Virus record (IMG/VR): IMGVR_UViG_3300029305_001452
Span: 32,001-96,000 of that record
DNA length: 64,000 nt
Reading direction: 5' to 3' (one strand)
From: a virus
Lineage: Duplodnaviria; Caudoviricetes
Part shown: one piece after another, positions 1 through 64,000 of the stretch
Layout of the letters: every line of letters begins with the position of its first letter
How positions within the stretch are numbered: position 1 is the stretch's first letter
The notes under the pieces: model-generated
Seen by the model: only the letters and a program-made list of their open reading frames with translations
The model's database searches: none
Told to the model about the DNA's origin: nothing
Position numbers and translations under genes: made by a program

Positions 1-32
1 GTATTTCATACTTACCTCTTAAAACTCTATTT

Positions 33-239
33 TTATTGCTTATTATATTCGTATCCATACACAACTTTTAATGTGTTAATCATATAATCTGTGTATGAGG
101 GATATTCTCCTTTATCTAATCGTGCAATAATTCGTTCTTTAGATGCCAAAGAATAATCATCATCACCGTGACCAGCAAGACAAAAATCACCACACGCACA
201 AACACAACATTCACCACTGCAATCACTAAACATCTTCAT
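33..239 (-). CDS. small Cys-rich hypothetical phage protein
   Basis: ORF with AGAGGT RBS; bounded by TAAAA-N6-TTTTA sites. Confidence 0.75.
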   Translation of the reverse strand: MKMFSDCSGECCVCACGDFCLAGHGDDDYSLASKERIIARLDKGEYPSYTDYMINTLKVVYGYEYNKQ

Positions 240-264
240 ATTGTTACCTCTTAAAATTTTATTT

Positions 265-483
265 TTATTCGCAATTAGCGGCAGCAGTTATTTCATCAAC
301 ATTTAGTTTACACTGCTCGTCAATCCACTTGCTAACTCTTGTAGCACAGGCAACACAAAGTTGCTTTTCGTCATCATAATACTTCTTGAAGTTAACAACA
401 CCATAATGATTAAAATTAACATTCACTCCGTCAACATTAAAATCAATAGGCTTTTTACACATATCACAAGTAACTTTAATCAT
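265..483 (-). CDS. small Zn-finger-like protein (CDMC...CVAC)
   Basis: ORF with RBS; two CxxC motifs. Confidence 0.75.
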   Translation of the reverse strand: MIKVTCDMCKKPIDFNVDGVNVNFNHYGVVNFKKYYDDEKQLCVACATRVSKWIDEQCKLNVDEITAAANCE

Positions 484-512
484 ATATTCTCACCTCTTAA
501 AAGTTTGTTTTA

Positions 513-821
513 CTATTCAGACATCTTTTCATTCCACACATATACGGCATCATCAAGCTCTCTTGTATATACGGATTCACCGCACTCTTCACATTCTACA
601 GAATACTCAAATGTTTCCACAAAAAACATCTCTTTAGTTTCTACATTCTTCTTTGCAATACCTTCTTGATAAATTTGAGGCAATGCACCACATTTACAAG
701 GCAAAACCCAAGAACGCAAACTGATATGATGATTACAATTTGGACAATGAATCATTGAAGCCTTAGTTGTAATAAACATCTCTTTGCCACACATGGGACA
801 ATAACCAATCTTCTTCTCCAT
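513..821 (-). CDS. Zn-ribbon protein, Lar (restriction alleviation)-like C-terminus
   Basis: CPMC/CPNC, then LPCKCG...VECEEC...AVYVWN; start moved to the ATG after GAGG. Confidence 0.55.
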   Translation of the reverse strand: MEKKIGYCPMCGKEMFITTKASMIHCPNCNHHISLRSWVLPCKCGALPQIYQEGIAKKNVETKEMFFVETFEYSVECEECGESVYTRELDDAVYVWNEKMSE

Positions 822-829
822 AACTACCT

Positions 830-1153
830 CTAACAAATAATTAAATAACCAACTTGCTTGTTCTCCATTAGTTCTAATAATTCAGATAATCTATCGCACA
901 ATTTATCATATGCAATATTTGAAAGATAACCTACACATTGCCTATAATCTCTATTGTTACTTTCGTCTATCTTGAATTTATCCAAACCAGTTTTAAACTC
1001 TTCAATCTTTTTCTTTGTTACTCTACCACTAAATTCGGTTATTTCTTTCCCGAAACACCGTCTGAATACGGGTTGGTATGCATACATACATTCTTCATAG
1101 AAAATACTTTCTTCGTCTGTCTTTCTATGCTTGCCGATAAAACCATATCCCAT
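830..1153 (-). CDS. hypothetical protein
   Basis: ATG (MGYGF) after AGAGGTGG RBS and cassette site. Confidence 0.7.
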   Translation of the reverse strand: MGYGFIGKHRKTDEESIFYEECMYAYQPVFRRCFGKEITEFSGRVTKKKIEEFKTGLDKFKIDESNNRDYRQCVGYLSNIAYDKLCDRLSELLELMENKQVGYLIIC

Positions 1154-1178
1154 AAAACCACCTCTTAAAAGTTTGTTT

Positions 1179-1523
1179 TTATGTGTACTTTCCAGACCTT
1201 GCAACAGATGCCATGTTACCCTTTGAAACATCTTCCATAAACTTATCACTATAGTCTACAGAATAAGCAAATCTACCAGCAAAATATACGAAGCACTTTT
1301 TGCTGCCATCAATCGGAATAAAGACATAGGTTCTTGCAGTTGTCATTGCTTGACCGCCTATGCCTCCAAATCCCAAAGCAGTGCTTCCCCAAACTTGTTC
1401 AAAAGTATACATATCAAAGTCATTTATTGTTTGTCTTGGATTTTCTTTATAGTTAAATCTAAACGGCAAGTCTGCTTCAATGGAAAGAGCCTCTAGCGCC
1501 ATTTGTGTAAGTTTATTACTCAT
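1179..1523 (-). CDS. hypothetical phage protein
   Basis: ORF with RBS; WGSTALGFGGIGG motif. Confidence 0.75.
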   Translation of the reverse strand: MSNKLTQMALEALSIEADLPFRFNYKENPRQTINDFDMYTFEQVWGSTALGFGGIGGQAMTTARTYVFIPIDGSKKCFVYFAGRFAYSVDYSDKFMEDVSKGNMASVARSGKYT

Positions 1524-1540
1524 ATATAATACCTCTCATA

Positions 1541-1843
1541 TTAATTTCCCCATCTAATTTCCAACCAAGATGTTAAGGCACCATGATTATTACCTTCCTC
1601 TTTTACTGTAAATCCTTGCTTCTCGAAATATTCTTTTAACTCCATCATATACTCATATGTCATGAAGCTTTCTCGTAGTGTCTTTGTATAAATAACCTTG
1701 CTGCCACGCTTAGCTTCTCGCTTTATGTCTTTACATAGTTGCTTAATATATTTGCGTCTCATTTTTTCTAGTTTTCTTTCATGCTCTTGTAGATACTTTC
1801 TGGCAGCATCTACGTTGATAACAATACTATTAACTTCAAACAT
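1541..1843 (-). CDS. hypothetical protein
   Basis: ORF with GAGGTGG RBS. Confidence 0.7.
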   Translation of the reverse strand: MFEVNSIVINVDAARKYLQEHERKLEKMRRKYIKQLCKDIKREAKRGSKVIYTKTLRESFMTYEYMMELKEYFEKQGFTVKEEGNNHGALTSWLEIRWGN

Positions 1844-1847
1844 TATA

Positions 1848-2351
1848 TTACCACCTCTCAAAATACTCGCTCAAATATTCAGTTGGGCCAAGTGCAATTT
1901 CCTTGTGGCTGATGCCGGTTTCAAAACATTCACCAATCCACTGATCCCAATTATTATACATAGCATCTGGACCACAACCACTTTCGCCACGCTTGTCTCT
2001 GATGAAGCAACGACCAACCCATTCGGCCTTACAACTAGACATAGGATATACAATTGTAAAATCAATACCTTCCTTATCAAGCGCCTCTCTAACAGATGCG
2101 TGGCTACTTACAAAGATACAATCATACTTACCAATGTTTTCTTTAATATGTTTAATATAGTTATCTGGGAAGTCTGGGTTGCGAACTCTACGAAATCCTC
2201 TAAACACATCCCCATTTTCATCTATGTTAGTAAGTACCCAACTAAATTGACTACTATCGGAGTCAAGAATCTTTAAGCCATACTTTTCTTGATTTTCATA
2301 TAAATATGTCTTGCCACAGGCAGGGAAGACGCTATAAATTTTTGTATTCAT
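1848..2351 (-). CDS. P-loop nucleotide-kinase-like protein
   Basis: N-terminal FPACGKT Walker-A-like motif followed by DSDSS. Confidence 0.55.
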   Translation of the reverse strand: MNTKIYSVFPACGKTYLYENQEKYGLKILDSDSSQFSWVLTNIDENGDVFRGFRRVRNPDFPDNYIKHIKENIGKYDCIFVSSHASVREALDKEGIDFTIVYPMSSCKAEWVGRCFIRDKRGESGCGPDAMYNNWDQWIGECFETGISHKEIALGPTEYLSEYFERW

Positions 2352-2362
2352 ATAACTACCTC

Positions 2363-2647
2363 TTAATATGTTTTTTCTGCTTCAAAATACATTGTATTAT
2401 AATCGCTGTCTCCGCTTTCTTTTACATATTCATCAAACTTTTTTCTCAAACAAGCCTTAGAACATATATCAAAGTGCTCAATGCTTTCACAACTGTCGTT
2501 GCCCCAGTCATGATGTCCTGTAGTAAGCTCCCAGTATCCATTATTTTCAATTATGCCGTCGCAAACATCACAATGCAGCGTTTCTTTTACACAAACTCTT
2601 TCTGTGACAGTATGTGTTTTAACTTCATATTCTCTTTTAATGCTCAT
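2363..2647 (-). CDS. hypothetical Zn-binding protein
   Basis: CDVC...CSKAC motifs; RBS. Confidence 0.7.
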   Translation of the reverse strand: MSIKREYEVKTHTVTERVCVKETLHCDVCDGIIENNGYWELTTGHHDWGNDSCESIEHFDICSKACLRKKFDEYVKESGDSDYNTMYFEAEKTY

Positions 2648-2658
2648 ATTTACACCTC

Positions 2659-2949
2659 TTAAAATTTATCCTTACACTCAGGACAGTAGTCCTTATCACC
2701 ATCTACATGGTGAACCCAGCCTGCAGCCTTAGCCTTGTCAAGCGCCTCGTTGTGACTATCTGCATGCGGACTATGCTTTCCGCAGCCGTCACACTTTCTA
2801 TAATGTTGTCTAACAGTTTTAGGAAAACTCAAAAATAAAATTGAAAATAGCGCAATCCACCATCTATTAAATCCCATAGCTAGGAGTGTAAAACAAACAA
2901 CGCTAATCATATTGTAAATGGCGCAAGCCCAAATAGTATTTTTATTCAT
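2659..2949 (-). CDS. membrane protein with C-terminal Zn ribbon
   Basis: two hydrophobic segments, then CDGC...CPEC. Confidence 0.65.
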   Translation of the reverse strand: MNKNTIWACAIYNMISVVCFTLLAMGFNRWWIALFSILFLSFPKTVRQHYRKCDGCGKHSPHADSHNEALDKAKAAGWVHHVDGDKDYCPECKDKF

Positions 2950-3220
2950 TTATATCACCATCCATTCTAGACCCACAATCAGGACAGTATCTCATCCAGC
3001 TATCATAGTCCCATACATTTCTAGTTGTGCGATGGCAATGCTGGCAAGTGCCGCTACCGTCTTTATTAAACTTCCATGAGCTATGATTTATCTCAGCCCA
3101 TTTTGTGCGGTCTTTAAAATCTTCGCAACCAAACTCATTCAAATAATCTTCGTCACCGGATACACTGTTTTCAATAATCACACATACTTCATAATGTAAA
3201 CAATCTTTACAAGTAGTCAT
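2942..3220 (-). CDS. Zn-ribbon phage protein
   Basis: CKDC, CQHC and YCPDCGSRMD motifs. Confidence 0.7.
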   Translation of the reverse strand: MTTCKDCLHYEVCVIIENSVSGDEDYLNEFGCEDFKDRTKWAEINHSSWKFNKDGSGTCQHCHRTTRNVWDYDSWMRYCPDCGSRMDGDINE

Positions 3221-3224
3221 TATA

Positions 3225-3551
3225 TTAAATTTCACCATCCATCTTTGCACCACAGAACGGACACACCTTGAATCGTGCTTTCCAGTATTCCCGGTCATGA
3301 GATTCGATCTTGAACACTTCCTCACAATGAGAACAATCAATGCTCTTGTAAATAATTCTTCCAGTTTTGGGATCTACCGCACATCCATCTTCCCAATGTG
3401 CGTGTACCACTTCCACGGCATCCACGGTGGGAAGAGAGTTAAACCATTCTTCCACACACCATAAGTCTGTCGAGCAACCAAATCCACATTCTATGTCTTG
3501 TATATTTGCTTTATTGGCGTCAATAAATCTAATTCCATTTGTCATCTTCAC
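3225..3551 (-). CDS. Zn-ribbon phage protein
   Basis: PTVDAVEVVHAHW...CSHC...CPFCGAKMD pattern. Confidence 0.7.
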   Translation of the reverse strand: MKMTNGIRFIDANKANIQDIECGFGCSTDLWCVEEWFNSLPTVDAVEVVHAHWEDGCAVDPKTGRIIYKSIDCSHCEEVFKIESHDREYWKARFKVCPFCGAKMDGEI

Positions 3552-3707
3552 TCACCACTCAACTACAAAGTCATCCACTTCTTCTACAGTTTCAATTCCA
3601 TACTCACAGAAAGCATAGTCTTCATCGTCAAACTTTTCACGCGCCTCTTCCTCGTCGTCTGCATCAACATAGGCAAACCCTCCAAATATAATCTTAAATC
3701 TTGCCAT
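3552..3707 (-). CDS. small acidic protein (51 aa; not in ORF track)
   Basis: MARFKIIFGG...VVEW* with GAGG RBS. Confidence 0.6.
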   Translation of the reverse strand: MARFKIIFGGFAYVDADDEEEAREKFDDEDYAFCEYGIETVEEVDDFVVEW

Positions 3708-3718
3708 ATTCTGTCCTC

Positions 3719-3892
3719 TCAATCCAAATCAAAACGTTCATTAGCCATAACTACGGACACAATTTCATCTGCAAACTCTTCATCTGTCATTTCAACTAGG
3801 TCAAGCATAATGTTGCAAAGAGTCATAACGGTGTCCTCTACTGTGTGACCAGATGTGAATTGCTTAATTGCATCAATCATTTCATAATACAT
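3719..3892 (-). CDS. small acidic protein (57 aa; not in ORF track)
   Basis: MYYEMIDAIK...FDLD* with AAGGAG RBS. Confidence 0.6.
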   Translation of the reverse strand: MYYEMIDAIKQFTSGHTVEDTVMTLCNIMLDLVEMTDEEFADEIVSVVMANERFDLD

Positions 3893-3928
3893 AATTAATT
3901 CTCCTTACCTCTTAAAATATGTTTTTTA

Positions 3929-4201
3929 TTAGTACTTATCTTTAACAAATACTTGACCGCACTTCGTACAATAATAAAATGTTTTGTCTTTTATTGATTC
4001 TCCGTATTTGCGACTTCCCCAAGCATTAGAATTATGCGAAATTCCGTTGTCATAATATAACTCTTCTAATTCGTGCTTGCAATTACCATGCTTTTCCAAT
4101 GCCTCAACTGCCATCTTCGCATAGCTCGTTACTGGCTCACTAAAAATATCATGTGTAATTCCATATTTAAAATGATTAATTGCGTCATTTATGTCTGTCA
4201 T
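3929..4201 (-). CDS. hypothetical protein
   Basis: ORF; AVEALEK and CTKC motifs. Confidence 0.7.
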   Translation of the reverse strand: MTDINDAINHFKYGITHDIFSEPVTSYAKMAVEALEKHGNCKHELEELYYDNGISHNSNAWGSRKYGESIKDKTFYYCTKCGQVFVKDKY

Positions 4202-4671
4202 TCTTCTACCTCAATAGGCTCTTTCTTCTTTAGTGCAATAGGTCTTACAGTATCTCTAATAACATCTTCAACCGTATCAGAAATAGTATTAGAAACCTTA
4301 GCGACTTCTTCCTTAACTTCAAGGAGTAACCTGGTATTATCCTCTAACACGGAACCAAAGCATTCACTCAGATTCAGCTCAGAAAAAACACTCTGTAGCT
4401 GCTTAAGTTCTAGAATCCGGCGCTTGATGTCAGTCTGTAGCTCGGTAATAAAAATCTCTTTTGCAATCTGATGGTTCTCATTATTGAAGTCAAATTCATA
4501 GCGCTCCATATAGTCGTTAGCAAATGCAACCTTGCCATTATCCATATAGATATAAGTACCCCTATTAGAGCTACCTTTATTGTTTACCTTATCTTTAATT
4601 GAAACTGCATAAATTAGTTTGCCGTAGCGAATAATCATAGTTTCGTTGTATTTCTTTTCACACTTGCTCAT
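4198..4671 (-). CDS. hypothetical protein
   Basis: 157-aa ORF with RBS. Confidence 0.7.
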   Translation of the reverse strand: MSKCEKKYNETMIIRYGKLIYAVSIKDKVNNKGSSNRGTYIYMDNGKVAFANDYMERYEFDFNNENHQIAKEIFITELQTDIKRRILELKQLQSVFSELNLSECFGSVLEDNTRLLLEVKEEVAKVSNTISDTVEDVIRDTVRPIALKKKEPIEVEE

Positions 4672-4757
4672 TCAACATTATCCTTTCTTGTCTCGTCTAA
4701 AAATACCCTAAAAATCAATAGTAATTTAAATTTTAATAGAGTAGGGTATATAAGTTA

Positions 4758-4961
4758 TCATTCCAAATCTTCGTCCTCAAAATCGTCCATATTCTCACTA
4801 TTTTTTCTAACAGGCTTCAATTCGTCGTTTTCTTCCTTGCCCATACGATATCGCCACAGAGGACAATTTTCTGCGGGGCATCTACGCACCTCAGCCATAT
4901 TACCGCCACAACAGTCGATGCACTTTAGACGGATTGCCTTAGATCTACTAATTCGCTCCAT
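4758..4961 (-). CDS. small Zn-binding phage protein
   Basis: KAIRLKCIDCC...C....CPLWRYR motif. Confidence 0.7.
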   Translation of the reverse strand: MERISRSKAIRLKCIDCCGGNMAEVRRCPAENCPLWRYRMGKEENDELKPVRKNSENMDDFEDEDLE

Positions 4962-4963
4962 AA

Positions 4964-5266
4964 TTAACCCCCATAAACCTTTACTTTAGTATGAGCGTTC
5001 TGCTTAATACAAAACTCAATTGCCTCTTCCTTATCTGTGAACAGCTGATCAAAATCACAAAATGGAATTTGCTCACCGTTATCTAAGGTAACGCCATAAA
5101 CACCAGTTACCCATATACCAGTCACGACACACACGGTAACAACCCACTTTGAGTTCTTTTTCCACCACTTCTTTTTATGTGCATAATAAACTACTTGGTT
5201 ACACCTAAAAGGAACGGTATATTTAAGATTACCATCAAGCTCGTGCATTATAATTGTCCATCCCAT
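4964..5266 (-). CDS. hypothetical protein
   Basis: ORF with GAGGAG RBS. Confidence 0.7.
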   Translation of the reverse strand: MGWTIIMHELDGNLKYTVPFRCNQVVYYAHKKKWWKKNSKWVVTVCVVTGIWVTGVYGVTLDNGEQIPFCDFDQLFTDKEEAIEFCIKQNAHTKVKVYGG

Positions 5267-5309
5267 ATTATAAACTCCTCGTCGTTTTAATACAATTCAT
5301 TTTGTATTG

Positions 5310-5507
5310 TTAACGGCTTTCACGCCAGTAACAAATAAGCAAATATACAATTGCAATCAAGATTAGTGCAATGTTAATCCACAGAGGGATTAGTACTACC
5401 CACCAAGACCAGGCAATTAGGTTGAGCAGCTTCAGCACTATAAAGATAATTTGTAGTACGCCAAGTATGCCCATGCCGCCACTTGCTCTGCTATTAGATT
5501 TCTTCAT
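5310..5507 (-). CDS. small membrane protein
   Basis: FIVLKL...WSWWVVLIPLW hydrophobic pattern. Confidence 0.7.
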   Translation of the reverse strand: MKKSNSRASGGMGILGVLQIIFIVLKLLNLIAWSWWVVLIPLWINIALILIAIVYLLICYWRESR

Positions 5508-5522
5508 ATCTTATTCCCCTCA

Positions 5523-5789
5523 TTAATATGCACTAAATGTTACTTCAATCTTGCAATTGAAGATGTCCTTAAGCATCTGCTTCATCTCGGCCATCATACC
5601 CTTACAATATGCAGATGTTCTACCTTCAGTCTGATAAGTTGCCATTAGGCTACCATCTGCGGCATATCCTAAATTAAAATAAACACCATGCTCATCAGCA
5701 AAGTCACAGATTGGATTTGCCATCTGTGCGATTGTTGTCTCGTCTGTAAGCTTGGTATGGATTCTTACATCTTGTCTTCCGTACGTCAT
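5523..5789 (-). CDS. hypothetical protein
   Basis: ORF with AAGGAG RBS downstream of a promoter. Confidence 0.7.
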   Translation of the reverse strand: MTYGRQDVRIHTKLTDETTIAQMANPICDFADEHGVYFNLGYAADGSLMATYQTEGRTSAYCKGMMAEMKQMLKDIFNCKIEVTFSAY

Positions 5790-5828
5790 ATTTTTGTTGC
5801 TCCTTTGTATTAATTTTGTACCGTTGGA

Positions 5829-5857
5829 ATTATATCATAAAATCCACAATTTGTCAA
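5829..5857 (-). promoter_or_regulatory. sigma-A-type promoter
   Basis: TTGACA-N17-TATAAT with TG extension on the minus strand; 17-bp motif just downstream (5809-5825). Confidence 0.8.
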
Positions 5858-5879
5858 GAGGGTGGTATTAAGTTTATAC

Positions 5880-5944
5880 TAGTATAAAAATGATACTAGG
5901 GGTAGTATAAAAATGATACTAAAAATAGTATAAAAATGATACTA
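5880..5944. repeat. three 19-bp palindromic direct repeats TAGTATAAAAATGATACTA (23-bp period), iteron-like
   Basis: copies at 5880, 5903 and 5926; TAGTAT-N7-ATACTA; followed by an almost pure A/T tract to about 5988. Confidence 0.85.
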
Positions 5945-6026
5945 CATAATATATAATAATATATAAATTAAAATATAAATATATATAAGGCTCGCTAAAA
6001 GCTCGCAACGGGGGATTAGGCTTCGC

Positions 6027-6374
6027 CTACGGATCGCTTGCTTCGCTACTTGGGTCTTTGTCTTGCTTCGCATCTTTGGACAATATCTTTTGGACATCAA
6101 CATAGATGTTGCCTTTTTCGTCTAGCTGGATATAACCCTTGTCCTCTAGTTGCTTGCGCACTTTATAATAATTATTTGGCTGGGATATCCCGGTCATTTT
6201 TTGCATATACGCTGTACTTGGGGAGAATGACCCATCGCCTTTACAACCTAGTAGAGTTAGGAGGACTTTTGCCTCGTTACCGCCTAATTGATTATTTATA
6301 GCCGAGAATAGATTGCTTGGGTATACCATAAAGCTTTTTGGTTTATCTTCTTTGTCATGGAAAACCTGGGGCAT
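6027..6374 (-). CDS. winged-helix DNA-binding protein (replication-initiator-like)
   Basis: GNEAKVLLTL...FSPS...MTGIS...YKVRKQLEDKGYI wHTH pattern; adjacent to the repeats. Confidence 0.6.
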   Translation of the reverse strand: MPQVFHDKEDKPKSFMVYPSNLFSAINNQLGGNEAKVLLTLLGCKGDGSFSPSTAYMQKMTGISQPNNYYKVRKQLEDKGYIQLDEKGNIYVDVQKILSKDAKQDKDPSSEASDP

Positions 6375-6409
6375 TTGAATCCTCCTTTCATTAATTTTGT
6401 GTCGCTTGG

Positions 6410-6438
6410 ATTATACTACATTTTTTTAGATTTGTCAA
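6410..6438 (-). promoter_or_regulatory. sigma-A-type promoter
   Basis: TTGACA-N17-TATAAT on the minus strand; 17-bp motif at 6390-6406. Confidence 0.8.
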
Positions 6439-6479
6439 GAGGGGTGATTTATTGTGTCACTTTTGACTTTTTTTGGTTG

Positions 6480-7070
6480 AAAGCACCCCCTGGGCGGTAC
6501 ATTTAATAAGGGTTTGCTTTTGGGTTTTATGGTTTGGTTATTTAGGATGGGTTTATTTACCTACTAACCTAGTAGGTTAATAGGATGATATTAGATTTGC
6601 CTATTGGTTTGGTAGGCAATTGTTGGTGGTTTTATGGTTTGATTGTAAATGTTTACGGTTTTTGGAGGGTTTTTATATGGATTTTTAGGGCTTTATATTT
6701 TAATAAGGTATTGTTTGGAATTAACCGATGGTTTTGGAGTTTTATGAAGATAGGTTGTTTTATTAAGGTATTGTTTGGAAATTGGGGAGTTTGGGGATTT
6801 GGTGGTGGTTTTGATGGGTATTTAGTTGGATTTTTATTTATGTTTTAATTGTGGGGAAGTGCCGGTGTTTTGGGTGAAACTTTGTTTTTGCAGTCAGTGT
6901 GGAAATATACCACATGTGGGGAAATTCACGAAAAACACAAGATATTGTGGTTTTAAGTACCCCCATGGCACAAAATATTGGGATCAAATCAAAACTTTGC
7001 AAAATATGTATTTTCAAAAGTTTTTAGAAATTTGGTGTTGACTTTGAGGATTTTTTTGTTATTGTCAAAT
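6480..7070. other. non-coding G/T-rich divergence region (possible terminus, packaging or origin region)
   Basis: C-poor plus strand; 17-bp direct repeat at 6704/6764; transcription diverges here. Confidence 0.45.
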
Positions 7071-7145
7071 CACACCAAAGGCAAAAAGGTCTTTGGTGAA
7101 TAAATATCACGCCGTGTACACACACGAGCATATGGAGGTAATCGT

Positions 7146-7574
7146 ATGAAAACTAACACTATGGACGCACGCATCAAGGAACTGATGGCTATGGGAGCTA
7201 CTTTCGCAGAGGCACACAAAGCCGCATTGGACGAGGCTGTTGCCTTCGGCAACGGCAAGGGCAAGAAGCCGACTGGCAAGGCTGCACCGGAACTCGTAGA
7301 GTTCCGCAAGAAGAACGGCGAAGTCAAGATGGTCAGCCCTAAGCAAGCAGCCGTGTGGGAAGCTGCACGCAACCGTAGCAACGGCAAGACTCTTGACGAA
7401 GTCAAGGCTGAATGGGAGGCTAAGCACAAGGCTTTCAAGCCTAGCAAGGAGCTGATTGCAGCCCTTAAGGCGAACCCGATCATGACTCGCAAAGAGGCTA
7501 AAGCCTACGGCTTTATCGGCACTAAGGACGAGTTCAAGGCTCTGAAAATCAAGCACAACGTGTACGCTAAGTAA
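7146..7574 (+). CDS. basic, strongly codon-biased early protein
   Basis: GGAGGT RBS; AAG/GCT-rich codons; own terminator. Confidence 0.8.
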   Translation: MKTNTMDARIKELMAMGATFAEAHKAALDEAVAFGNGKGKKPTGKAAPELVEFRKKNGEVKMVSPKQAAVWEAARNRSNGKTLDEVKAEWEAKHKAFKPSKELIAALKANPIMTRKEAKAYGFIGTKDEFKALKIKHNVYAK

Positions 7575-7587
7575 CACCTAACCACCT

Positions 7588-7625
7588 ATACCCCTCACCC
7601 CTCGTGGGTGGGGGGTATTTTTTTT
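7588..7625 (+). terminator. intrinsic terminator
   Basis: ATACCCCTCACCC-TCGT-GGGTGGGGGGTAT followed by T8. Confidence 0.8.
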
Positions 7626-7797
7626 GCGAACGGGTAATCCCCACAAACCACACTCACCCACACACATACACACATAGACCGTCACCTATAGGATCCACGA
7701 AAGGAGTAACCACAATGCTAGACACCGTAATCATCATAACCTGCACACTCATAACTCTCGGTACTTACATCTACCTGAAAGCCACCAAGGTTATTTG

Positions 7798-7857
7798 GTG
7801 AGCATACAGACCAAGCCCTTGAGCCACCACGGTTCGAGGGTTTTACTGTGTGCTTAC
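7798..7857 (+). promoter_or_regulatory. long intergenic hairpin (RNase III-site-like)
   Basis: GTGAGCATACAG/CTGTGTGCTTAC outer stem, internal loop and 13-bp inner stem, with G-U pairs. Confidence 0.55.
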
Positions 7858-7902
7858 ACACATATCTTACGGCTGACGAGCCTTAAACGTAGGAGGGATC
7901 CA

Positions 7903-8205
7903 ATGAACGAAAACACCAACTTCAAGACCATGCTCGCTATGATGTGGGATATGCAAAATCCCATCATCACAGTAGAGTTCTTGAGTGAGAAACTGCACTA
8001 TGACGAATACTTTACAACCCATCACATCATCGTCCCCGACGGCAAGGACAAGGTGATAGACTTCTGTTTTGTAGAGGGTAGGCACACCACCAACAACTAT
8101 CTGTACTATACAAAATCCGTAGACATCACACTCGATGAGGCTTTGGTTCGTTATAGCAAAGAGGTGATGAGAGGACAAGCAAAACTTACCCTTTACGGTT
8201 GCTAA
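7903..8205 (+). CDS. hypothetical early protein
   Basis: AGGAGG RBS before MNENT. Confidence 0.75.
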   Translation: MNENTNFKTMLAMMWDMQNPIITVEFLSEKLHYDEYFTTHHIIVPDGKDKVIDFCFVEGRHTTNNYLYYTKSVDITLDEALVRYSKEVMRGQAKLTLYGC

Positions 8206-8255
8206 GCATAGAGCCAGCGGACATCACTTCGGTGGTGTCCGTCACTGTGTGCTTA
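8203..8255 (+). promoter_or_regulatory. long intergenic hairpin (RNase III-site-like)
   Basis: TAAGCATA/TGTGCTTA outer stem; inner GCGGACATCAC-TTCG-GTGGTGTCCGT. Confidence 0.55.
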
Positions 8256-8295
8256 ACAAAAACTATACTCGCACACGAACAAGGAGGAATTAACC

Positions 8296-8607
8296 ATGAG
8301 TAAACAATCAAGAGCAAAATCAAGAGCAAGACGCAAGGCTAGAGGTACTGGCTCAGCAGCAGCAGCCATGTACATCAGCAATCTGAACCGTATGTCTGAT
8401 GCCAACCACTACTTAGCCAAGGAAGCACTCCTTGACGAACTACACACAGTCCTTTGTGACCGTAGAGTATTCAAGGACAACAAGTTCATGAATATGTTCC
8501 GTGATAACTTCTGGGGTTCTCTTGAGCGTGAGATTGCTATGCACCACAGCAGCAGCCCTAAGCGCATCAAAGCCCTTGAGTTGATTGCACGAATCAGAAT
8601 GTTCTGA
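8296..8607 (+). CDS. hypothetical basic early protein
   Basis: AAGGAGG RBS. Confidence 0.75.
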   Translation: MSKQSRAKSRARRKARGTGSAAAAMYISNLNRMSDANHYLAKEALLDELHTVLCDRRVFKDNKFMNMFRDNFWGSLEREIAMHHSSSPKRIKALELIARIRMF

Positions 8608-8615
8608 CCACAATA

Positions 8616-8648
8616 AGCCACTATCTACCACGGGTAGTGGCTATTTTT
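8616..8648 (+). terminator. intrinsic terminator
   Basis: AGCCACTATC/GGTAGTGGCT hairpin plus T tract. Confidence 0.65.
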
Positions 8649-8670
8649 ATGTCTGTTAGGAGGAGTAACT

Positions 8671-8982
8671 ATGTACACTTATCTCGTTGTTTTCGATTGC
8701 TTGGTGATGGCTGAGCCTTTCTTTCAGCACATCAAAGCCGACAGTCTTTCCGAATGTTGGGACAAAGCCTACAAGATGTCCCTTGAAATGCGTGAGTTGT
8801 CTGATGGCAACTTTGAGATTTATCGCCTTATGACCGATGAGGACTATTGTGCTGAGATGCCAGTTAGCAACGATGCACAATGTGATTGTCCCCTTGGCGG
8901 TGACATCACAAACGACTGTGATGGTTGTGCTTATGCTTGTGACTATCACTTTGTTGATGGCGAATGTGTCCGTAGACATTGA
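8671..8982 (+). CDS. hypothetical protein with Cys-rich C-terminus
   Basis: AGGAGG RBS; CPLGGD...CDGCAY motif. Confidence 0.75.
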   Translation: MYTYLVVFDCLVMAEPFFQHIKADSLSECWDKAYKMSLEMRELSDGNFEIYRLMTDEDYCAEMPVSNDAQCDCPLGGDITNDCDGCAYACDYHFVDGECVRRH

Positions 8983-9284
8983 TAGGAGGTGATACAGTAT
9001 GATGCACCATATTCACCACAACTCTTACCGTGTGTCTATATGGCACTTTATCAAATATGTCGTCAACACGAGGAGGCAACAACAATGACAGCTATCCTAT
9101 ATGTGAAAAGACCATTTTGTGAGGTCTTTGACGAAGTCACGAGGGGTCGTGGCTTCAATAATATCCAAGATGCTATCAACCATGCTTGTGACAGTAAACT
9201 CACCAATACTCGATGCGTTTACAAGATCACTATGGCTGAGAGTGGAGCGTCAAAAGTCTTTACGAAGAGTAGGAGGTAACAACA

Positions 9285-9665
9285 ATGACAGTATTTGACC
9301 GTATCAAGATCATGCCCAAGGACGAACTCCAGAAGTTCATCTACTACATCTACCTTTGTGGACACCTCAATGAACAATGTGATGTGGACGATGAGGTGTA
9401 CTACAAGCATGTACTCGATTGTCCTAGTGATGACATCGACAGCCTTATCACTTGGTTTGAAACCCTTGAGCCTGTGAAACTCCACCTCATTCCTCGTGAT
9501 GGTGGTGATCCGTACTACATCGACACCAAGTTCTACTCATTCGATGATGCCGCATCCTACATCAACAAGTATTATCGCTTTGTGACGAGGCTTGCTAATG
9601 GCAAATACACTACAAGTGCAGGAATATTCACCATTGTTCCTTGTAGTTGTAAATTAGCACCATGA
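9285..9665 (+). CDS. hypothetical protein
   Basis: AGGAGGT RBS. Confidence 0.75.
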   Translation: MTVFDRIKIMPKDELQKFIYYIYLCGHLNEQCDVDDEVYYKHVLDCPSDDIDSLITWFETLEPVKLHLIPRDGGDPYYIDTKFYSFDDAASYINKYYRFVTRLANGKYTTSAGIFTIVPCSCKLAP

Positions 9666-9840
9666 GAGGAGGTGATACCAATGTTCAGACATGAAGGCAC
9701 GATGTGTTGTTCCACTTGCTTTGAGGAGATGCACACACTCCTTACAGACAACCAAGGAAACCCCATAGCGTACATCTGCACCAACTGTGGTAAGCTAACC
9801 GATTTAACTGACGAACTGTAACAGAAAGGAAACACAAACT

Positions 9841-10170
9841 ATGAAAATCGTAAAACTGTATGACACCGTCTATGACATTCGTACCTTATACCGTAAGGCA
9901 AATACACCTGCACAGAGAGCTTTGGTAGGCTATATCATCAAGGCAGGTATGACACAAGACACCATTTTCGGTGGAGCATTTCAGCTACTGTGTGATGTGG
10001 AGCGTTGCATGAGTAATGAAACCATCTACACCATTCACAGTTATGTGGATCGTGAAACGGAAAACAAGATTTCCTATGTGGCACAGCTGGCACTCGATGG
10101 TAAGTTTGATGCCTTTACACTTCGTAAGGCAGATATGGATGCCATCGTAAGAAACTTGGCTGATTTCTAA
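9841..10170 (+). CDS. hypothetical protein
   Basis: AAGGA RBS. Confidence 0.75.
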   Translation: MKIVKLYDTVYDIRTLYRKANTPAQRALVGYIIKAGMTQDTIFGGAFQLLCDVERCMSNETIYTIHSYVDRETENKISYVAQLALDGKFDAFTLRKADMDAIVRNLADF

Positions 10171-10189
10171 GCGAAAGGAGGGAAATGAA

Positions 10190-10390
10190 ATGTTTGAAGA
10201 ACCTAGCTATAACCCCAGGTGGAACGGAAATGCAAAGAAGTACCTCGAAGCGAAATTGAGAATCCTTACAGACAAGCGAGGTTTCGATATTACTCCAACC
10301 AGAACGGAAATGGAGCATCTGAAAACTCTTAAAACACAAACGCAAATCGATAATGCAATCCTCAGCATCATCGATAGAAGATGGGGGTAA
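10190..10390 (+). CDS. hypothetical protein
   Basis: AAGGAGG RBS. Confidence 0.7.
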   Translation: MFEEPSYNPRWNGNAKKYLEAKLRILTDKRGFDITPTRTEMEHLKTLKTQTQIDNAILSIIDRRWG

Positions 10391-10715
10391 GGGAAATGCA
10401 AACTGTCGTCTTAATAATTGCCGTGCAAATTATCCTATTCGTCCTGTATGTCCTCATCTGTGGAGCAATTTACCTTTGGCAAGAGATTTGTGCCGACATC
10501 AAAAAGGCAAAGCGTCGTTTACGGCAAGGCATATGGGATCTCGAATGGGAATGGAAACTTTGGAAGAAAGGAGCGATTGAATGGATTACAAAATAGTCAA
10601 TGTCCGTGGTCATTATGAGGCATATGTCAACGGAAACTTCATATGCTCTGGTGACACTTGGAGCGAAGCCGTAAGGGAGGTTGAAGCATATCTATACGAA
10701 GGGAGATGAACGAAT

Positions 10716-11078
10716 ATGCTTTACAAAGTACGATTCGAGCTAATGGAAATGGTGCAACTTGTATGTGCTGTCAAGTATGCACTTGGTAAGGAACATGACC
10801 ACTTTCTCCAAATCTATGAGTGGAATGTCAAGGGAATTGAGGCACTCAGAAATGTAAGGGAAAAGATCCTTGCAGGTATGCATAACAACTGTGAGGTTGA
10901 ACTTGACCTAATGGAAATCGTGCAACTGTACTCAGCTTGTAGTATGGCTTGGCATCACGAAAAGGACGAAATGGAAAGACAACATACTGAGTGCAGACTT
11001 GAACAATATGCTCGTGCCATAAGCGAACTTGAAATGGCAAGAGAAAAGATACTTGCAGCTATGAAAGGAGCAAGGTAA
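10716..11078 (+). CDS. protein of two tandem ~55-aa helical repeats
   Basis: LMEMVQL...REKILAGM and LMEIVQL...REKILAAM. Confidence 0.75.
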   Translation: MLYKVRFELMEMVQLVCAVKYALGKEHDHFLQIYEWNVKGIEALRNVREKILAGMHNNCEVELDLMEIVQLYSACSMAWHHEKDEMERQHTECRLEQYARAISELEMAREKILAAMKGAR

Positions 11079-11267
11079 ATGATTAGACTTAAGATTGTGT
11101 GTCAAGGCAAAACACTTCTCACAACCTCTTGGCGTCACACACCGAGAATTGGTGAACTAATCCGTATGAACGGAGAACTGTACCTCATAACGGAAATTAT
11201 CCACGATGTTGACATGATGCAGTCCAACCGTGTATATGACATCATTGTTGAGGTGGAAAGGAGATAA
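11079..11267 (+). CDS. hypothetical protein
   Basis: coupled ORF. Confidence 0.65.
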   Translation: MIRLKIVCQGKTLLTTSWRHTPRIGELIRMNGELYLITEIIHDVDMMQSNRVYDIIVEVERR

Positions 11268-11272
11268 GGCAA

Positions 11273-11509
11273 ATGAGTAAGTTGTACCCCATCGTTAAGG
11301 AAGCAAAAACAATGTGTGGTTACAAACTACCAGATGACTACAATGGACCAAGGCAAACACTATACTACTGTCCTGTATGCAACCGAAGATTGTCTTGTCA
11401 CAAGGTAGATTATAACGATACCTTGGTGATTCTTCACAACCGTCAACTGAAACCTATTTACTGTCAAGGTTGTGGAAGCTTAATACATCCATTACCTAGA
11501 AAGGAGTAA
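11273..11509 (+). CDS. Zn-ribbon protein
   Basis: CPVC...CQGC. Confidence 0.65.
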   Translation: MSKLYPIVKEAKTMCGYKLPDDYNGPRQTLYYCPVCNRRLSCHKVDYNDTLVILHNRQLKPIYCQGCGSLIHPLPRKE

Positions 11510-11718
11510 TGGAAATGGCACTACTGAAAGAGGGAAGTTGCCTCCATCTAGTCAACGACTTTATCTGCACCGAAGGCAAACATCAAAACTACCCTTGTCC
11601 ATACAGAAACGATATCCACAACTGTATATGCTCAATCAAGGTCACAAAGGAAATGGTTGAGCAACTCAAAGAAACCGGATGCGTAAGCATTACTTACGAA
11701 AGGTGGCAAGGCAAATGA
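11509..11718 (+). CDS. hypothetical Cys-rich protein
   Basis: AAGGAG RBS; overlapping stop/start. Confidence 0.6.
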   Translation: MEMALLKEGSCLHLVNDFICTEGKHQNYPCPYRNDIHNCICSIKVTKEMVEQLKETGCVSITYERWQGK

Positions 11719-12047
11719 CAAAAAATGAAGCCGAAAAAATTCTCACATATGTTGCAAAAAACATTATTTCTCCACTCGCATTTGACGAAACACCTGCAAG
11801 AGAAGTTTGGTTAAGGTTAAGCGGAGATGACTTTAGTAAGCTATGCAAATTCGTACATGGCATGGTGGAAACAAAAACACGAAAGTTCTTCGACATCGAA
11901 ATAAGGGAAATCATCACCGAGGATGTGCTGAGTGATACACTCGAAGAACTTAAGGAGTGTGATCCTGACACATACGGAGATATCACCCTTGGACAGTATA
12001 TCAACAACTGTCTGACTATCAACAACGGAACTTTAGAGGAGGTATAA
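11715..12047 (+). CDS. hypothetical protein
   Basis: ATGA overlap with the upstream stop (MTKNE). Confidence 0.65.
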   Translation: MTKNEAEKILTYVAKNIISPLAFDETPAREVWLRLSGDDFSKLCKFVHGMVETKTRKFFDIEIREIITEDVLSDTLEELKECDPDTYGDITLGQYINNCLTINNGTLEEV

Positions 12048-12052
12048 GGCAA

Positions 12053-12331
12053 ATGGCAAGATATATCAAATGTGACAACTGTGGTAAAAAAATAAAATTC
12101 GGAGATGTTGCGCTTACGAAAGATTACGATGGTGTATATTGCTCTGATGAGTGTTTTGCAGATGTTTTTTCAAGTGCATTTACTGTAAGCAAAGACTCTG
12201 TGTATGATTTGGATTGCAAAGTCTACGATGACGATGCAAGAAAGGAGGAGATTAAAAGGGAAATGGAAGAACACAAGCAAGCCATAGGAAAATTGCTGAA
12301 AGAGTTTGAACTCTTAACAGCACAAAATTAA
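12053..12331 (+). CDS. Zn-finger (TRASH-like) protein
   Basis: CDNC...YCSDEC. Confidence 0.65.
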   Translation: MARYIKCDNCGKKIKFGDVALTKDYDGVYCSDECFADVFSSAFTVSKDSVYDLDCKVYDDDARKEEIKREMEEHKQAIGKLLKEFELLTAQN

Positions 12332-12345
12332 CGGAGGTAGTACAA

Positions 12346-13239
12346 ATGGCAACTGTAAAATGCAATCCAAATAACTCGTGTGTTGACTGTAAAAACAACG
12401 GTGTAAACATCAAGATCACAAACAAGTGCAATTGCAACTGTGATTTTTGTGTCGAAAAGGGAGGCTTGGTAACGGAAGAGAAATCCGTTGAAACTCTAAT
12501 TGCAGCAACAAATATGCTCGATTATGACAATGTTCTTATCCTTGGTGGTGAGCCGTTGATGTATGAGCATCTCGAAGAGTACCTAAGTGGTATCACAAAT
12601 AAGAAAATTTATCTCACCACAAACGGAACTATGCTGACAGACGAGATGGCAGAAATGCTTTCCAAGCACCTAACGGCAATCAATATCTCAATGCACCATT
12701 TCACCGAAGAAGCGAACCGACAAGTGTATAAGAATGACAAGTATACATTCCAGAATATTATGTCTGCAATAAGGGTTTTCAATCAACATAATATTCCAGT
12801 TCGTATAAATGCAAACTTGGTCAAGGGAATTTTAGACACCAAGAAAGCAGTTAAGCGAATGATTTATTTTGCACAATTTATGGGTGCAAACTCCATCCGA
12901 TTTGCAGAGTTGCAAAATTGTGAGGAGTTATGGGTTGACTCTTCCAATCTCTTTAAGGATCTTCCCGAGAACCCATATGTTGACGGATGTGAAAAGGTTG
13001 TTTATGAAGAAGATGGCTTCAAGGCAACTGTAAAAATGACCTGTGGATTTGTTAATGCACTCAAAGAAAAACCCAACGACCCTACTCGTAAGCAAACAGA
13101 ACGGAAAGTTATTTATCCAGACGGTGAGGTGCTGAATGGATGGTATAACATTCGTGATGGAGTTGCAATATACCACGGCAAAACACAGCCTACAAGAACT
13201 GTGTATGAGTATGTTAATAGTGTTCAAAGTTGTTATTAA
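12346..13239 (+). CDS. radical SAM protein
   Basis: CxxxCxxC (CNCNCDFC), GGEP and TTNG motifs. Confidence 0.9.
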   Translation: MATVKCNPNNSCVDCKNNGVNIKITNKCNCNCDFCVEKGGLVTEEKSVETLIAATNMLDYDNVLILGGEPLMYEHLEEYLSGITNKKIYLTTNGTMLTDEMAEMLSKHLTAINISMHHFTEEANRQVYKNDKYTFQNIMSAIRVFNQHNIPVRINANLVKGILDTKKAVKRMIYFAQFMGANSIRFAELQNCEELWVDSSNLFKDLPENPYVDGCEKVVYEEDGFKATVKMTCGFVNALKEKPNDPTRKQTERKVIYPDGEVLNGWYNIRDGVAIYHGKTQPTRTVYEYVNSVQSCY

Positions 13240-13315
13240 GGAGGTGTGACCAATGTATCATACACAAGGCAAATCAACAGTACAAAATTAATAAGCGAAA
13301 GGAAGATGATTTATT

Positions 13316-14890
13316 ATGCTAACAACAAGCGAAAGGAACTATTTACTAAACTCCATGCAAGAGCTACTTGTAGAGTATGATTATGAATACTCTGTAAGTG
13401 CCCTTGAGGATATCATTAACGAGTGGGCTTGTGAAAAGGCAAGTCTTATCCAAGCCTTTAAGAAACACCCCAACTACCTTGAAGGCAAATTTATGATTGC
13501 CTTTGATGCGGACTATGAAAGAACTATCGACAGAACTGCATCTGTAGCGTTCAGCCAATGGCTTAGATATAATGTCATGGGCAAAATGAGAGAAAGTTTA
13601 CCAAGGGAAATCTCTGAGGGTCTTTGTGATTGGGATGTGTTGCCTATGGGCATCTACAACTTCTTCTACTACCTTGAAAACTATGCCGAAAGAACTGTTT
13701 CTGATGGCACAGCCGAATACTTAAATCACTGTGTGCCTAGTCTTCATGTCCATGTAGGTCAAAAGACAAGTCGTGTTGTAAACAAACTTTGCCAATATCT
13801 TGGCTATGACAAGGCAGATGATTACAACAGAGAATTTGCAAAGTATGCAGACTCTCTTAGCCCTATGGTCATCAAGAGGCATACAATTCTGAGCATCAAC
13901 CCTCTTGACTACTTAACTATGTCCTTTGGTAACTCTTGGGCATCTTGCCACACTATTGACAAGGAAAATAAGCGTCGTATGCCTAACAACTACAGCGGTT
14001 GCTATAGCTCTGGAACTATCAGCTATATGCTTGACGGAACTTCTATGGTGCTTTACACAGTAGATGCTTCCTATGACGGAAACGAGTATTGGACTCAACC
14101 GAAAATTAACCGTCAAATGTTCCACTATGGCGAGGATAAACTTGTACAAGCGAGATTATATCCTCAAGATAACGACCGTGATGATAAGGCATATCTTCCT
14201 TACAGAAACATCGTGCAACAAATCATGTCTATAATCTTTGAGTTCCCTAACTTATGGGTGCTTAAGAAAGAGAACTATCCTGCAACTAAGTGTGTATACT
14301 CTCGTGGAACTCACTACCGTGACTACGAGTGCTACAGAAACTGTAATGTATCCTACATCAAGGGAAGTGAAAACACAAATTATATGTATGTTGGTGCCGA
14401 TCCGATTTGCATCGAGTGTGGCGACAGACATAGCGAAAGCGAAAACATCAACTGTTGCAGAACTGGTCATAGATGTGCAGCATGTGGTGAGTGGGTTAAC
14501 GGAGAAGACGAGATTTGGGTTGGTGATGATTGCTACTGTAGAAATTGTGTAGAATACTGTGACCGTTGCCACGAATATCACCGTGGAGAAAGCACATATA
14601 TCGAAAGCGAAGACAGATATGTATGTGAAGACTGTTTAAGAATGTGGTATTCATACTGTGATAGTTGTGGTGAATATGAACACGAAAACAATATGGTATG
14701 GATTGAGTGCGAAGACAGATATGTGTGTGAAGATTGTGCCGATCAATACTATGTATGTTGTGACGACTGTGGTGAGTATTTCCCAAAAGAAAGCGTAAGC
14801 GAATATGATGGTTACTTAATGCTTTGCAACGATTGTTACGATGAAAGAATCGAGCAAGACAAAGAAGACCATAACGAGGACGAAGAATAA
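13316..14890 (+). CDS. large phage protein with WASCH domain and C-terminal CxxC Zn-finger array
   Basis: NPLDYLTMSFGNSWASCH motif; about 10 CxxC pairs; paralog of 17056-18363. Confidence 0.8.
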   Translation: MLTTSERNYLLNSMQELLVEYDYEYSVSALEDIINEWACEKASLIQAFKKHPNYLEGKFMIAFDADYERTIDRTASVAFSQWLRYNVMGKMRESLPREISEGLCDWDVLPMGIYNFFYYLENYAERTVSDGTAEYLNHCVPSLHVHVGQKTSRVVNKLCQYLGYDKADDYNREFAKYADSLSPMVIKRHTILSINPLDYLTMSFGNSWASCHTIDKENKRRMPNNYSGCYSSGTISYMLDGTSMVLYTVDASYDGNEYWTQPKINRQMFHYGEDKLVQARLYPQDNDRDDKAYLPYRNIVQQIMSIIFEFPNLWVLKKENYPATKCVYSRGTHYRDYECYRNCNVSYIKGSENTNYMYVGADPICIECGDRHSESENINCCRTGHRCAACGEWVNGEDEIWVGDDCYCRNCVEYCDRCHEYHRGESTYIESEDRYVCEDCLRMWYSYCDSCGEYEHENNMVWIECEDRYVCEDCADQYYVCCDDCGEYFPKESVSEYDGYLMLCNDCYDERIEQDKEDHNEDEE

Positions 14891-14913
14891 GTTTTCTAAA
14901 ACAGAAAGGAGAA

Positions 14914-15870
14914 ATGATTATGAACAAAACATTTGAATCCATTTGCAAAATGTCCCAAAAGCAACTTAAGAGCCATGTGGCAAAGGAGTTGGTTAAGACT
15001 CACGAAAAGGTATATGTGGGTGATGGATATGTGTATGCACAAGGCAGTTTCCCTGTGCTTTTGGTTGCCCACTTGGACACAGTACATGATAAACTTCCGT
15101 CTGTAATCCTATACGATGCACACAAGGACAGATATTCAAGCCCTAACGGAATTGGTGGTGATGACCGTTGTGGTGTATATATGATCTTCGAGGTCATCAA
15201 AAAGTTCAACTGCTCTGTGCTATTCTGTGAAGATGAGGAAACAGGTGGAATTGGTGCGAAAAAGTTCATCAAAACAGATTTGGCAAAGGAATTAGAGTTT
15301 AACTATGCCATTGAGTTTGATCGTAAGGGAAATAAAGACGCCGTATTCTACGACTGCGACAACGAAGAATTTGAGGAGTTTATCACAAAGGAGTTCTACG
15401 ACACAGCATTTGGTAGTTTCTCCGACATTTCTACCCTTGCACCGTTTCTGAAGTGTGCAGCCGTAAATCTTTCTTGTGGGTACTACAACGCACACACAAA
15501 GGGAGAATATGTCGTTTTAAAGGAAATGAACGCAAGCATTGAGGCAGCTTGTAAAATCCTTGAGCGTACAACCGAAAAGGATAAGTTTGAATACATTGAA
15601 GCCAAATATACAAGATGGTACAACAACGGTTATTACAGCGGCTTTAACTCCTATGGTGGCTACGGTTATAACGGATATGGGTATTGGAATGGATATGAAG
15701 AAGATTATGACGATTACTTTTATTTCGTAATCGAGTTTGAGAATGCAGGCAAAGTCGACTGGTTTGACACATATGCCTCTTCTGAAGCCGAAGCAATCGG
15801 TCGTTGCCTTATGAGATATCCGAATGTGCCTTACTGTAAAATCCTTGACATTTGTAAGGAAAAGATATAA
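14914..15870 (+). CDS. M28/M20-family Zn peptidase-like hydrolase
   Basis: AHLDT, GGDDRCG, DEETG, FDRKG and GYYNAHT motifs. Confidence 0.8.
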   Translation: MIMNKTFESICKMSQKQLKSHVAKELVKTHEKVYVGDGYVYAQGSFPVLLVAHLDTVHDKLPSVILYDAHKDRYSSPNGIGGDDRCGVYMIFEVIKKFNCSVLFCEDEETGGIGAKKFIKTDLAKELEFNYAIEFDRKGNKDAVFYDCDNEEFEEFITKEFYDTAFGSFSDISTLAPFLKCAAVNLSCGYYNAHTKGEYVVLKEMNASIEAACKILERTTEKDKFEYIEAKYTRWYNNGYYSGFNSYGGYGYNGYGYWNGYEEDYDDYFYFVIEFENAGKVDWFDTYASSEAEAIGRCLMRYPNVPYCKILDICKEKI

Positions 15871-15915
15871 GGGGCGTTTATGCCCCTAAAACGAATTAAG
15901 TGAGGTGAAAAACAA

Positions 15916-16248
15916 ATGCCTTATAAAAGCGAAAAGATAAAGCTTGACCCAAGCCAAGATCGTCGTAGAAAGCTGACGGAAGAACAGAAAAAAGAAATCC
16001 GTAGGATTTACAAAACGGGTGTATGTGGCACAAGACCGTTAGCAAAGCAGTTTGGTGTGAGTCGTTCAACTATTCAAGTAATTGTCAACCCAAGTATAGC
16101 CGAAAGGCATAAGAAAAGAATGAAAGAGCATTGGAGGGATTATAAGCCGTCAAAAGAAGAGTGGGCAGCCACAATGAGAGAGCATCGTCACTATAAGCAA
16201 GAACTATATCTCAAGGGAGAACTTAACACTAATAATACGGAGGATTAA
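15916..16248 (+). CDS. HTH DNA-binding protein
   Basis: KLTEEQKKEIR...LAKQFGVSRSTI. Confidence 0.75.
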   Translation: MPYKSEKIKLDPSQDRRRKLTEEQKKEIRRIYKTGVCGTRPLAKQFGVSRSTIQVIVNPSIAERHKKRMKEHWRDYKPSKEEWAATMREHRHYKQELYLKGELNTNNTED

Positions 16249-16250
16249 AA

Positions 16251-17039
16251 ATGCAAGTTTTATTGAGAGCGTATAACGGTGAATGTTATGTTTGGAAGCA
16301 GGCAAAATTCAACGGACTTAGATTTGTTGTGGAAAATAATCCAGTACCATATGAGCGGATTGTTTCTGTGCAAAACGATAATAGAAAAAATTATCTTTTG
16401 TGTCCGAGTTGCTTTGAGGTTGTTAAGAGAGATCCGAAAAAGATTGCTCAACATAAAAAGGGACACAACAATTGGAAGAAGTGTCTTACATGTGAATACT
16501 TTTACCCCAATTGTGTGGAAACAATTTCTCGGAAAACCGTAATGAATAAAGATGGCTCGTATACACACAAAGAAATTCACAAGGTTGTACCTCAATGTAC
16601 ATCTAACTCCTATTGGAGTTATGCCAATATTGGTACAGAAGATGCAGAAGGCAAATGTAAATATTGCAACTGTGCAACCACAGAATTACAGGATATTCAC
16701 GACATCTTTACGGATCAGCCAGGTGTGTTCGACGACATTATTACTGTCGATAAGGTTATTGACGCTGGATATACTACAAAATCGAAGTTTAGTGCCTCGT
16801 GTTATGGATACAGGCTAAATGGTCAGAACGACATTGAGGCAATAGTTAACGGCATTAACATTGTTGACCACTTTATTGTAAGGGTATGTGGTAAAAAGTA
16901 TAGGGTGTTTTATTCTAAAAAATACGACAAGCTGTATTGGGCAAACGATGAAGGCAAATATGTAGTATTCAATGGTCGTAACGCCGGTGCAATTGCGTAT
17001 GTCGAAATCAAAGAGCAAATTTCCAAACTGTATAACTAA
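16251..17039 (+). CDS. hypothetical Cys-rich protein
   Basis: 262-aa ORF with GGAGG RBS. Confidence 0.75.
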   Translation: MQVLLRAYNGECYVWKQAKFNGLRFVVENNPVPYERIVSVQNDNRKNYLLCPSCFEVVKRDPKKIAQHKKGHNNWKKCLTCEYFYPNCVETISRKTVMNKDGSYTHKEIHKVVPQCTSNSYWSYANIGTEDAEGKCKYCNCATTELQDIHDIFTDQPGVFDDIITVDKVIDAGYTTKSKFSASCYGYRLNGQNDIEAIVNGINIVDHFIVRVCGKKYRVFYSKKYDKLYWANDEGKYVVFNGRNAGAIAYVEIKEQISKLYN

Positions 17040-17055
17040 ACGGAGGTAAACAAAT

Positions 17056-18363
17056 ATGCAGAAGACAGATTTAAGGGAAAAATGGGGTTGTTATTGTGAC
17101 ACCGATAAACTGGTGGACGATGTTATGGCATTGTTGTCTAGATATCATCATACAAACACAGAACACGGAGTTTGTGTAATGCTAAATGAGTATTTTGAGC
17201 ACAAGCAACCCCTCATTGATATGTTCGAGAAATCTAAAACATATATTGGCGATATGAGAATTGTCATAGATGTAGAGCTTGAAAGAACGATTGATGGGCG
17301 CGAGTTAAGAAATTTCTGTAATAATTTTCCCGCAGATGTAAACGCTGAACATGTATTTTTAAAGTTTACTGACGAAAACGGAAAGACACTTCAAGACTAT
17401 TTGAAAGTGGGAGTTGGAGGATTTAAAGCAAAAGATCTCAGAAATATCGATCTTGTTACAAAACTCAAAGCGTGTGCGGAAAATCAAGGGAAGTTTCATG
17501 CAGACGGATGTACAAAAGAATCCTATGGTAAATTTATAGACTTCGGTGATATGATTTGTTCTTTCGGATATAACCCCGCGTCTACACTGAACGACGAACT
17601 TGCTAATTGTTTGACACAAGCCAAAATTAATGCTACATTTGTACGGGGAATGAAAACAAGTCGTGCGTTTAATCGTTTCTGTGCCGCATATGGTGTAGAT
17701 AAACTGCCGAACTATAATAAGCTATTTGCCCAGTATGCAGACATGGTGTCTGGTCTGAAACGGAAAATGAAGTTTTATATCAGCCTAAATCCCTTGGATT
17801 ATCTGACAATGAGTTTCGGTAACTCTTGGGCGAGCTGTCATACAATCGATAAGAGAAACGAGCGGCGTATGCCTAATGATTATGAGGGCATGTACTGCGG
17901 TGGCACCATGTCCTATATGTTGGATAGCACCTCTATCATCACATATGTGCACAACAATGCAACAACAGATGTTGAGGTTGGTAAGATTTACAGAAATATG
18001 TTCCACTATAACGAGGGAACTTTAATTCAGGGCAGAATCTATCCTCAGGGAAATGATGGCGCAACGGATTTGTATCAAACCTTTAGAGAGGTTGTACAGG
18101 AAGAGTTCTCTAAATTGCTGAATTTGCAGAACAACTCTTGGATTAAGAGAACCTGTGGTTGTCATGACAATGCACTAACTTGTGGTGTGCATTACGAAGA
18201 CTACTTCCATTATTCTGGATGTAATGTGTCTTATCCTAGAGAAATGCCTCTTGCTGGTAGCCATGTTGTAAACATTGGCAGTCAGAGAGTTTGCCCCAAG
18301 TGTGGAGAATATATCTCTGACGGTTATAACAGAGGCAGATTAGTACACGATTATTGTGAATAA
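17056..18363 (+). CDS. WASCH-domain protein, paralog of 13316-14890
   Basis: identical NPLDYLTMSFGNSWASCHTIDK block; GTxSYMLD; RxYPQ. Confidence 0.8.
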   Translation: MQKTDLREKWGCYCDTDKLVDDVMALLSRYHHTNTEHGVCVMLNEYFEHKQPLIDMFEKSKTYIGDMRIVIDVELERTIDGRELRNFCNNFPADVNAEHVFLKFTDENGKTLQDYLKVGVGGFKAKDLRNIDLVTKLKACAENQGKFHADGCTKESYGKFIDFGDMICSFGYNPASTLNDELANCLTQAKINATFVRGMKTSRAFNRFCAAYGVDKLPNYNKLFAQYADMVSGLKRKMKFYISLNPLDYLTMSFGNSWASCHTIDKRNERRMPNDYEGMYCGGTMSYMLDSTSIITYVHNNATTDVEVGKIYRNMFHYNEGTLIQGRIYPQGNDGATDLYQTFREVVQEEFSKLLNLQNNSWIKRTCGCHDNALTCGVHYEDYFHYSGCNVSYPREMPLAGSHVVNIGSQRVCPKCGEYISDGYNRGRLVHDYCE

Positions 18364-18382
18364 TTATTAAGGAGGAATAAAT

Positions 18383-18793
18383 ATGAGCGTATCAAGAGTC
18401 GACAAAAAGAAAGAAGCCATAAAAAGAATGGAGGTGTTAGACATCTATTCAGAAACTATAAGGCAATTCGAGTATGAGGGTCTTATAAGTTATAGTGAGC
18501 CACCGCTTGGTACAAACTACTGGCTGACAGAAGAGCGAAGAGAGATCGTGAAGAAGTTTGAAGAAGAACATAACGCACTTGTATACTTCGCAGCTACTTC
18601 TTATACGGAGTTTGGTAGATTGGATGCGTTCTTATATGTGTCCGACTACGAGGATGAATGGAAGGAAGACATGGAATATCTGAAAGATGGATATGTATAC
18701 GCATATGTATACAACTATGACTGTCCTGAGTTTTCTGAAATTGGTCTTGTAAGAGTTCAGCCGAGATTTGGCGGACTTGTAAGAATTGGTTAA
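18383..18793 (+). CDS. hypothetical protein
   Basis: AAGGAGG RBS. Confidence 0.75.
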   Translation: MSVSRVDKKKEAIKRMEVLDIYSETIRQFEYEGLISYSEPPLGTNYWLTEERREIVKKFEEEHNALVYFAATSYTEFGRLDAFLYVSDYEDEWKEDMEYLKDGYVYAYVYNYDCPEFSEIGLVRVQPRFGGLVRIG

Positions 18794-18826
18794 ACAATAC
18801 AAAATTAATAATTGGAGGTATGTGTT

Positions 18827-19363
18827 ATGTCAATCGAAAAAATCAGAGAGTTAAACAAAATCGCAACACAAATGGAGGAGATGAAATCTAAAGCAATCAG
18901 AGAAGTTACTGATGGAAAAGAGTTAAGAATCCAGGCGTTAAAGAAAATCCAAGCATATCTTAAAGAACTTAGCAAGGCAACTGAGGGGTGTTGTTGGACA
19001 GCAGAAACTCCTATCACAATCTATTGGTTGGTCAAGCAATATGAAATTGGAACTAGATATCATAAAACAGGTGTATGTTTTAGATTCCGTTCAGATGGAA
19101 CTGTAAATATTGAACAGCCAGCAGCAGCATCTAGTTTGAGAATTACAAACTTCACAAATTTAACGGAGTTTGGAAGAGTATATCAAGACAGCACTTTCCG
19201 CTGGGAAGATGGCATGGTTGAACTCATCGACAAATGGAAAGAAATCAAGCCGTATATTGAGGAAGCTGCTGAAAAAGCTATGCTTGAACGCATGACAAAG
19301 GCACAAGAAGAGCTTGCAAATTTCAAGGCAAGTTATGAAAACATAGCAAATTTTGAAGTGTAA
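18827..19363 (+). CDS. hypothetical protein with coiled-coil ends
   Basis: GGAGGT RBS; distant similarity to the next gene. Confidence 0.7.
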   Translation: MSIEKIRELNKIATQMEEMKSKAIREVTDGKELRIQALKKIQAYLKELSKATEGCCWTAETPITIYWLVKQYEIGTRYHKTGVCFRFRSDGTVNIEQPAAASSLRITNFTNLTEFGRVYQDSTFRWEDGMVELIDKWKEIKPYIEEAAEKAMLERMTKAQEELANFKASYENIANFEV

Positions 19364-19379
19364 TAAGGAGGTAAGCATT

Positions 19380-20027
19380 ATGAAAAAGAAAATTTATGTA
19401 TGTCCTAATTGTGGTAGAGCATTAAATTTCTCCGAAGATGCAAATTACACTTTCTACTGTGGTGATTGTGGAGATTATTTCCACGAATATGAGGCAGCAA
19501 CGGAAGAACAGGCTAGAATGGAGGGGATTGTAGACTATACTGATCTTGCCAAGGCGTCTATGGAAATCAAAGCAATCACAGACAAGGCAATTAAAGAAAA
19601 TGAAAGGCAGGTTGAAATCAAGAGCAAAGATATTCTTGGGCAGGTTCTTGAATATATCAGTGAAACTATTCAGCCTATCTTAGATTCTGGAATGTATAAA
19701 GAACCGAAATTTATAGATTGTGCTAGAATTTACACTAGCAATTTTGAGCTTAGTTTTGGTAGATATATTCCAAACAACAAGGAACATCAAGCACAATTAT
19801 TCGGACGAAATGGAAATTTGCGTGTTTATTTCCATATTACCGATAGGTATTTGATTGATAATGTGGTTACCGGAGTTACTCCTTATCTTGTTCAAGATTG
19901 GCAAAAGTTAAAGGATTCTATGCACAGAATGATTCCTTATGCAATCGATGAGTGCAACAAGGCAAACCAAAAGAAACTCGAACAGCAAAGAGAAAAAGAA
20001 CAAATCATCAACAGTTTCAGACTGTAA
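19380..20027 (+). CDS. hypothetical protein with N-terminal Zn ribbon
   Basis: AAGGAGGT RBS; CPNC...CGDC. Confidence 0.75.
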   Translation: MKKKIYVCPNCGRALNFSEDANYTFYCGDCGDYFHEYEAATEEQARMEGIVDYTDLAKASMEIKAITDKAIKENERQVEIKSKDILGQVLEYISETIQPILDSGMYKEPKFIDCARIYTSNFELSFGRYIPNNKEHQAQLFGRNGNLRVYFHITDRYLIDNVVTGVTPYLVQDWQKLKDSMHRMIPYAIDECNKANQKKLEQQREKEQIINSFRL

Positions 20028-20045
20028 TACAAGGAGGTAAATATT

Positions 20046-20633
20046 ATGGCAAGTATTAACGGAATTACAGTAAAGGCAATCAAGCAGTTTAGGGGTCACG
20101 AGGGTGAACCCCTATACCAAGGAAATGTGTATCTTGGCAACAAGAAAATTGGATGGTGGTCACAGGATTCTCACGGTGGTTGCGATAACATCTGCCTTGA
20201 CAAGCCGTATAGAGTCAGAAAGCTCGAAGAAAAAGTAAAAATGCTCAACCGAGATAAAGAAAAAACATATTCTAGAGGTGACGGTAGCAAATATACCATC
20301 GACTATTCTCTAGATATTATGTTTGGAGAGCTGATGGTGATGTACACAGACGAAAAAATGTTTAAGAGTGCCATCAAAAACGGATACGCTGGATTACTTC
20401 TTGTAACCGATGGATATCATGCATTTGGTCTGTACTTAAATAGAGAAATCGTTGGATTGCCTAATGAAGTTGTTTGCATGAAGCTTTCCAAGCTGATTGA
20501 AGACGGCAAAAAGAAATATGGGTTCTACAAGGAAAGCGACTTTACCAAGCATGAAATTAAAGTCTATCGTAGTCTTGATGATTTTAACATCGGCACACAA
20601 ATTAAACTTGAAGATGTAATGGAGGATAAATAA
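20046..20633 (+). CDS. hypothetical phage protein
   Basis: AAGGAGGT RBS. Confidence 0.75.
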   Translation: MASINGITVKAIKQFRGHEGEPLYQGNVYLGNKKIGWWSQDSHGGCDNICLDKPYRVRKLEEKVKMLNRDKEKTYSRGDGSKYTIDYSLDIMFGELMVMYTDEKMFKSAIKNGYAGLLLVTDGYHAFGLYLNREIVGLPNEVVCMKLSKLIEDGKKKYGFYKESDFTKHEIKVYRSLDDFNIGTQIKLEDVMEDK

Positions 20634-20634
20634 T

Positions 20635-21003
20635 ATGGGTTACGAAAGCAAGTTGTATGTAGTAGAAAAGGCAAATAGATATATGAATGAGGATATGAGA
20701 TATTGCCAAGTGATTGCGATGTTTGATCTTTGCAAATTCTATCCGTTATCTTGCAATATCAGCCATTACCCCAAAACAGAATGCTACTTCTATGCTGATG
20801 ATGGAAATACAAAGGTTTTAGAAGACAAATATGGCGAACCGTTGAAGGAAATTCCTATCGAGGATGTGATTGATATTCTCGAAGAAAATCTTTATAACGG
20901 AAGTGATTATAGAAGAATCTATCCCATACTTTCTATGTTGAAAGAATTCGAGCGTAAAAAGAACCAATGGGGTGAACTTGCCGTATTACATTACGGATAT
21001 TAA
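20635..21003 (+). CDS. hypothetical phage protein
   Basis: GGAGG RBS; MGYESKLY...VLHYGY. Confidence 0.75.
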   Translation: MGYESKLYVVEKANRYMNEDMRYCQVIAMFDLCKFYPLSCNISHYPKTECYFYADDGNTKVLEDKYGEPLKEIPIEDVIDILEENLYNGSDYRRIYPILSMLKEFERKKNQWGELAVLHYGY

Positions 21004-21056
21004 ATAATATAAAATTAAGCTGACCTATCGGCTATACGGGGAGAAAGGAAAACATT

Positions 21057-21347
21057 ATGACCAACAAAGAATTCCAAACCAAACTCCAGGCTCTGTACGA
21101 TAAACATCCGATGATTGCAAAAAGTGAAAAGAAAACCGTAAACGAACTTTTCTATGTGCTTCGTATGGACAAGGAAAACGACTACAACATCAATGTAATT
21201 GACAGAGGTTTTGTTTCTAGTATTGTATCTGTAAAGGAATGTTTTATTCCTGTGAGGCTTCTTATGAAGCATGTGAAAAAGGTAGAATGTGACGAAGAAG
21301 ATTATGGTTGCAAGGAAATTTGTCTTACACTTGTAACAGAAAAGTAA
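21057..21347 (+). CDS. hypothetical protein
   Basis: ORF with RBS. Confidence 0.7.
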   Translation: MTNKEFQTKLQALYDKHPMIAKSEKKTVNELFYVLRMDKENDYNINVIDRGFVSSIVSVKECFIPVRLLMKHVKKVECDEEDYGCKEICLTLVTEK

Positions 21348-21360
21348 GGGAGGAAGATTT

Positions 21361-21729
21361 ATGATTCAAAACATTAAATTCATCAACAGAATTACAGACG
21401 AAATCAACAGAGAAAAGGTTATACTTGGTGACTGTGTTTACTATGTACTAGGTAATGGAAACAGAGTTAAAGCATACTGTGAGGAGCAGGGTGTGAGAAT
21501 GGAAGTTATTAACAGAAAGGAGGGTAAGGTAGACGGTGTGTGGTTGCCGTTTAGGAATTATTTCCAACCTACACAATGTAGCTCCGGCGCTCCTATGTGG
21601 TATCAGCACATTGATCATGGTAAATGGTATTTCTCTCAAACATATACACATGTGCTGCCTAAGGCAAGTGACTACAAGAATTTGGCAAATGCTATGGAAA
21701 CATATATAAGGATGTTTGATTCTCGTTAA
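21361..21729 (+). CDS. hypothetical protein
   Basis: GGAGG RBS. Confidence 0.7.
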   Translation: MIQNIKFINRITDEINREKVILGDCVYYVLGNGNRVKAYCEEQGVRMEVINRKEGKVDGVWLPFRNYFQPTQCSSGAPMWYQHIDHGKWYFSQTYTHVLPKASDYKNLANAMETYIRMFDSR

Positions 21730-21743
21730 ATGGAGGGGTATAT

Positions 21744-22082
21744 ATGATGCACGAACAAGTAAGAAAACAACTTGAACATTTAAAGTATTGGGTGAATGCA
21801 GAGTCAAAATACGAAGAAGATTGTGAAAGGTGGGGAATTCCGTATACCCCATCAAGAAGAAAATGGGAAGATATTGAACTTTATGAAGAGTACAAGAGAG
21901 AAGTCGAAAAGAACGGCGATAAAAATCTTCTCGTTATGGTAAAGATGAACGGAGATGGTATGTATGGTGTATATCCGTTTGCAAGAAGATATGTGCATGA
22001 GCCTTATCTTGTGCATAGAACTGAACATGGTGCTGAGGTGTTGGTTAGAGAAGACGAAGTAAAAGTAGTAAAGGTGCATTAA
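21744..22082 (+). CDS. hypothetical protein
   Basis: GGAGG RBS; stop codon lies in a cassette site. Confidence 0.7.
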   Translation: MMHEQVRKQLEHLKYWVNAESKYEEDCERWGIPYTPSRRKWEDIELYEEYKREVEKNGDKNLLVMVKMNGDGMYGVYPFARRYVHEPYLVHRTEHGAEVLVREDEVKVVKVH

Positions 22083-22097
22083 AAGGATAATTTTATT

Positions 22098-22343
22098 ATG
22101 GAGGATTTGATTATGACAGTTAGAGAACTGATTGATATGTTGGAAAACTTTGATGATGATATGGAAGTTAGAATTGGTATGCAACAGACTTATGGTACTG
22201 ATTTTGCAATGAGTATCAGAGATGTTGAAGAATACAATGTAATGGCTTTCTATGGAGAAGATTACAAAGCCGTTGTAATCACAGAGGGTAGACAATGTGG
22301 TGCAGTTGATTATGACGGAGAGCATGACGATTGGGAAGATTAA
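22098..22343 (+). CDS. small phage protein (MTVRELIDML family)
   Basis: flanked by TAAAA-N6-TTTT sites. Confidence 0.7.
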   Translation: MEDLIMTVRELIDMLENFDDDMEVRIGMQQTYGTDFAMSIRDVEEYNVMAFYGEDYKAVVITEGRQCGAVDYDGEHDDWED

Positions 22344-22547
22344 AAAGATAATTTTGTGAGGTGTGATTATGTCTATAGAAGAATTTAAAACATATCTTGA
22401 TATGATTGTAGAGAAGGCTTTTAAGGAAGGTGTTCTTTATGAGCGGAACAGAAGAAAGTTTGGCTATGACGAAAATTGGATTGCAATGGAAATGGCTATT
22501 GACAATGCGAAGGTAAATATTCTTGGTGAATAAGTGGGGGGTTTTAT

Positions 22548-22772
22548 ATGAGAGTTATTTCTACTACTGATTTGAGTGATTATGGAAACGATTGTTATAT
22601 CCATAAATCTGTAAGCCTTGTTGAAGATTTTGGAATGTACAATATCCTAACCGTAGAGAAGGTTGTTGGTTGGTGCGAAAGAGAACAGATGTACCTTATG
22701 GCTGATACTACTTGCAATTTTGATAAGGCAAAGTGGATATACAAGCAAAAGGGTGGCATTTTGGAAGAATAA
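22548..22772 (+). CDS. hypothetical protein
   Basis: stop codon lies in a cassette site. Confidence 0.65.
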   Translation: MRVISTTDLSDYGNDCYIHKSVSLVEDFGMYNILTVEKVVGWCEREQMYLMADTTCNFDKAKWIYKQKGGILEE

Positions 22773-22799
22773 AATGACGATTTTAATGGGGAAATATAT

Positions 22800-23000
22800 A
22801 TGATTAGATTAAATAGTGTTGGTATGGAAAGAATTGAGCAAATTCAAGATAAATACAGATTTAAAAACAATTTTGAACTTGAAGCACACGAAGTATATGA
22901 TTTTTGTAATGATATTATGAAAGCATATTATCTTGGGTTGTGTATGGACGAAGAAGATTTAGAGTTTGTAGAAATGGTGTTGGAAAAGATGTGTGAGTAA
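22800..23000 (+). CDS. hypothetical protein
   Basis: flanked by cassette sites. Confidence 0.65.
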   Translation: MIRLNSVGMERIEQIQDKYRFKNNFELEAHEVYDFCNDIMKAYYLGLCMDEEDLEFVEMVLEKMCE

Positions 23001-23036
23001 CCACATAAAAGAGTGATTTTAACGGAGGTTTTATAG

Positions 23037-23243
23037 ATGAAAAGAACTGTTACAATTACATTCAAAGACGGAAATAAAGTTACAGTCGAACCGAAAGTAG
23101 ACTGTTTTGGACTTTTCTATTTGGATAACGGAATGGCATTTAGTGTTAATGGTGGAATCTTATATAAAGAAAAGGGTAATGTTATTTGTGGTGAGGATAT
23201 CACAGATACGGTAGATGCAATTGAAATATCTATGAAGTATTAA
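23037..23243 (+). CDS. hypothetical protein
   Basis: GGAGG RBS after a cassette site. Confidence 0.65.
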   Translation: MKRTVTITFKDGNKVTVEPKVDCFGLFYLDNGMAFSVNGGILYKEKGNVICGEDITDTVDAIEISMKY

Positions 23244-23263
23244 ACACATAAAGGAGGATTACA

Positions 23264-23497
23264 ATGAAATACAAATTAACAGTATATGATAATGAAAGCA
23301 GTATTACTTATGAATTTAATAATGCAGATGAAATTATTAGACAAATTGAAAGCATTAAAGGAGATGAAGAAGAACAGAAGGTCGAAGTTAAACAAGGCCA
23401 TACAAGACCTCTTACACCTTATGAGCGTTGTAGAAACGCTGTATATGCAACCGGCAACAGATGGGCAATTGAAAATTTTAATGCAACACATTCTTAA
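23264..23497 (+). CDS. hypothetical protein
   Basis: AAGGAGG RBS; VYATGNRWAIENFNATH motif. Confidence 0.7.
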   Translation: MKYKLTVYDNESSITYEFNNADEIIRQIESIKGDEEEQKVEVKQGHTRPLTPYERCRNAVYATGNRWAIENFNATHS

Positions 23498-23512
23498 ACG
23501 GAGGTAATGTAA

Positions 23513-23812
23513 ATGAAGTACGAAAAGAAAATTTTAATCTCTCAAAAAGAAGCAGACCATATTAACTGGTTGTTTAATATGGCAAACGAGATGGGTGAAG
23601 ATGATACTATTTCTCACACAGCGAAGTTTGACAACGGTATTGAGGTTGATGTTAAGTTGTGCGGTGTAGATGATGGTTATCCATGGACAGAAGCCGTAAT
23701 GTTTAAAAATGGAAGTGAGGTGTGTTGTACAGAGGTTTGTGAAGAATACTTGGGTGAATGGGAGTTTGAATATAACGGAGATCAATACATTGTATATGTG
23801 GAGGTAATGTAA
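23513..23812 (+). CDS. hypothetical acidic protein
   Basis: GGAGGT RBS. Confidence 0.7.
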   Translation: MKYEKKILISQKEADHINWLFNMANEMGEDDTISHTAKFDNGIEVDVKLCGVDDGYPWTEAVMFKNGSEVCCTEVCEEYLGEWEFEYNGDQYIVYVEVM

Positions 23813-24028
23813 ATGAAAACTTTGGCAGAACAACTCTTTGAAGATATGGGTAAGCCTCGTGGACTTGCCATTATGATTCTCGACATCTTTGAGGATATGC
23901 TAGATGAAAAGGGAATTATGATTCCAGATGATGACCGTATGGGTGATGAAGGTGAAGCATGTCTTTACGGATGCACCTATGGTGATTTAGAAGAAGAAAT
24001 CACATATCTGTTAGAAAAATATATGTAA
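23813..24028 (+). CDS. hypothetical acidic protein
   Basis: GGAGGT RBS. Confidence 0.7.
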   Translation: MKTLAEQLFEDMGKPRGLAIMILDIFEDMLDEKGIMIPDDDRMGDEGEACLYGCTYGDLEEEITYLLEKYM

Positions 24029-24046
24029 TATAAGGAGGAAACGAAA

Positions 24047-24451
24047 ATGAGAAAAACAAGATTTGTCATAGACACAAATGAACAAACCTATGAAGGATAC
24101 ACAGACGGAAGGCGTTGGAACGGATGGGAATGCCCTTGGTTCACAAAGGAAGTTGCAGATGAAATGATGCGAGATTTAAACAAGGAAGGAGTTGAAGCTA
24201 AATATGATTCAGAAACAGATTCTTATATCATCGAAGTAGAGTGCTATGACGAGCCAGATGTATTCGATGGTGCCGATGTAGAAACAGAAGATGGTCCAAT
24301 GCATTTGTATCCTATTGGTGCTTGGTGCTGGATTTGGGATGAAGTAGTAAATGATAAAGACGAAGAGTATATTCCATCTGCAGAAAATGGAGATTACAGT
24401 CCAAGCAATCCGTGGGATGCACCCGGAATGAATATATGGGATTTTATTTAA
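24047..24451 (+). CDS. hypothetical protein
   Basis: WNGWECPWF and C-terminal YSPSNPWDAPGM motifs. Confidence 0.75.
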   Translation: MRKTRFVIDTNEQTYEGYTDGRRWNGWECPWFTKEVADEMMRDLNKEGVEAKYDSETDSYIIEVECYDEPDVFDGADVETEDGPMHLYPIGAWCWIWDEVVNDKDEEYIPSAENGDYSPSNPWDAPGMNIWDFI

Positions 24452-24464
24452 GGAGGTATACACA

Positions 24465-24767
24465 ATGAGCATTAAACACAAAACAAACGGAATTGACCTA
24501 ATCAGAGCCAACGGTGAGGTAATCAGCCTCACCCTTGATGAAGCATATGAAATCTATCATGAGATGTTTTTACAAAACATTAAAGAGTCTGTAATTTACT
24601 TTATCGAACACATCGATGAGGAAGATTGGCCTTTTGAAACCACAAAGGAAGAGGTGATTGCAGATAAAGAATTGATAGAAGACATTATGTATGATATCAA
24701 TTACGAAGATATTAACTTAAATGATGAAGATCAGCTTTGGTATATGCTTGAAAGATATGTGAATTAA
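24465..24767 (+). CDS. hypothetical acidic protein
   Basis: AAGGAGGT RBS. Confidence 0.7.
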   Translation: MSIKHKTNGIDLIRANGEVISLTLDEAYEIYHEMFLQNIKESVIYFIEHIDEEDWPFETTKEEVIADKELIEDIMYDINYEDINLNDEDQLWYMLERYVN

Positions 24768-24773
24768 GGGAGG

Positions 24774-25142
24774 ATGAATAACATGAAGGTTAAATGTAAT
24801 TGGTGTGAAAGTATATTTAATGAAGACTACATTATAGAAAAGGACCATGAAGAGATGTGCCCTTGTTGTAAGAAAGTTGGCTATCTAGCCGATGTGAAAG
24901 AAACAGAAAACTATATTAAGTTTTCACAAGAAATCTTCAAAAAGATGTCTGTAAACGAATTGGTTTGGTTTGACAAAGTGGTTCAAGGTTTAAATCCTAG
25001 CATTCACTCAATTATAAAGTCAATTACAACAGAAAAGAAATGTCCTAGATGTGGAAAAACATTATACTGTAGTGATTTACCTGAATATGATTATGTTTGT
25101 GTAGAGTGTAATGAGAACTTTTATGAATGTGAGGTGGAATAA
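24774..25142 (+). CDS. double Zn-ribbon protein
   Basis: CNWC/CPCC and CPRC/CVEC. Confidence 0.7.
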   Translation: MNNMKVKCNWCESIFNEDYIIEKDHEEMCPCCKKVGYLADVKETENYIKFSQEIFKKMSVNELVWFDKVVQGLNPSIHSIIKSITTEKKCPRCGKTLYCSDLPEYDYVCVECNENFYECEVE

Positions 25143-25377
25143 GATGAACGAGTTTTTCAAAAAGATTGTAATGGAGACATACGCAAGCAAAACATATGGA
25201 AGAAAATTCACAGATAATATTGATGATGCCATTTGGGTGTATATCCCAGACGCAGAAACGGCAGAGCAGCTATCTGAATGGGCAAAGGAAAACTATTATC
25301 CTGCATTTGTTAATTGTGAGCCTGGACATTATTACTGGGATGAAGAAGACGAAACATTTTATAAGGAGGTATAAATT

Positions 25378-26049
25378 ATGAAAGGTACAGTTGAAAACAA
25401 GGGAGTTATTACTTTAGGTGCAAAGGTTATGGTGTCTGATCCGTGTTATGGATTGGGGACTTGGTGTCAGGGAGTTTTGGAAAATGTATTGCCTGGGCAA
25501 TATGATTGTAATGTCGAGTACAGCGATGAGGGAACTTGGGGAACAAGAGTATCTGCAATCGAAGTAACCCATGTAAATTATAAGACAGGCTCCCTGTTAT
25601 TACAGATGGAAGATTTTGAAGTCGGTGTTGATAGTGGACAGGCTGGTATTTTTGACTATGAGTATTATGCTAAGTATCATATGGATGCAACGGAAAGACC
25701 TCATGTAAATGATGATTGGTATGATATGGTGTGTGATTTAACACATACACATGTAAAAAATCCAGACTATGAAGAATTTTATTGGGAGAATGCATCTGAC
25801 ACCGTAGAAAATCTGTTAGCAAGATTTAAAGCATTTGAAGAATATAGACAAAGCATCAAGTCTGAGAAGTATTTGTATAAACTTGATGGTAATACAATTG
25901 ATAACCTTGGCTTTGTATCCTCTTCTGGATACGGAGATGGTGGATATTATTGTTGGACTACAAAGAACGAAGATGGAAAGATTGTTTCTATCAGAGTTGA
26001 ATTTATTGGTGAATATGACGAGGAGGAAGACGAGTATGAAGAAATTTAA
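25378..26049 (+). CDS. DUF4241-like protein
   Basis: VSDPCY, VDSGQAG and SSGYGDGGY motifs. Confidence 0.6.
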   Translation: MKGTVENKGVITLGAKVMVSDPCYGLGTWCQGVLENVLPGQYDCNVEYSDEGTWGTRVSAIEVTHVNYKTGSLLLQMEDFEVGVDSGQAGIFDYEYYAKYHMDATERPHVNDDWYDMVCDLTHTHVKNPDYEEFYWENASDTVENLLARFKAFEEYRQSIKSEKYLYKLDGNTIDNLGFVSSSGYGDGGYYCWTTKNEDGKIVSIRVEFIGEYDEEEDEYEEI

Positions 26050-26396
26050 AGTAACTTATAAGGAAATCGTAAAATACGAGTTTGAGATCGAGGCAAAATC
26101 TAAAGAGGATTTGGAAGAAAACATTTGGGAATATCTGAATAATCTATTCGATGGTCAAGATGGAGATTTAATTGATAGTTATGTAGAAGATATTGAGGAG
26201 GTGTAAGTATGAACGAAAAAGAAGTTGTTAAACAACTTAAGGATTTAATCGCAGAAAAGGAAGATTTATTAGAGGGAGATGAGTTGGACGAATTTTATAA
26301 AGACGATATAGAAATTCTAAAAAATGCACTCAAGCTTATTGAGGAGCTTTCTGTAGGTAGAGTGCAGTACAACAACACAAAATTAATGAAAGGAAA

Positions 26397-27089
26397 GTGA
26401 TTTATATGTCAAAAAAGAACAACAAAGAGTTTAAAATGGATCGTCAAGAGTATATTGACTTCTTAGCTAATAAGACAAACGAAATTAGTATGTCAAACAA
26501 TAATAGTAAAACAGGAAAAGCGTGTTTGAATCTTGCATTTCCTCTATGTACATGTAGAGCAGATGCACCTTGTAAAAAAGATTGCTATGCCGGAAAGGGA
26601 TGTCAGCAAATGGCAAGGGTGCAAGGAGCATATTACAGAAATTTAAGACTGTATTATGAAGACCCAGATAATTTCTTTGAACAGATCTATTGCAAGATAA
26701 AGTTCTCTGGGCTTCCTAAGGTAAGATGGTTTGATAGTGGTGATATAGCCGATGCAGAGTTTTTTGATAGAATGATTGATTTGTGTAATAAAACTCCAAA
26801 TGTAAAGCATATGGCATTCACTAAAAAATATGATATTGTAAACGAATACATTGACAAAAATGGAGATTTGCCAGATAATCTTAATGTATTGTTCTCTGCA
26901 TGGGATAGACTTTGGGAAGTTCCTAATCCTCATGGGTTAGGTGTTGCATATATAGACTTCGATGATAAGAGATTAAATCCTGATTTTCCTAAAAATGCAT
27001 TTAGATGTCCTGGAAGAGAAAGTACTTGCTCAGCATGTAGTGTGTGTTGGTCTAAGAAGCTTAAGGCCGTTGTGTTTAATCAACATTAA
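26397..27089 (+). CDS. Gp88-like (Fe-S/radical-SAM-related) phage protein
   Basis: NSKTG...CTC...C...CYA, RWFDSGD and CPG...CSAC..CW motifs. Confidence 0.65.
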   Translation: MIYMSKKNNKEFKMDRQEYIDFLANKTNEISMSNNNSKTGKACLNLAFPLCTCRADAPCKKDCYAGKGCQQMARVQGAYYRNLRLYYEDPDNFFEQIYCKIKFSGLPKVRWFDSGDIADAEFFDRMIDLCNKTPNVKHMAFTKKYDIVNEYIDKNGDLPDNLNVLFSAWDRLWEVPNPHGLGVAYIDFDDKRLNPDFPKNAFRCPGRESTCSACSVCWSKKLKAVVFNQH

Positions 27090-27121
27090 CAATACAAAAT
27101 TAATTTAAGGAGGTAAATAAT

Positions 27122-27352
27122 ATGGAAATTAGATTTGACTGTGAATGTTATGAAAGAACTTTGGTGATTACTGTCCCCACAAAATATATACATTTAGAAT
27201 CAGAAATCATGGAAGATTTGGACAGATATTATAACGAGTGGGTTTGTTTTGAAACGGAAGCAGCAGAAGAAATGTGCTTGGAAGAATACATGTTGAAGTG
27301 CTTTAGTGAAGAATACGACCTGTGGATTAAATGGGATGTGGAGGAGTGGTAA
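27122..27352 (+). CDS. hypothetical acidic protein
   Basis: AAGGAGGT RBS. Confidence 0.7.
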   Translation: MEIRFDCECYERTLVITVPTKYIHLESEIMEDLDRYYNEWVCFETEAAEEMCLEEYMLKCFSEEYDLWIKWDVEEW

Positions 27353-27561
27353 TATGGAAAGAAAAGTTGTTAATTCAGAATTAAAAGAAATAATCGGAGA
27401 ATATGGTATTGTGCGAGTTAAAGAACAAACAGTTTGGGATAACGGAAAAGTGTTTGGTAGCACAGTTATGTATGATGTTTGTTTGGAACAAGGTGATGGA
27501 GATATCGTAGCAAGTTTTGATAAGCTGAGGGACGCTAAAAAGTGGGCAAAGGAGAATTAAG

Positions 27562-27939
27562 ATGAATTGGAAAGTATTTAAAAGAGACGATCCTAGCACA
27601 CATCCAGAAATTAATTGTCCTATGCTTTTATGTAAACACTACACAAGCACAATGACATTAGCGGTCCATTATTTCGACAAGGAACATAATAAATTTTACG
27701 AAAATGACGGTGGAAGTTCCAGATGGTATAAGGCTTATGATGAATGTTACTATTCTTATATCGGTTATATTCCTAATGGATATAAGGTTCATAAACTTAT
27801 TCGTTGTTTAAATGATGATAATTGTAAAATTGGATGTGCGGATGATGGTTATTGTATGTATAATTTCTGTGAGTGTGAACAACAAGTTGTGGTCAATGAG
27901 TATGAAATAGAAACTAAGCGTATTTGGGAAGAGTTTTGA
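27562..27939 (+). CDS. hypothetical protein
   Basis: ORF with RBS. Confidence 0.7.
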   Translation: MNWKVFKRDDPSTHPEINCPMLLCKHYTSTMTLAVHYFDKEHNKFYENDGGSSRWYKAYDECYYSYIGYIPNGYKVHKLIRCLNDDNCKIGCADDGYCMYNFCECEQQVVVNEYEIETKRIWEEF

Positions 27940-27954
27940 AAGGAGTTAATAATT

Positions 27955-28479
27955 ATGAAAACAAAAATTGGTTATAAACTTTTTGAACAAGACACACAGG
28001 GGAATCTTTATCCCCTGTTCTTGGATAATAATACGATTTATCCTATTGGAGAATGGATTAAGGCAGAAATTCATTATTCTAATAAGTTTGCACCACGTCC
28101 AGGTCTTCATATTGGAGTAATTCCGGCAGCTCCATGGCTCATGTCTTATGGAGAAGACGGAAATGGATATTATAAAGGTAGACGAAAAGGATGGCGTCGT
28201 GTTTGGGCTGAAGTAGAATACAATTATACCGTTGATTATAATGAAGAGGTATCTAAGTTGCCCAAAAAGTGTTTTACAGACAGGGTTCCAGAAAACGGCT
28301 GGTATTTCTTTAAAGAGTTCGGAAAGGCAACCTGGATCATTACCGATAAAATTAAAATTAGAAGAGTAATTAGTGAAGAAGAAAGACAGGAGGTATTAAG
28401 ATGGGTACAATACGATGAAAAGAAAGAGTGGATTCCTTATAAGCATGCGCTCGAAAAACGCAAAGGAATTGCTGTGTAA
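27955..28479 (+). CDS. hypothetical phage protein
   Basis: GYKLF...LYPLF...RPGLH motif. Confidence 0.75.
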   Translation: MKTKIGYKLFEQDTQGNLYPLFLDNNTIYPIGEWIKAEIHYSNKFAPRPGLHIGVIPAAPWLMSYGEDGNGYYKGRRKGWRRVWAEVEYNYTVDYNEEVSKLPKKCFTDRVPENGWYFFKEFGKATWIITDKIKIRRVISEEERQEVLRWVQYDEKKEWIPYKHALEKRKGIAV

Positions 28480-28486
28480 AACATGG

Positions 28487-28515
28487 TTGACAACACAAAA
28501 TTAATATGATATAAT
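28487..28515 (+). promoter_or_regulatory. sigma-A promoter with the 17-bp motif overlapping -35 and spacer
   Basis: TTGACA-ACACAAAATTAATATGA-TATAAT. Confidence 0.8.
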
Positions 28516-28540
28516 TCATCATGAAAAGGAGTAATGCAAT

Positions 28541-28780
28541 ATGAAGTTGTGTTTATATAACACTTATTCAGATAATGTAGTTGGATATTGTAGATATCAC
28601 AAGTGTTATTTGACAGTAAAGCAAATGAAAACAAAAAATTGTCTTGGAAAACAATGTTTGCATTTGCAGAAAAATGAGGCACATCAATATTGGCATCAAA
28701 GAGAGGTTTTAAAACAGAAGAAAAAGAAAAAGAAAATGGATCTCGAAAATTATGTAAACAATATCAAAGCACAATATTAA
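28541..28780 (+). CDS. small basic Cys/His protein
   Basis: YCRYH...CLGKQC. Confidence 0.65.
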   Translation: MKLCLYNTYSDNVVGYCRYHKCYLTVKQMKTKNCLGKQCLHLQKNEAHQYWHQREVLKQKKKKKKMDLENYVNNIKAQY

Positions 28781-28799
28781 TATTAAGGAGGAATGCATT

Positions 28800-29216
28800 A
28801 TGCAAGAAATTTTAAAGAACATTCATAAAAATCCTGGTGTATTTCAGTATTTTAATGCAAACCCTGAGGGAAAAAATACTAACGATTGTGTGATTCGATC
28901 TATTTGTGGTGTTACTGGTAGAGAGTGGGATGATGTTGTACTAGATTTAACAATGTTTGGAATTAAGCATAAGCGTATGATTGACGATCCTGATTTATAT
29001 ACAAAATATTTGAAAGAAAATGGCTGGGTAAAGCACAAGCAACCTAAAAAGCCAGATGGAACAAAATACAAGGCTTATGAATGGGCACCATCGTTTAAGG
29101 GTAAGGCAATAGCACATGTTGGTACGCATCATATGGTGATGGTTAGTCACGGAAAAGTATGGGATACATGGTATTCACTTGATGGAGTTGTTGGTAATTA
29201 TTGGACAAAGAAGTGA
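28800..29216 (+). CDS. hypothetical protein, possible papain-like fold
   Basis: NP.GK..DCVIRS...H...DTW Cys/His/Asp pattern. Confidence 0.55.
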   Translation: MQEILKNIHKNPGVFQYFNANPEGKNTNDCVIRSICGVTGREWDDVVLDLTMFGIKHKRMIDDPDLYTKYLKENGWVKHKQPKKPDGTKYKAYEWAPSFKGKAIAHVGTHHMVMVSHGKVWDTWYSLDGVVGNYWTKK

Positions 29217-29225
29217 GGTGTCGTT

Positions 29226-29654
29226 ATGTATAATATGTACATGAGTCAAAATACTAAGCTAAAGAGTTTTGTATATAATAAAAAGGTTTATCAATCTGGT
29301 ACAAACTTTATATATAATGGGAAATGTATTTTAGATAAAAAAGAAATATATTTGTCGAATGCAGTTGTTACTTATATGTATCATTGTGGTCAATATCAAT
29401 ATTTTAAGGACGATAATAATGTTTATGTATGTATATGGCAAGATTTCGAAAATAATATTGTACAAATTGTTACAGAAGAAAATAAAGCGCCTCCGGTAAA
29501 AGCAAAAGAAGAGTTTTATTGGACGGACAGTATGGTAGCTAAAACAATTTGGTATGTAATAATCATGTTGGTGGCAACGGTTTTTCACGCTAGAATTGGA
29601 ATTTGGATTCTTGCGACAGTTATTTGGTATTTCTCTACATTTAAGAATAAATAA
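29226..29654 (+). CDS. membrane protein
   Basis: two C-terminal hydrophobic helices. Confidence 0.65.
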   Translation: MYNMYMSQNTKLKSFVYNKKVYQSGTNFIYNGKCILDKKEIYLSNAVVTYMYHCGQYQYFKDDNNVYVCIWQDFENNIVQIVTEENKAPPVKAKEEFYWTDSMVAKTIWYVIIMLVATVFHARIGIWILATVIWYFSTFKNK

Positions 29655-29666
29655 GGAGGCAATATT

Positions 29667-30641
29667 ATGAACGGAAGACTTGAAAGAGAACTAAGAGCAG
29701 AAGAAAAAATGATGGCTAAATTAAACAGTCTGCCATCAATTTTTACAGAATTCTATAATACACTAGCCATAAATAAAACATATACCACATTAAATAATTA
29801 CATTAATCATAATATAGATTTTATGAACTATGTGACAAACAATAAGCCGAATAATAAGTTTTATAAAAATGTAAAAGCAGCAAAAATAAATGAGTATATG
29901 AGATCTATTCGTCGTAAAAATATAAACGGAACAACAGTAAGAATTGGTGATGATATCTGTGCTGCCAGATGGACATCTTTAAGGGCGTTTTTCCAGTTCT
30001 TAAAAGAGTTCGATTATGTTGAAGAAAATCCAATGGAAAAAACTAATAGACCTAAGATTAATACGGAGCATAAGGTAACATATTTAAAAAGAGAAGAAAT
30101 TAATATGGTTATCAATGAAATTAAAACAAATTCTACAGAATCTAAAAGAAGTAGAGATTTATGCTTGGTTTCTTTAGCTTTATCAACTGGATTGCGTGTG
30201 AGTGCGATAACTCAAATTAATATTGACGATATTGATTTCGTAAATCATACTATTAGTGTTGTAGAAAAAGGAAATAAGGTTAGAGCGATTAGTTTTGGTG
30301 ATAATTTGGCAGAACTAATCAAACAATGCATTGAGGATCGTGAAACGTATTTCCCTAATGCCGAAAGTAATGCCTTATTCTTATCACAATGGAAAAGACG
30401 TATGACTACACAGGCCGTTAGAGACTTAGTAGCTAAGTACACAAAGAATATCCATGGCAAACATATTACCCCACATAAGCTTCGTGCGTCTGCTGCAACT
30501 AATTTGGCTGCGTCTGGTGTGAGTATACAGGCGATCGCAAAAGTGTTGGGGCATGAAAACATCCAAACAACAAGAAGATATGTTGAAGTGCTTGACGAAG
30601 AGGCAGAAAAGGCAACTAATGTTCTTGATAATTTAATTTGA
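29667..30641 (+). CDS. tyrosine recombinase (XerC/D-like), catalytic residues intact
   Basis: TGLR, EKG, HKLR, LGH and TTRRY give R-K-H-R-H-Y. Confidence 0.92.
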   Translation: MNGRLERELRAEEKMMAKLNSLPSIFTEFYNTLAINKTYTTLNNYINHNIDFMNYVTNNKPNNKFYKNVKAAKINEYMRSIRRKNINGTTVRIGDDICAARWTSLRAFFQFLKEFDYVEENPMEKTNRPKINTEHKVTYLKREEINMVINEIKTNSTESKRSRDLCLVSLALSTGLRVSAITQINIDDIDFVNHTISVVEKGNKVRAISFGDNLAELIKQCIEDRETYFPNAESNALFLSQWKRRMTTQAVRDLVAKYTKNIHGKHITPHKLRASAATNLAASGVSIQAIAKVLGHENIQTTRRYVEVLDEEAEKATNVLDNLI

Positions 30642-30659
30642 TTGTCAAAATTTGCACAT

Positions 30660-30679
30660 TGACAAACACATGTTTGTCA
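30660..30679. promoter_or_regulatory. perfect inverted repeat overlapping the -35 box upstream of the MrpR-like gene
   Basis: TGACAAACA-CA-TGTTTGTCA; TTGACA at 30659. Confidence 0.6.
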
Positions 30680-30707
30680 TAATAAAATAAAATTAACCCC
30701 ACAAGGA

Positions 30708-31634
30708 GTGGATATTATGTATCAAAAAGAAAGAAAAGAGGAATTTATAAAAGACATAATGAGAAGTCGTGTAATCCAAAAAACTACACTATATGCTATA
30801 TTCAAAAAGACAGAACCATTTGAAGAAAAGTTTAAAAAAGATTGTTGTCAGTTTAACAAAGAAGAAGCTATGGAAATGTTTTACGGATTTAAATGTAAGA
30901 GCATCTATACACTTTTAAATAATAATACAATTATGAAAGCGTATAGTGCTTTTGCAGAATACTATCATGGAATTAAAGTGAAAAAAGTATATGAAAGTTT
31001 TACGATCTCCGATTTAAAACCATGTATAGCAGAAAGTAAAAACAAGTTAATCACAAGAGAGGATTTAGATGATATTAAAGCACAACTGCTAAATGTAGTA
31101 GATAGATGTATTGTCGAGTCTCTATGGGAAGGGATTTCAGGAACATCAATGAGAGATATTACTGGGCTTCAAGAGGGGCAGCTAGACAAAACGAGAAAAC
31201 AATTACATTTTGAAGATGGTCGTGTGCTAAACTTAACGGATGAGTTATATGAAGACTTGTTGGGTGCATTTAAACAAACTAAATATATTTGTTATGGAGA
31301 GACTCTAAGGGAAAAAACATTACTTGGGTATGGTCGCCTATATAAAGAAAGAGACAATGCGCTTGGTGAGCTTGATTCAGAAGATAGAAGATTTAGATGG
31401 ATATATAGAAAAATCCAAATATTTAGAGATCATGTCGGAATGCCGTGGTTAACAATGAAAATAATTCAAAATAGTGGATTTACGCACTATTTAAAAATTG
31501 GTATGGATAAAACAGGATTAGGGATAAAGGATTTCCTTAAGACAAAGGAAGGCAAAGAGTTAATGATCCGTTATGGATATACATCTCAATTCGCCGTAGA
31601 TAATGTAGTACACAAATATAAAGATTATGTATAG
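30708..31634 (+). CDS. MrpR/YopR-like master repressor (degenerate tyrosine-recombinase fold)
   Basis: FKKTEPFEEKFKKD..F, LWEGISG in place of TGxR, IQNSG; follows a recombinase as in SPbeta. Confidence 0.7.
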   Translation: MDIMYQKERKEEFIKDIMRSRVIQKTTLYAIFKKTEPFEEKFKKDCCQFNKEEAMEMFYGFKCKSIYTLLNNNTIMKAYSAFAEYYHGIKVKKVYESFTISDLKPCIAESKNKLITREDLDDIKAQLLNVVDRCIVESLWEGISGTSMRDITGLQEGQLDKTRKQLHFEDGRVLNLTDELYEDLLGAFKQTKYICYGETLREKTLLGYGRLYKERDNALGELDSEDRRFRWIYRKIQIFRDHVGMPWLTMKIIQNSGFTHYLKIGMDKTGLGIKDFLKTKEGKELMIRYGYTSQFAVDNVVHKYKDYV

Positions 31635-31695
31635 AATTGGAAGTTGTAGTTTTCTAATTAATTATGAGACATATTGGCATTTCGGAGGGTAACAA

Positions 31696-31962
31696 ATGAT
31701 AATTTCTGGTATTGAAAATTTTATAGAAGAGTTAAAAAAAATAAATGGTAAGCAAGTAAAAATAGATATTGCACATAAATTATATGGAAGTCAAAAAATT
31801 GAATATGGCCTTTGTATTCTTGAAGATGAAGGCCGTCTTGGCTTCACTATTAATGAACAGGAAATTTATTTGAATAAAAGGGACATCATAGACTATGGTA
31901 TGATAAAGGGTATGTATTTTTGGGCCGATAAATTGATGATGGTGGAAATACAAACAACTTAA
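31696..31962 (+). CDS. hypothetical protein
   Basis: GGAGG RBS. Confidence 0.7.
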   Translation: MIISGIENFIEELKKINGKQVKIDIAHKLYGSQKIEYGLCILEDEGRLGFTINEQEIYLNKRDIIDYGMIKGMYFWADKLMMVEIQTT

Positions 31963-32027
31963 TGGTAGTGATCAGCTACGGGAAACGGGGTGCTAAATTA
32001 GCAAGGGATACTATACAAGTCAGGGGC

Positions 32028-32056
32028 TTGACAAATGAAGAGAAATATGATATAAT
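32028..32056 (+). promoter_or_regulatory. sigma-A promoter of the replication operon
   Basis: TTGACA-N17-TATAAT. Confidence 0.8.
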
Positions 32057-32123
32057 ACAGCCATCAAGAAAACAATACAAAATGAATGTGTTGGAAGCTG
32101 GTGGGAAAGGAGCGAATTTATGA

Positions 32124-32330
32124 GTGAGTACAAAAGAAGAAAAAACATGGGTCCAATGTCTTAATTGTGGACATATATATATAATAGAACGAAAAATTCC
32201 AATTGCCATTTCTATAGTGAAATCGTGGTGTCCAAAGTGTGAACATAATCATGCACTTAATTGTGGGTATAGTGAAATGGATTTAATGGAATTGAAAGAC
32301 CCTTATTTAGACGAGAGATATTTTTATTAA
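32124..32330 (+). CDS. Zn-ribbon protein
   Basis: CLNC...CPKC. Confidence 0.65.
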   Translation: MSTKEEKTWVQCLNCGHIYIIERKIPIAISIVKSWCPKCEHNHALNCGYSEMDLMELKDPYLDERYFY

Positions 32331-32364
32331 CAACAATACAAAATGAATGAAAGGAAAATGAAGA

Positions 32365-33582
32365 ATGGCAGATTTGTTTAACTTCACGGGCAAAATTGCT
32401 CTAGGTAAAGATAGTGAAAAGTTTCATCCAATTGAGAGAAAGGAATTTCAAAGTGGATGGGTTAGTACAAGCGTAAAGTTTAATTGTATTAGTGGTACTA
32501 ATAGAGTTCTATGTATGACTCAAGGTGGTAAGTGGAAGGACGATAAGAAGAATACTGTTAAGACTTTTGGTAAGTCAACCACTGACGAAAATGGAAAGGT
32601 AACTAAGGGAACTGTAATTGAAATTCCTTGGGTAAAGAGATTTGACGAAGATCAAATTGCAAAGGTTGCAGGTTTTAGAAAGTTTGTAGTCGATACTGGT
32701 GACTATAAGATGAGATACAAGTTACAGGATCTTGTTAAGGCATTTGAAAACGGAACTGTTACTGATGAAATGATGGAAGAAGTAGGTTTCGACAATCTAG
32801 ACGATGCTAAGGTTGCACTAGAAAAGTCTCAGGCAAAGAGAAAGGAATTTGTTTCAGAGTGGGACTTTGCAGAATATATGGTAAAGGTTGCTCAGTCTGA
32901 TAAGCTAAAGAATAAGCTATTCAATATTTCCGGTAGTTATGAAGTGTCTTATAATGCAGACAAGGATAAGTTCTATACGAACTATCATGTAAATAGAGTT
33001 ACTCTTGCAGCAGAAGATGCAGAATCTAAGACGGAAATGAAAACAGATTTCTATTTTGGTGAAGAGGCTTGGGATGACAGCACTTATGATGAAACTGGAA
33101 AGTGTTTTGTTAATGGTTGGTTTGCATATTATGACAATAATCTAAAGAAGACTGGTTTTAAGGATGCTGTAGTTGTTATCAGAGAAGAGAATGAAAAGAA
33201 GAGAAATGCTCTAAAGAGAAAATTCTCTTGTGATGACGGAATTAAGCAGATTGGTCTAACCCTAAGTGTTATTGAGGGCGCTGAGGTTATTGAGCTGACA
33301 ATGGATATGCTTGATGACGAAACTAGAGAAGATATCGAGTGCGGTCTACTAGATTTTGAGGATGTTAAGAGAGAACTAGGTGGTAGAGCAATTGGCGACA
33401 GAGTAAGCGAATTGAGATTTACAGAGCTAACTCCTAAGAAGAATGTTGCTCAGGATACCGTATATAGTATAGAAGATATGCATCCTGCAAGAGAAGATGT
33501 AATTGAAGAGAATGAAGATGAAGATATCGACACTGTAGAAGATGGTACAGTTATAGATATTTTTGATGATGATGATTTATAA
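32365..33582 (+). CDS. replication protein, probable SSB-like (SPbeta YorF position)
   Basis: first large gene of the module; very acidic C-terminal tail. Confidence 0.5.
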   Translation: MADLFNFTGKIALGKDSEKFHPIERKEFQSGWVSTSVKFNCISGTNRVLCMTQGGKWKDDKKNTVKTFGKSTTDENGKVTKGTVIEIPWVKRFDEDQIAKVAGFRKFVVDTGDYKMRYKLQDLVKAFENGTVTDEMMEEVGFDNLDDAKVALEKSQAKRKEFVSEWDFAEYMVKVAQSDKLKNKLFNISGSYEVSYNADKDKFYTNYHVNRVTLAAEDAESKTEMKTDFYFGEEAWDDSTYDETGKCFVNGWFAYYDNNLKKTGFKDAVVVIREENEKKRNALKRKFSCDDGIKQIGLTLSVIEGAEVIELTMDMLDDETREDIECGLLDFEDVKRELGGRAIGDRVSELRFTELTPKKNVAQDTVYSIEDMHPAREDVIEENEDEDIDTVEDGTVIDIFDDDDL

Positions 33583-33601
33583 GAGAAAAGGGGTATAACA
33601 G

Positions 33602-34750
33602 ATGGCAGAGAGAAAATTTGGAAGAACCTATAAAATGAGCGAAAAGTTTGAAGATTATTCATATATCATTAACGGTGTTGGTGGTATTGGTAAGACAACC
33701 TTAGTATATGAAATTGGTAAGTTAGTTACAGGCAGCAACGAAGGTACTTTTATCATCACTTGTGGTGGTGAAAATAAGCCCAAGCACATTCCTGATGCGT
33801 TCGGTGATGTAGCACCCGACTTCAAGACTTTTGTTGCTATCGTAAAGGAACTTTGTACAAACAAGGAAGCATACCCCGATACAAAGTTCGTTGCAATTGA
33901 CTCCCTAGATGAGTTTGCAAGAATTGCAGAGGCTTATGTAATTGCTGAATGGAACGCAACTTGTGATATTAACGAAAGAGCAAAGAGTATTTCACAGGCA
34001 TATAAGGGATTCCAGAAGGGTGAATCTAGAGCTTGTGATCTAATGATTCAGCAGGTTATGAAGCTACAGGAAGCTGGATATAGCCTATTGGAAATTGGCC
34101 ATACTAAGACAAAGTCTAAGACTGATGTAATTACTCAAGTACAGTTTGAGCAGTTAACTTGTAATCTAGACAATAAGTATTATAATGCACTAAAGGATAA
34201 GGTAAACCTAGTTGCAATGTGTTACTTCCAGCATATTATTGAGAATGTTGAAGAGAAGAAGAATGCATTCACTAAGAAGATGGATAAGGTTGGTGAGCTA
34301 GTTGACCGTAAGAGAATTATGGTATTTGCAGACGATGATAATGCAATTGACTGTAAGAGCCACTTTGAGTACATTACCCACCAGATTGATTTTAGTGCCG
34401 AGGGCTTTGTGAGGGCGGTTGAAGAGGCGATTGCTCTTAAGCTAGAAGCCTTTAATGGAAATGTACCTAAGAAGCCTACTAAGGCAACTAAGCCAACACC
34501 TACTCCTGTGGTTGTAGAGGACGATTTAGATGAAGATGAACCACCCTTCGATGTTGATGAGGATTTAGATGATACTCTTGATGTAGATTTCGATTTTGAT
34601 GCCGTAAGAACAGAAATCAGAAACAAGAATAAAGCTGGCACCCCTGAACAGAAGAAGACAGTTAAGGCACTTCTAAATTCTACTGGCAAGAAGCTAGACG
34701 AACTAGAAGATGTTGAAGTGTTAACTAAGATGTTAGAGGTATTTGAATAA
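33602..34750 (+). CDS. AAA_24/Sak4-like ATPase (YorG-like)
   Basis: GVGGIGKTT Walker A, AIDSLD Walker B, IGH motif. Confidence 0.8.
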   Translation: MAERKFGRTYKMSEKFEDYSYIINGVGGIGKTTLVYEIGKLVTGSNEGTFIITCGGENKPKHIPDAFGDVAPDFKTFVAIVKELCTNKEAYPDTKFVAIDSLDEFARIAEAYVIAEWNATCDINERAKSISQAYKGFQKGESRACDLMIQQVMKLQEAGYSLLEIGHTKTKSKTDVITQVQFEQLTCNLDNKYYNALKDKVNLVAMCYFQHIIENVEEKKNAFTKKMDKVGELVDRKRIMVFADDDNAIDCKSHFEYITHQIDFSAEGFVRAVEEAIALKLEAFNGNVPKKPTKATKPTPTPVVVEDDLDEDEPPFDVDEDLDDTLDVDFDFDAVRTEIRNKNKAGTPEQKKTVKALLNSTGKKLDELEDVEVLTKMLEVFE

Positions 34751-34759
34751 AAACACTTA

Positions 34760-34795
34760 TGGTGGGGTGGGAAACCACCTCACCAAATTTTTTCA
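34760..34795 (+). terminator. intrinsic terminator
   Basis: TGGTGGGGTGG-GAAA-CCACCTCACCA plus T tract. Confidence 0.75.
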
Positions 34796-34861
34796 TAATG
34801 TACGTAAATATGTACAAAAGATGTTATTTTGTAAATATTTATTTACGTTAGGAGGTATAAT

Positions 34862-35365
34862 ATGAGAGCGAAATGTCGTATATGTGGTGAACCATTAGAT
34901 ACTAAGATAGCATATATGGTAATTACTAATGGAAAGAAAGCTTATTACTGTAGCCAGGAAGAATATGATGCAGACCAGAGCAAAAAGAAAAAGGTGGCAG
35001 AAGATAAGGATAAAGTATATAGATTAGTCTGTGATATTATAGCACGGAAAGAGATCACTAACACGGCTCTATTTGCAGAGTGGAAGATTTGGAACAAGGT
35101 TGCTGATAATGATAAAATTGGACAATATTTATATGAAAATAAGGAATTTTTATATAATACTATTGCAAGACTTGAAGACAAAGAATTCAATCGGATTAGA
35201 TACCTAAGTGCAATTTTGAAGAATAAGCTAGGTGATTATAAGCAAAGTGTAGTTGTAAGCGAAGTAGAAAAACCAAAGGTAAAGGTTGATGAAACTTTCT
35301 ATGAGGTTGCTACAGCTACTCGCAACAGACGTAGATCCTTGGCAGATTTGGAGGATGAATTTTAA
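34862..35365 (+). CDS. Zn-finger replication-module protein (YorH position)
   Basis: CRIC...YYC; coupled to the helicase gene. Confidence 0.6.
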   Translation: MRAKCRICGEPLDTKIAYMVITNGKKAYYCSQEEYDADQSKKKKVAEDKDKVYRLVCDIIARKEITNTALFAEWKIWNKVADNDKIGQYLYENKEFLYNTIARLEDKEFNRIRYLSAILKNKLGDYKQSVVVSEVEKPKVKVDETFYEVATATRNRRRSLADLEDEF

Positions 35366-36945
35366 TGGATAAAAGTCAATTTATTAGTGGAGCATTTGAT
35401 GTTTATGATGAAAGACTATTAGAAACGAGACTTACAGAAGAGGGAAATATTTGTGGTTGCCTTTTGAACGATATAACTTTATATGATGATTGTGGATTAT
35501 CTCATAAGGATTTCATAACTAAGTCTGGTCGTATGCTATTTACAATTGGAAAGCAAATTAGAGATAAAAAATATCACACATTTGATGAAATTACATTCAT
35601 TTCTAATGCAAACGAAGACCTAAGAGATAAAATCAACAATGAGTTTGGTGGTTTTAAACAGATTCAGAATGTCATGGATGCGGTTTCGGTTAAGAATTAT
35701 GATTCATTTTTAGATGATTTAAATAAGAGTAATATTATTCTATCTTTATATAGAAAAAACTTTAACCTTTTAAATGAAATGACATTAGATAATGGAAAGA
35801 AAGTTATCCCTTATCAACTGTTTAAGAAGTTTACGGCGTCAGAAGTTATTGATTTCTATGAGGGAACCTTGGCAACACTTGACACAAAAATCAATAGTTC
35901 AAAGATTATTGAACAGGGATTTATTGACTTCGATGATGCGTTTCTTGAAAGATTGGAAAATAAAGAAGAGGTCGGCGTCAGTTTTGGTGAGGCTGGTTTA
36001 GATGTTAATGGAAATGTGATTAAAACATTCCCATTCATGTCCTCGAACATACTCGGAGTAAAGCACGGCACTTTAAATTGTTGGGCAGCACATTCCGGTG
36101 CTGGAAAATCAACATATATGATCACAACGCTTATGAGCCTTATCTCTCAAGGTGAAACTGTGACTATGATAACAAATGAGAGTTCTGTATCCGATGTAAA
36201 AATACAATTCCTTGTATGGGTACTAACTCGTTGCCTAAATTATTGGGAAGTAACAAAAAAGAAGTTGGCGTCCGGCAACTTAACAGATCAAGATAGGCAG
36301 AAAATTAAGGAAGCAAGACAGTATTGGAAAGAACATTATGCAAAGGCAATTAAAATTACTAGCCTAAGTGATGCGGATGCAAGATTGACTTGTCAAATTA
36401 TTAAAAAGGATATTACCCGTGGTGGTTATTCTTGTTTCTTGGTTGATACATTTAAGCTATCTATGGATGGTGGCAATAATGAAGCTTTTTGGATGAGTCT
36501 TATTAAGGACACTAGAGCATTAACGGAAATCGCAATGAGATATAATGTAATTGGTCTTATGACTGTTCAGTTGGCCCTTAATTCTTTAAATAGATGTTGG
36601 ATTGATGCAAGCTGCCTATCTAATTCACGTGGAATTAAAGAAACACTATCCAACTTAATTATGTTTAGAAAGGTAACTGATGCGGAATTAGATCCAAGTA
36701 GTCCATATTTTATTCATCCATTTAGACACAAACAAAAGGAAGATGGAAGTTGGTATGAAGAAGAGTTTTTACCAGACAGAAGCAAAGTGTGGCGTTTGTT
36801 CTTTATAGATAAGTGTAGAAGAGGAGCGGACAGTAATGATACTGGTATTGCATATCTAGTAAGATATGATGGTGATTTCTGTTGTTTTTACGAAAGCGCC
36901 AAAGCGAGACCTACACATAAGCTTATTAATACAGAGGGTAGATAA
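35365..36945 (+). CDS. dnaB: DnaB-like replicative helicase
   Basis: AHSGAGKST Walker A, LVDT, QL and KCR motifs. Confidence 0.85.
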   Translation: MDKSQFISGAFDVYDERLLETRLTEEGNICGCLLNDITLYDDCGLSHKDFITKSGRMLFTIGKQIRDKKYHTFDEITFISNANEDLRDKINNEFGGFKQIQNVMDAVSVKNYDSFLDDLNKSNIILSLYRKNFNLLNEMTLDNGKKVIPYQLFKKFTASEVIDFYEGTLATLDTKINSSKIIEQGFIDFDDAFLERLENKEEVGVSFGEAGLDVNGNVIKTFPFMSSNILGVKHGTLNCWAAHSGAGKSTYMITTLMSLISQGETVTMITNESSVSDVKIQFLVWVLTRCLNYWEVTKKKLASGNLTDQDRQKIKEARQYWKEHYAKAIKITSLSDADARLTCQIIKKDITRGGYSCFLVDTFKLSMDGGNNEAFWMSLIKDTRALTEIAMRYNVIGLMTVQLALNSLNRCWIDASCLSNSRGIKETLSNLIMFRKVTDAELDPSSPYFIHPFRHKQKEDGSWYEEEFLPDRSKVWRLFFIDKCRRGADSNDTGIAYLVRYDGDFCCFYESAKARPTHKLINTEGR

Positions 36946-37005
36946 CCTGTCTTGACAAATTTATTTTTTTATGATATAGTTAACAACACAAAATTAATGT
37001 AGGAG

Positions 37006-38022
37006 GTGAAAAATGTGCTCAATGAAATTAAAGAAAGGCTTGTAGAAAATCCAGATAAACTAATTGAATTACTAGAAACATTCGGATTTGAGCACATTAA
37101 TCACCGCAATACAGAAATAAGATTCGCACGATCAGATTCTGGTGGTGCGAACATCTCTATTAAATTAAAAAACAACCAATATTGTGTGGTTTCAGACTGG
37201 TCTCGTGGCATAAGTACTGATATTATTAGTTATATTATACAGGAAAAATCGGTGGATTTTCGTGATGTTTTACAGACAACGAAGAAAATTTTGGGACTTA
37301 ATAATGATTGGAGACCACAGCAAAAGAAAGCTTTATTTGGTGGGATATATGATAATCTTTCATGTAAAAGTAATGAAATTAAGTTAAAGATATATGATGA
37401 TAATGTATTAAATCAATACGCAAAACATACAAATTTAAAATTTTTACATGACGGAATAAGTTTAAAAGCTCAAAAGTTTTGGGATATAAGATTTTCGGTT
37501 ATGGATAATAGAATTATTATACCTATTCGAAACGAATATTCTGAATTGGTCGGTGCAAAGGGTAGATTAAATGGAGATCCTATTGATGAAGAACCGAAGT
37601 ATATGTATACAATTCCTGTAGCTATGTCTCAGGTGTTATATGGTTATTCAGAAAATTATCAATATTTATATGGAAACGACATTATTGTTGTGGAATCTGA
37701 AAAATCTGTTATGCAAGCATGGGATTTTGGTGTTAGAAATATAGTTGCACTAGGATCGAATAGTCTGTCAGAAAAACAAACAAAACTTTTATTACAGCTA
37801 CAACCTAAACGTATCATTATAGCAATGGATGAGGGATTGGAATTTGATAAAACAAAAAGAAATGCTGATATAATTAAAAGTTTTGGAACAATGTTTATGC
37901 CAGAGGTGTGGTATTGGGATTCAGATCAAGATTTAGATGTGCTACCAAAATCATCACCAACAGATATGGGAAAAGAAAAGTTTGAAGAAATTATGAAAGA
38001 ACAGTTAGTAAGAATATATTAA
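37006..38022 (+). CDS. DNA primase (TOPRIM)
   Basis: RIIIPI, KGR, PKY, VESEKS and AMDEG motifs. Confidence 0.85.
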   Translation: MKNVLNEIKERLVENPDKLIELLETFGFEHINHRNTEIRFARSDSGGANISIKLKNNQYCVVSDWSRGISTDIISYIIQEKSVDFRDVLQTTKKILGLNNDWRPQQKKALFGGIYDNLSCKSNEIKLKIYDDNVLNQYAKHTNLKFLHDGISLKAQKFWDIRFSVMDNRIIIPIRNEYSELVGAKGRLNGDPIDEEPKYMYTIPVAMSQVLYGYSENYQYLYGNDIIVVESEKSVMQAWDFGVRNIVALGSNSLSEKQTKLLLQLQPKRIIIAMDEGLEFDKTKRNADIIKSFGTMFMPEVWYWDSDQDLDVLPKSSPTDMGKEKFEEIMKEQLVRIY

Positions 38023-38047
38023 CAACACAAAATGAATGAGGTAATAT

Positions 38048-39694
38048 ATGCAGAAGAAATGGGTAGTTAAAAGCGATTGTCGTGGTATGACAACAAATGA
38101 AATTATAAATACAATTTTAGAGGATAGAGGAATAGAAAATATACATTCTCTACTATATCCAAATGAAGATTATCTTATTCCATTTGAAAAAATGAAGAAT
38201 ATAGATAGAGCAGCACAAATTATTACCAAAAATATAGAAAATAATGGTAGTTTTTTTGTGCATTTTGATACTGATACAGATGGAGTATCAGCAGGATCGA
38301 TTGCGGTTAGATGGTTAAAGAATCATACAGATAGAGTTTATTATGGAATTAACCAGGGCAAAGAACATGGTATTGCAAAGTTGGATTTATCCATATTGGA
38401 TGGCATAGATGTTTTATGGATTGTAGATTCTATTGAAACAAAAATGTTTCCATATGAAAAAGTGTTGGAAGTAGGGGTAAAACATATTATTATCACGGAT
38501 CATCACCTAGTTTCTAAGTCTATGCAAAAGCAAATGGAGAGAACTGGTGCAATTACTCTTGTAAGTTCAGCCGTAGACTATCCAAATCCTGCTCTGAGTG
38601 GTAGTGCAACAACATGGAAACTGTGTGCGTATATGGATTGGATAGAGCTAGATGATTTTAGCGATGACTTAGTTGACCTTGCTAGTACGGGTCTAATTGC
38701 AGATATGGTTGATATTAGTGCCGAATCACTAGAAAACAGATATATTTGTTATAAGGGATTTAATAATCAAGTCAATCCAGCACTTAAGAAAATTAATGGC
38801 TCTTATGAGTTTAATAGCCAAGCCGTTTCATTTGGTATAGCACCGTTGGTTAATGCAAGCAACCGTATGAATGAAAATGAAAAAGCGGTAGAACTGTTCC
38901 TATCTGAAGACTCCAAGGAAATCACTAGGCTTGTTAACGACCTAAAATCTTGTAAGGAATATCAGAATATAGAAATCGCAGATGTTATGCCAATTCTAGA
39001 AGAACAAGCAGAGTCACAAATGGATAAAAAGGTAATGTTTTTCTTTGTAGAAACCAATGCAGAAGTGAAAGGTTTAATTGGTAATAAGCTTCTTGAAAAG
39101 TACCAAAGACCAGTTATTATATTAGGAAACAGAATGGAAATTGATGAAGAGACCGGCGAGGTTGGAAAGCATGAATTCTTTGGCAGCGCGCGTGCTGTTG
39201 GTGTTAAGGATTTTAAGAAATATGTTGACGATACCGGACTTGTGTCTAGCGGTGGTCACGAGAATGCATTTGGTTTGTGGTTTGATGCCGAGGTCTTGGA
39301 AAACTTTCAAAATGCACTTGAAGAAGCACTTAAGGGTGTTGAGTTTGTACAAGAAACTATTATTGATATTCAGATTAATCAAGAGCAAATTACAGACGAT
39401 TTAATTAAACAAATAAAAATGTTAAATAGAATCTCTGGACAAGGTTGGCCTCAGATTTCTGTTATGGTAAGTGGCATTGAAGATTATGAAATTGGAGCTA
39501 TGAGTGGTGGTAAACACTTGAAGCTTATTGCCGATGGTGGTAAGACATTATTTATTAAATGGAATTTCAACGGAAATTGGGATCAGTTTAATGGTTCAAT
39601 TAGTGCTATTGGAAGTTTAGATAGTGGATGTTTTGGAAGAACTTATTATAGACAGTTAATTATGAATGATTGGAGAGTTGATGATGAGATATAA
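38048..39694 (+). CDS. recJ: RecJ-like ssDNA exonuclease (DHH)
   Basis: DTDTDG, TDHH, ADM, GSAR and GGH motifs. Confidence 0.9.
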   Translation: MQKKWVVKSDCRGMTTNEIINTILEDRGIENIHSLLYPNEDYLIPFEKMKNIDRAAQIITKNIENNGSFFVHFDTDTDGVSAGSIAVRWLKNHTDRVYYGINQGKEHGIAKLDLSILDGIDVLWIVDSIETKMFPYEKVLEVGVKHIIITDHHLVSKSMQKQMERTGAITLVSSAVDYPNPALSGSATTWKLCAYMDWIELDDFSDDLVDLASTGLIADMVDISAESLENRYICYKGFNNQVNPALKKINGSYEFNSQAVSFGIAPLVNASNRMNENEKAVELFLSEDSKEITRLVNDLKSCKEYQNIEIADVMPILEEQAESQMDKKVMFFFVETNAEVKGLIGNKLLEKYQRPVIILGNRMEIDEETGEVGKHEFFGSARAVGVKDFKKYVDDTGLVSSGGHENAFGLWFDAEVLENFQNALEEALKGVEFVQETIIDIQINQEQITDDLIKQIKMLNRISGQGWPQISVMVSGIEDYEIGAMSGGKHLKLIADGGKTLFIKWNFNGNWDQFNGSISAIGSLDSGCFGRTYYRQLIMNDWRVDDEI

Positions 39695-42600
39695 TAATTA
39701 TCATAAGCATACAATGTATTCAAATTTACGTACACTAGATTGTATTTCAAAGCCGATTGACTATATCAATCGTGCAAAGGAACTTGGACATACTACATAT
39801 TTTACAACCGAGCATGGATACCAAAGTAATATTTTTGAAGCACATACTTTATGTAATGAACATGGTATTAAGTGTATTTATGGTGTAGAAGCATATTATG
39901 TTGATGATATTAATGATAAAACTTCTAGAGCAATGTATCATATTATACTTATTGCTATGACTGAAAATGCAAGAAAAGAAATTAATAAAATAATGTCAAC
40001 GGCAAATACCGATGGATATTATTATAAGCCTAGAATTGATTTAAATATGCTTTTATCATTAACTCCGACAGATACTGTTGTTACTACTGCTTGTGTAGCA
40101 GGCAGAATGTTTAAGGACGGATGGGAAGAAAGTTTTTTGAAGCCTGTTAAGAATCATTTTAAGGACAACTTTTTCTTAGAAGTACAAGCACATGTAGATA
40201 ATAAACAGAAAGAACATAATAGAAAAATTATTGACGCTCATAGAAAGTATGGAGTTGCAATAATTCATGCAAATGACTCACATTATATTTATCCTAATGA
40301 TTCTAAAAATAGAGATCTGTTTCTAAAAGCAAAAGGGATTGTATATGAGGAAGAGGGTGGTTTTTTGCTAGATTACCCTGATTCCGATGAAATTTTTAGA
40401 AGATATGAAGAGCAAGGAATTCTAACTAAGGAAGAAGTAACAGAAGCATTAAATAATACTTTGATTTTTGATAATTCAGAGGGCATTCATATTGATAAAG
40501 AATTTAAAATTCCTAAAATCACAGATGGTGATAGTAATAAAGTTCTTAGAAATTTAATCAATGAAGCATGGGCAAAAGAAAGAAATAATGTCCCAAAGGA
40601 AAGATGGAAAGAATATATTCAGCAGATTAAATATGAATATAAAATCATAGAAGATTGCGGAATGGCTGACTATTTTATTTTGGACCATTATATCGTAAAG
40701 AAAGCAGTTAATGAATATGATGCAATTCTGACTAGAAGCGGAAGAGGTAGTGCAGTTTCATTCTATGTCAATAAGCTTCTAGGTTTAACAGAAGTAGATA
40801 GAATTAGTGCACCTATCACACTATATCCCACTAGATTTATGTCTGCAGAACGTATTCTTTCGTCTAGATCACTACCGGATATTGACCTTAACTGGGCTGA
40901 TGTTACACCTGTTATTCAAGCAAGTAAAGATATTCTTGGTGAAGACGGTATTTATTATATGATTGCATATAAACCTCTTCAAGAATCTTCTGCATTCAGA
41001 CTTTGGTGTAAGGCTAACGATATGCATATTTCTGAATATGATGAAATTGCAAAAAATTTAGAAGAATATGAGAATCATCCAGATTGGAAACAGCTAATTG
41101 AAGATAGTAAAGTTTTCCGTGGTGTAGTAGAAAGTGTTGCACCGTCTCCTTGTTCTTTCTTGCTTTCAAATGATAAGATTTCAGAGATTGTCGGATTGGT
41201 TAAAGTTGGCGATGAAATTTGCTGCTGTCTTGATGGTTACAATTGCGATGTATATAAATATCTAAAGAATGACTATCTAACTGTTACAGTTTATAGAATT
41301 ATTGATGAAGTATATAAGTTAATTGGCAGACCTATTGATGATATTCCAACACTTATTAAAAATTGTGATGATAAAGTATGGGATTTATATGCAAATGGTC
41401 TTACAACTACTATCAATCAGGCGGATTCTGACTTTGATAAGCAAATTCTAAAGAGATATAAACCAAGAAACTTAGCAGAACTTTCCGCATATGTGGCTGC
41501 AATTCGTCCCGGTTTTGCATCGTTGCTTAATAATTTTGTTGAAAGACAGCCTTATACAACAGGAGTTAAGGATCTTGATGATATACTAGAAGATTCTTTC
41601 CATTATCTAATTTATCAGGAATCCATCATGAAGTATCTTGTTTGGTTAGGTATTGAGGAAAAGGGAACTTATGATATTATTAAGAAGATTGCAAAAAAGA
41701 AATTCAAGGAAGAAGAACTTAAAACACTAAAGACACAGCTTCTGGATGGTTGGGTCAAGAATGTTGGTAAGGAAGATGGATTTAATGAAACTTGGCAGGT
41801 TGTTGAAGATGCCGCACATTATTCATTCAATGCATCACACAGCCTATCTGTTGCAATTGATAGTCTTTATGGAGCATATTTAAAGGCTCATTATCCTTTG
41901 GAATATTTTACTGTTGCATTATCTTTATATAGTGGTGATATGAATAGAACTTCAAATCTTATTTCAGAAATGAGTCAACTTGGAATTGAATTAAAACCAA
42001 TTAAATTCCGACATTCAAACGCTAATTATAATATTGAAAAGGAAACTAACAGTATTTATAAAGGCGTAGGAGCAGTAAAATATTGCAATGAAGAAGTTGG
42101 AAATAGTCTTTATGATCTTAAAGATTGTAAATTCGATTCATTCTTAGAATTGTTAGAAATGTTTCCAGGAAACTCTCGACAACGTGAAATCCTAATTAAA
42201 CTAGGCTATTTTGAGGAGTTTGGCGGCACTCTAAAGCTACTTAAGCTTTGCGACCTATATGATCTTTACCATGGAAAAAAGTTGCTTAAAAAGGACAAGA
42301 TTGGCTTACCACTGGATTTAGTTCAAAAGTATGCTGTTTCTGAAACTGCAAAGCAATTTAAGTTTGATAAAGAAAGTATGGATAATCTTCTTCGTGAATT
42401 CGCAAAAATGATACCAGACGGTGAAATTCCTCTTCGTACTAGATTGGAATCAGAGGCTGAATATCTTGGATATATTTCATATACAAATCCTAAGTTTGAA
42501 AATACTGGATTTGTACTTGGAGTAGATACAAAATACAGCCCAAAGATTACTGTATATCATTTGGACACTGGTGTTACTACGACGTACAAACTAAGTAAAG

Positions 42601-42755
42601 TTGCATATCAGAAAAATCCTTTTGATAAAGGACAAATTATTAAATTCTATTCGCAGGATAAGCCTAAGTCAAAGTTAGTTGATGGTGAGTGGGTAAAGAC
42701 TTCTGAAACAGAGAAATGGATTTCTAACTTTATTATTAAACAGACAGACTTGTAA
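39681..42755 (+). CDS. dnaE: DNA polymerase III alpha subunit (DnaE-type)
   Basis: PHP domain (HKHT, EHG, NDSHY), GRGSA, PDID and FNASH motifs. Confidence 0.93.
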   Translation: MMRYNNYHKHTMYSNLRTLDCISKPIDYINRAKELGHTTYFTTEHGYQSNIFEAHTLCNEHGIKCIYGVEAYYVDDINDKTSRAMYHIILIAMTENARKEINKIMSTANTDGYYYKPRIDLNMLLSLTPTDTVVTTACVAGRMFKDGWEESFLKPVKNHFKDNFFLEVQAHVDNKQKEHNRKIIDAHRKYGVAIIHANDSHYIYPNDSKNRDLFLKAKGIVYEEEGGFLLDYPDSDEIFRRYEEQGILTKEEVTEALNNTLIFDNSEGIHIDKEFKIPKITDGDSNKVLRNLINEAWAKERNNVPKERWKEYIQQIKYEYKIIEDCGMADYFILDHYIVKKAVNEYDAILTRSGRGSAVSFYVNKLLGLTEVDRISAPITLYPTRFMSAERILSSRSLPDIDLNWADVTPVIQASKDILGEDGIYYMIAYKPLQESSAFRLWCKANDMHISEYDEIAKNLEEYENHPDWKQLIEDSKVFRGVVESVAPSPCSFLLSNDKISEIVGLVKVGDEICCCLDGYNCDVYKYLKNDYLTVTVYRIIDEVYKLIGRPIDDIPTLIKNCDDKVWDLYANGLTTTINQADSDFDKQILKRYKPRNLAELSAYVAAIRPGFASLLNNFVERQPYTTGVKDLDDILEDSFHYLIYQESIMKYLVWLGIEEKGTYDIIKKIAKKKFKEEELKTLKTQLLDGWVKNVGKEDGFNETWQVVEDAAHYSFNASHSLSVAIDSLYGAYLKAHYPLEYFTVALSLYSGDMNRTSNLISEMSQLGIELKPIKFRHSNANYNIEKETNSIYKGVGAVKYCNEEVGNSLYDLKDCKFDSFLELLEMFPGNSRQREILIKLGYFEEFGGTLKLLKLCDLYDLYHGKKLLKKDKIGLPLDLVQKYAVSETAKQFKFDKESMDNLLREFAKMIPDGEIPLRTRLESEAEYLGYISYTNPKFENTGFVLGVDTKYSPKITVYHLDTGVTTTYKLSKVAYQKNPFDKGQIIKFYSQDKPKSKLVDGEWVKTSETEKWISNFIIKQTDL

Positions 42756-42766
42756 AAAATAACTAG

Positions 42767-42799
42767 TTAGGCAGAGTGATATTTGGTCATTCTGCCTAA
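42767..42799 (+). terminator. hairpin after dnaE
   Basis: TTAGGCAGAGTGA/TCATTCTGCCTAA. Confidence 0.6.
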
Positions 42800-42862
42800 T
42801 TGACATTTGGAAAATATTTGTTATAATGACAGTACAAAATTAATAACAAAGGGGTTATTTAT

Positions 42863-43222
42863 ATGGAACTAATGGAAGGTTTGACTTTGTTGAGTACTAG
42901 TACTACAAAAAATGATAGTATATTTTTTACAGTAGTACTATGTGTTATGTGTGCAATACTATTTATATTAGGCGTTATTATGTTTGTTGGTACAGTTAAA
43001 GTGTTTCAATGTTATGACAGTGTTAATGGCGTTTTCGGAATCTTTTTTACTGTTATAGCATTTATTGTTTCAATTGTTGGTTTCAATGTTGCTTTTACTC
43101 CATCGGAAACAACATATAAGGTCATTATTGATGAATCAGTTTCAATGGTAGAATTTAATGAGCGATATGAAATTCTTGACCAGGATGGATTAATTTATGA
43201 GATTGTTGAAAAGGAAAAGTAA
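42863..43222 (+). CDS. membrane protein
   Basis: two transmembrane segments. Confidence 0.7.
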   Translation: MELMEGLTLLSTSTTKNDSIFFTVVLCVMCAILFILGVIMFVGTVKVFQCYDSVNGVFGIFFTVIAFIVSIVGFNVAFTPSETTYKVIIDESVSMVEFNERYEILDQDGLIYEIVEKEK

Positions 43223-43461
43223 CGGAATATAAATATAAGAAAGGTACATAAATTATGAAACTTAATAAAGGACAACTTATTATTGATGTATCTGGTATAG
43301 ATCAGAATAGTTATGAAGCATTGGTATCTTTTGCAGAAGACAATAAACATCTTCCGATTGGCAAGCTTGTAAGTGAATGGATTGATTATGTTGCGTGGGA
43401 TGTTGCAGCTTGGTATATCGGTGACGACGTGTAATAAATTGTAGGAGGTTGAAACTGTATT

Positions 43462-43719
43462 ATGAATAGTTTTACAAAAGAACCGTTGCATATTGATGAC
43501 GTTGTGGTTTATCTAAAGAATGAAAGAACTGGTAGCAGCACCATTAGAAAGTGTAAATTTATTGGACATATTACTGGTTTTACTGATACCAAAGTTAATA
43601 TTAATAGACTATCTCCGCCAGATAAGTTTGTACATCCAGATGAAATCCAAAGTCTTGGAACCGATACTGTTTGTCCAGATGATGTTGTGAATATTATAAT
43701 CAGTAAATATGGCGAATAA
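43462..43719 (+). CDS. hypothetical protein
   Basis: AGGAGG RBS; stop codon lies in a cassette site. Confidence 0.7.
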   Translation: MNSFTKEPLHIDDVVVYLKNERTGSSTIRKCKFIGHITGFTDTKVNINRLSPPDKFVHPDEIQSLGTDTVCPDDVVNIIISKYGE

Positions 43720-43736
43720 AAATAAAATTTTCAGAG

Positions 43737-44048
43737 GTGATGGTTATGTATTTTATTACTGTTTTTGACAAAGTTGAACCAAGTGATGTATTTTACGCCG
43801 AATTTGGCGATCGTAGAACTTGGGGATATTATCCAGAGTATGAAATGGCAATGAACGCTCTTCACGAAAATCGGACAGATATGCACGAAGGTTGCTATGA
43901 GTATGCCGTAATTGAAAACATTGGACCCGGCATTTGTGCTTATGCAGGAGAAAGACAATGGTTCAAATGGGATAAAGAGAAGCGTGGATATTTTGAGATC
44001 GAAGAACCGGAATGTGTAAAACATTTTGTGAATTTTGCAATTGGGTAA
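43737..44048 (+). CDS. hypothetical phage protein
   Basis: flanked by cassette sites. Confidence 0.7.
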   Translation: MMVMYFITVFDKVEPSDVFYAEFGDRRTWGYYPEYEMAMNALHENRTDMHEGCYEYAVIENIGPGICAYAGERQWFKWDKEKRGYFEIEEPECVKHFVNFAIG

Positions 44049-44076
44049 AGTAAAATTTTAAACGGAGGATTTAAAA

Positions 44077-44514
44077 ATGGATAAAGTAATGGAATTGCTA
44101 GAGCAGTTGGCGAACAGTTTAGGCGTAGCGGTCGAATATTTGTGGACAACATTGGTAAAGCAACAGTATGTAGAAGGTGTAACAAATCTTACAATGGCTG
44201 CTATTGGAATTATTGCAACAATTGCACTGTTGATTTGCGTTCCTAGAGCTACAAAGTTCTTCATCAATCAACATAAAGAGTTGGCAGAAGACAGAAGAAA
44301 AAATGGAACTGGATGGCATGGGAGTTATAGTGTGTCTAGTATGAGAGAAGATTTTTGTAATTCTATGAAGTTTGTAGTTCCAATTGTTGGTTTTGTGGTT
44401 ATTTTTGTTATTATTATTTGCGTTGTAAGCAATGTTAAATTTGGAATCCAGCAGTTACTTAACCCAGATTACTTTGCACTTAAAGAAGTGTTAGACACAA
44501 TTAGTGGTTCGTAA
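44077..44514 (+). CDS. membrane protein
   Basis: LGVAVEYLW..LVKQ motif; two TM segments; NPDYFAL. Confidence 0.75.
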   Translation: MDKVMELLEQLANSLGVAVEYLWTTLVKQQYVEGVTNLTMAAIGIIATIALLICVPRATKFFINQHKELAEDRRKNGTGWHGSYSVSSMREDFCNSMKFVVPIVGFVVIFVIIICVVSNVKFGIQQLLNPDYFALKEVLDTISGS

Positions 44515-44551
44515 AGTAACGATTAAAAGTAAAGTTTTAAGTGGTGATTAT

Positions 44552-44848
44552 ATGAGCTATTATTGTACAAAAGAAATGAAAGCTTGCGAGTTTGCAAATG
44601 TATACGGGCATTGCAATGTAACAGCTTGTACAAAAATCAATAGAAATAATATGCAGTTTCTAGACACTTCTATATCTTACAACAAAACTTTTGAAGAAGA
44701 ACTAGAAGAAAAAAGAAAAGTTGCGATTGCAGAGGGATATTTGGAAGGTTTGGGTGTAAAAATTAAAACGGATATGTATGGATATTATAGAAATACATGG
44801 GATATTCTACTGGATTTAGGAGAATATCTTTCTAAGAATAACACATAA
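44552..44848 (+). CDS. hypothetical protein
   Basis: ATG after a cassette site and GGTG RBS. Confidence 0.65.
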   Translation: MSYYCTKEMKACEFANVYGHCNVTACTKINRNNMQFLDTSISYNKTFEEELEEKRKVAIAEGYLEGLGVKIKTDMYGYYRNTWDILLDLGEYLSKNNT

Positions 44849-44866
44849 AAGCAGAGTTTTAAGGGG

Positions 44867-45160
44867 TTGTATGATATGAAGAATAAATTAATTGTATTAT
44901 TAACAATATTTATTTTGATATTTTCATTGGTTGGATGTGCAACAACATATCAAGAAGCAACTGGTAAAAATGATGAAGAAGATTTTTGTAATGGATACTT
45001 CACAGTTATTACTAAGTGGGATGATGATGCTGGGACATATAGAATTGTGTATGCAAATGATACAAAAGTAAAGTATATAACAATTAGTAGTGGATATAAA
45101 TTTGGTATTAGTCCACTCTATAATACAGATGGAACATTACAAATTTATTATGGCGAATAA
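44867..45160 (+). CDS. predicted lipoprotein
   Basis: signal peptide with LVGC lipobox; TKVKY...PLYNTDG motif. Confidence 0.7.
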   Translation: MYDMKNKLIVLLTIFILIFSLVGCATTYQEATGKNDEEDFCNGYFTVITKWDDDAGTYRIVYANDTKVKYITISSGYKFGISPLYNTDGTLQIYYGE

Positions 45161-45192
45161 GCATATAAAAGAAGATTTTTAAGAGGTAACTT

Positions 45193-45567
45193 ATGAGTGT
45201 TCGTATTGATGGAAGATATTATTATTCTCCGTGTGATGAATGTAAGACTGAATGGTGCTTTTCGTGCACGCTGTCAAAGTATAAAGAAGATTTACGAAAA
45301 GAACAAGAAAGAAGAGCCTTTGCTGAATCTCGTATTGAAAGAGAACTAGAACCTCGCCTTAAAGCAGAATATAGTGCATATGATCGTTATGTTTTAACTG
45401 ATCGTTCTTTAGAATGGTGTGATACGTTTGATTGCCGTGTAAACGAATTGGTTGAAATGTTTGAGGAAGATTTTGATTGGTCTCAGTTCGATTTTGACGG
45501 TGATGATATTACCAGTAAAGTCGCAAAACTAATATATGAAACAGTAAAGGATGAAAATAATGATTAA
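45193..45567 (+). CDS. hypothetical protein
   Basis: AGAGGT RBS after a cassette site. Confidence 0.7.
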   Translation: MSVRIDGRYYYSPCDECKTEWCFSCTLSKYKEDLRKEQERRAFAESRIERELEPRLKAEYSAYDRYVLTDRSLEWCDTFDCRVNELVEMFEEDFDWSQFDFDGDDITSKVAKLIYETVKDENND

Positions 45568-45883
45568 TTCAATTATAGAACATATCTACGAGGCATATAG
45601 AGAGGCTATACGCCTTGGCATCGAGGTCAATACAGTAGCCATTAATGATAGGTTGTATTATACTAAGTTGTCCAGTGATTGTGGTGATATTCCTATGGTA
45701 TGTGGTCTAAAATGTGTATATACCAACGAACTCCCAGATGATACTATGTTTGCGGTATTTAAGGCTGATCGTACAGTACGAACTAAAGATGAAATGATTG
45801 CAGACTTGCAAGATAGAAACAGAGAGCTTGTAAATGAGCTTAATAGAGTTTATGAAATTATCGGAAATATGATAGATGGGTGA
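45551..45883 (+). CDS. hypothetical protein
   Basis: coupled ORF. Confidence 0.65.
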   Translation: MKIMINSIIEHIYEAYREAIRLGIEVNTVAINDRLYYTKLSSDCGDIPMVCGLKCVYTNELPDDTMFAVFKADRTVRTKDEMIADLQDRNRELVNELNRVYEIIGNMIDG

Positions 45884-46212
45884 TATATATGGCACGGTGC
45901 TATCAAAATTGTAAACATAATTGGTGTAATGTGGTTTGTAGAAAGTACGATGAATCCATATTAACTTCTCGCCATCCTTTACATTACGGTTTACTTCTTC
46001 ATCCACTTGAATATTTGTCCATATATTATGATTATAGAAAGAAAGATATTCAACACCTAATTGACATTGTAGATAAATTTTCAGATGATGATGCTTCAAA
46101 AAACATTGTCAAGAAGTATAAACAAAATGGCTATATTTCTTTTAAGCAAAGAAAGTTATTGATATATAGGTTATTAAATTGTTGTTATGAGGGCAAAGAA
46201 CATGGATGGTAA
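45880..46212 (+). CDS. hypothetical protein
   Basis: coupled ORF. Confidence 0.6.
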   Translation: MIYMARCYQNCKHNWCNVVCRKYDESILTSRHPLHYGLLLHPLEYLSIYYDYRKKDIQHLIDIVDKFSDDDASKNIVKKYKQNGYISFKQRKLLIYRLLNCCYEGKEHGW

Positions 46213-46326
46213 GATTAATAAATTAATTGAAATTATTGAGTTTATTGTTGATGTTGATCATGGAATCAAACAAGAACATGCCAATATGATTTATAAAATG
46301 CTAAATGAATTAAAGGAGTATGACTA

Positions 46327-46722
46327 ATGGGACTTGACAATGGCTTAGTATGTTATAACATTAAAAGAGAAGATATCCCATTTTGGGTAAAACTACCGTT
46401 GGATTGGAATGAAAATTTTAATAATTTTAAATTAATATACTTTCGTAAACATTGGGGTATTCGTGGCGAAATCTTAGCAAAGTTGCATTGTGCAGATAAT
46501 AATGATAGTCGTACGCCTATTGATGCCGAAGATATTATTCCTATTGTAAAAATCCTTATGAAATATCTAGATAAGGAATATTACGAATATAATGCAGATT
46601 CTATTTGGGAATATAATGAAGCATATGATAATATTCAGCAGAGTATTATTAACTTAATGTGGCTAAAAATACATATGGAATCAAATCCTAATGTAAAGTG
46701 CTATTTTTACGATTCTTGGTGA
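46327..46722 (+). CDS. phage protein (MGLD...YFRK...YDSW family)
   Basis: terminal motifs common in phage proteins; AAGGAG RBS. Confidence 0.75.
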   Translation: MGLDNGLVCYNIKREDIPFWVKLPLDWNENFNNFKLIYFRKHWGIRGEILAKLHCADNNDSRTPIDAEDIIPIVKILMKYLDKEYYEYNADSIWEYNEAYDNIQQSIINLMWLKIHMESNPNVKCYFYDSW

Positions 46723-46731
46723 GGTGATTAT

Positions 46732-46977
46732 ATGAATCGGCACATTTTTGAGGTTAATGCAGTTCAACGTCTCGGAGATCAAATTGGATATGGACATCTT
46801 ATGTGGTTGGCCTCTGCTTTATGGCGTAGAAAGCTTGTAAAGGACTGGGGAGAAGGTCACGAAAAGGGAGCGTTCTTGCCAACGGTTAGTGTTTTGTTAA
46901 ATGAAGAGGGATTGGATATTTTTCAGCAGCAAATTGGTATTTATGATGAAATTGTTGCAGATGTGTTAGATAAGTGA
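46732..46977 (+). CDS. hypothetical protein
   Basis: GAGGTG RBS. Confidence 0.7.
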   Translation: MNRHIFEVNAVQRLGDQIGYGHLMWLASALWRRKLVKDWGEGHEKGAFLPTVSVLLNEEGLDIFQQQIGIYDEIVADVLDK

Positions 46978-46994
46978 AGTTTTAAGAGGTAAAT

Positions 46995-47306
46995 ATGTTT
47001 ATTAGCAAAGATGAATATTATGATCTTCTTGATTGTAAAGAAATTAATACAAAGCTAGAAGAAGAAATCAAAAGATTAGAATATATGTTAAACACAAGAG
47101 ATAAGAGTTGTAAGGTTGGTCCATGGTGTAAAAATTGTGGTCATTGGGTTGAAGATGAATCTGTAATTACAAGTAGCATTATTAATGAATATACCTTAGA
47201 AGACGCATATTATGGAGTACCGATTCCAAAGAAAATTGGTGGTAAAGTAGGATATTGTAATAAATATATTCATACTTTATGCCCTGATTTTACATTAAAA
47301 GTTTAG
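46995..47306 (+). CDS. hypothetical protein
   Basis: flanked by cassette-like sites. Confidence 0.7.
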   Translation: MFISKDEYYDLLDCKEINTKLEEEIKRLEYMLNTRDKSCKVGPWCKNCGHWVEDESVITSSIINEYTLEDAYYGVPIPKKIGGKVGYCNKYIHTLCPDFTLKV

Positions 47307-47314
47307 TTTTAGAG

Positions 47315-47863
47315 GTGAAAATAGTGGCTGATGTTAACGTAGAAATGTTAAAGGAGAAGCTTTATAAGGTTGCTAGTGCATTGTTTCGTATTAGTGAAAC
47401 TTGTGTAGAAGTGAGTAAACAGCACATAAGTGAAAAAGATGCTTTAAATAAGATCCGTGGATATTTAAATGATTCCGATATGTGGTCTAAGTTGAAAGTA
47501 GATAAACTAATTGGCGAGTGTATGGAGCCACAGATTTATAATACTTTTGAAGAGTATCAAGATGAATGGTTAAAAAAATCTTTGGGTAAATGGGTTGGAC
47601 TAGAACCTCTGGAAATTAATTACCCAGATTGTTGTGATGAATGTTCAAACAACCCTAAGAACGGTGGTTCTGGAATTTGTAATTGCACATTGCCGTATAT
47701 GCAGAACCCTACTATGTATAGCAACGGAGATTCTTGTATGGCAAATAATATTAACGGCAATGTTTATTTTGTAAAAGATTTAGATACTCTGAAAGAACAT
47801 AAAGCAAGTTCTGATAGAATTGCAGAAGCCGTTGAGAGAACTAAGAAATATGAGAGGAAATAA
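47315..47863 (+). CDS. hypothetical protein
   Basis: CSNNPKNGGSGICNCTL motif. Confidence 0.7.
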   Translation: MKIVADVNVEMLKEKLYKVASALFRISETCVEVSKQHISEKDALNKIRGYLNDSDMWSKLKVDKLIGECMEPQIYNTFEEYQDEWLKKSLGKWVGLEPLEINYPDCCDECSNNPKNGGSGICNCTLPYMQNPTMYSNGDSCMANNINGNVYFVKDLDTLKEHKASSDRIAEAVERTKKYERK

Positions 47864-47865
47864 CT

Positions 47866-48120
47866 ATGATTAACACTTGTGTATATTGTGGAGACATTAT
47901 TCCAAAAGGAATGGAAACATGTCCTATATGCTTTAATCGTGGAGTAGTATGTCCTAAGTGTGGCGATACATTGGAAGTTATGGATACTTCTAATTGTATC
48001 ATCGATGATAAACTTACTTTATGTACCCTATATCATTGTAATAGCTGCCATTTAGATTGGGAACGAGAAGCTAATTATATTGGCGAGCCTGTAAAGTTTA
48101 CTAGAAAGTTTTGGGGATAA
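47866..48120 (+). CDS. Zn-ribbon protein
   Basis: four CxxC motifs. Confidence 0.7.
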   Translation: MINTCVYCGDIIPKGMETCPICFNRGVVCPKCGDTLEVMDTSNCIIDDKLTLCTLYHCNSCHLDWEREANYIGEPVKFTRKFWG

Positions 48121-48132
48121 GGAGGTGTAGGT

Positions 48133-48918
48133 ATGCCTAAGTTATTTTGTGTATCTGATATACACGGATTTTATGACGAAACGAAAACGGCACTTGATAA
48201 TGCCGGATTTGACCCAAATAATGAAGATCATTGGCTTATTGTGTGTGGTGATGTATGGGATCGTGGTAGTCAGCCAGTAGAAATTATGAGATATTTACAG
48301 AGTTTGCCTAGAAAGGTACTTGTAAAGGGTAATCACGAAAGTTTGTTGCAAGATTTGTGTGATAGAGGATATCCAGGCTCTCATGACTATTCTAACGGCA
48401 CTTTTGATACAGTATGTGAGTTTGGTAATGCAGCAGAGGGCAATAGCTTTGACGAGTGTTGTCTAATTGCATATCAAAGAACCAAGAATTTTATCGATGG
48501 TATGGTAAATTATTTTGAAACCAAGAATTATATCTTTGTACATGGTTGGATTCCGGTGGTAAGTAAGGACGGGCTACCTATGTATTATAGGAATAACAGA
48601 AAGTTTGAGTTCTATCCTAGTTGGCGTTATGCTCATGCTGGTGAGTGGGATCAGGCTAGATGGTTAAATGGCATGGATATGGCTAGAAAAGGCTTTGTAG
48701 AGCCCGGGAAGACTATTGTGTGTGGGCACTGGCATTGTAGCTATGGACATATGCTGGATTCTATTAAGACAGATAATTGGATTGAGGAGTTTGGAGAAAC
48801 TGCTATTTGGGAGCCATATTATGCCGATGGCGTGATTGCTATTGACAGATGCACTGCTTATACTGGAAGGGTCAATGTTCTTGTTTTAGAAGACGATTTT
48901 CTTGAAAATACCCCTTGA
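48133..48918 (+). CDS. calcineurin-like metallophosphoesterase
   Basis: SDIHG, GDVWDRG, GNHE, VHG and GHWH motifs. Confidence 0.9.
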   Translation: MPKLFCVSDIHGFYDETKTALDNAGFDPNNEDHWLIVCGDVWDRGSQPVEIMRYLQSLPRKVLVKGNHESLLQDLCDRGYPGSHDYSNGTFDTVCEFGNAAEGNSFDECCLIAYQRTKNFIDGMVNYFETKNYIFVHGWIPVVSKDGLPMYYRNNRKFEFYPSWRYAHAGEWDQARWLNGMDMARKGFVEPGKTIVCGHWHCSYGHMLDSIKTDNWIEEFGETAIWEPYYADGVIAIDRCTAYTGRVNVLVLEDDFLENTP

Positions 48919-48990
48919 CAAAATAGAAATAATATGCTATAATACCCACAGTTCAAAAAGAACACAACAAAATTAATTAAGGAGTTAATT

Positions 48991-49317
48991 ATGAGTAGGA
49001 ACTATTTCGCAATCGAGTGTAATCAGCAGTATTGGGAACATGTAGTACTCAAGGACAAAGATGGCAACGTTAAGTTCGAGGATTATCTGAATAAGACTTA
49101 TAATGAAATGAAGTCCAGTGAGGATCTTGAAGAGTTTGTAGTTGCTATTATGAATGCTGCAAATGGCGATGAAAACAACAATGCTATTATTACCCTTGTT
49201 GGCGAAGATGGTGTTTTTATTTGGGGAATCATCATTGGCCCCGGAGAAGAAGATAGCGTTAGATATGTACTTGTAGATTGGAAAAAAGATGGCAAGAATT
49301 ATCGATATGAATCTTGA
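48991..49317 (+). CDS. hypothetical protein
   Basis: own promoter at 48915-48943; AAGGAG RBS. Confidence 0.7.
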   Translation: MSRNYFAIECNQQYWEHVVLKDKDGNVKFEDYLNKTYNEMKSSEDLEEFVVAIMNAANGDENNNAIITLVGEDGVFIWGIIIGPGEEDSVRYVLVDWKKDGKNYRYES

Positions 49318-49351
49318 GGGGCTTGACAAATTGAAAAAAGTATGATATAAT

Positions 49352-49729
49352 ATGCACATAATAAACGATACAAAATTAATGAAAGGAACAAAAAAGATGA
49401 TTAAGTATTTCGTGAATAAGGATGAGCGGAAGGTCGTTGCTGTACTAGAAAACACCAGATGGGATGCTTTTAATAAGATCTGTAAGATGACCAGAGACAC
49501 TGACTTCTGTGTTGTACCTAAGGACAAGTACATGATGCACAATGCATATCGAGCCGTAGTTACATGTGATGAGAGAGATGAGTTCAATGAAGAGGTCGGC
49601 AAGAGATATGCAAGAGAACGTGTACTGGAGCATTATTATGCAGCGCTTGATAAGCGTGTAGATGAGTTTAGAGCTTCTGTTTTGGTGATGAATGGCAAGG
49701 TTTTTGAGACACCTGAAATTGTTGAATAA
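49352..49729 (+). CDS. hypothetical phage protein (true start probably MIKYF)
   Basis: promoter at 49323-49351; C...DEFNEEVGK..A motif. Confidence 0.7.
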   Translation: MHIINDTKLMKGTKKMIKYFVNKDERKVVAVLENTRWDAFNKICKMTRDTDFCVVPKDKYMMHNAYRAVVTCDERDEFNEEVGKRYARERVLEHYYAALDKRVDEFRASVLVMNGKVFETPEIVE

Positions 49730-49734
49730 GGTAC

Positions 49735-49763
49735 TTGACAAATCAAAAGTTTTGTGATATAAT
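49735..49763 (+). promoter_or_regulatory. sigma-A promoter of the tRNA cluster
   Basis: TTGACA-N17-TATAAT; 17-bp motif at 49767. Confidence 0.8.
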
Positions 49764-49848
49764 CCTAACAGTTCAAAATTAATGGAAAGCAACATTGTTT
49801 GAGGGTTGCTGAAGTCGGCAAGTGAGGTTCTGTGTTGACAAATAATTT

Positions 49849-49943
49849 CCACGTATAGCTCAATTGGTAGAGCGACGGATTTATGCTCCGTTTGGCACCA
49901 GATTAGTGCGAGGTTCTGGGTTCGACTCCTAGTACGTGGACCA
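49849..49943 (+). tRNA. tRNA-Ile(UAU) with long variable arm
   Basis: CCACGTA/TACGTGG acceptor; ACGGA-TTTATGC-TCCGT anticodon arm; TTCGA; CCA. Confidence 0.8.
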
Positions 49944-49946
49944 AAT

Positions 49947-50023
49947 GGTTCCATAGTTCAGTTGGTTAGAACCCCCGGCTCATAACCGGGTTGTCCTCTG
50001 TTCGAGTCAGAGTGGAACCACCA
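49947..50023 (+). tRNA. tRNA(CAU), Ile2- or Met-type
   Basis: cloverleaf; CCCGG-CTCATAA-CCGGG; CCA. Confidence 0.85.
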
Positions 50024-50028
50024 AATAT

Positions 50029-50104
50029 GATCCGTTAGCTCAGTTGGTAGAGCACCAGACTTTTAATCTGGGTGTCTTGGGTTCAAATCCCAAACGGGTC
50101 ACCA
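50029..50104 (+). tRNA. tRNA-Lys(UUU)
   Basis: cloverleaf; CT-TTT-AA loop; CCA. Confidence 0.92.
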
Positions 50105-50110
50105 TGATAT

Positions 50111-50186
50111 GCCTCCTTAGCTCAGTTGGTAGAGCAACGGACTGTTAATCCGTGTGTCGCAGGTTCGAGACCTGCAGGAGGCGCCA
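50111..50186 (+). tRNA. tRNA-Asn(GUU)
   Basis: cloverleaf; CT-GTT-AA loop; CCA. Confidence 0.92.
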
Positions 50187-50262
50187 ACTCCGTTCGATTA
50201 ATCGGAAAAGTCAACATCGTCCGAAGATGTAGAAATCGGATCATAACCGATACGGAGTTCCA
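50187..50262 (+). tRNA. non-canonical tRNA-like RNA, anticodon CCG (Arg)
   Basis: ACTCCGT/ACGGAGT, ACATC-GTCCGAA-GATGT, ATCGG-ATCATAA-CCGAT, TCCA end. Confidence 0.55.
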
Positions 50263-50424
50263 GTTAAGTTAGTTATCTGCGCAGATATGACACCTCCCAG
50301 GTTATGGCGGCTGACCTTATTTAAAAAATAAAAGCCACTCAATAGACGGTGATAATGCTTGCTAGCGGCAAAACAACCGTCTAACATATCTTCCAGTAGC
50401 TCAGTTGAATAGAGCAACGGTCTT

Positions 50425-51042
50425 TGAAGTAAAAGGAGCTTTCTATGTGGAATATTCAAAAGATTGTGAGCAAAGGTGATTATAATTACGCTGTTGTACC
50501 AGAACATCCAAATCGTACAAAAAATAACTATGTTTTGGAACATAGAGTCGTAATGGAAAATTACCTTGGTAGACTTTTGAATAATGATGAGGTTGTGCAT
50601 CATATAAACGGCAATAAAAAAGATAACAGAATTGAAAATTTAGAGGTATTTTCTAACGAAGAACATGCAAAACTACATGGTGCTAGAGTTGGTCATAAAA
50701 TGGTAATGCTAAAATGTCCTTGGTGTCAGAAAGTATTTTCAATTGAAAAAAGACAATCTTTTTTAGATAAGCATAATAAATATCAATGCAACTGCTGTTC
50801 TAATGAATGTCGTGGTAAATTATATAGCAGCATACAACATCATGGATTAACCGTAGATTTGCAGGAAGCTATATCGGAAAATCTCTTAGCGGAATATATT
50901 GAATATATTGACGAAGACAATTCCGAGGAAACCCTCTCACAATGGGGATCCGTAGAGACTATACGCTTCCCATCTGAAATGATGATGATATAGTCCAGAC
51001 TACAACATATAAATTATGGCTATGGAAACATAGAGTAGTAAG
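50425..51042 (+). mobile_element. group I intron in the tRNA-Arg anticodon
   Basis: exon ends in U and intron ends in G; GAGACTATACG and GATATAGTCC core-like motifs. Confidence 0.8.
50445..50993 (+). CDS. intron-encoded HNH homing endonuclease
   Basis: HRVVME...VHHINGNKKDNRIENL. Confidence 0.88.
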   Translation: MWNIQKIVSKGDYNYAVVPEHPNRTKNNYVLEHRVVMENYLGRLLNNDEVVHHINGNKKDNRIENLEVFSNEEHAKLHGARVGHKMVMLKCPWCQKVFSIEKRQSFLDKHNKYQCNCCSNECRGKLYSSIQHHGLTVDLQEAISENLLAEYIEYIDEDNSEETLSQWGSVETIRFPSEMMMI

Positions 51043-51088
51043 CTAAACCGTAGGTCACAGGTTTGAGTCCTGTCTGGAAGACCAATAT

Positions 51089-51166
51089 GGCCCAGTAGAC
51101 AAGTTGGATACAGTCACCAGCCTTTCACGCTGGAATTCGAGGGTTCAAATCCCTCCTGGGTCACCA
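51089..51166 (+). tRNA. tRNA-Glu(UUC)
   Basis: cloverleaf; CT-TTC-AC loop; CCA. Confidence 0.88.
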
Positions 51167-51171
51167 AATAT

Positions 51172-51248
51172 GGCTCCGTAGTTCAGATGGTTAGAATGCC
51201 AGCCTGTCACGCTGGAGGTCGTCGGTTCGAAACCGATCGGAGTCGCCA
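51172..51248 (+). tRNA. tRNA-Asp(GUC)
   Basis: cloverleaf; CT-GTC-AC loop; CCA. Confidence 0.92.
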
Positions 51249-51366
51249 AGTAAGTGATACTTAAATACTGCCTCAAAGGATTAGCCTTTCAGGAGACGGT
51301 GCCTGCACCGACTCTGTTTACTGGTGTAGATGCCGAAGTACAAGGTGCAGTAGCCAGCAATAATAT

Positions 51367-51442
51367 GCGGTAGTAGTTCAATTGGTGGAGCCCCAGATTT
51401 CCAATCTGGCTGCTGCGAGTTCGAGTCTCGTCTACCGCTCCA
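51367..51442 (+). tRNA. tRNA-Gly(UCC)
   Basis: cloverleaf; TT-TCC-AA loop; TCCA. Confidence 0.88.
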
Positions 51443-51619
51443 GTAGAGAGAGTCTACTTAAAAGGTCAGCAACAAGATTGTCTGACGCAACGTTGAAACA
51501 AATAGTCCGGGCCAACTTCGGTTATTTGTGGAGTTCATTGAGGGTTTGATGCCATCCACAAGTTGGCTAGACAAAAGTCGAAAGAAAAGCATCAGTCTAC
51601 GAAACGGAGGATATTGCCT

Positions 51620-51667
51620 ATGATTGAATGCGTAAAATCCAGCAAGGAGGAAACTCCTCCAGCATAG
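51620..51667 (+). CDS. candidate 15-aa micropeptide MIECVKSSKEETPPA
   Basis: GGAGG RBS; paralog at 54836. Confidence 0.45.
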   Translation: MIECVKSSKEETPPA

Positions 51668-51709
51668 TAGCGGGTTTCGCCGTTCCCACCAAAAACGGCG
51701 AGTTAATAT

Positions 51710-51798
51710 GGCGGGTTAATTCGGACGGCTCCGAACCTTGTCTTGAAAACAAGTGGTACCAGGGATGGTATGGGGATCGACACCTCAGCCCGTCGCCA
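51710..51798 (+). tRNA. tRNA-Ser(UGA), atypical D and T loops
   Basis: CTTGT-CTTGAAA-ACAAG; long variable arm; GCCA. Confidence 0.75.
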
Positions 51799-51803
51799 TA
51801 TAT

Positions 51804-51893
51804 GGAGAGTTACCCAAGTGGTCAAGGGGGCAGTTTGCTAAACTGCTAGGGGTTTAAAAGCCCGCGAGAGTTCGACCCTCTCACTCTCCGCCA
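51804..51893 (+). tRNA. tRNA-Ser(GCU)
   Basis: cloverleaf with long variable arm; TT-GCT-AA loop; GCCA. Confidence 0.9.
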
Positions 51894-52007
51894 TACCCCG
51901 TACATACCTGGGGTTGCATCGTGTATAAGTCTCGCATAACACTACTTATCTTGTGATGAGTTGACTGAATAAAGGTGTTATTTATCTTAAAGAAAGGAAA
52001 ATATAAA

Positions 52008-52247
52008 ATGAGACTAAAGAGCATTAATGAAGTTAATGATTTTCTAGCAGTAGTTGACTCTTGCAACGGTGATGTTTGGCTAGAATCTCAGTATGGTGAT
52101 AGATTTAATCTAAAGTCAAAACTGTCACAGTATGTTGCTATTGGCGCACTACTAAGTGATAGTCAGGAAGAACTAGAATTGTTCTGCTCTAAGGAAGACG
52201 AAGATAAGTTCTTTTCTTATTTTAGAGAGCATCCTGGTGTGAATTAA
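52008..52247 (+). CDS. HPr-fold-like small protein
   Basis: F..VVDSCNGDVWL...FNLKS pattern; AAGGA RBS. Confidence 0.55.
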   Translation: MRLKSINEVNDFLAVVDSCNGDVWLESQYGDRFNLKSKLSQYVAIGALLSDSQEELELFCSKEDEDKFFSYFREHPGVN

Positions 52248-52261
52248 GTAACACCATATAT

Positions 52262-52336
52262 AGCCCCGTGGCCAAGCGGCAAGGCGAAGGACTTTGACTC
52301 CTTTATTCACTGGTTCGAATCCAGTCGGGGCTGCCA
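52262..52336 (+). tRNA. tRNA-Gln(UUG)
   Basis: cloverleaf; CT-TTG-AC loop; CCA. Confidence 0.9.
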
Positions 52337-52340
52337 TAAC

Positions 52341-52414
52341 GGAGGATGTGGTGTAATGGTAGCACGCGAGTCTTGGGGTCTTGAAGCGCAGTTCGAATCT
52401 GACATCTTCCACCA
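52341..52414 (+). tRNA. tRNA-Pro(UGG), irregular stems
   Basis: GGAGGATG/CATCTTCC; CT-TGG-GG loop; short T stem; ACCA. Confidence 0.65.
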
Positions 52415-52525
52415 CAAAAAATAATTTGTCAAACCTCTTGACAAATCGCAAAATATATGATATAATCCAGACACTTAAAAGAAAACAACACAAAATTAAT
52501 GGATGAATGAACGAGGTGATGAAGC

Positions 52526-53329
52526 TTGATGGAATATTATACAAGCTCATCTGAACAAATTCGACAAGATACATGTGATGAGGTAGAATATGTAGAAATT
52601 AAAAATCCATTTGGTTTTATTTATATTACAACTAATTTGATAAATGGTAAAAGATATATTGGACAAAGAAAGTTTTCTGATGGGTGGACAACATATCTTG
52701 GAAGTGGAAAGAGATTTAAAACGGCTCTGAAAAAATATGGTAGAAAAAATTTTGTTAGATTAATAGTTGATATAGGCTATTCTCGTGAAGAACTAAATGA
52801 TAAAGAAATTAGTATAATAAAATTTTTAAATGCCGTTGATAGCAGAAATTTTTATAATATATCAGAAGGCGGAGAGATAAAAGGCAAAAGTGGAAAAGAT
52901 GCATACTGGTATAATAAAAAAATTCCACAAGAAAGCATAGAAAAGGCAAATTTAAAAAGATATAAACCTGTTTACCAGTTCGACTTAAATGGTAATTTTA
53001 TTAAGCGTTATGAGTCCGTAACACATGCTGCAAAAGAAAATAATCTTAGCAAACAAGGAATAAGTAAGTCGTGTAATGATGATAGTAAAACATGCGGTGG
53101 TTATTTTTGGTCATACAGTGACAATATTGGCTTAAGAAAATATGATCCTACCAAAAATCATAAACCAGATGAAGTATATCAATATGATTATGATGGTAAG
53201 AAATTAATTAATATTTATATATCTGCAAAAGAGGCAAGCGAAAAAACTGGAATAGCTACATACAATATATATGCTTGTCTTTCTGGTAAGAGAAAACATG
53301 CTGGAAATTTTACTTGGAAAAAGGAGTAA
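52526..53329 (+). CDS. free-standing GIY-YIG homing endonuclease with NUMOD1-like repeats
   Basis: FIYITTNLINGKRYIGQ, YLGSG; two VYQ(F/Y)D..G...A...C...G..W repeats. Confidence 0.85.
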   Translation: MMEYYTSSSEQIRQDTCDEVEYVEIKNPFGFIYITTNLINGKRYIGQRKFSDGWTTYLGSGKRFKTALKKYGRKNFVRLIVDIGYSREELNDKEISIIKFLNAVDSRNFYNISEGGEIKGKSGKDAYWYNKKIPQESIEKANLKRYKPVYQFDLNGNFIKRYESVTHAAKENNLSKQGISKSCNDDSKTCGGYFWSYSDNIGLRKYDPTKNHKPDEVYQYDYDGKKLINIYISAKEASEKTGIATYNIYACLSGKRKHAGNFTWKKE

Positions 53330-53336
53330 TTAAATT

Positions 53337-53993
53337 ATGAGTACAAAAGAAACATGCACTATCCACAAGGCACTTTCCGAACTGAAGACTATTGATGACC
53401 GTATCATCAAGGCCATCCGTAGTAACACCTATGTACTAGCTGTTAAGCATTCAGCAGAGAAGATTAACGGTGTGAAGGTTGACACCTGCAAGGAGAATAT
53501 GAAGAGTGGCTATCAGAAGGTTACCGACCTAATAGCTCGTCGTGTTGCAATGAAGAGAGCAGTTGTTCTTTCCAATGCAACCACTAAGGTTAAGGTTGGC
53601 AATAACGAATACACCGTGGCCGAGGCAATTGAGATGAAGAATCACGGTATGGAGTTCAAGAAGACTCTACTACAGTATCTATATACTGCATATGGTTCTG
53701 CTCAGAACGAGTTCAATAAGAACAACGATGAGGCACTTGAAAAGAAGGCAGAGCAGTATGTTCTCGCAGTGATTGCTGCACAGCCCAAGGACTCTAAGAT
53801 GTCTGTTGATAGCGAAGCAATGAAGGCACTTCGTAAGACATACATCGAGAACAACACTTATGATTTGCTTGATCCTCTGAATGTAGCTAAGATCATGGAA
53901 GAACTTGATTCTGAAATCAACGAGTTTGAAGCTGAAATTGATGCAGCACTGTCTGTTTCCAACGCACTAACTGTGATTGAGTTCGAGTATTAA
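53337..53993 (+). CDS. helical/coiled-coil protein (DIP1984/septicolysin-like)
   Basis: TIHKALSELK..D.RI, SNATT.V....YTVAEAI, EIDAALS.SNALTVIEF. Confidence 0.6.
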   Translation: MSTKETCTIHKALSELKTIDDRIIKAIRSNTYVLAVKHSAEKINGVKVDTCKENMKSGYQKVTDLIARRVAMKRAVVLSNATTKVKVGNNEYTVAEAIEMKNHGMEFKKTLLQYLYTAYGSAQNEFNKNNDEALEKKAEQYVLAVIAAQPKDSKMSVDSEAMKALRKTYIENNTYDLLDPLNVAKIMEELDSEINEFEAEIDAALSVSNALTVIEFEY

Positions 53994-54000
53994 TTAATCT

Positions 54001-54418
54001 GCTTGCTGCTTTTCGAAAACCTTAAACGACTACTTATCTCTTCTTTTTTAATCATTTAGAGTGATATTAATAAGTTAAATAAAATGATTACTAAACAACT
54101 TTATGTACTTGAAATACATAAAACTCTTTGCCTAAGGGTTATAAATAATAAAAGATATGATAAATTAAGATGATCATATAATTATTAATTAATTGTAACT
54201 GTAAAGCTTAAAGTTAAAAATTCAAGACTTAAGGTTCAAGGATCAAAGTTTTATTTTGGTCAAAGGTCGTTTATTAAAGTAGTAAAGAGGGCTAAGAAGT
54301 TATAAATAATTGAATATTATGCGGAGCCCACAAAGTTTTACAAAATCCACGGTTAAAGGTTTGGGTGAGTGGTCAAGGCCCAAAGGTGAGCCTCGTGGCT
54401 GGAAAGTAGCAAGCACCA
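54001..54418 (+). ncRNA. candidate large structured RNA
   Basis: 14-bp closing stem 54001-54014/54401-54414 followed by ACCA; internal stems; seven heptamer repeats. Confidence 0.55.
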
Positions 54419-54549
54419 GATAAAAATAATAAATGTTGAGTAGTGAGTATAAAGCCATATTGAGTATGCCACAACGTACAAACTCAAGAAAACAGTGAAG
54501 AGCTGGATAACCTTCTGTACAAAGGTTGAATTGAGAGTGGCAGAGTTTA

Positions 54550-54625
54550 GTCCAAAGATGGTGTAAGGGTAGCACACAGAAGGGTAGGCCGGCGAGGTAC
54601 TGTTCGAATCAGTTGAGGGCGACCA
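54550..54625 (+). pseudogene. degenerate tRNA
   Basis: D arm GTGT/GCAC, T arm ACTG-TTCGAAT-CAGT and ACCA end retained; acceptor and anticodon stems broken. Confidence 0.5.
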
Positions 54626-54835
54626 AAAAGAAAACTCTTAAAAGTACAGAGATATGAAAAAACGATGTAACAAATGAGAACTTGGTCGGTAGAGATTAAT
54701 GATTAAAGATAGACCGTTGGTGAGTCATGCGCAGACAAATCCAACCATCGTTCCCATAGATGAAATTTCTATGGCTCAATGAATTACAAATAACATACGA
54801 AAGTGTGTTAAATAATCCAAAGGAGGACTTTGCCT

Positions 54836-54883
54836 ATGATTGCATTCGCTAAATCCACCTCGGAGGATACTCCAATCGGCTGA
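54836..54883 (+). CDS. candidate 15-aa micropeptide MIAFAKSTSEDTPIG
   Basis: AAGGAGG RBS; paralog at 51620. Confidence 0.45.
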   Translation: MIAFAKSTSEDTPIG

Positions 54884-54922
54884 TTGGGTTCCTGGGGCAA
54901 GAACTGAAACTGCCCCTCATAT

Positions 54923-55000
54923 TGCGGAGTAGACAAGAGGTCTAAGTCGCCAGCCTCATAAGCTGGAAATCGTTGGTTCGAATCCAACCTCACGCAACCA
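54923..55000 (+). tRNA. tRNA-Met(CAU), initiator-like
   Basis: CCAGC-CTCATAA-GCTGG; bulged acceptor; ACCA. Confidence 0.8.
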
Positions 55001-55003
55001 CAT

Positions 55004-55093
55004 GCCGCAGTGGTGGAATAGGTAGACACCCGGGACTTAAAATCCCGTGAGGCTAAACCCCTCGTACCGGTTCGACCCCGGTCTGCGGCACCA
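55004..55093 (+). tRNA. tRNA-Leu(UAA)
   Basis: class II cloverleaf; CT-TAA-AA loop; ACCA. Confidence 0.92.
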
Positions 55094-55147
55094 CCTGAAC
55101 AAATGGCATCGTGTTATGTGTGGCTGACCAACCTTAAGGTCATATAT

Positions 55148-55223
55148 GCCCCAGTAGCTCAACTGGCAGAGTACTTGATTTGTAATCAAGATGTTGCAGG
55201 TTCAACTCCTGTCTGGGGCTCCA
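55148..55223 (+). tRNA. tRNA-Thr(UGU)
   Basis: cloverleaf; TT-TGT-AA loop; TCCA. Confidence 0.92.
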
Positions 55224-55348
55224 TACTAAAAACAAATCCTGTCGGCAACACTAGAATTATAAATAAGCTAAAGTGCAAGGTTCATGCCCTAGAAAATTAA
55301 ATATAGCTACTAGACAGCATGCCACATCCCGTGCTTCTGTCACTATAA

Positions 55349-55379
55349 GGCACCGGGCAAAACTCGGTGCTATTTTTTT
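55349..55379 (+). terminator. terminator of the tRNA region
   Basis: GCACCGGG-CAAAA-CTCGGTGC plus T7. Confidence 0.75.
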
Positions 55380-55461
55380 ACAATTTAGGCCTTGACAAAC
55401 TTAAATTAATGCGTTATATTAACAGTACAAAATTAATATTAAATAAAGGAGACATAATTAA

Positions 55462-57894
55462 ATGACAGAAAAGATTACAATGATAGAACTCTTCTCTGGT
55501 GTTGGAGCACAGGAAAGAGCACTACGGCAACTTAACATTCCATATGAGGTGACTCATACTTGTGATCTAGACAAAGATGCGGTTCTTAGTTATGCTGCAA
55601 TGAGAACCGACTTTGAAAATGAATTTAACTCTTATAATTTCCCATCCGTAGAAGATATGATTTCAGAATTGCAGAGTAAAAATGTTGGCTATGACTTTAT
55701 GAAGGGCAAGCACACCATTACAACTCGTACATCTGTTAACAAGTTGAAGCAATATTATCTTGCGGATAAATTATCCAAAAATCTTGGAGATATCGGAAAG
55801 ATTGAAAGACTTCCTTATGCTGATATGGTTACTTACTCTTTCCCTTGTACTGATTTATCCGTGGCTGGCAAGGGTGAGGGTATGCAGAACAAGTGTGAAT
55901 CTTGTGGTCATTCTTGGCCTATTGACTTTAGTAGTTCCGAAGAGGTACTAGTCTGCCCTAATTGTGGTGAAAATGTGTCTTCTAGCACTCGTTCTGGTTT
56001 GCTAGGGCAGGTTCAGAGACTTCTATCTGTTGCTTATGAGAATAACGAATTGCCTAAGTATCTTCTTCTTGAGAATGTAAAGAATCTTGTTGGCAAGAAA
56101 TTTGTTAATCAGTTCGATGCTTGGGTTAAGTGGCTTGACGGCATTGGTTATAATACATATTATCAAGTACTTAATGCGAAGCACTACGGTATCCCTCAGA
56201 ATCGTGAGCGTATCTTTGCACTTTCTATTCGTAAGGACATTGATAATGGTGAATTTAAGTTCCCAAATAAAATTCCTCTTAATATTCGCTTAAAGAATAT
56301 TCTGGAAAAGAATGTTGATGAGAAGTATTATTTACCAGATGAGCGTATTGATAAAATTCTAAACTCAACATTTATTCAAGAAAAGAAACGTATTCAAATG
56401 AAGGATGTGTGCGATACACTTCTTGCACGAGACTGGAAAGATCCTAAGTGCGTACAGGTGGAAGGCGATACAAGTCCTATTAGGTTAGGTAATATTTATG
56501 ATGAGAAGTTTGGCACCGGTTATGCTGGAAATGTATGGGATAAAAATGGCATATCTCCAACTCTTCAGACGGCACAAGGCGGCAATAGACAGCCGTTGGT
56601 TATTGACGAAGTCAAAGTAGAGCCGTTCATCGTAGCTTCTCGTGGTAGAAATCCAGACAATCCTTCTGATAGAACTACTGGAGCGCCCACAGAGCAAAGA
56701 CTTGAGCCGAATTTTAGTGGTTGCACAAATACTCTTACATCCGTGCAAAAGGATAATTATGTTGCAGAACCTCAGGTGCTTCGTGCTGAAAGAACTGAAT
56801 ACGGTAAGGCCATTCGTAAGCAATATGAATCTGGAGAAGTCTATGAAAAGATTAGCAATATGAGAGAATTGACTCCTCGGACAGATGGTGTTAGTAATAC
56901 TATTACCACCTTATTAAAGGACAACTATGTTTATGAGCCTCAAGTTAAGAATGTAGGTAATATTTATCCGTCTAATGGTCAGAATGGTAATATTTATGAT
57001 ATTGACGGTATTAGCCCAACTATCAATGCGGGTACTGGTGTTAAGGGTTGTGGCATTGGTAGCAATAATGCTCCTAAGGTCATCGTGCCAGAATTATTAA
57101 ATGGCAATTGTGCATATGAGCCACAGATGGTTATTGGAAGTATGCAAGCAAATTCATATATTGGTGATTGTAGCATTAGTCCATCTCTTACAGCTGCCAT
57201 GGGAATGGGTGGCGGTCAGATACCTATGGTTGGTTATGTTACAAAAGATCCTATTATATACGATGATTATAATAGTCGTATTAGTTCTGACCAGGATGCT
57301 ATCAACACACTTACTACCAACTGCGGTGCATCTGCTGAAAGAAATGGCGTTAAGATTATTGAACCGATTGTTTGTGAAGAGCGTAGGGATGAGGGTATCC
57401 GTTTCTTTAAGGACGATTGTGTTGGCACACTAAGAACTATTGATGCATGTGGTGACAAAAGAGTTCTTGAGCCTGAGCCTCAACTAGAGTTTGTTGGTGG
57501 ATTGGGTGAAAAGGATTGGGTTAAAGACGGTAAAATGTTAAGTCGTAACTACCCTCAAGGCTCCAGTGTTTATTCCTCTGATGGAATCGCCTCTGCGTTA
57601 ACTGCACAAGGTGTTGGTGGAGCTGGTGGTTATAGTGGATTATATACGGTAGAGGAAGAGCCTAAAAATATTAAGTGGCGCATTCGTAAGCTTACCCCTA
57701 AGGAGTGTTGGCGTTTAATGGGCTTTACAGATGAAGACCACGATAGAGCGTCAAAATATGTAAGTGCCTCTTCTCTATATAAGCAAGCTGGTAATTCTAT
57801 TTGTACTTGTTGCCTAATTGCAATTTTTAATGCGCTATTCCTACACGATTACAGTACTTCTTATTGTGATAAGCTAGTAGATTATAATTCTTAA
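55462..57894 (+). CDS. DNA (cytosine-5) methyltransferase, multispecific type
   Basis: ELFSGVG, FPC, ENV, QNRER, RKLTPKEC and QAGNS motifs; very long variable region with repeated TRD-like units. Confidence 0.92.
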   Translation: MTEKITMIELFSGVGAQERALRQLNIPYEVTHTCDLDKDAVLSYAAMRTDFENEFNSYNFPSVEDMISELQSKNVGYDFMKGKHTITTRTSVNKLKQYYLADKLSKNLGDIGKIERLPYADMVTYSFPCTDLSVAGKGEGMQNKCESCGHSWPIDFSSSEEVLVCPNCGENVSSSTRSGLLGQVQRLLSVAYENNELPKYLLLENVKNLVGKKFVNQFDAWVKWLDGIGYNTYYQVLNAKHYGIPQNRERIFALSIRKDIDNGEFKFPNKIPLNIRLKNILEKNVDEKYYLPDERIDKILNSTFIQEKKRIQMKDVCDTLLARDWKDPKCVQVEGDTSPIRLGNIYDEKFGTGYAGNVWDKNGISPTLQTAQGGNRQPLVIDEVKVEPFIVASRGRNPDNPSDRTTGAPTEQRLEPNFSGCTNTLTSVQKDNYVAEPQVLRAERTEYGKAIRKQYESGEVYEKISNMRELTPRTDGVSNTITTLLKDNYVYEPQVKNVGNIYPSNGQNGNIYDIDGISPTINAGTGVKGCGIGSNNAPKVIVPELLNGNCAYEPQMVIGSMQANSYIGDCSISPSLTAAMGMGGGQIPMVGYVTKDPIIYDDYNSRISSDQDAINTLTTNCGASAERNGVKIIEPIVCEERRDEGIRFFKDDCVGTLRTIDACGDKRVLEPEPQLEFVGGLGEKDWVKDGKMLSRNYPQGSSVYSSDGIASALTAQGVGGAGGYSGLYTVEEEPKNIKWRIRKLTPKECWRLMGFTDEDHDRASKYVSASSLYKQAGNSICTCCLIAIFNALFLHDYSTSYCDKLVDYNS

Positions 57895-57918
57895 CAATAC
57901 AAAATTAATGGAGGACTA

Positions 57919-58779
57919 ATGAAAATTTTAAGTTTATGTGACGGGATATCTTGTTGTCATATTGCACTTGATAGAGCGGGCATTACTGTAAAAGAATACT
58001 ATGCAGCAGAAATCAAAGAAATTGGAATTAGAGTAACAAAAGATAATTATCCTGACACTATCCATATTGGTGATGTGAATAAAATTAGTTATAGAGACGG
58101 TGTGTTATACACAGAGAATGGCAATTATAATGTTGGTCATATTGACCTTGTCGCTTTCGGAAGTCCATGTCAGAGCTTCTCACAGGCTATGAAGACTCAT
58201 ATGAGAGTTGGTCTAGAAGATAAAACGCGGTCTGGTCTGTTCCTAGAGTGCTACAGAATTCTCAAGGAAGTCAATCCTACATATTTCTTAATGGAAAATG
58301 TGGCAAGCATGAAGCAAGAAGATAAAGATTTTATTTCTAAGCTTATGGGTGTTGAGCCTATTCGTATTAATAGTAAGCTTGTTGGACCAGCGCTTAGAGA
58401 TAGATTGTATTGGACAAACATTCCTAATGTAACTCAGCCCAAGGATAAGAAAATTACTCTACAAAGTATTCTTACTAGTGGTTATACAGACAGAGAAAAG
58501 GCGCGAGCGTTGCTTGTTAGTGATAGCCGTCCGTTGACAGATAAGAAAAGAATGATGCACAGATACCGTGATACTGGCTTTACAACCATTATTTGGGAAG
58601 AAAAGGGTAACGACGATTCTATTCGGTATATGAATCAGATAGAGCTTGAGAGATGTCAAAATGTCCCTGAAGGCTATACAAAATGTCTAACAAGAAATGA
58701 GGCGGCAAATGTTCTTGGTGATGGTTGGAGTGTCGATGTAATCGCGCATATTTTTAAAAATTTAACAACACAAAATTAA
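57919..58779 (+). CDS. DNA (cytosine-5) methyltransferase
   Basis: SLCDG, GSPCQSFS, MENV, RDRLYW and LGDGW motifs. Confidence 0.88.
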   Translation: MKILSLCDGISCCHIALDRAGITVKEYYAAEIKEIGIRVTKDNYPDTIHIGDVNKISYRDGVLYTENGNYNVGHIDLVAFGSPCQSFSQAMKTHMRVGLEDKTRSGLFLECYRILKEVNPTYFLMENVASMKQEDKDFISKLMGVEPIRINSKLVGPALRDRLYWTNIPNVTQPKDKKITLQSILTSGYTDREKARALLVSDSRPLTDKKRMMHRYRDTGFTTIIWEEKGNDDSIRYMNQIELERCQNVPEGYTKCLTRNEAANVLGDGWSVDVIAHIFKNLTTQN

Positions 58780-58794
58780 TGAGGAGAAATAACA

Positions 58795-59823
58795 ATGAAG
58801 TATTTTAGTAATGAAATCGTGTTTAGAGGACATCCCGATAAGGTTTGTGATCAGATTAGTGCGGCAATTCTAGCAGAATGTGTAAAGCAAGATCGAAACA
58901 CTAGAGCAGGTATTGAAGTAGCTGGTGGCAAGGGTAAAATCTTTGTCACAGGAGAAGTAACCACTAAGGCTAAGTTTAATACAGAAGAGATTGTAAAGAA
59001 AGTGCTTCGTGATGTTGGATACAGTGACAACTATGAGGTCATTGATAATATTGGCAAGCAGTCCGCAGATATTGCTCTTGGTGTTGATGTTGGTGGTGCC
59101 GGTGACCAGGGCATGATGTTCGGCTATGCTTGTAATGATACTCCTCAGATGCTACCTACAGCAATGGTAATTCTACAGGAGTTTGCAAAGTTCTATGATA
59201 AGCTATGCCATAAGGATAAGAGATTCCTACCCGATGGTAAAGCACAGATTACTGGTCTTTATGATAACAGTTTTAAGCTTGTAAAGATTAAGGATTTCAC
59301 AATTTCTTATCAGAACACTGAAGAAGATAGAGATTATACCGACGCCATCCTAGAGGGCGCTGCAAGATTTATTTGTATTTCTAATGGTGTTACTGATATT
59401 GATAGATTCCTTATCAACCCTACTGGCAAGTTCCTAATTGGTGGCTTTGATGGCGATGCTGGTCTAACTGGCAGAAAGATTGTAGTTGATGCCTATCAGT
59501 CTTTCGCCAATGTTGGTGGTGGTTGTCAGAATGGCAAGGATGCCACTAAGGTTGATTTTTCTGCCTCTCATATGGCACGTAAGATTGCGTGTGAATATCT
59601 AAAGAAGCACGATTTAAAGTGGTGTGAGGTGCAGCTATCTTATGCAATTGGTGTAGCAGAGCCTCTTGCAATTTATATTGATAGTAATATTGGTAACATC
59701 GTTCCTGATGAATCTCTGTATCCTAGATGTACACCTAAGAATATTATTGACGAACTTCATCTACTAGATATTGATTATGAAAAGTTGGCAATGTTTGGTC
59801 ATTATGTGGAAGCAGAGGTGTAA
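58795..59823 (+). CDS. metK: S-adenosylmethionine synthetase
   Basis: GHPDKVCDQIS, GAGDQG, PDGK and DAGLTGRKI motifs. Confidence 0.95.
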   Translation: MKYFSNEIVFRGHPDKVCDQISAAILAECVKQDRNTRAGIEVAGGKGKIFVTGEVTTKAKFNTEEIVKKVLRDVGYSDNYEVIDNIGKQSADIALGVDVGGAGDQGMMFGYACNDTPQMLPTAMVILQEFAKFYDKLCHKDKRFLPDGKAQITGLYDNSFKLVKIKDFTISYQNTEEDRDYTDAILEGAARFICISNGVTDIDRFLINPTGKFLIGGFDGDAGLTGRKIVVDAYQSFANVGGGCQNGKDATKVDFSASHMARKIACEYLKKHDLKWCEVQLSYAIGVAEPLAIYIDSNIGNIVPDESLYPRCTPKNIIDELHLLDIDYEKLAMFGHYVEAEV

Positions 59824-59825
59824 TT

Positions 59826-60491
59826 ATGCCAAAGATGCTTGATTTATTTTGTGGAACTAAATCTATGGCAAAAGCTTTTGCAAGAGCTGGGTGGGAAACA
59901 TATACAGTAGACTGGAGTGAAGAATTTGAACCAACATTGTGTTGTGATGTCAACACTCTAACAGTTGATAAGATTATTGAGCTTTGTGGCGGAGTCCCCG
60001 ACTTCGTCCACATGAGCCCAGATTGTACATCTTATTCTGTTGCCGCAATTTCTCGTCATAGAAAACAAAACAAAGAAACTGGTGAGCTTGAAGCTATTTC
60101 TAATTATGCTAAATTTTGCGACAGTACCAATTCGTATATCATTGATTTAGTTGTCAATCAGTTAAAACCCACTTTCTATACAATTGAAAATCCTCGTTCT
60201 GCAATGAGGAAAATGTTCTTTGTTAGAGAGCTTCCTAGATATACAACTACATATTGCCAATGGGGAGACACACGAATGAAGCCTACTGACATCTGGACGA
60301 ATCTTCCTAATCCTAATTTTCCTTGTTGTAAAAATGGTGATCCTTGCCACGAGAAAGCTCCTCGTGGTAGTAGAACTGGCACACAAGGAATTAAGGGGGC
60401 AAAGGATAGATCTCGTATCCCAGATAAGTTGTGTGAATATATTGTGAAGCTATGTGAAAGTGGACTAAGCAACATGGACGGTGATAATTGA
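59826..60491 (+). CDS. short C5-methyltransferase-like protein
   Basis: LDLFCG, SPDC, IENP and RSRIP motifs. Confidence 0.75.
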   Translation: MPKMLDLFCGTKSMAKAFARAGWETYTVDWSEEFEPTLCCDVNTLTVDKIIELCGGVPDFVHMSPDCTSYSVAAISRHRKQNKETGELEAISNYAKFCDSTNSYIIDLVVNQLKPTFYTIENPRSAMRKMFFVRELPRYTTTYCQWGDTRMKPTDIWTNLPNPNFPCCKNGDPCHEKAPRGSRTGTQGIKGAKDRSRIPDKLCEYIVKLCESGLSNMDGDN

Positions 60492-61567
60492 TGATTTATC
60501 TAGACCATGCGGCTACAACTCCAATATGTGAAGTTGCGAAAGAAGTTATAAGAGAACATCTTGATGATTTTGGAAATCCAAGCTCCGGACACGAACTTGG
60601 TAGGCAAGCAAGAGTGTTAATTGAAGATGCAAGAGAGCGAATTGCTAGATGTATTAATGCAGAGCCTAATGAAATATATTTTACTAGTGGTGGATCTGAA
60701 GCTAATACTTGGGCATTAAATCAATTTGGTACAATTGCCACAGAACTTGAACATCATTCTATTAATGCTGCACGATATATGCCTGTTAATCCAAGCGGTA
60801 TTGTAAATGTAGAAGCATATAAAAATATGACATATTGGATAGGTGATGCAGTATCTTGTATGTATGTCAATAACGAACTTGGAACAATTCAGCCCATTAA
60901 AGACGTTGCTGAAATATCTCACGATAAAAAGAAGTGGTTTCATACTGACGCAGTACAGGCAGTAGGCCATATTCCTATTGATGTAAAAGATATTAATTGC
61001 GATATGCTTTCTGCGTCTGGGCATAAATTTGGAGCGCCTAAGGGTGTTGGGTTTCTTTATATAAAAAATGATTATCCAGACCTTGATCCTTTAATTTATG
61101 GCGGCAAACAAGAACAAGGTATACGTGGCGGCACAGAAAATGTACTTGGCATTATCTCTATGGCGGCAGCACTTGAAGATGCCGTGGAACATATGGAAGA
61201 GCACAACGCCCATATTAAGCATCTAAGAGATAAAATGTTAGATAAACTACTTCAAATTCCCGGTTCGCACCTTAATGGTTCATTAGAAAGCCGTGTCTCT
61301 AGTAATATAAACATTCGATTTTCTGGGGTTTCTGGAGCAAGATTAGTTACATTGTGTAGTTTGTATGGTATTTATATTTCCTCTGGATCAGCATGTAATG
61401 AGGGTGTTTCTGAGCCAAGTCATGCATTAAAAGCTATTGGTCTAACAGACGAAGAAGCGTTGAGTAGTATTCGTATTACCATAGGACATGAAAATACAGA
61501 AGAAGAAATTGACCAAGCAGCAAATATTATTACAAAGTTAGTTGAAAGGATGCGTAATGAAGATTAA
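60488..61567 (+). CDS. iscS: cysteine desulfurase (IscS/NifS family)
   Basis: YLDHAATT, GNPSS, FTSGGSEAN, HTDAVQ, SGHK and SSGSAC motifs. Confidence 0.92.
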   Translation: MMIYLDHAATTPICEVAKEVIREHLDDFGNPSSGHELGRQARVLIEDARERIARCINAEPNEIYFTSGGSEANTWALNQFGTIATELEHHSINAARYMPVNPSGIVNVEAYKNMTYWIGDAVSCMYVNNELGTIQPIKDVAEISHDKKKWFHTDAVQAVGHIPIDVKDINCDMLSASGHKFGAPKGVGFLYIKNDYPDLDPLIYGGKQEQGIRGGTENVLGIISMAAALEDAVEHMEEHNAHIKHLRDKMLDKLLQIPGSHLNGSLESRVSSNINIRFSGVSGARLVTLCSLYGIYISSGSACNEGVSEPSHALKAIGLTDEEALSSIRITIGHENTEEEIDQAANIITKLVERMRNED

Positions 61568-62156
61568 TTATAAGACCAGTATTTTTATTATTGTGGTCGT
61601 TGCATTAATTATTACTATTGCCTGTGCAAGATATTTAGCAACAGAAAACAATAGAATTAATAACGAACTTATAACAGCACAAAATGAATTAACCATTACA
61701 AAAGAAGAATTAATTTCAACGCAAGAAAGTTTGGCAGAAGAAATTAAAATATCTACTAATCTAAATAAGCTTATTGAAAATACAAATATAGAACTTGAAA
61801 GTTTAAACACGACAATTGGACATCTAAAGAACGAAGAATATGAATTTGTATATATGGGTGATTTTAAATACACATATTATTGTGATGAGAGATATCCTCA
61901 TATTTGTGGATATGGTGTTGGTTTAACTGCAAGTGGCAAACCCACAGAAGTTGGTTGGACAGTAGCAGCGGACACTTCGGTTCTTCCTATGGGTTCAATT
62001 ATTTATGTTGAGGGTTTAGGTTTTAGAGAAGTTATGGACCGTGGTGGTGGAGTAAATGGCAATCACATTGATATTCTGATGACAACCCATAATGAATGTT
62101 TTCAGCAAACTTTAATTAATGGTGGAATTTGGGTTTTAGTTCAGAAAGGGTCTTGA
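61557..62156 (+). CDS. 3D-domain protein with N-terminal TM and coiled coil
   Basis: TASG, VAAD, DRGG and HIDI motifs. Confidence 0.8.
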   Translation: MKINYKTSIFIIVVVALIITIACARYLATENNRINNELITAQNELTITKEELISTQESLAEEIKISTNLNKLIENTNIELESLNTTIGHLKNEEYEFVYMGDFKYTYYCDERYPHICGYGVGLTASGKPTEVGWTVAADTSVLPMGSIIYVEGLGFREVMDRGGGVNGNHIDILMTTHNECFQQTLINGGIWVLVQKGS

Positions 62157-62181
62157 CAATACAAAATTAATGTGGTATAAT
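62153..62181 (+). promoter_or_regulatory. sigma-A promoter with the 17-bp motif overlapping -35 and spacer
   Basis: TTGACA-ATACAAAATTAATGTGG-TATAAT. Confidence 0.8.
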
Positions 62182-62245
62182 ATCATCACAAACGGTACTA
62201 AGTAGGCTAATATAGGAGAAATCTTATGTTAGCCTTTTTGCAAAG

Positions 62246-62449
62246 GTGGTGTATATTATGATTAAAGTGGAAAATGAGTGCGTAGATTGTGGATTGCCGT
62301 GCCTATATTCATCTTGTCCATATTGGGCTGTTAAAAGATTTTATTGCGACGAATGTCATGACGAGGCAAAACTTTATTGGTATGATAATGAACAGTTGTG
62401 CTTAGATTGTATTGAGAAAAGATTAGAAAAGGTTGAGTGTGATGACTGA
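62246..62449 (+). CDS. small Zn-finger protein
   Basis: CVDC..PC...C, CDEC and CLDC motifs. Confidence 0.65.
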   Translation: MVYIMIKVENECVDCGLPCLYSSCPYWAVKRFYCDECHDEAKLYWYDNEQLCLDCIEKRLEKVECDD

Positions 62450-62593
62450 AAAGAATAAGAAAAAGGAAGAAGCTAAAAAGCAAAGAAACCTATGGCCATT
62501 TAGCCCCGTGACTAGAACGGTTGAAAGTAAAAAGAAGTATAGTCGTAGAAAGGATCGCAAAGACAAGAGATTATATGATTAAGGAGAATTATT

Positions 62594-63010
62594 GTGCAAT
62601 TAACAAAGAAAGATAAAACATACTTTAATATTGCAAAAGAAGTGTCAAAGCTTTCTGATTTTCCTAGGGTGCAAATTGGTGCATGTGCCGTTTATAAGCA
62701 TAAAGTAATTAGCACCGGATGTAATTCTCAGCGTACTAGTCCGCTACAGAAAAAATATAATCAATATAGATTTACGGTGGAAACACCTCATACATGCCAC
62801 GCAGAAATCAGTTGTCTGAAACCTCTAATTGGACGTAGAGATATTGATTTTAAAAATGTAGAATTATATATTTACAGAGAATATAGAAATAATGAATTAG
62901 CATTATCTCGTCCGTGTACAAGTTGTATGAAATTAATTTCAGATCTTGGAATCAAACACATCTATTACACCAATTCTGGTGGTTTTTCACATGAAGAAAT
63001 TTTAATTTAA
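62594..63010 (+). CDS. cytidine/dCMP deaminase-family protein
   Basis: HAE and RPCTSC zinc motifs. Confidence 0.85.
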   Translation: MQLTKKDKTYFNIAKEVSKLSDFPRVQIGACAVYKHKVISTGCNSQRTSPLQKKYNQYRFTVETPHTCHAEISCLKPLIGRRDIDFKNVELYIYREYRNNELALSRPCTSCMKLISDLGIKHIYYTNSGGFSHEEILI

Positions 63011-63022
63011 AGGAGAAATAAT

Positions 63023-63604
63023 ATGATTCAAATTAGAAGCAGTGTATTTGAAACCAACTCTAGTTCTATGCATAGTATTGCAATCCCTAGAAATTGCAAG
63101 GCGGTTAGTAGTGTGCATTTTAGCATTGGTGAGTTTGGTTGGGAGTGGGATGAAGTTGATGCTGCGAATTATTTGTATACTGCAATTTGCATAAATTCTG
63201 AAAGTGAATCCGAAGTAAAAGAAAAGATTGAAAAGTTGGAAAATATTTTGAATAATCATGGTATTTCCTGTAGCTTTGGACGAATTGAAAATCATGTTTG
63301 GCATGATGATTATGACAATACAGATTATTTCTGTCTTGATAATGGATATATTGACCATGGTTATGAGTTGAAAGAATTTGTTGACGAGCTTTTCAATGAT
63401 GAAGATAAGCTTGTAAGATTTGTTAGTGGTGGTCTTGTGTTTACCGGCAATGACAATTCCGATATGGAAGATTGGTGTTATATCAGAAGAAATCATGAAT
63501 ATTTAGATAAATATGATTGGCGGACTAAGACAAGTACTCAGTTTAAGAATCCGTATTATATGAGTAATCACGCAGATTATGAATGGTATGACAAGGGTAA
63601 CTAA
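63023..63604 (+). CDS. phage protein, FETNSSS family
   Basis: QIRSSVFETNSSSMHS; GYIDH. Confidence 0.7.
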   Translation: MIQIRSSVFETNSSSMHSIAIPRNCKAVSSVHFSIGEFGWEWDEVDAANYLYTAICINSESESEVKEKIEKLENILNNHGISCSFGRIENHVWHDDYDNTDYFCLDNGYIDHGYELKEFVDELFNDEDKLVRFVSGGLVFTGNDNSDMEDWCYIRRNHEYLDKYDWRTKTSTQFKNPYYMSNHADYEWYDKGN

Positions 63605-63616
63605 GGAGGCAAGATT

Positions 63617-63994
63617 ATGAAGCAGATTAGACGTGGAGTTTTTGAAACAAATAGCAGCAGCACACATTCTCTTACAATGATGATGAAGAATGATTATGAG
63701 AGATGGCATAATGAAAAGCTTTATCTGTATGAAGGTGGTTATGGTTGGGAATTTAGTAAGCCTATTAAAAATTCTCTTTATACAAAGGAAGAAGTTCTTA
63801 AATTTGCAAAGAATAATAGATATTGGCATGATTATGTAGAAGATGAATATAAAGAATATGAAATGCTGAGAGATATGGGTTTCATTGCTTGGGATGACGA
63901 GGGTAGTGAGTACCTTGAATGTTTCTATAAAGAGTTTACAACTCCTTCTGGTGAAACGATTGTTGCCTTTGGCGAGTATGGTTATGATGGTTAA
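63617..63994 (+). CDS. phage protein, FETNSSS family
   Basis: QIRRGVFETNSSSTHS. Confidence 0.7.
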   Translation: MKQIRRGVFETNSSSTHSLTMMMKNDYERWHNEKLYLYEGGYGWEFSKPIKNSLYTKEEVLKFAKNNRYWHDYVEDEYKEYEMLRDMGFIAWDDEGSEYLECFYKEFTTPSGETIVAFGEYGYDG

Positions 63995-64000
63995 GGAGAT

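Follow-up and report, generated by a model that had tools for sequence, protein, structure and literature searches.

A repeated junction module with collinear 6-nt cores in an SPbeta-like gut phage appears to be the constant framework of an exchangeable gene array

The modular theory of phage evolution, put forward by Botstein in 1980, is said to have invoked "linker" or boundary sequences at gene borders. The boundary sequences of lambdoid phages, proposed as preferred crossover points at which modules are shuffled, are few, irregular, and disputed. In T4-type phages, promoter-early stem-loops (PeSLs) are elements of ~100 bp that carry a sigma-70 promoter and a terminator hairpin, and mini-circles form by exchange between neighboring elements (Arbiol et al. 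2010, PMC2839356; Comeau et al. 2014, PMC4122927). Cluster K mycobacteriophages harbor the start-associated sequences SAS/ESAS (Pope et al. 2011, PMC3203893), and SPBRE is the operator of MrpR (YopR), the tyrosine-recombinase-fold repressor of SPbeta (Kohm et al. 2023, PMC10516654).

The window studied here, the whole 64,000-nt stretch of DNA that was analyzed, comes from a 140-kb SPbeta-like temperate phage encoding a YonO-type RNA polymerase and a large serine recombinase. An earlier note had read a 16-bp site with inverted arms, repeated at the junctions of leftward genes, as the sign of an integron-like cassette array. The six sites that it named are all present in the sequence: four match TAAAA-N6-TTTTA exactly (20-35, 252-267, 1166-1181, and 3913-3928), the one at 498-513 has a GTAAA arm, and the one at 2660-2675 is degenerate. 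The two further clusters that it had pointed out were also found, at 22.0-23.0 kb and 43.7-47.3 kb (Table 1).

The motif is strongly enriched at a fixed spacing. The window holds 11 exact palindromes, all at gene junctions, where 0.72 are expected from dinucleotide shuffles (largest shuffle, 3), and the directional pattern TAAAA-N6-TTTTAAGAGG with at most two mismatches gave 13 matches against 0.68 expected. Over the whole 140-kb genome, the 6-nt spacer occurs in 12 copies and any other spacer from 0 to 15 nt in 0-6; with the right arm set to TTTTAAG, these counts become 7 and 0-1. The site and the 6-nt core described in the earlier note are borne out. The motif characterizes a clade of phages of 110-170 kb found in animal gut metagenomes, which carry up to 32 copies each (4-32 in each of five IMG/VR genomes, against 0-1 for a reversed control pattern), and a motif scan found no copy in SPbeta or four other large phages.

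Table 1 Junction modules and associated features in the window.
Feature	Positions	Strand	Details
Module, core ATAGAG	15..35	-	TAA 33-35 is the stop of gene 33-239; the gene past the module starts at 9 and continues beyond the window's left edge
Module, core ATAAAA	247..267	-	Separates genes 265-483 and 33-239
Module, GTAAA left arm (sense strand), core ACAAAC	493..513	-	Separates genes 513-821 and 265-483; direct repeat of module 1161-1181
Module, core ACAAAC	1161..1181	-	Separates genes 1179-1523 and 830-1153
Degenerate module, sense GTAAG-GATAAA-TTTTAAGAGG	2655..2675	-	Separates genes 2659-2949 and 2363-2647
Module, core AACATA	3908..3928	-	Separates genes 3929-4201 and 3719-3892; first of cluster 1 along the transcription direction
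Consensus sigma-A-type promoter TTGACA-17-TATAAT	5829..5857	-	Followed by SPBRE-like motif 5809-5819; putatively feeds the leftward operon containing cluster 1
Second consensus sigma-A-type promoter, leftward early operon	6410..6438	-	Followed by SPBRE-like motif 6390-6400
Exact palindrome TAAAA-GGATAA-TTTTA	22080..22095	+	Separates genes 21744-22082 and 22098-22343; ribosome site AGGA within the core, ATG 2 nt past the right arm
Module, core AGATAA, right arm TTTTG	22341..22361	+	Precedes gene 22369-22533
Module, core TGACGA	22770..22790	+	Precedes gene 22800-23000
Module, core GAGTGA, then TTTTAACGGAGG	23006..23028	+	Precedes gene 23037-23243
Sak4-like single-strand annealing protein	33602..34750	+	phrog_124, E 4e-14
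Consensus promoter upstream of cluster 3	near 42800-42826
Module, core ATAAAA, right arm TTTTC	43717..43737	+	Precedes gene 43746-44048; first of cluster 3
Degenerate module GTAAA-GTAAAA-TTTTAAACGGAGG	44045..44070	+	Precedes gene 44077-44514
Module, core GTAAAG	44524..44544	+	Precedes gene 44552-44848
Module, core GCAGAG	44846..44866	+	Precedes gene 44876-45160
Module, core GAAGAT	45166..45186	+	Precedes gene 45193-45567
Module, GATAA left arm, core GTGAAG	46969..46989	+	Precedes gene 46995-47306
Module, core GTTTAG, then TTTTAGAGGTG	47296..47316	+	Precedes gene 47324-47863

Read in the sense direction, the module is W-TAAAA-N6-TTTTAAGAGGT-(5-9 nt)-ATG, joined to the ribosome-binding site of the next gene. 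A logo of 106 sites across the clade gave W-TAAAA-N6-TTTTAAGAGGT-R, in which the right half extends as TTTTAAGAGGT-R, a Shine-Dalgarno sequence; the start codon lies mostly 5-9 nt past GAGG and opens an ORF with a median length of 71 aa. Each 5-nt arm reaches ~1.5 bits per position at the fixed 6-nt spacing, whether or not its TAA is used as a stop. Symmetry is limited to these 5 bp per arm, left and right being unlike outside them, and the logo has no conservation upstream of position -6; a weak AACA, shared with another repeated motif, lies 2-6 nt upstream of the module (C at 34% at position -4). Since the orientation of the module always matches that of the genes, the site is directional and not symmetric, so that the arms and the 6-nt core of the earlier description hold but its symmetry does not.

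The stop codon of the upstream ORF is the TAA of the first arm in 58 of 101 sites across the clade, a TAA 3 nt upstream in 11, and the right-arm TAA in 5, while most of the remaining sites have it 5-18 nt upstream. In the window's own genome, none of the 9 motif genes has a GGAGG-class ribosome site, compared to 96 of 190 other genes, and the intergenic gap is 23-37 nt for motif genes against a median of 13 nt. A hairpin of the arms in RNA would have a free energy of -0.1 to +1.0 kcal/mol, meaning that the module region is unstructured; in a 60-nt context, the arms pair with an average probability of 0.24, and no stable structure was predicted. Modules are confined to series of small genes without promoters of their own, which form early-type arrays downstream of sigma-A promoters; none precedes late genes. 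A consensus search found no sigma-A-type promoter within the clusters and no promoter match at any module, and the logo has no -35/-10 element. The genes behind the modules are orphan genes, mutually unrelated, for which no paralogue was found. The earlier note was therefore right that the upstream stop often supplies the TAA and that the genes are unrelated and promoterless.

Between relatives, the 6-nt cores act as position labels that are kept collinear while the genes in the slots change. Shared cores are fully collinear between genome G004 and each of G002 (14/14), c79 (8/8), and L132 (7/7), and the succession GTAAAG then GCAGAG seen in the window's cluster 3 also occurs in G004 and G002. 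Junctions with the same core in different genomes (139 pairs, 28 cores) have an identity of 0.98-1.0 within the site, falling to background (0.27-0.31) beyond -11 and +35, and BLAST returned junction-only matches of 39-47 bp. Slots bounded by the same two consecutive cores lacked detectable content similarity in 32 of 36 pairs, and the lengths of equivalent slots differ by as much as 3-fold. Within one genome, the cores are nearly all different (32/32 distinct in G002, 29/29 in G004). The longest stretch of uninterrupted identity is 21 bp in the median between orthologous junctions, compared with a median of 7 bp between modules of one genome, where only 2 of 1343 pairs reach 20 bp. Core conservation could also reflect some function of the core itself.

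The genes move independently of these labels. Homologous genes were found behind different cores or without any site: among 81 homologous small-gene pairs, the upstream site had the same core in 3, a different core in 7, and was present on one side only in 29, the motif being absent upstream in both genomes in the other 42; for the downstream site, these numbers were 4, 5, and 25 for same core, different core, and one side only. Homology with a relative begins at the right arm and stops at the left arm. In the window's genome and in L133 alike, a pair of consecutive ACAAAC modules encloses inserts that are unrelated. Junctions with the motif carry no excess of mosaic gene borders over those lacking it (38% against a baseline of 34%, P = 0.5), which speaks against the integron-like reading. 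Because mosaicism is equal at motif-less junctions and 42 of the 81 pairs lack the motif upstream in both genomes, the motif is not needed for gene turnover. The same strain in four other samples has an identical gene order, and turnover is hence invisible on short time scales.

The array resembles an integron in its promoterless, apparently unrelated small genes in one orientation, with short imperfect palindromes between them and a putative upstream promoter. However, integrons carry an IntI-type tyrosine recombinase beside their array, together with attI and the Pc promoter, and no IntI adjoins the array here; the site is 16-21 bp long and non-folding where attC measures 57-141 bp and folds as a single strand, and the module stays behind where attC moves with its cassette, so that the cores label a position and not a cassette. 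Partner sites of the lox, FRT, and dif type need an identical 6-8 bp overlap, whereas module cores are nearly all different. The only PF00589 gene of the phage (29667-30641, 7-26 kb from the clusters) encodes an intact XerC/D-type tyrosine recombinase whose best solved relatives are XerC and XerD, the match to IntI4 covering only 53 C-terminal residues. This gene is the positional equivalent of SPbeta yopP and adjoins a YopR/MrpR-like repressor gene; homologues of YopP and of the catalytically dead repressor YopR/MrpR are the only tyrosine-recombinase-fold genes here. SPbeta has both genes and no copy of the motif, and PF00589 genes are present in all five relatives tested. An integron- or Tn916-like mechanism is thus unsupported, with a site that is asymmetric, fused to a ribosome-binding site, and armed with only 5 bp, cores that stay put while genes change, and a recombinase that is a YopP homologue. 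Of the accessory-gene shuffling that had been proposed, what stands is that slot content turns over gene by gene between relatives.

The SPBRE operator was also considered. Like the module, it consists of short sites repeated in a genome of the SPbeta type in which an MrpR homologue is also encoded, and some of its copies abut the ribosome site of genes; SPBRE, however, lies at promoters, namely those of lytic genes, and the module within operons. Derived from seven SPbeta upstream regions, SPBRE reads cAAATACAAAaAATATGTATATAa, and this consensus (ATACA-N7-TGTAT, with ATACAAAA) agrees with the other repeat of the window, ttAACAATACAAAATTAAT, and not with the junction module. The module was rejected as an SPBRE/MrpR operator, as its sequence is unlike SPBRE and SPbeta lacks it.

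PeSLs and the module are both repeated regulatory sequences running from the upstream stop codon to the ribosome site and start codon of the gene that follows. Each accumulates in hyperplastic regions, before orphan genes, and each forms the end point at which relatives gain, lose, or replace genes. The module differs in its length (21-26 bp), in having neither promoter nor stable hairpin, in its fixed inverted 5-nt arms and collinear position-specific 6-nt core, which are undescribed for PeSLs, and in its host clade, SPbeta-like gut phages and not T4-type phages. The likeness to SAS is confined to architecture. Both sequences are asymmetric, contain a Shine-Dalgarno core a few nucleotides before the ATG, and are conserved beyond the needs of rRNA pairing; they recur 11-19 times or more, always in the same orientation, before genes of different families and nowhere but in the non-structural part. 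SAS are defined by a conserved asymmetric sequence whose Shine-Dalgarno core lies 3-8 nt before the start, by a single orientation, and by a place in the non-structural region, and the module conforms to this architecture. The consensus sequences, GGGATAGGAGCCC for SAS and TTTTAAGAGGT for the module, are nevertheless unrelated, the inverted repeats of ESAS are 17 bp long with a variable spacer in contrast to 5-nt arms with a fixed 6-nt spacer, and an ESAS remains attached to its family of genes, whereas modules and genes assort independently of each other. The linkers of the modular theory are likewise short conserved gene-border sequences proposed as crossover points, but here one defined motif occurs in 15-32 copies per genome, at single-gene resolution and with position-specific cores.

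The explanation that we favor, with about as much doubt as confidence, is that the module acts as a stop/restart adaptor for expression and, in addition, delimits slots whose contents are exchanged through short-homology recombination. Modules would lie inside long early operons starting at the upstream sigma-A-type promoters, where each would terminate the preceding ORF, with TAA available in two frames, and present an unstructured AU-rich stretch with a GAGGT-class ribosome site, so that the next small gene would be translated independently. That the arms are so strictly conserved at a fixed spacing suggests additional recognition of the site by a sequence-specific factor. A plain ribosome-site role leaves unexplained the exact distance of TAAAA where it is not the stop, as well as the palindrome whose ribosome site lies within the core.

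Over evolution, the modules frame ordered fixed slots in which the intervening DNA is replaced, a pattern visible between relatives, and the same gene families appear in different slots. The likeliest route would be recombination between co-infecting or resident relatives, resolved within modules, possibly by the phage's own annealing and exonuclease proteins. The window's phage encodes a Sak4-like annealase and a RecJ-like exonuclease, the former a candidate for the proposed short-homology recombination. With ~21 bp of identity between orthologous junctions and ~7 bp within a genome, the cores would keep exchange in register, and distinct cores would limit deletions between the roughly 15-32 direct repeats of each genome. 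The identity available to a crossover left of the core is only 5-6 bp, which is short for homologous recombination.

A rather unlikely alternative to this adaptor-and-slot explanation is that the modules are copies of an operator recognized by a sequence-specific regulator, the gene mosaicism being incidental. The regulator would be a dimer that binds the inverted TAAAA/TTTTA half-sites, spaced by one turn of the helix, and switches 15-32 small early genes as a set. On DNA, the sites would resemble the stoperators of cluster A mycobacteriophages, silencing prophage genes by blocking elongation; stoperators are bound by the immunity repressor and double as the operator of the early lytic promoter. 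On mRNA, they would serve a translational repressor of the T4 RegA kind. The information content of the arms at their fixed spacing irrespective of TAA use, the palindrome retained at 22080-22095 despite a ribosome site moved into its core, and the placement of all sites at junctions, facing the direction of transcription, are consistent with such a protein, and SAS/ESAS and the L5 stoperators offer precedents. The phage is also of a temperate type, with a serine recombinase and an MrpR-like repressor, making the silencing of possibly toxic early genes a plausible need. Our search yielded no candidate binding protein, however, and for the MrpR-like repressor, the only one found, the SPBRE-like motif is the better candidate site. 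None of the modules is located at a promoter, and an operator does not predict that six uncontacted nucleotides are conserved position by position amid differing genes.

That the sites are true site-specific recombination sites, where a recombinase or nuclease cuts the core edges and moves single-gene cassettes, we consider very unlikely. The differing cores would then be heterospecific labels, like the lox spacer variants of recombinase-mediated cassette exchange. Inverted arms around a fixed-length 6-bp core would suit such an enzyme, but the arms measure 5 bp against the 11-13 bp of lox, FRT, and dif, and the right one is asymmetric and doubles as a ribosome site. The intact XerC/D-type recombinase, its domain recurring among the relatives, would be a candidate agent, yet this YopP homologue adjoins no cluster, and SPbeta has one without such sites. 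Cores conserved and collinear despite two differing flanks, homology that begins at a right arm or ends at a left one, and the paired ACAAAC modules, resembling a target-duplicating insertion, would fit as well; against this, cores follow neither of the adjoining genes, upstream or downstream, a pattern not predicted by one fixed cleavage position, and borders at motif-less junctions are equally mosaic. Least probable of the readings weighed here is another transcript signal, either a promoter for the YonO-type polymerase or a site before the ribosome sites at which polycistronic early mRNA would be cut into monocistronic pieces. RNase Y and RNase E cut AU-rich single-stranded stretches of the type that the module would offer. 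Its fixed 21-nt architecture ending at GAGG is sized like the promoters of single-subunit polymerases, the phage has its own polymerase gene, and the weak upstream AACA is common to the other repeated motif. However, nothing is conserved upstream of -6, a start at GAGG would leave almost no leader, the restriction to early-type arrays with none before late genes argues against such a signal, the position-specific cores are left unexplained, and the YonO promoter is undefined in the literature (PMC5467207).

The new result is that the 6-nt cores are collinear position labels although the neighboring genes are unrelated. With the same signals in the same order and different genes between them, the modules appear to be the constant framework of an exchangeable gene array, and not an integron.

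Positions 1-4200 are densely packed with small leftward genes, at whose junctions the earlier note had described a recurrent site, TAAAA-N6-TTTTA, as the unit of an integron-like cassette array. Read on the sense strand, the sites it named consist of TAAAA-N6-TTTTAAGAGG, with an ATG 5-9 nt further on. The observation was confirmed: the window contains 11 exact copies of the 16-bp palindrome, where 0.72 would be expected, and 13 matches to the directional 21-nt pattern, where 0.68 would be expected. The spacer of 6 nt is also preferred, with 12 copies in the whole genome compared to 0-6 copies for any other spacer of 0-15 nt. All copies are co-directed with the local genes and are accounted for by only three clusters, the two additional clusters of the earlier note being among them. 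The site is thus directional, and its right half is a ribosome-binding site; we refer to the whole as the module and to its 6-nt spacer as the core.

A logo of 106 distinct sites from this genome and its relatives reads W-TAAAA, six weakly A/purine-rich positions and TTTTAAGAGGT-R, with a weak AACA 3-6 nt 5' of the module. Of 101 sites, 58 have the first TAA of the module as stop codon of the upstream ORF; a further 11 use a TAA 3 nt before it and 5 the right-arm TAA, and in most of the others the stop lies a few nucleotides upstream. TAAAA is thus kept even where it is not a stop codon. The ORFs 3' of the module are small (median 71 aa). In this genome, module-bearing genes never use a GGAGG-class ribosome site, whereas half of the other genes do, and their intergenic gaps measure 23-37 nt compared to a median of 13 nt. 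At 22080-22095, the palindrome is retained although the ribosome site sits inside the core. A scan for consensus promoters found none inside the clusters but did find them 5' of clusters 1 and 3, and the module is an intercistronic element within early operons. An RNA hairpin formed by the arms was ruled out, with a free energy of about 0 to +1 kcal/mol and no stable structure.

Features of the phage genome discussed in the text (window positions unless indicated)
Feature	Position	Strand	Remarks
Module copies, cluster 1	15-3928	minus	
Module copies, cluster 2	22.0-23.0 kb	plus	
Module copies, cluster 3	43.7-47.3 kb	plus	
Consensus promoters 5' of cluster 1	5829-5857, 6410-6438		
YonO-type polymerase	locus L010:6149-8122 = genome 26149-28122		left of the window; ORF called at 657 aa vs 839 aa in SPbeta
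Large serine recombinase	locus L012:1815-3800 = genome 117615-119600		Resolvase domain E 1e-27; 661-683 aa
XerC/D-type tyrosine recombinase, intact	29667-30641		
YopR/MrpR homologue (SPbeta master repressor)	30717-31634		directly after the tyrosine recombinase
ttAACAATACAAAATTAAT repeat, example copies	5809-5819, 6390-6400	minus	
ttAACAATACAAAATTAAT repeat, example copies	18799-18809, 27094-27104, 42834-42844, 57899-57909, 62161-62171	plus	

An exact-pattern scan of IMG/VR returned many contigs with several copies of the module. Five large relatives carry 4, 6, 29, 32 and 32 copies (at most one mismatch), compared to 0-1 for a reversed control pattern; among the relatives examined, G005 is a fragment identical to G002. 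No module copy was found in SPbeta and four other large phages, nor any conserved junction motif in two more distant phages (L003 and L004). Given these copy-rich relatives and the absence from SPbeta and the other phages compared, the module marks out a single phage clade, with genomes of 110-170 kb and found in animal gut samples. The nine sequencing runs found for the contigs were all of DNA and came from animal gut or faeces, and no close relative was found in the phage collection. Contigs encoding an exact copy of a 167-aa protein proved to represent this strain again, from four further samples and with gene order unchanged, and therefore offered no indels for mapping. In the contig L008 (IMGVR_UViG_3300010163_000016), a 51% G+C stretch without any module encodes a homologue of the 114-aa protein of 1179-1523 (68% identity), which suggests that this small gene crosses between very different phages.

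The gene content of the arrays is highly mosaic, with a single gene in about 10 kb shared between this genome and either of the compared phages L001 and L007, and homology that ends at gene borders. The cores, in turn, behave as position labels. Several recur across phages (e.g., ATAAAA, ATAGAG, TACGAA, ATTATA, GTAAAG, GCAGAG, GAAAGG, and GAAGGA), and those that the relative G004 shares with other genomes are collinear (14/14 with G002, 8/8 with c79, and 7/7 with L132), with one exception in the comparison to G003. In 139 inter-genome pairs, same-core junctions form islands with an identity of 0.98-1.0 within the module, dropping beyond -11 and +35 to the 0.27-0.31 that unrelated junctions show as background; BLAST matches are likewise confined to the junction (39-47 bp). 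Slots lying between an identical pair of consecutive cores were compared in 36 cases; in 32 of these the contents had no detectable similarity, and their lengths often differed widely.

Homologous genes were conversely found behind differing cores or behind none. Members of family 55 are 85% identical from the right-arm TTTT on, but the core ahead of them is GTTTAA in one phage and TATCGT in a second. For the 98-aa protein of 44552-44848, whose C-terminal part is 80% identical in four phages, homology reaches its limit at the TAAAA of junctions with cores GCAGAG, ATAAAA or ATGAAG, or with no module at all. Upstream cores were compared for 81 pairs of homologous small genes: 3 pairs shared their core, 7 had two different cores, 29 had a core in only one of the two members and 42 had none. 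Since cores are collinear, content is replaced and homologues occur independently of cores, the modules with their cores belong to the frame while the genes are exchanged. The cassette-like organisation proposed by the earlier note is supported; its integron-like mechanism is not, the site being directional and a ribosome site, with cores that stay with the frame. Mosaic gene borders showed no enrichment at motif junctions (38% vs a 34% baseline, P = 0.5), so gene turnover can do without the motif. Descent of the motif by gene duplication was ruled out, as the arrays contain no paralogues.

The 98-aa family extends to at least 48 clusters, sharing a C-terminal part of about 60 residues (80% identical) behind N-terminal parts that differ, so mosaicism reaches inside genes. 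Arrays of G004 and G002 (loci L121-L124) each have their own preference at the first position of the core: one is mostly A-initial (AACATA, ATAAAA, ATAGAG, ATGAAG, ATTATA, and ACTTAA; exception TACGAA), another G-initial (GACAGA, GTAAAG, GCAGAG, GAAAGG, and GAAGGA), and a third T- or C-initial. Two consecutive ACAAAC modules at 493-1181 flank a 668-bp two-gene segment, and in the contig L133 (3579-3995) two ACAAAC modules surround an unrelated one-gene segment of 396 bp; the relative G001 has one ACAAAC module. An insertion with duplication of the junction would fit this doubling, the cases being too few to judge. Cores that occur twice in one genome (ACAAAC and ATAAAA here, GAAAGG in G003) are too few to be taken as a sign of insertion events: a rough estimate from the logo core composition predicts about 1.6 coincidences for the genomes examined, and 3 were seen.

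The window belongs to a single 139,972-bp IMG/VR virus record (bases 32001-96000) with an estimated completeness of 87%. The phage is SPbeta-like and temperate, given its YonO-type polymerase, large serine recombinase, XerC/D-type recombinase and YopR/MrpR homologue; the serine recombinase, probably a SprA-like integrase, and the repressor homologue together suggest the temperate lifestyle. The single-chain polymerase shares 26% identity over 525 residues with SPbeta YonO (E 4e-35) and contains the DFDGD motif. The succession of recombinase and repressor matches yopP..yopR of SPbeta; we know of no function for YopP-type recombinases. The repressor homologue matched PDB entries 8BJ6 and 8A0A (E about 2e-8) and 9RD5 (E 8e-13), and MrpR by direct BLASTP (E 9e-11). 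MrpR has a tyrosine-recombinase fold but is no longer catalytic; it binds the SPBRE repeat (PMC10516654). The tyrosine-recombinase-like genes here, on which the idea of the earlier note might have drawn, are therefore explained by the SPbeta repressor kit; they are not to be read as cassette integrases.

A second and much commoner oriented repeat, ttAACAATACAAAATTAAT, lies just 3' of consensus TTGACA-17-TATAAT promoters or in their spacer, usually directly 5' of the ribosome site. Genome-wide, its ACAAAATTAAT core occurs in about 29 exact copies, and in 51 with at most one mismatch. As it shares ATACAAAA with the SPBRE, derived here from seven SPbeta upstream regions, the MrpR-like repressor probably uses this repeat as its operator, a role for which the module is the weaker candidate. 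Equating the two elements through the weak AACA upstream of the module was rejected, the likeness being too weak. Positions 49849-55223 contain fourteen tRNA genes; they form three groups, each preceded by consensus sigma-A-type promoters.

Architecture, location within operons, clade-wide conservation, collinear cores, replaced content and homology that ends at the arms were observed directly, and from these we infer function and mechanism. On the mRNA, the module would terminate the upstream frame and present an open AU-rich ribosome entry site, so that any ORF placed in the slot would be expressed. Slot content would be exchanged through recombination resolved within modules. Unbroken identity between orthologous modules has a median of 21 bp (maximum 36), compared to 7 bp between different modules within a genome, where only 2 of 1343 pairs reach 20 bp; this difference would favour in-register exchange and disfavour deletions between direct repeats. 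Among the proteins of the phage are a Sak4-like annealase and a RecJ-like exonuclease, and in relatives the array includes a gene for a PD-(D/E)XK nuclease.

A role as ribosome site alone leaves the arms, the strict spacing and the palindrome at 22080-22095 unexplained, which favours an additional, putative sequence-specific reader. An operator or translational operator is the main rival reading, albeit an unlikely one; a scan of conserved array proteins gave no obvious site-binding candidate, its hits being a PD-(D/E)XK nuclease in relatives' arrays and an HTH_36 protein at 6027-6374 here, and ten cassette proteins searched against Pfam and PHROGs gave only zinc-ribbon hints and phrog_4182. 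We think it rather improbable that the modules are heterospecific exchange sites. In that reading, TAAAA-N6-TTTTA would be the target of a phage enzyme (a recombinase, or a site-directed nuclease acting together with the annealase) and the core its address, so that co-infecting relatives would swap equivalent slots only. If true, phages would have a natural equivalent of recombinase-mediated cassette exchange, by which a population could draw on a large common pool of small accessory genes while its genomes remain in order.

True site-specific recombination would account for the conserved cores and for the doubled ACAAAC modules around unrelated inserts here and in L133, but it lacks an enzyme, the arms measure 5 bp, and cores that travel with neither flank are not what it predicts, making it very unlikely. 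We give least credence to the module as a promoter or RNA-processing site: a sigma-A promoter within it was ruled out by the logo and the promoter scan, a search for a Sigma70_r2 gene found none, and a YonO promoter has no definition in the literature.

Small orphan early genes of large phages hold most host-takeover and anti-defence functions, and the old question of their fast turnover reportedly began with the 'linker' idea of Botstein. To our knowledge, concrete cases of such turnover elements are few, T4 promoter-early stem-loops (PeSLs) being one. The stop/restart module is neither an integron, nor a PeSL in the strict sense, nor by sequence the start-associated sequence (SAS) of cluster K mycobacteriophages, nor an SPBRE; in its working, it comes closest to a PeSL or 'linker' element. 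It shares the proposed exchange logic of T4-type PeSLs (PMC2839356) but is much shorter, promoter-less and bar-coded, and it is close in architecture to the SAS (PMC3203893), to which no function is assigned. The distinctive point is the bar-coded frame: as far as we found, position-specific, collinear 6-nt cores in an otherwise invariant 21-nt stop/restart module have not been described. The module might also serve as a portable 'stop-and-restart' adaptor for engineered phage operons. A single short signal with position labels, whose order is kept clade-wide while the genes between are replaced, offers a simple metagenome marker for exchangeable slots and a clean natural system in which to measure where and how phages exchange single genes.

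Follow-up and report, generated by a model that had tools for sequence, protein, structure and literature searches.

A strict 22-nucleotide signal with position-specific centres in conserved order separates apparently exchangeable small early genes in a large SPbeta-like Clostridia phage

The closest described counterparts of the element reported here are the promoter-early stem-loops (PeSLs) of T4-type phages (Arbiol et al. 2010, PMC2839356; Comeau et al. 2014, PMC4122927) and the start-associated sequences (SAS) and extended SAS (ESAS) of Cluster K mycobacteriophages (Pope et al. 2011, PMC3203893), all referred to here within the scope of the cited sections. Like the present element, PeSLs are short conserved intergenic elements which cluster in variable regions rich in small ORFan genes, which flank single genes inserted, deleted or replaced between related phages, and which have been proposed as points of homologous exchange that also serve gene expression. 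As presented in these sections they are larger composites of a sigma-70 promoter and a stable G/C-rich stem-loop terminator, and their recombination has been demonstrated to yield mini-circles. The resemblance to SAS is one in kind only: here as there a Shine-Dalgarno core lies within a conserved motif a few bases (3-8 nt in SAS) before the start codon, the motif keeps to one orientation and to the non-structural portion of the genome, it precedes genes belonging to different families and at times includes the upstream stop codon, and, in ESAS, an inverted repeat surrounds a variable spacer. The function of SAS is given as unknown in the cited section.

In the genome of a large SPbeta-like Clostridia phage, the DNA polymerase gene is followed by small early genes, between which stands a strict 22-base signal consisting of TAAAA, six free bases and TTTTAAGAGGT. 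The full conserved unit, TAAAA-N6-TTTTAAG(A/G/T)GGT, comprises 22 nt and is longer than the palindrome recognised in the original prediction. All seven sites which the latter had listed between 43717 and 47296 are present, four of them canonical, one with a single-base difference (43717) and two degenerate (44045 and 46969). As had been claimed, the first five mark successive gene junctions of the + strand (43462-45567), and the genes between the sites are unrelated, each falling into a separate family, with one phrog_1486 membrane protein and one lipoprotein-type signal ending in LVGC among them. The features of this third cluster are compiled in the table.

Features of the third cluster and of its borders (positions in the window, i.e. 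the whole stretch of 64,000 nucleotides analysed)
Feature	Position	Strand	Remarks
Perfect sigma-A-type promoter (TTGACA-N16-TATAAT with TG), then 16-nt promoter-associated motif	42800-42850	+	Start of the cluster's operon
Gene	43462-43719	+	Stop codon is the TAA of the junction 1 arm
Junction 1, TAAAA-ATAAAA-TTTTC-AGAGGT	43717-43738	+	Right arm one base off; next ATG 43746
100-aa anchor gene	43746-44048	+	79-82% identical in the two relatives G001/L078, neighbours there different on both sides
Junction 2, degenerate, GTAAA-GTAAAA-TTTTA-AACGGAGG	44045-44068	+	Centre one base from that of junction 3
145-aa membrane protein, phrog_1486	44077-44514	+	Homologue in Clostridia MAG contig L136 behind other centre, TCAAAG
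Junction 3, canonical, TAAAA-GTAAAG-TTTTA	44524-44545	+	Centre GTAAAG
98-aa Cys-rich ORFan, GTAAAG slot	44552-44848	+	Eight other slot-mates in other records unrelated to it
Junction 4, canonical, TAAAA-GCAGAG-TTTTA	44846-44867	+	Centre GCAGAG; preceding gene stops at the TAA of the arm
94-aa putative lipoprotein, weak DUF6440 match	44876-45160	+	G004 and L101 homologues between junctions with other centres
Junction 5, canonical, TAAAA-GAAGAT-TTTTA	45166-45187	+	Centre GAAGAT; stop codon 6 nt upstream
124-aa ORFan, GAAGAT slot	45193-45567	+	Slot filled by seven distinct, mutually unrelated genes across nine records
Five small genes, tightly coupled/overlapping, without element	45551-46977	+	
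Anchor gene (within 45551-46977)	46327-46722	+	Common to G001
Junction 6, left arm degenerate, GATAA-GTGAAG-TTTTA-AGAGGT	46969-46990	+	TGA stop codon inside centre
Junction 7, TAAAA-GTTTAG-TTTTA-GAGGT	47296-47316	+	TAG stop of 46995-47306 inside centre; next start GTG 47324
Metallophosphatase (PF00149), conserved anchor gene	48133-48918	+	Closes the operon
Next perfect promoter	48915-48943		After the metallophosphatase

The window contains 13 copies of the pattern TAAAA-N5-7-TTTTA where 1.64 would be expected, and none of 100 shuffles attains 13. Throughout five phage records TAAAA is placed exactly 6 nt 5' of TTTTAAGDGG at 68 of the 76 gene starts which this sequence precedes, and a reversed-pattern control yields no site where the true pattern yields 3 to 23 per record. 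The element is always oriented as the genes are; the unit ends 5-9 nt before the next ATG, the start codon lying 10-14 nt past TTTTA. The original prediction is supported in that the sites form a real junction element with a direction, set between single genes unrelated to one another. The direction is provided by the asymmetric Shine-Dalgarno side and not, as had been suggested, by purine-rich cores, since this richness simply mirrors the C-poor composition of the sense strand, which is found in the flanks as well. An origin from A/T-rich intergenic DNA combined with an ordinary ribosome-binding site would agree with the genome's 36% G+C, with six-base centres whose composition equals that of the background and with GAGGT being an ordinary Shine-Dalgarno core; enrichment, rigid spacing, the empty reversed control and the collinearity of centres described below already refute it, and its probability is negligible.

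With arms of 5 bp, the half-sites of the element are 11 bp apart centre to centre. From the ACACA prefix which had been noted at some sites, a genuine preference for C at position -4 remains (38% of 218 sites versus 11.7% in the background, p 5e-23), weaker than the full prefix would imply. This excess is independent of whether the TAA of the arm is a stop codon and mirrors G(+19), which adds a further symmetric pair to the dyad. The element overlaps the Shine-Dalgarno sequence and is limited to one gene class within variable regions.

The junctions are located within one early operon which runs from one perfect sigma-A-type promoter (42800) to the next (48915). The array, transcribed from the former as its own promoter, consists of single ORFs without promoters, which all point the same way. 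Neither a promoter nor a terminator accounts for the element: the junctions show no -35/-10 pattern, perfect promoters occur only outside them, at the two positions given, promoter-like matches in the region number 44 compared to 40 in shuffles, and no + strand terminator was found in 42000-50000. A stable hairpin is ruled out as well by junction folding energies of -1.6 to -5 kcal/mol with z-scores of -0.7 to +0.3; lacking a stable fold, the junction region would be open for ribosomes. The short, strict, A/T-rich motif lies just upstream of each gene and extends into the stop codon preceding it, in the manner of T4 late promoters, which might still suggest a phage-specific promoter giving each small gene its own start by means of a YonO-type RNA polymerase or an unrecognised sigma factor. 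We deem this highly unlikely, given the above promoter statistics, a perfect host-type promoter already ahead of the cluster, a genome in which no Sigma70_r2 or r4 domain was found, and the late genes of SPbeta, a single operon for which YonO uses one start site (PMC5467207).

At least one match to the element is present in more than 100 uncultured phage contigs, and arrays of 3-23 copies are found in about ten records, two Clostridia MAG contigs among them; c-st, phiCD211 and SPbeta contain no copy. It is kept in phages whose DnaE is only ~29-40% identical to that of the phage studied here. The order of centres GTAAAG-GCAGAG-GAAGAT, together with its continuation, recurs in about ten records, again including two Clostridia MAG contigs. 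Phage records G002 and G004 share 17 centres where composition alone predicts 1.0, and all 17 are collinear, a value above ten being obtained in none of 2000 permutations. In 180 pairs of sites with the same centre, identity has dropped to background at -5 and +23. Between genomes the centres behave in an all-or-none manner, being either identical or unrelated (two one-base variants versus 10 expected), and within a genome near-identical pairs are avoided (5 versus 11-22 expected), the over-dispersion statistics being drawn from records of common ancestry and of moderate significance only.

These observations bear on the question of whether the element is an operator and nothing else. A phage or host protein, be it a RegA/RegB-like factor of translational shut-off or a DNA-binding dimer, would then bind the dyad in DNA or mRNA and co-control the small early genes, gene swapping being a passive by-product of sequence conservation at the gene borders. 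Invariant arms at fixed spacing, the 11-bp distance of the half-sites, the additional pair C(-4)/G(+19), the confinement to one gene class in variable regions, the overlap with the Shine-Dalgarno sequence, the persistence down to ~29-40% DnaE identity and the precedent of SAS would all suit such a function. A factor binding to the arms, however, would not read the centres, and these are conserved like the arms and in order; moreover, no candidate factor was found. We therefore consider a mere operator unlikely.

While the centres and their order are kept, the genes between them differ, which makes the signals resemble the fixed joints of a rack whose genes can be exchanged. In every slot examined a different gene is present in almost every record, and genes of the same slot are mutually without similarity (best E 0.09). 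The variable centre keeps to its position in the array and does not move with the gene: among 16 pairs of homologous genes with a junction upstream of both members, 12 are situated behind different centres. Where homologous genes occur in different contexts, homology extends no further than ~33 nt upstream of the ATG and ~43 nt downstream of the stop codon. The regions concerned are hyperplastic, with flanking ORFans inserted, deleted or replaced between relatives. In accordance with the original prediction that homologues keep the flanking sites and change neighbours, members of the gene family of 44876-45160 are flanked by the element at either end in three records, each time with other centres and neighbours, and the anchor gene at 43746-44048 likewise has different neighbours in relatives (see table); fixed synteny without the sites, which the original prediction had named as the refuting outcome, was not found. 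In one gene family (F2), breakpoints at gene boundaries also coincide with junctions devoid of the element, which is hence not needed for mosaicism.

From these sequence comparisons we propose, giving the proposal about an even chance, that the element may serve both as a standard stop/ribosome-loading junction and as an in-register crossover point for single-gene swaps. In the mRNA, the upstream reading frame would be closed, or followed, by the element, which would present an unstructured A/U-rich stretch and then the fixed Shine-Dalgarno core GAGGT 5-9 nt before the start; any gene behind it would therefore be translated independently. Crossover by general recombination at short homology would take place with related co-infecting phages or resident prophages, at 22 identical bp including a six-base centre unique within a genome. 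Because only junctions with the same centre would match over the full length, exchange would stay in register, a single-gene swap would leave the remaining array undeleted and unduplicated, and the centre would presumably be under selection as an ‘address’.

As to the recombination step, 22 bp is as short as known homologous recombination systems allow, which speaks against a crossover role, and a search confined to the ERF family revealed no ERF-type annealing protein in this 87% complete genome. Simple allele exchange in a shared pool predicts more shared alleles than are seen, and gene moves between different centres would need crossovers inside the short arms or another route. In a wider form of the proposal, which is conceivable and put forward tentatively, the array might constitute a rack of individually addressed joints whose unique, mutually dissimilar six-base addresses, fixed in order across lineages, would allow any single accessory gene to be exchanged in register between relatives, the remaining genome staying undisturbed, by either general recombination or a site-specific enzyme, a gene-exchange architecture distinct from integrons and PeSLs.

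It appears quite improbable to us that a dedicated site-specific recombinase uses the element as its core site, with 5-bp inverted arms, a 6-bp overlap and exchange only between identical centres. Admittedly, the perfect dyad with a 6-bp centre is as in tyrosine recombinase cores, where inverted arms surround an overlap region of 6-8 bp, the centres are unique per genome, all-or-none between genomes and dissimilar, as a requirement for overlap identity would lead one to expect, identity stops exactly at the element, and a tyrosine recombinase is encoded at 29667-30641, with 40-43% identical homologues in the phage records G001, G005 and G010. Known tyrosine recombinase core sites, however, have arms of 11-13 bp, far above the 5 bp seen here. 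No recombinase tied to the sites was found, the phage's own enzyme having homologues (27-36%) in the site-free c-st, phiCD211 and SPbeta too, while G004 with its 20 sites yields only a partial match of 25% (in a record that is 78% complete). In addition, fusion of the right arm to a ribosome-binding site and strict orientation with the genes would be needless for a pure recombination site.

How single genes are swapped at the borders of phage mosaics is an old question, in which Botstein's linkers are opposed to random illegitimate recombination followed by selection. In the present phages such linkers appear directly visible, as they are short, strict and numerous and carry a position-specific centre which makes slots recognisable across phages, so that the turnover of genes can be counted slot by slot in metagenomic data. 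Nearly all genes in the slots are ORFans, and they stand under an early promoter controlled by a repressor. Since early repressor-controlled ORFan regions are the usual place of host-takeover and anti-defence genes, the array could be used as a ready-made index for mining them. The Clostridia MAG contigs with a full array offer a lead to a host for crosses, and the junction could be adopted as a standard component wherever genes are to be built into these phages.

The locus resembles integron cassette arrays in that single genes without promoters of their own follow one another in one direction, that an imperfectly palindromic site borders each of them, and that gene content varies between relatives. 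attC sites are, however, folded structures of 57-141 bp that move together with their cassette, IntI recombining them beside attI and Pc. In contrast, the 22-nt unit with its 5-bp arms has no stable fold and no R''-L''/L'-R' hairpin, and it is the array position, not the gene, to which its variable part remains tied. No integrase platform (IntI, attI and Pc by the array) was found, the only Phage_integrase match being the one at 29667-30641, 13 kb upstream. Unit, immobile centre and missing platform together rule out an integron site, and a cassette system of integron kind is not supported; the interpretation given in the original prediction is thus partly supported.

The stoperators of mycobacteriophage L5 and the SPBRE sites of the MrpR system of SPbeta, both of them repressor sites scattered over the phage genome, are, like the element, many short oriented sites in short intergenic spaces of one genome, and the present phage encodes an MrpR-like protein. 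SPBRE sites reside in promoter regions (PMC10516654), a place taken here by a different 16-nt motif, whereas the junction element is inside operons and fused to the ribosome-binding site. An operator of the SPBRE/MrpR type does not fit, as the junctions lie inside the operon and not at the promoters of early genes.

Compared to PeSLs, the element is a unit of 22 nt without promoter or stable fold which would act at the stop/start boundary inside an operon, and it possesses unique centres in fixed order, which the cited sections on PeSLs (PMC2839356, PMC4122927) do not describe. The 13-bp SAS consensus, GGGATAGGAGCCC, is unrelated to it in sequence, and the hosts differ; the 17-bp ESAS repeats with spacers of 4-13 bp contrast with 5-bp arms around a strict 6-nt centre, and the cited section on SAS (PMC3203893) describes neither ordered, lineage-conserved spacers nor gene swapping between fixed sites.

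All seven sites of the cluster behind dnaE which had been put forward in the original prediction are indeed present (see table). Within the window, TAAAA-N5-7-TTTTA occurs 13 times compared to 1.64 expected occurrences, a number reached by no shuffle; a chance origin of the element is excluded. The alignment of all gene starts reveals that the palindrome constitutes the left portion of a 22-nt unit, TAAAA-N6-TTTTAAG(A/G/T)GGT, whose arms TAAAA and TTTTA enclose a centre of six free bases. Among the 76 gene starts of five phage records which are preceded by TTTTAAGDGG, 68 carry TAAAA exactly six bases upstream. The right end of the unit represents a Shine-Dalgarno core at normal spacing to the start codon, which follows 10 to 14 nt past TTTTA, and the unit always adopts the orientation of its gene; in this genome, the leftward cluster has its copies on the minus strand, and both rightward clusters have theirs on the plus strand. 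About half of the sites (44 of 77 and 99 of 218) have the actual stop codon in the TAA of their left arm, while in the remaining copies the stop codon is found a few bases upstream of the arm or within the centre. Hence, the left arm is not simply a stop codon and its TAA was rejected as the defining one. What stands of an “ACACA prefix” noted earlier at some sites is an enrichment of C at position -4 (38% vs 11.7% background, p 5e-23), which is irrespective of the stop position and, as it mirrors G at +19, weakly extends the dyad. The purine-rich centres, formerly taken as a directional signal, merely reflect background composition since they are C-poor like the flanking sense strand.

Every gene of the cluster is encoded on the + strand. 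The genes are bracketed by perfect TTGACA-N16/17-TATAAT promoters and, as a terminator scan of the + strand between these promoters remained empty, the cluster forms the interior of a single operon with some 17 small genes. Apart from a membrane protein, a putative lipoprotein and a metallophosphatase, no known function was assigned to any gene of the operon. Paralogy among the element-flanked genes is ruled out, as each of them belongs to its own separate family. Two of these unrelated genes, one of them encoding the lipoprotein, share their last 12 nucleotides (encoding Tyr-Gly-Glu-stop) directly before a junction. The RNA folds of the seven junctions (-1.6 to -5 kcal/mol) are no better than those of shuffles which, together with the empty scan, led us to reject a terminator or a stable RNA hairpin; no Rfam family was found at E<=1 in 42700-49000. 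That the element is a phage promoter appears highly improbable: a sigma-70 promoter was rejected since no promoter pattern exists at the junctions, Sigma70_r2 and Sigma70_r4 domains, i.e. a phage sigma factor, were not found in the genome, and the YonO polymerase of SPbeta initiates late genes at one site (PMC5467207).

Coordinates of the features in and around the cluster (window numbering)
Feature	Position	Strand	Remark
Tyrosine recombinase gene	29667-30641		
MrpR-like gene	30717-31634		
dnaE	39666-42755		
Perfect promoters bracketing the operon	42800; 48915		
Further perfect sigma-A-type promoters	49323; 49735		
16-nt motif, two of its 31 copies	42834-42850; 48967-48983		
Genes between the bracketing promoters	42863-48918	+	
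Gene with shared 3' end	43462-43719	+	last 12 nt 43708-43719
Gene with relocated homologues	43746-44048	+	
Membrane protein	44077-44514	+	phrog_1486
Putative lipoprotein	44876-45160	+	last 12 nt 45149-45160
Metallophosphatase	48133-48918	+	operon end
Junction	43717	+	
Junction	44045-44068	+	centre GTAAAA
Junction	44524-44545	+	centre GTAAAG
Junctions	44846; 45166; 46969; 47296	+	
Stop upstream of arm	44514; 45160	+	
Stop inside centre	46977; 47306	+	

The parent virus record is a single one of 139,972 bp with 35.7% G+C; the window covers its bases 32001-96000. Its DnaE shares 57% identity with the counterpart of Clostridium phage c-st and 53% with that of phiCD211, both of which are relatives of SPbeta. 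Megablast of the region against 50,697 deposited phage records gave no near match, and blastn of 44505-45205 against 50,697 phage records gave noise only. Records matched by this blastn query include 134 of Streptococcus phages, mostly with S. thermophilus hosts; 80 records overall show very short matches at at least 99% identity. Directly upstream of a gene encoding a 305-aa protein with an MrpR N-terminal core-binding domain (PF22822), the genome harbours a tyrosine recombinase (PF00589, E 7.5e-40) which seems to be intact. Homologues of this recombinase occur in three site-bearing records (40-43%) but also in site-free SPbeta-like phages (27-36%); no specific co-occurrence with the sites emerged among the records compared, and a link to them is doubtful. 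MrpR of SPbeta is a dead tyrosine recombinase which represses early promoters via the 15-bp SPBRE (PMC10516654). A second, distinct 16-nt motif with the core ACAAAAT[T/G]AAT is present in 31 co-oriented copies in the genome, located either shortly behind perfect sigma-A-type promoters or in the spacer that separates their hexamers. Judged by this placement, by the MrpR-like protein and by the SPbeta system, it is probably this phage's counterpart of SPBRE, which, if true, would make the cluster part of a repressor-controlled early regulon.

An exact-pattern scan of IMG/VR matched more than 100 contigs, most of which contain a single chance match, while arrays of junctions occur in a set of low-G+C phage contigs. 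Five element-bearing records, G001 to G005, contain 4, 23, 10, 20 and 3 strict sites, respectively, compared to 0 sites for the reversed pattern used as control. Some array-bearing phages are distant relatives, with DnaE 29-40% identical to that of this phage; c-st, phiCD211 and SPbeta have 0 sites. Full arrays are further present on two Clostridia MAG contigs, CALEJF010000029.1 and JAZNOH010000089.1. The feature is genuine, departs strongly from randomness and is common to a family of uncultured Clostridia phages.

The surprising part is that position-specific centres hold their order while the genes behind them turn over. G002 and G004, both of which come from 3300012983, have 17 centres in common, where composition predicts about one; all 17 are collinear, and more than 10 was reached in 0 of 2000 permutations. 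This genome shares five centres with G002, five with G004 and four with G001 (0.1-0.35 predicted by composition). The GTAAAG-GCAGAG-GAAGAT run of the cluster recurs with its order unchanged in G004, L122, L136 (a Clostridia MAG contig) and L139, partially in G001/L128, G002, L084 and L096, and with one transposition in L134. In other records it is extended by (CAAGAA or TTCTTG-TTCTCA-TAGGAT-CAATAT)-TAAGGT-GAAAGG-GAAGGA-...-TCGAGA-AGAATA. The genes found directly behind one and the same centre are mutually unrelated (best pairwise E 0.09), with lengths across records of 98, 220, 63, 70, 64, 52, 136, 126 and 81 aa for GTAAAG, 94, 62, 118, 93, 70, 101 and 63 aa for GCAGAG, and 124, 89, 53, 170, 68, 72, 63, 83 and 56 aa for GAAGAT. 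When junctions with the same centre are compared between records (180 pairs), identity equals background from -5 leftward and from +23 rightward; the object common to them is the 22-mer alone. Between G002 and G004 the centres behave in an all-or-none manner, as the 17 identical ones are accompanied by just 2 one-base variants vs 10 expected by chance. No centre is repeated within any one genome, and centres one base apart are fewer there than expected (5 pairs vs 22 from composition or 11.4 from the observed repertoire, P 0.02); with records that share ancestry and moderate statistics, this is suggestive of an avoidance of near-identical centres. The centres of G002, G004, L122, L136 and others resemble a set of labels kept apart, near-identity being avoided within a genome and centres of different genomes being identical or unrelated. 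CAAGAA and TTCTTG, which are exact reverse complements, replace one another at the array position that follows the GAAGAT junction when G004/L139 are compared with G002/G001/L136, as though the 16-bp palindrome had flipped. Flipping as a general pattern was rejected, reverse-complement pairs being unenriched overall (5 vs 2.7, p 0.11). If the element served purely as the operator of a factor that binds DNA or RNA, the conserved centres would be left unexplained, and we consider this unlikely. A dedicated site-specific recombinase requiring identical centres would account for them well, yet the arms comprise just 5 bp and no co-occurring enzyme was found among the records compared, which renders this possibility still more doubtful.

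In line with the check proposed in the original prediction, homologues retain the flanking sites while their neighbours change: in three records, members of the lipoprotein family are bounded by the element upstream and downstream, each time with a different centre pair and different neighbours. The gene at 43746-44048 is 79-82% identical to its homologues in G001 and L078, where the neighbours differ on both sides, and the L136 homologue of the membrane protein is located behind another centre. Sixteen homologous pairs have a junction upstream of both members; the centres differ in 12 of them. Nucleotide homology of relocated homologues extends at most about 33 nt upstream of the ATG and about 43 nt downstream of the stop codon, running into the neighbouring gene solely in a syntenic exception (family F1, G001 vs L084). 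Since clean borders are also seen for some genes that lack the element (family F2), such borders are general here and do not prove the element to be the crossover site. By inference, metagenome assembly chimeras are unlikely to underlie the swapped genes, as the pattern recurs in independent samples and MAGs and as the usual assemblers finish with k-mers longer than the shared 22-nt word. The membrane-protein gene is situated between two centres one base apart, and G001 has a lone GTAAAG junction right behind its homologue of 43746-44048. In this single case the arrangement looks as if one gene had been inserted and the junction duplicated in the process; as a general pattern this was rejected, neighbouring near-duplicate centres being unenriched (10 vs 6.6, p 0.13).

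We see an even chance that the element is a junction with a double role, acting in the transcript and in DNA crossover. In the transcript, the standard junction would supply each gene with an accessible A/U-rich lead-in and an invariant Shine-Dalgarno sequence. At the DNA level, related genomes would cross over within the 22 identical base pairs, and the unique centres would hold exchange between genomes in register. Such a double role would explain the co-orientation of the element with the genes, its fusion to the ribosome-binding site, its confinement to variable regions, the sharp drop in identity at both ends of the unit as well as the conserved order and all-or-none behaviour of the centres. 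Among the weak points of this reading is the shortness of the homology. Further, no recombination protein could be tied to the sites: an ERF-family protein was not found in the 87% complete genome, and the tyrosine recombinase has homologues in site-free phages. Finally, the presence of a different gene behind a given centre in almost every record implies a very large donor pool.

Among the papers searched, none features the motif in a phage context and none reports such junctions. Integron attC sites differ from the element in size, structure and enzyme and, decisively, an attC site travels with its own cassette, unlike the element described here. In terms of behaviour, the closest analogue appears to be the promoter-early stem-loops (PeSLs) of T4-type phages, conserved intergenic elements of ORFan-rich regions which are reported to mediate gene replacement (PMC2839356; PMC4122927). 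A PeSL is, however, described there as a composite of promoter and terminator, both of which were tested for at our junctions and are absent. In terms of anatomy, the start-associated sequences (SAS) of Cluster K mycobacteriophages appear closest. As far as the available text of their description goes (PMC3203893), they are Shine-Dalgarno-containing motifs just ahead of start codons, in one orientation and at non-structural genes alone, whose extended form is an inverted repeat with a variable spacer inside; their sequence is unrelated to the element, and ordered spacers are not described in that text. The element belongs, with its crossover part being putative, to the kind of conserved junction that mediates modular shuffling.

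What the first reader, a model, noticed from the sequence alone, without database searches (positions are those of the whole stretch)
53337..54418. Helical protein gene followed by a ~420-nt RNA with heptamer repeats and a tRNA-like ACCA end: candidate ribonucleoprotein system
Seen: 7 nt after the stop codon, GCTTGCTGCTTTTC (54001) pairs with GGAAAGTAGCAAGC (54401), which is followed by ACCA. Inside are seven contiguous 7-nt units (CTGTAAA GCTTAAA GTTAAAA ATTCAAG ACTTAAG GTTCAAG GATCAAA, 54199-54247) and nested stems CCACGG/TCGTGG and TTTGGG/CCCAAA, with no credible sense ORF. Inference: an ncRNA matured like a tRNA, whose periodic repeats are bound by an oligomer of the upstream DIP1984-like protein (as TRAP binds repeats) or serve as a template. 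I know of no named system with this layout.
Basis: partly seen in the sequence, partly recalled or inferred. Interest (0 to 1): 0.75.

Follow-up and report, generated by a model that had tools for sequence, protein, structure and literature searches.

The report
Phage heptad-repeat RNA with partner protein
Right behind a small helical-protein gene this phage encodes a real, knotted non-coding RNA of about 412 bases that carries a row of 7-base repeats; the same gene-plus-RNA pair is found in hundreds of phages including the classic phage T5, only its first 86 bases are catalogued, and nobody knows what it does.

Summary
Every stated sequence feature is at its coordinates. The closing stem, the nested 3' stems and a 5' pseudoknot stem show strong compensatory change: 35 pairs, 97.6% paired, 19 with double changes, 0 of 500 shuffles as good.

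The ~412-nt RNA (54002-54413) follows a 218-aa protein gene in 43 of 43 related viral contigs. It also follows it in 12 named phages of different families (T5, PVP-SE1, Bacillus PK16, Lactococcus AM2, Erwinia RAY and others) and in 3 of 4 distant metagenome contigs.

The layout is constant: a closing helix, a pseudoknot in most lineages, a variable region, a 7-nt-periodic single-stranded array, and a three-helix 3' hairpin.

The first ~90 nt are a divergent relative of the orphan Rfam motif RAGATH-27, so that motif is only the 5' fifth of a larger RNA.

The ACCA end is not conserved, so the tRNA-like maturation idea fails.

The protein has a DIP1984-like fold (3kdq, Z 11.1) and is predicted to dimerise.

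My best reading is a co-transcribed ribonucleoprotein in which protein copies bind the heptads. Binding is inferred, not shown.

This scan found the same module before in at least 11 other genomes.

The parts
52438..52466 (+). Candidate operon promoter (TTGACA-17-TATAAT, extended TG)
   Evidence: 12 of 12 consensus match. It is the only perfect site in 52300-55500. That it drives the module is inferred.
52526..53329 (+). GIY-YIG/NUMOD homing endonuclease gene inserted directly upstream of the partner gene
   Evidence: Pfam NUMOD1 (5.8e-16) and SegE_GIY-YIG (7e-10). Only 7 nt separate it from the partner gene's ATG. It replaces the leader seen in relatives.
53337..53993 (+). Partner protein gene, 218 aa, T5.085 / phrog_1491 family, with a DIP1984-like helical bundle
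   Evidence: phrog_1491 at 3e-53. 741 phage records hold a homologue. AF2 pLDDT 95.7. 3kdq at Z 11.1. Homodimer ipSAE 0.67 against a best control of 0.01.
54002..54015 (+). P1 closing helix, 5' strand (can extend to 54000)
   Evidence: Pairs with 54400-54413. There are 14 pairs, 6 of them with changes on both sides. It is the best long-range helix.
54016..54036 (+). Conserved junction J1 (AAAACCUUAAACGA...)
   Evidence: Nearly invariant in alignment A1. It is part of the RAGATH-27-like match at 54002-54090.
54037..54089 (+). H-type pseudoknot. S1 is 54037-42 with 54059-64, S2 is 54050-55 with 54084-89, and the A-rich loop 3 is 54065-83.
   Evidence: S1 has 3 of 5 pairs with double changes. S2 compensation is seen by eye in A1 and A6. 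A script found the same topology in T5, Kamaji, Dulem39, L013, L035, L038 and L040.
54090..54198 (+). Variable region with lineage-specific AU-rich hairpins
   Evidence: It does not align between lineages and carries length differences. This is the site of tRNA-like inserts in other lineages.
54199..54247 (+). Seven contiguous 7-nt units (consensus N-Y-U-N-A-A-R)
   Evidence: No consensus pairing falls in these columns. The periodicity is kept in 10 of 13 lineages.
54248..54288 (+). Short AU hairpin, then three further YAAAG units (looser continuation of the array)
   Evidence: Relatives L012, L037 and L040 carry a GC-rich hairpin at this point.
54289..54329 (+). Helix GGGC/GCCC (54289-92 with 54326-29) enclosing a variable loop
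   Evidence: helix 3: 94.7% paired, 2 pairs with double changes.
54330..54346 (+). Conserved single-stranded linker ACAAAGUUUUACAAAAU
   Evidence: Near-invariant columns in A3. The AAAUCC motif is also kept in the named phages.
54347..54398 (+). 3' domain: three stacked helices (54347-51/54394-98, 54357-59/54391-93, 54363-66/54378-81)
   Evidence: 12 pairs, 96.9% paired, 8 with double changes, 0 of 500 shuffles. Model R1 finds it at the expected place in Dulem39, PK16, Jenst, the Clostridioides phage and AM2.
54400..54413 (+). P1 closing helix, 3' strand (can extend to 54415)
   Evidence: It is always preceded by GGCUG.
54415..54418 (+). ACCA. It is not conserved and is not treated as a functional part.
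   Evidence: homologues have unrelated letters here.
54923..55223 (+). tRNA-Met, tRNA-Leu and tRNA-Thr, downstream in the same predicted transcript
55349..55371 (+). First intrinsic-terminator-like site after the module
   Evidence: 9-bp stem with 6 GC pairs, followed by a T run.

Best explanation
The 218-aa gene and the ~412-nt RNA behind it form one inherited module.

They are transcribed together with the downstream tRNAs. A promoter-like site lies at 52438 and a terminator-like site at 55349. The RNA is then cut out of this transcript.

The RNA folds into a closed body. P1 joins its ends, a 5' H-type pseudoknot and a 3' three-helix hairpin flank it, and the body displays a single-stranded array of about 7-10 seven-nucleotide units.

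I propose that copies of the upstream protein, a DIP1984-like helical bundle predicted to dimerise, bind these units one per heptad. That would give a defined ribonucleoprotein. In many lineages the same protein may also bind heptad-like units on its own ribosome-binding site and limit its own synthesis.

The particle is an accessory function of the early/tRNA region of large virulent phages, not needed for growth on a laboratory host.

What is shown:
- The RNA structure.
- Its conservation.
- The fixed gene-RNA order.
- The periodic array.
- The protein fold.

What is inferred:
- Co-transcription and processing.
- Direct protein-RNA binding and its stoichiometry.
- Autoregulation.
- Any cellular role.
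For: The RNA is real.
- 35 pairs are 97.6% paired and 19 show double changes; 0 of 500 shuffles matched this.
- The 3' domain alone gives 0 of 500.

The pair is inherited as a unit.
- The element follows the gene in 43 of 43 IMG/VR loci.
- It follows it in 12 named phages of unrelated families. The same closing-helix position and junction letters recur while the helix sequences differ completely.
- It follows it in 3 of 4 distant metagenome contigs.
- The stop-to-P1 distance is 5-90 nt, with no room for a promoter in most lineages.

Homology across families.
- The 3'-domain model R1 hits the expected place at E 9e-8 to 4e-4 in five families. It is also the best hit in the locus for T5, Kamaji and PVP-SE1.

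The heptad array.
- The period is kept in 10 of 13 lineages, although the unit's letters drift between lineages. That pattern fits a co-evolving phage partner.

The protein.
- The homodimer scores ipSAE 0.67 against a best control of 0.01. That mark was reached by 20 of 30 proteins solved as pairs and by 1 of 23 solved as single chains. Runs agree in at least 97% of contacts and pLDDT is at least 88.
- A conserved basic belt comprises K17, R22, K37, K42, R68, R69, K73 and K101.

The gene's own leader.
- Leaders of the partner gene share more 6-mers with their own array than other genes' leaders do: mean 3.1 against 1.2, Mann-Whitney p 1.5e-4.

Dispensability.
- A T5.085 knock-down is 'Not Fit' in the T5 CRISPRi-ART screen (PMC11879866, supplementary file 16).
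Against: - No binding, expression or end-mapping data exist.
- The protein family is mildly acidic (median pI 5.8). It has no known RNA-binding fold, and the function of DIP1984/DUF6847 is unknown.
- The most conserved residues (two SNAxT motifs at helix ends) may be structural.
- The leader enrichment is seen in only about 40% of lineages, and the loci are related to one another.
- In this window the leader is replaced by a homing-endonuclease gene, so autoregulation cannot be read here.
- One distant contig (L058) has a tmRNA gene after the protein gene and ends before any element could be seen.
Confidence: 0.5

Rival explanations
1. The RNA works without the neighbouring protein. It would be a large ornate phage RNA like ROOL or GOLLD. 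Its heptad array would either build tertiary or multimer contacts, or soak up a host RNA-binding factor or ribonuclease. The upstream protein would be only a co-inherited helper or an unrelated neighbour.
For: - The setting in a phage tRNA cluster is the same as described for GOLLD and ROOL (PMC5737381).
- The core of the unit (U-A-A-A/G) is similar in phages of very different hosts.
- The protein is acidic and has no RNA-binding fold.
Against: - Fixed order, strand and near-abutting distance are kept across phage families that share little else.
- The Rfam models of GOLLD and ROOL give no match at E up to 10.
- The unit's letters differ between lineages that infect related hosts, and one lineage is U-rich.
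Confidence: 0.25
2. It is a cis-acting 3' untranslated element. It would control stability or translation of the upstream mRNA, or the processing of the downstream tRNAs, and would not be a free RNA.
For: - It starts 7 nt after the stop codon, so a terminating ribosome would unzip P1.
- It lies between a gene and tRNAs in one predicted transcript.
- In PK16, AM2 and Cody it is followed directly by an intrinsic terminator.
Against: - Its size of 300-450 nt, the pseudoknot, the periodic array and a conserved multi-helix domain far exceed what known 3' stabilisers need.
- The context after it varies (tRNA, promoter, terminator or ORF) while the element stays the same.
Confidence: 0.12
3. It is a tRNA-like or tmRNA-like RNA that is matured to a CCA end, and possibly aminoacylated.
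For: - ACCA follows the closing helix in this window.
- The tRNA neighbourhood.
- tRNA-like inserts occur in the variable region of some relatives.
Against: - ACCA is absent in homologues.
- ARAGORN and the Rfam tRNA and tmRNA models find nothing in 54000-54420.
- There is no T-arm next to the closing helix.
Confidence: 0.03
4. The heptads serve as a template for a polymerase, or the region acts as DNA (an origin or iteron array).
For: Only the short tandem repeats and the AT-rich composition.
Against: - No reverse transcriptase or other polymerase gene is linked in any locus.
- Long-range compensatory changes across 400 nt, always on the transcribed strand and including conserved G-U pairs, fit RNA and not duplex DNA.
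Confidence: 0.03

Closest known systems
RAGATH-27 RNA motif (Rfam RF03100; orphan candidate sRNA of 86 positions. Its origin in the Breaker-lab surveys is from my memory.)
   Same: - The first ~90 nt of the window's RNA match it at 45.5 bits, E 1e-4.
- In Dulem virus 39 the first 84 nt of the homologous element, directly after the homologous gene, reach 77.2 bits against a threshold of 76.1.
- The motif's 'unpaired' 5' half is the P1 5' strand plus the junction. Its hairpin is S2 of the pseudoknot.
   Different: - The catalogued motif covers about a fifth of the RNA.
- It lacks the closing helix partner, the pseudoknot pairing, the heptad array and the 3' domain.
- No partner protein is recorded, as far as I could find.
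- The window's copy is below the family's threshold.
GOLLD and ROOL large ornate RNAs
   Same: They are large, highly structured, phage-associated RNAs that often sit beside tRNA genes, with function unknown (PMC5737381).
   Different: - There is no match to either Rfam model.
- This RNA is smaller.
- It has a periodic single-stranded array and an obligate neighbouring protein gene.
TRAP, HutP and T4 gp32 operator systems (proteins that bind evenly spaced short RNA units; from general knowledge)
   Same: - Evenly spaced short units in single-stranded RNA.
- A possible second site on the regulator's own ribosome-binding region.
- A pseudoknot followed by UUAAA-type repeats recalls the T4 gene 32 operator.
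   Different: - The protein fold is unrelated: a helical bundle, not a beta ring or an OB fold.
- The array lies downstream of the gene inside a closed structured RNA.
- No binding has been shown.
Bacterial Y RNAs (YrlA) with Rsr/Ro60
   Same: - The 5' and 3' ends pair in a closing stem.
- In Erwinia phage RAY the variable region carries a YrlA-like tRNA mimic at 44.5 bits.
   Different: - That score is below the YrlA threshold of 69, and the insert is absent from this window.
- The partner is a 218-aa helical protein, not Ro60.
DIP1984 / DUF6847 (PF20935) proteins; structure 3kdq
   Same: - It is the best structural match by a clear margin: Z 11.1, with 151 of 152 residues aligned.
- ESM Atlas neighbours carry PF20935.
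   Different: - There is no sequence-level match for the window's protein.
- This protein is 218 aa against about 150 aa.
- The function of that family is also unknown.

Membership tests
RAGATH-27 (RF03100) | Score at or above the curated gathering threshold (76.1 bits) | tested here: not met
   The window at 54002-54090 scores 45.5 bits, E 1e-4. A homologous element in Dulem virus 39 scores 77.2 bits. The window's RNA is therefore a divergent relative, not a threshold-passing member.
RAGATH-27 (RF03100) | Conserved 5' stretch followed by a hairpin with a UAGA...AAA loop | tested here: met
   The alignment covers model positions 1-86. The hairpin is AAUCAU/AUGAUU with a UUAGAGUGAU...AAAUAAA loop.
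tRNA / tmRNA-like RNA | Acceptor stem with a conserved 3' (N)CCA, a T-arm, and detection by ARAGORN or Rfam | tested here: not met
   No gene is called in 54000-54420. ACCA is not conserved.
GOLLD / ROOL | Match to the Rfam covariance models | tested here: not met
   No match at E up to 10 in 53900-55000, nor at the gathering threshold in the whole window.
YrlA / Y RNA | Match to RF02553, a tRNA-like module, and a neighbouring rsr gene | tested here: not met
   There is no match in the window. Only phage RAY's copy has a partial match, 44.5 bits against a threshold of 69. I did not look for an rsr gene.
DIP1984 / DUF6847 (PF20935) | Pfam match above the gathering score (27 bits) | tested here: not met
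   The window protein has no hit at E up to 10. The PVP-SE1 homologue scores 12 bits, E 0.2.
DIP1984 / DUF6847 (PF20935) | Same fold as 3kdq | tested here: inconclusive
   - VIA-align gives Z 11.1, rmsd 7.9 Å and 151 residues aligned; the next hit is 7.5.
- Foldseek gives probability 0.99 and E 0.018.
- The tool notes that helical bundles can reach such Z values by arrangement alone.
Type III toxin-antitoxin (ToxIN-like) | Repeats of about 36 nt upstream of an endoribonuclease toxin gene, separated from it by a terminator | tested here: not met
   Here the units are 7 nt long and lie downstream of the gene inside a closed RNA. The protein has no ToxN-like match.
TRAP-like repeat-binding regulators | An 11-mer beta-sandwich ring protein binding (G/U)AG triplets | tested here: not met
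   The protein is an all-helical bundle with a small beta cap. The units are N-Y-U-N-A-A-R at period 7. This is an analogy of mechanism only.

The most novel reading that the evidence does not exclude
The T5.085-family protein and the heptad-repeat RNA assemble into a previously undescribed kind of phage ribonucleoprotein. A closed, pseudoknotted scaffold RNA would carry a fixed number of protein copies, one per 7-nt unit. The protein would limit its own synthesis through heptads on its own ribosome-binding site. Some lineages would add tRNA-like cargo modules. The particle would serve an accessory role tied to tRNA or RNA biology during infection, for example as a decoy or counter-defence against host RNA-targeting systems.
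Probability: 0.4. Interest if true: 0.85.

Novelty: new variant of a known kind. Interest (0 to 1): 0.72.

Why it matters
The module is present but unannotated in phage T5, one of the oldest model phages. The T5 copy matches 444 phage records, 438 of them over at least 80% of its length and with almost no annotation under the match. It is also present in rV5-like, Bastille-like, 949-like, Otagovirus, Vibrio and jumbo phages, and in thousands of gut-phage contigs.

This work turns an 86-nt orphan Rfam motif into a full-length RNA class of 300-450 nt with a defined architecture and a candidate protein partner. The question 'what is RAGATH-27 for?' becomes directly testable in a tractable system.

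If the protein does bind the heptads, this would be a new way of building a defined RNA-protein particle. It would also be a new player in the poorly understood tRNA and early regions of large phages, where counter-defence functions are being found.

Tried and rejected
- **Rfam.** At the gathering threshold Rfam finds nothing in the element. It is not a tmRNA, GOLLD, ROOL or a riboswitch.
- **Protein sequence searches.** Pfam, NCBIfam and the PDB sequence searches name no family. The 'tail fiber' label of phrog_1491 and of T5.085 looks like a propagated error. The gene sits in the early/tRNA region, and from memory it is not among the T5 virion proteins.
- **5'-domain model R2.** It was built from close relatives only and proved too narrow. 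It reached only the gut-phage lineages and Dulem39.
- **Pseudoknot script.** It recovered the expected topology in 7 of 17 elements. In AU-rich or differently spaced cases, the window included, it picked other pairings. For the window the pseudoknot rests on alignment covariation for S1 and on compensation seen by eye for S2. PK16, Jenst, AM2, UNO and the Clostridioides phage do not clearly show it.
- **Closing helices.** Those of UNO, Cody and JSF12 are interrupted and are not individually better than shuffles.
- **Profile-based locus search.** The search with the protein alignment failed for lack of a conserved stretch.
- **Viral fold library.** It was not available.
- **Literature.** Searches found no paper on RAGATH-27, T5.085 or DUF6847 function.
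- **Second pseudoknot.** A possible pairing of J1 AAACC (54017-21) with GGUUU (54358-62) could not be tested. Both sides are invariant in the close set, and it overlaps a covarying helix.

Full report
**1. The observation.**

The window is part of a 140-kb virus record. Its genes lie on the + strand and it carries two tRNA arrays.

The ORF 53337-53993 encodes 218 aa. Seven nucleotides after its stop codon, GCUUGCUGCUUUUC (54001-14) is complementary to GGAAAGUAGCAAGC (54401-14), which is followed by ACCA. The seven heptamers occupy 54199-54247. The nested stems lie at 54347-52/54393-98 and 54360-65/54379-84. No + strand ORF of 40 aa or more lies in 53994-54922.

- The 425-nt stretch folds with a z-score of -3.3.
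- The closing helix is the best long-range helix in the 520 nt after the stop, matched in 1 of 100 shuffles.
- Lag-7 self-identity reaches 0.62, matched in 0 of 200 shuffles.

**2. It is a conserved structured RNA.**

The protein recruited 43 IMG/VR loci, mostly from 130-170-kb phages. BLAST and motif searches found the element directly after the stop in 41 of them. In the other two, L038 and L039, a small lipoprotein-like ORF is inserted first and the element follows it.

On an alignment of 19 distinct elements (A1), RNAalifold predicts 35 pairs, 19 of them with compensatory changes. Counted explicitly:

- 97.6% of cells are paired.
- 103 cells are changed on both sides.
- The covariation score is 0.425 against 0.131 for shuffles, and 0 of 500 shuffles matched it.
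- Slid controls pair at 38-44%.

In the closing helix P1 the four inner pairs take three to five pair types each. The outer UUGCUGC/GUAGCAA, with a conserved G-U pair, is kept at the sequence level.

The 3' domain alone (A3) has 12 pairs, 96.9% paired, 8 with double changes, and 0 of 500 shuffles as good.

S1 (54037-42 with 54059-64) lies in the loop of hairpin S2 (54050-55 with 54084-89). Together they form an H-type pseudoknot with an A-rich third loop. S1 covaries. S2 is compensated in A1 and A6 (AAUCAU/AUGAUU, CCAC/GUGG, GGUUAC/GUAAC, AUGU/ACAU, GACCGA/UUGGUC).

The heptad columns carry no consensus pairs.

The ACCA is not conserved. ARAGORN and Rfam find no tRNA or tmRNA here.

**3. The family reaches far beyond this phage.**

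The protein matches phrog_1491 at 3e-53. It has 3216 relatives among 90%-identity clusters, 2277 among 50%-identity clusters, and 741 phage records.

These include T5 (T5.085), PVP-SE1 gp082, Bacillus PK16 and Bcp1, Pseudomonas Otagovirus, Vibrio Cody and JSF12, Lactococcus AM2, Erwinia jumbo phage RAY, Brevibacillus Jenst, Serratia Kamaji, a Clostridioides phage and Dulem virus 39.

In all 12 named loci fetched, the gene is followed by 300-500 nt that carry no annotation or only tiny 'hypothetical' ORFs.

A blind search for the best long-range helix puts a 12-23-bp helix at the same relative place in 10 of these 12. It lies just after the stop, and its 3' strand follows GGC-UG. The helix sequences are unrelated between lineages. 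None of 100 shuffles matched it for T5, PVP-SE1, RAY, Jenst, Kamaji and the Clostridioides phage. AM2, PK16 and Dulem39 gave 4, 6 and 10 of 100. In UNO it is the second-best helix. In Cody it is interrupted and was seen only by eye.

The 3'-domain model R1, built only from gut-phage copies, hits the expected place in five other phages:

| Phage | E-value |
|---|---|
| Dulem39 | 9e-8 |
| PK16 | 4e-6 |
| Jenst | 4e-5 |
| Clostridioides phage | 2e-4 |
| AM2 | 4e-4 |

With filters off it is also the best hit in the locus for T5, Kamaji and PVP-SE1.

The pseudoknot topology with a UAAAUAA-type loop recurs in T5, Kamaji, Dulem39 and four gut lineages by script. By eye it recurs in PVP-SE1, Cody, JSF12 and RAY.

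The 7-nt period is the strongest lag in 10 of 13 lineages.

The T5 copy matches 444 phage records, 438 of them over at least 80% of its length and nearly all with 'none' annotated. Between T5 and Kamaji, P1, S2 and an inner 3' helix are fully compensated.

Three of four distant metagenome contigs also carry the element.

**4. Relation to what is catalogued.**

The only Rfam match is RAGATH-27, at 45.5 bits in the window. It reaches 77.2 bits, above the threshold, on the first 84 nt of the Dulem39 element. RAGATH-27 is therefore the 5' fifth of this RNA class.

I found no paper on its function.

**5. The protein.**

The AlphaFold2 model (pLDDT 95.7) is a long helical bundle with a small beta cap. 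The best structural match is 3kdq:

- Z 11.1, against 7.5 for the next hit.
- 151 of 152 residues aligned.
- rmsd 7.9 Å.

Foldseek gives probability 0.99. ESM Atlas neighbours carry DUF6847. That 3kdq is DIP1984 is from my memory.

No sequence family matches.

A homodimer is predicted with ipSAE 0.67 against a best control of 0.01. That mark was reached by 20 of 30 proteins solved as pairs and by 1 of 23 solved as single chains. Runs agree in at least 97% of contacts and pLDDT is at least 88.

The family is mildly acidic but keeps a basic belt.

In the T5 CRISPRi-ART screen the gene is 'Not Fit' and is listed as unknown (PMC11879866, supplementary files 8 and 16).

**6. How it most likely works.**

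A perfect promoter lies at 52438-66. The first terminator-like site is at 55349-71, beyond the three tRNAs. This suggests one transcript holding the homing endonuclease gene, the partner gene, the RNA and the tRNAs, from which the RNA is cut.

Three points favour a dedicated protein-RNA particle with protein copies on the array:

- The fixed gene-RNA unit across unrelated phages.
- A single-stranded array whose period is constant while its letters drift.
- A predicted oligomer.

In many lineages 2-3 heptad-like units abut the gene's Shine-Dalgarno sequence. Leaders of the partner gene share more 6-mers with their own array than other leaders do: mean 3.1 against 1.2, p 1.5e-4, and four or more shared 6-mers in 37.5% against 7.8%. 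This fits autoregulation.

In this window the leader is replaced by a GIY-YIG gene.

Binding itself is untested, and I put the whole reading at about 0.5. The rivals are an RNA acting alone or as a sponge, a cis 3' element, a tRNA-like RNA, and a template or DNA element.

**7. Novelty.**

The RNA is a divergent member of a class of which only a fragment is catalogued. As far as I could find, its full architecture, its obligate partner gene and its presence in T5 are not described.

The scan found the same module in at least 11 other genomes, with the same conclusion. I reached mine before reading those notes, apart from the leader test.

Noticed in passing
window 51488-51597: A drum RNA (Rfam RF02958, 69 bits against a threshold of 43) sits inside the first tRNA array. 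It is another orphan phage RNA motif.
   Followed up: no
window 54416-54815: About 400 nt of extra non-coding spacer lie between the RNA and the tRNAs. Relatives L002, L005 and L006 lack it. It has no match in the phage collection, and its fold z-score is -2.7 with 0 of 100 shuffles as stable.
   Followed up: partly
window 54810-54922: This stretch before tRNA-Met, with GGAGG and a short ORF, is conserved in L002, L005 and L006 at 81-90% identity. First readers of this scan noted a 15-codon micro-ORF here, with a paralogue near 51606-51702.
   Followed up: no
window 52526-53329: A GIY-YIG/NUMOD homing endonuclease gene is inserted 7 nt upstream of the partner gene. L001 has the same insertion. 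Relatives without it have a leader carrying heptad-like units there.
   Followed up: partly
L051 2253-2316 (Erwinia phage RAY); L060 about 2025-2085 and L061 (metagenome): tRNA-like modules sit inside the variable region of the homologous RNA. RAY has a YrlA-like permuted tRNA mimic (44.5 bits, below the threshold of 69). L060 and L061 have an anticodon arm plus a T-arm. L060 and L061 also have U-rich heptads (UUGUUUA).
   Followed up: partly
L054 1843-1920 and 2378-2652 (Brevibacillus phage Jenst): A skipping-rope RNA (67.6 bits) lies between the partner gene and the heptad-repeat RNA. A BsrG-like RNA (119 bits) lies just after the heptad-repeat RNA.
   Followed up: no
L038 1957-2366 and 200-329; L058 about 770-975: Phage-encoded tmRNA genes lie near the module. 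L038 also has a sub-threshold RAGATH-36 match (58 bits against 70). In L058 the tmRNA directly follows the partner gene and the contig ends there.
   Followed up: no
L044 / NC_005859 43141-43505 (phage T5): The T5 record annotates eight 'stable RNAs of unknown function' in the tRNA region, but not this one. The 363-nt gap after T5.085 is blank in nearly all of the 444 matching phage records.
   Followed up: yes
window 55462-57894: An 810-aa C5 cytosine methyltransferase has a very long insert between its catalytic motifs. It is followed by a second, 286-aa methyltransferase at 57919-58779.
   Followed up: no
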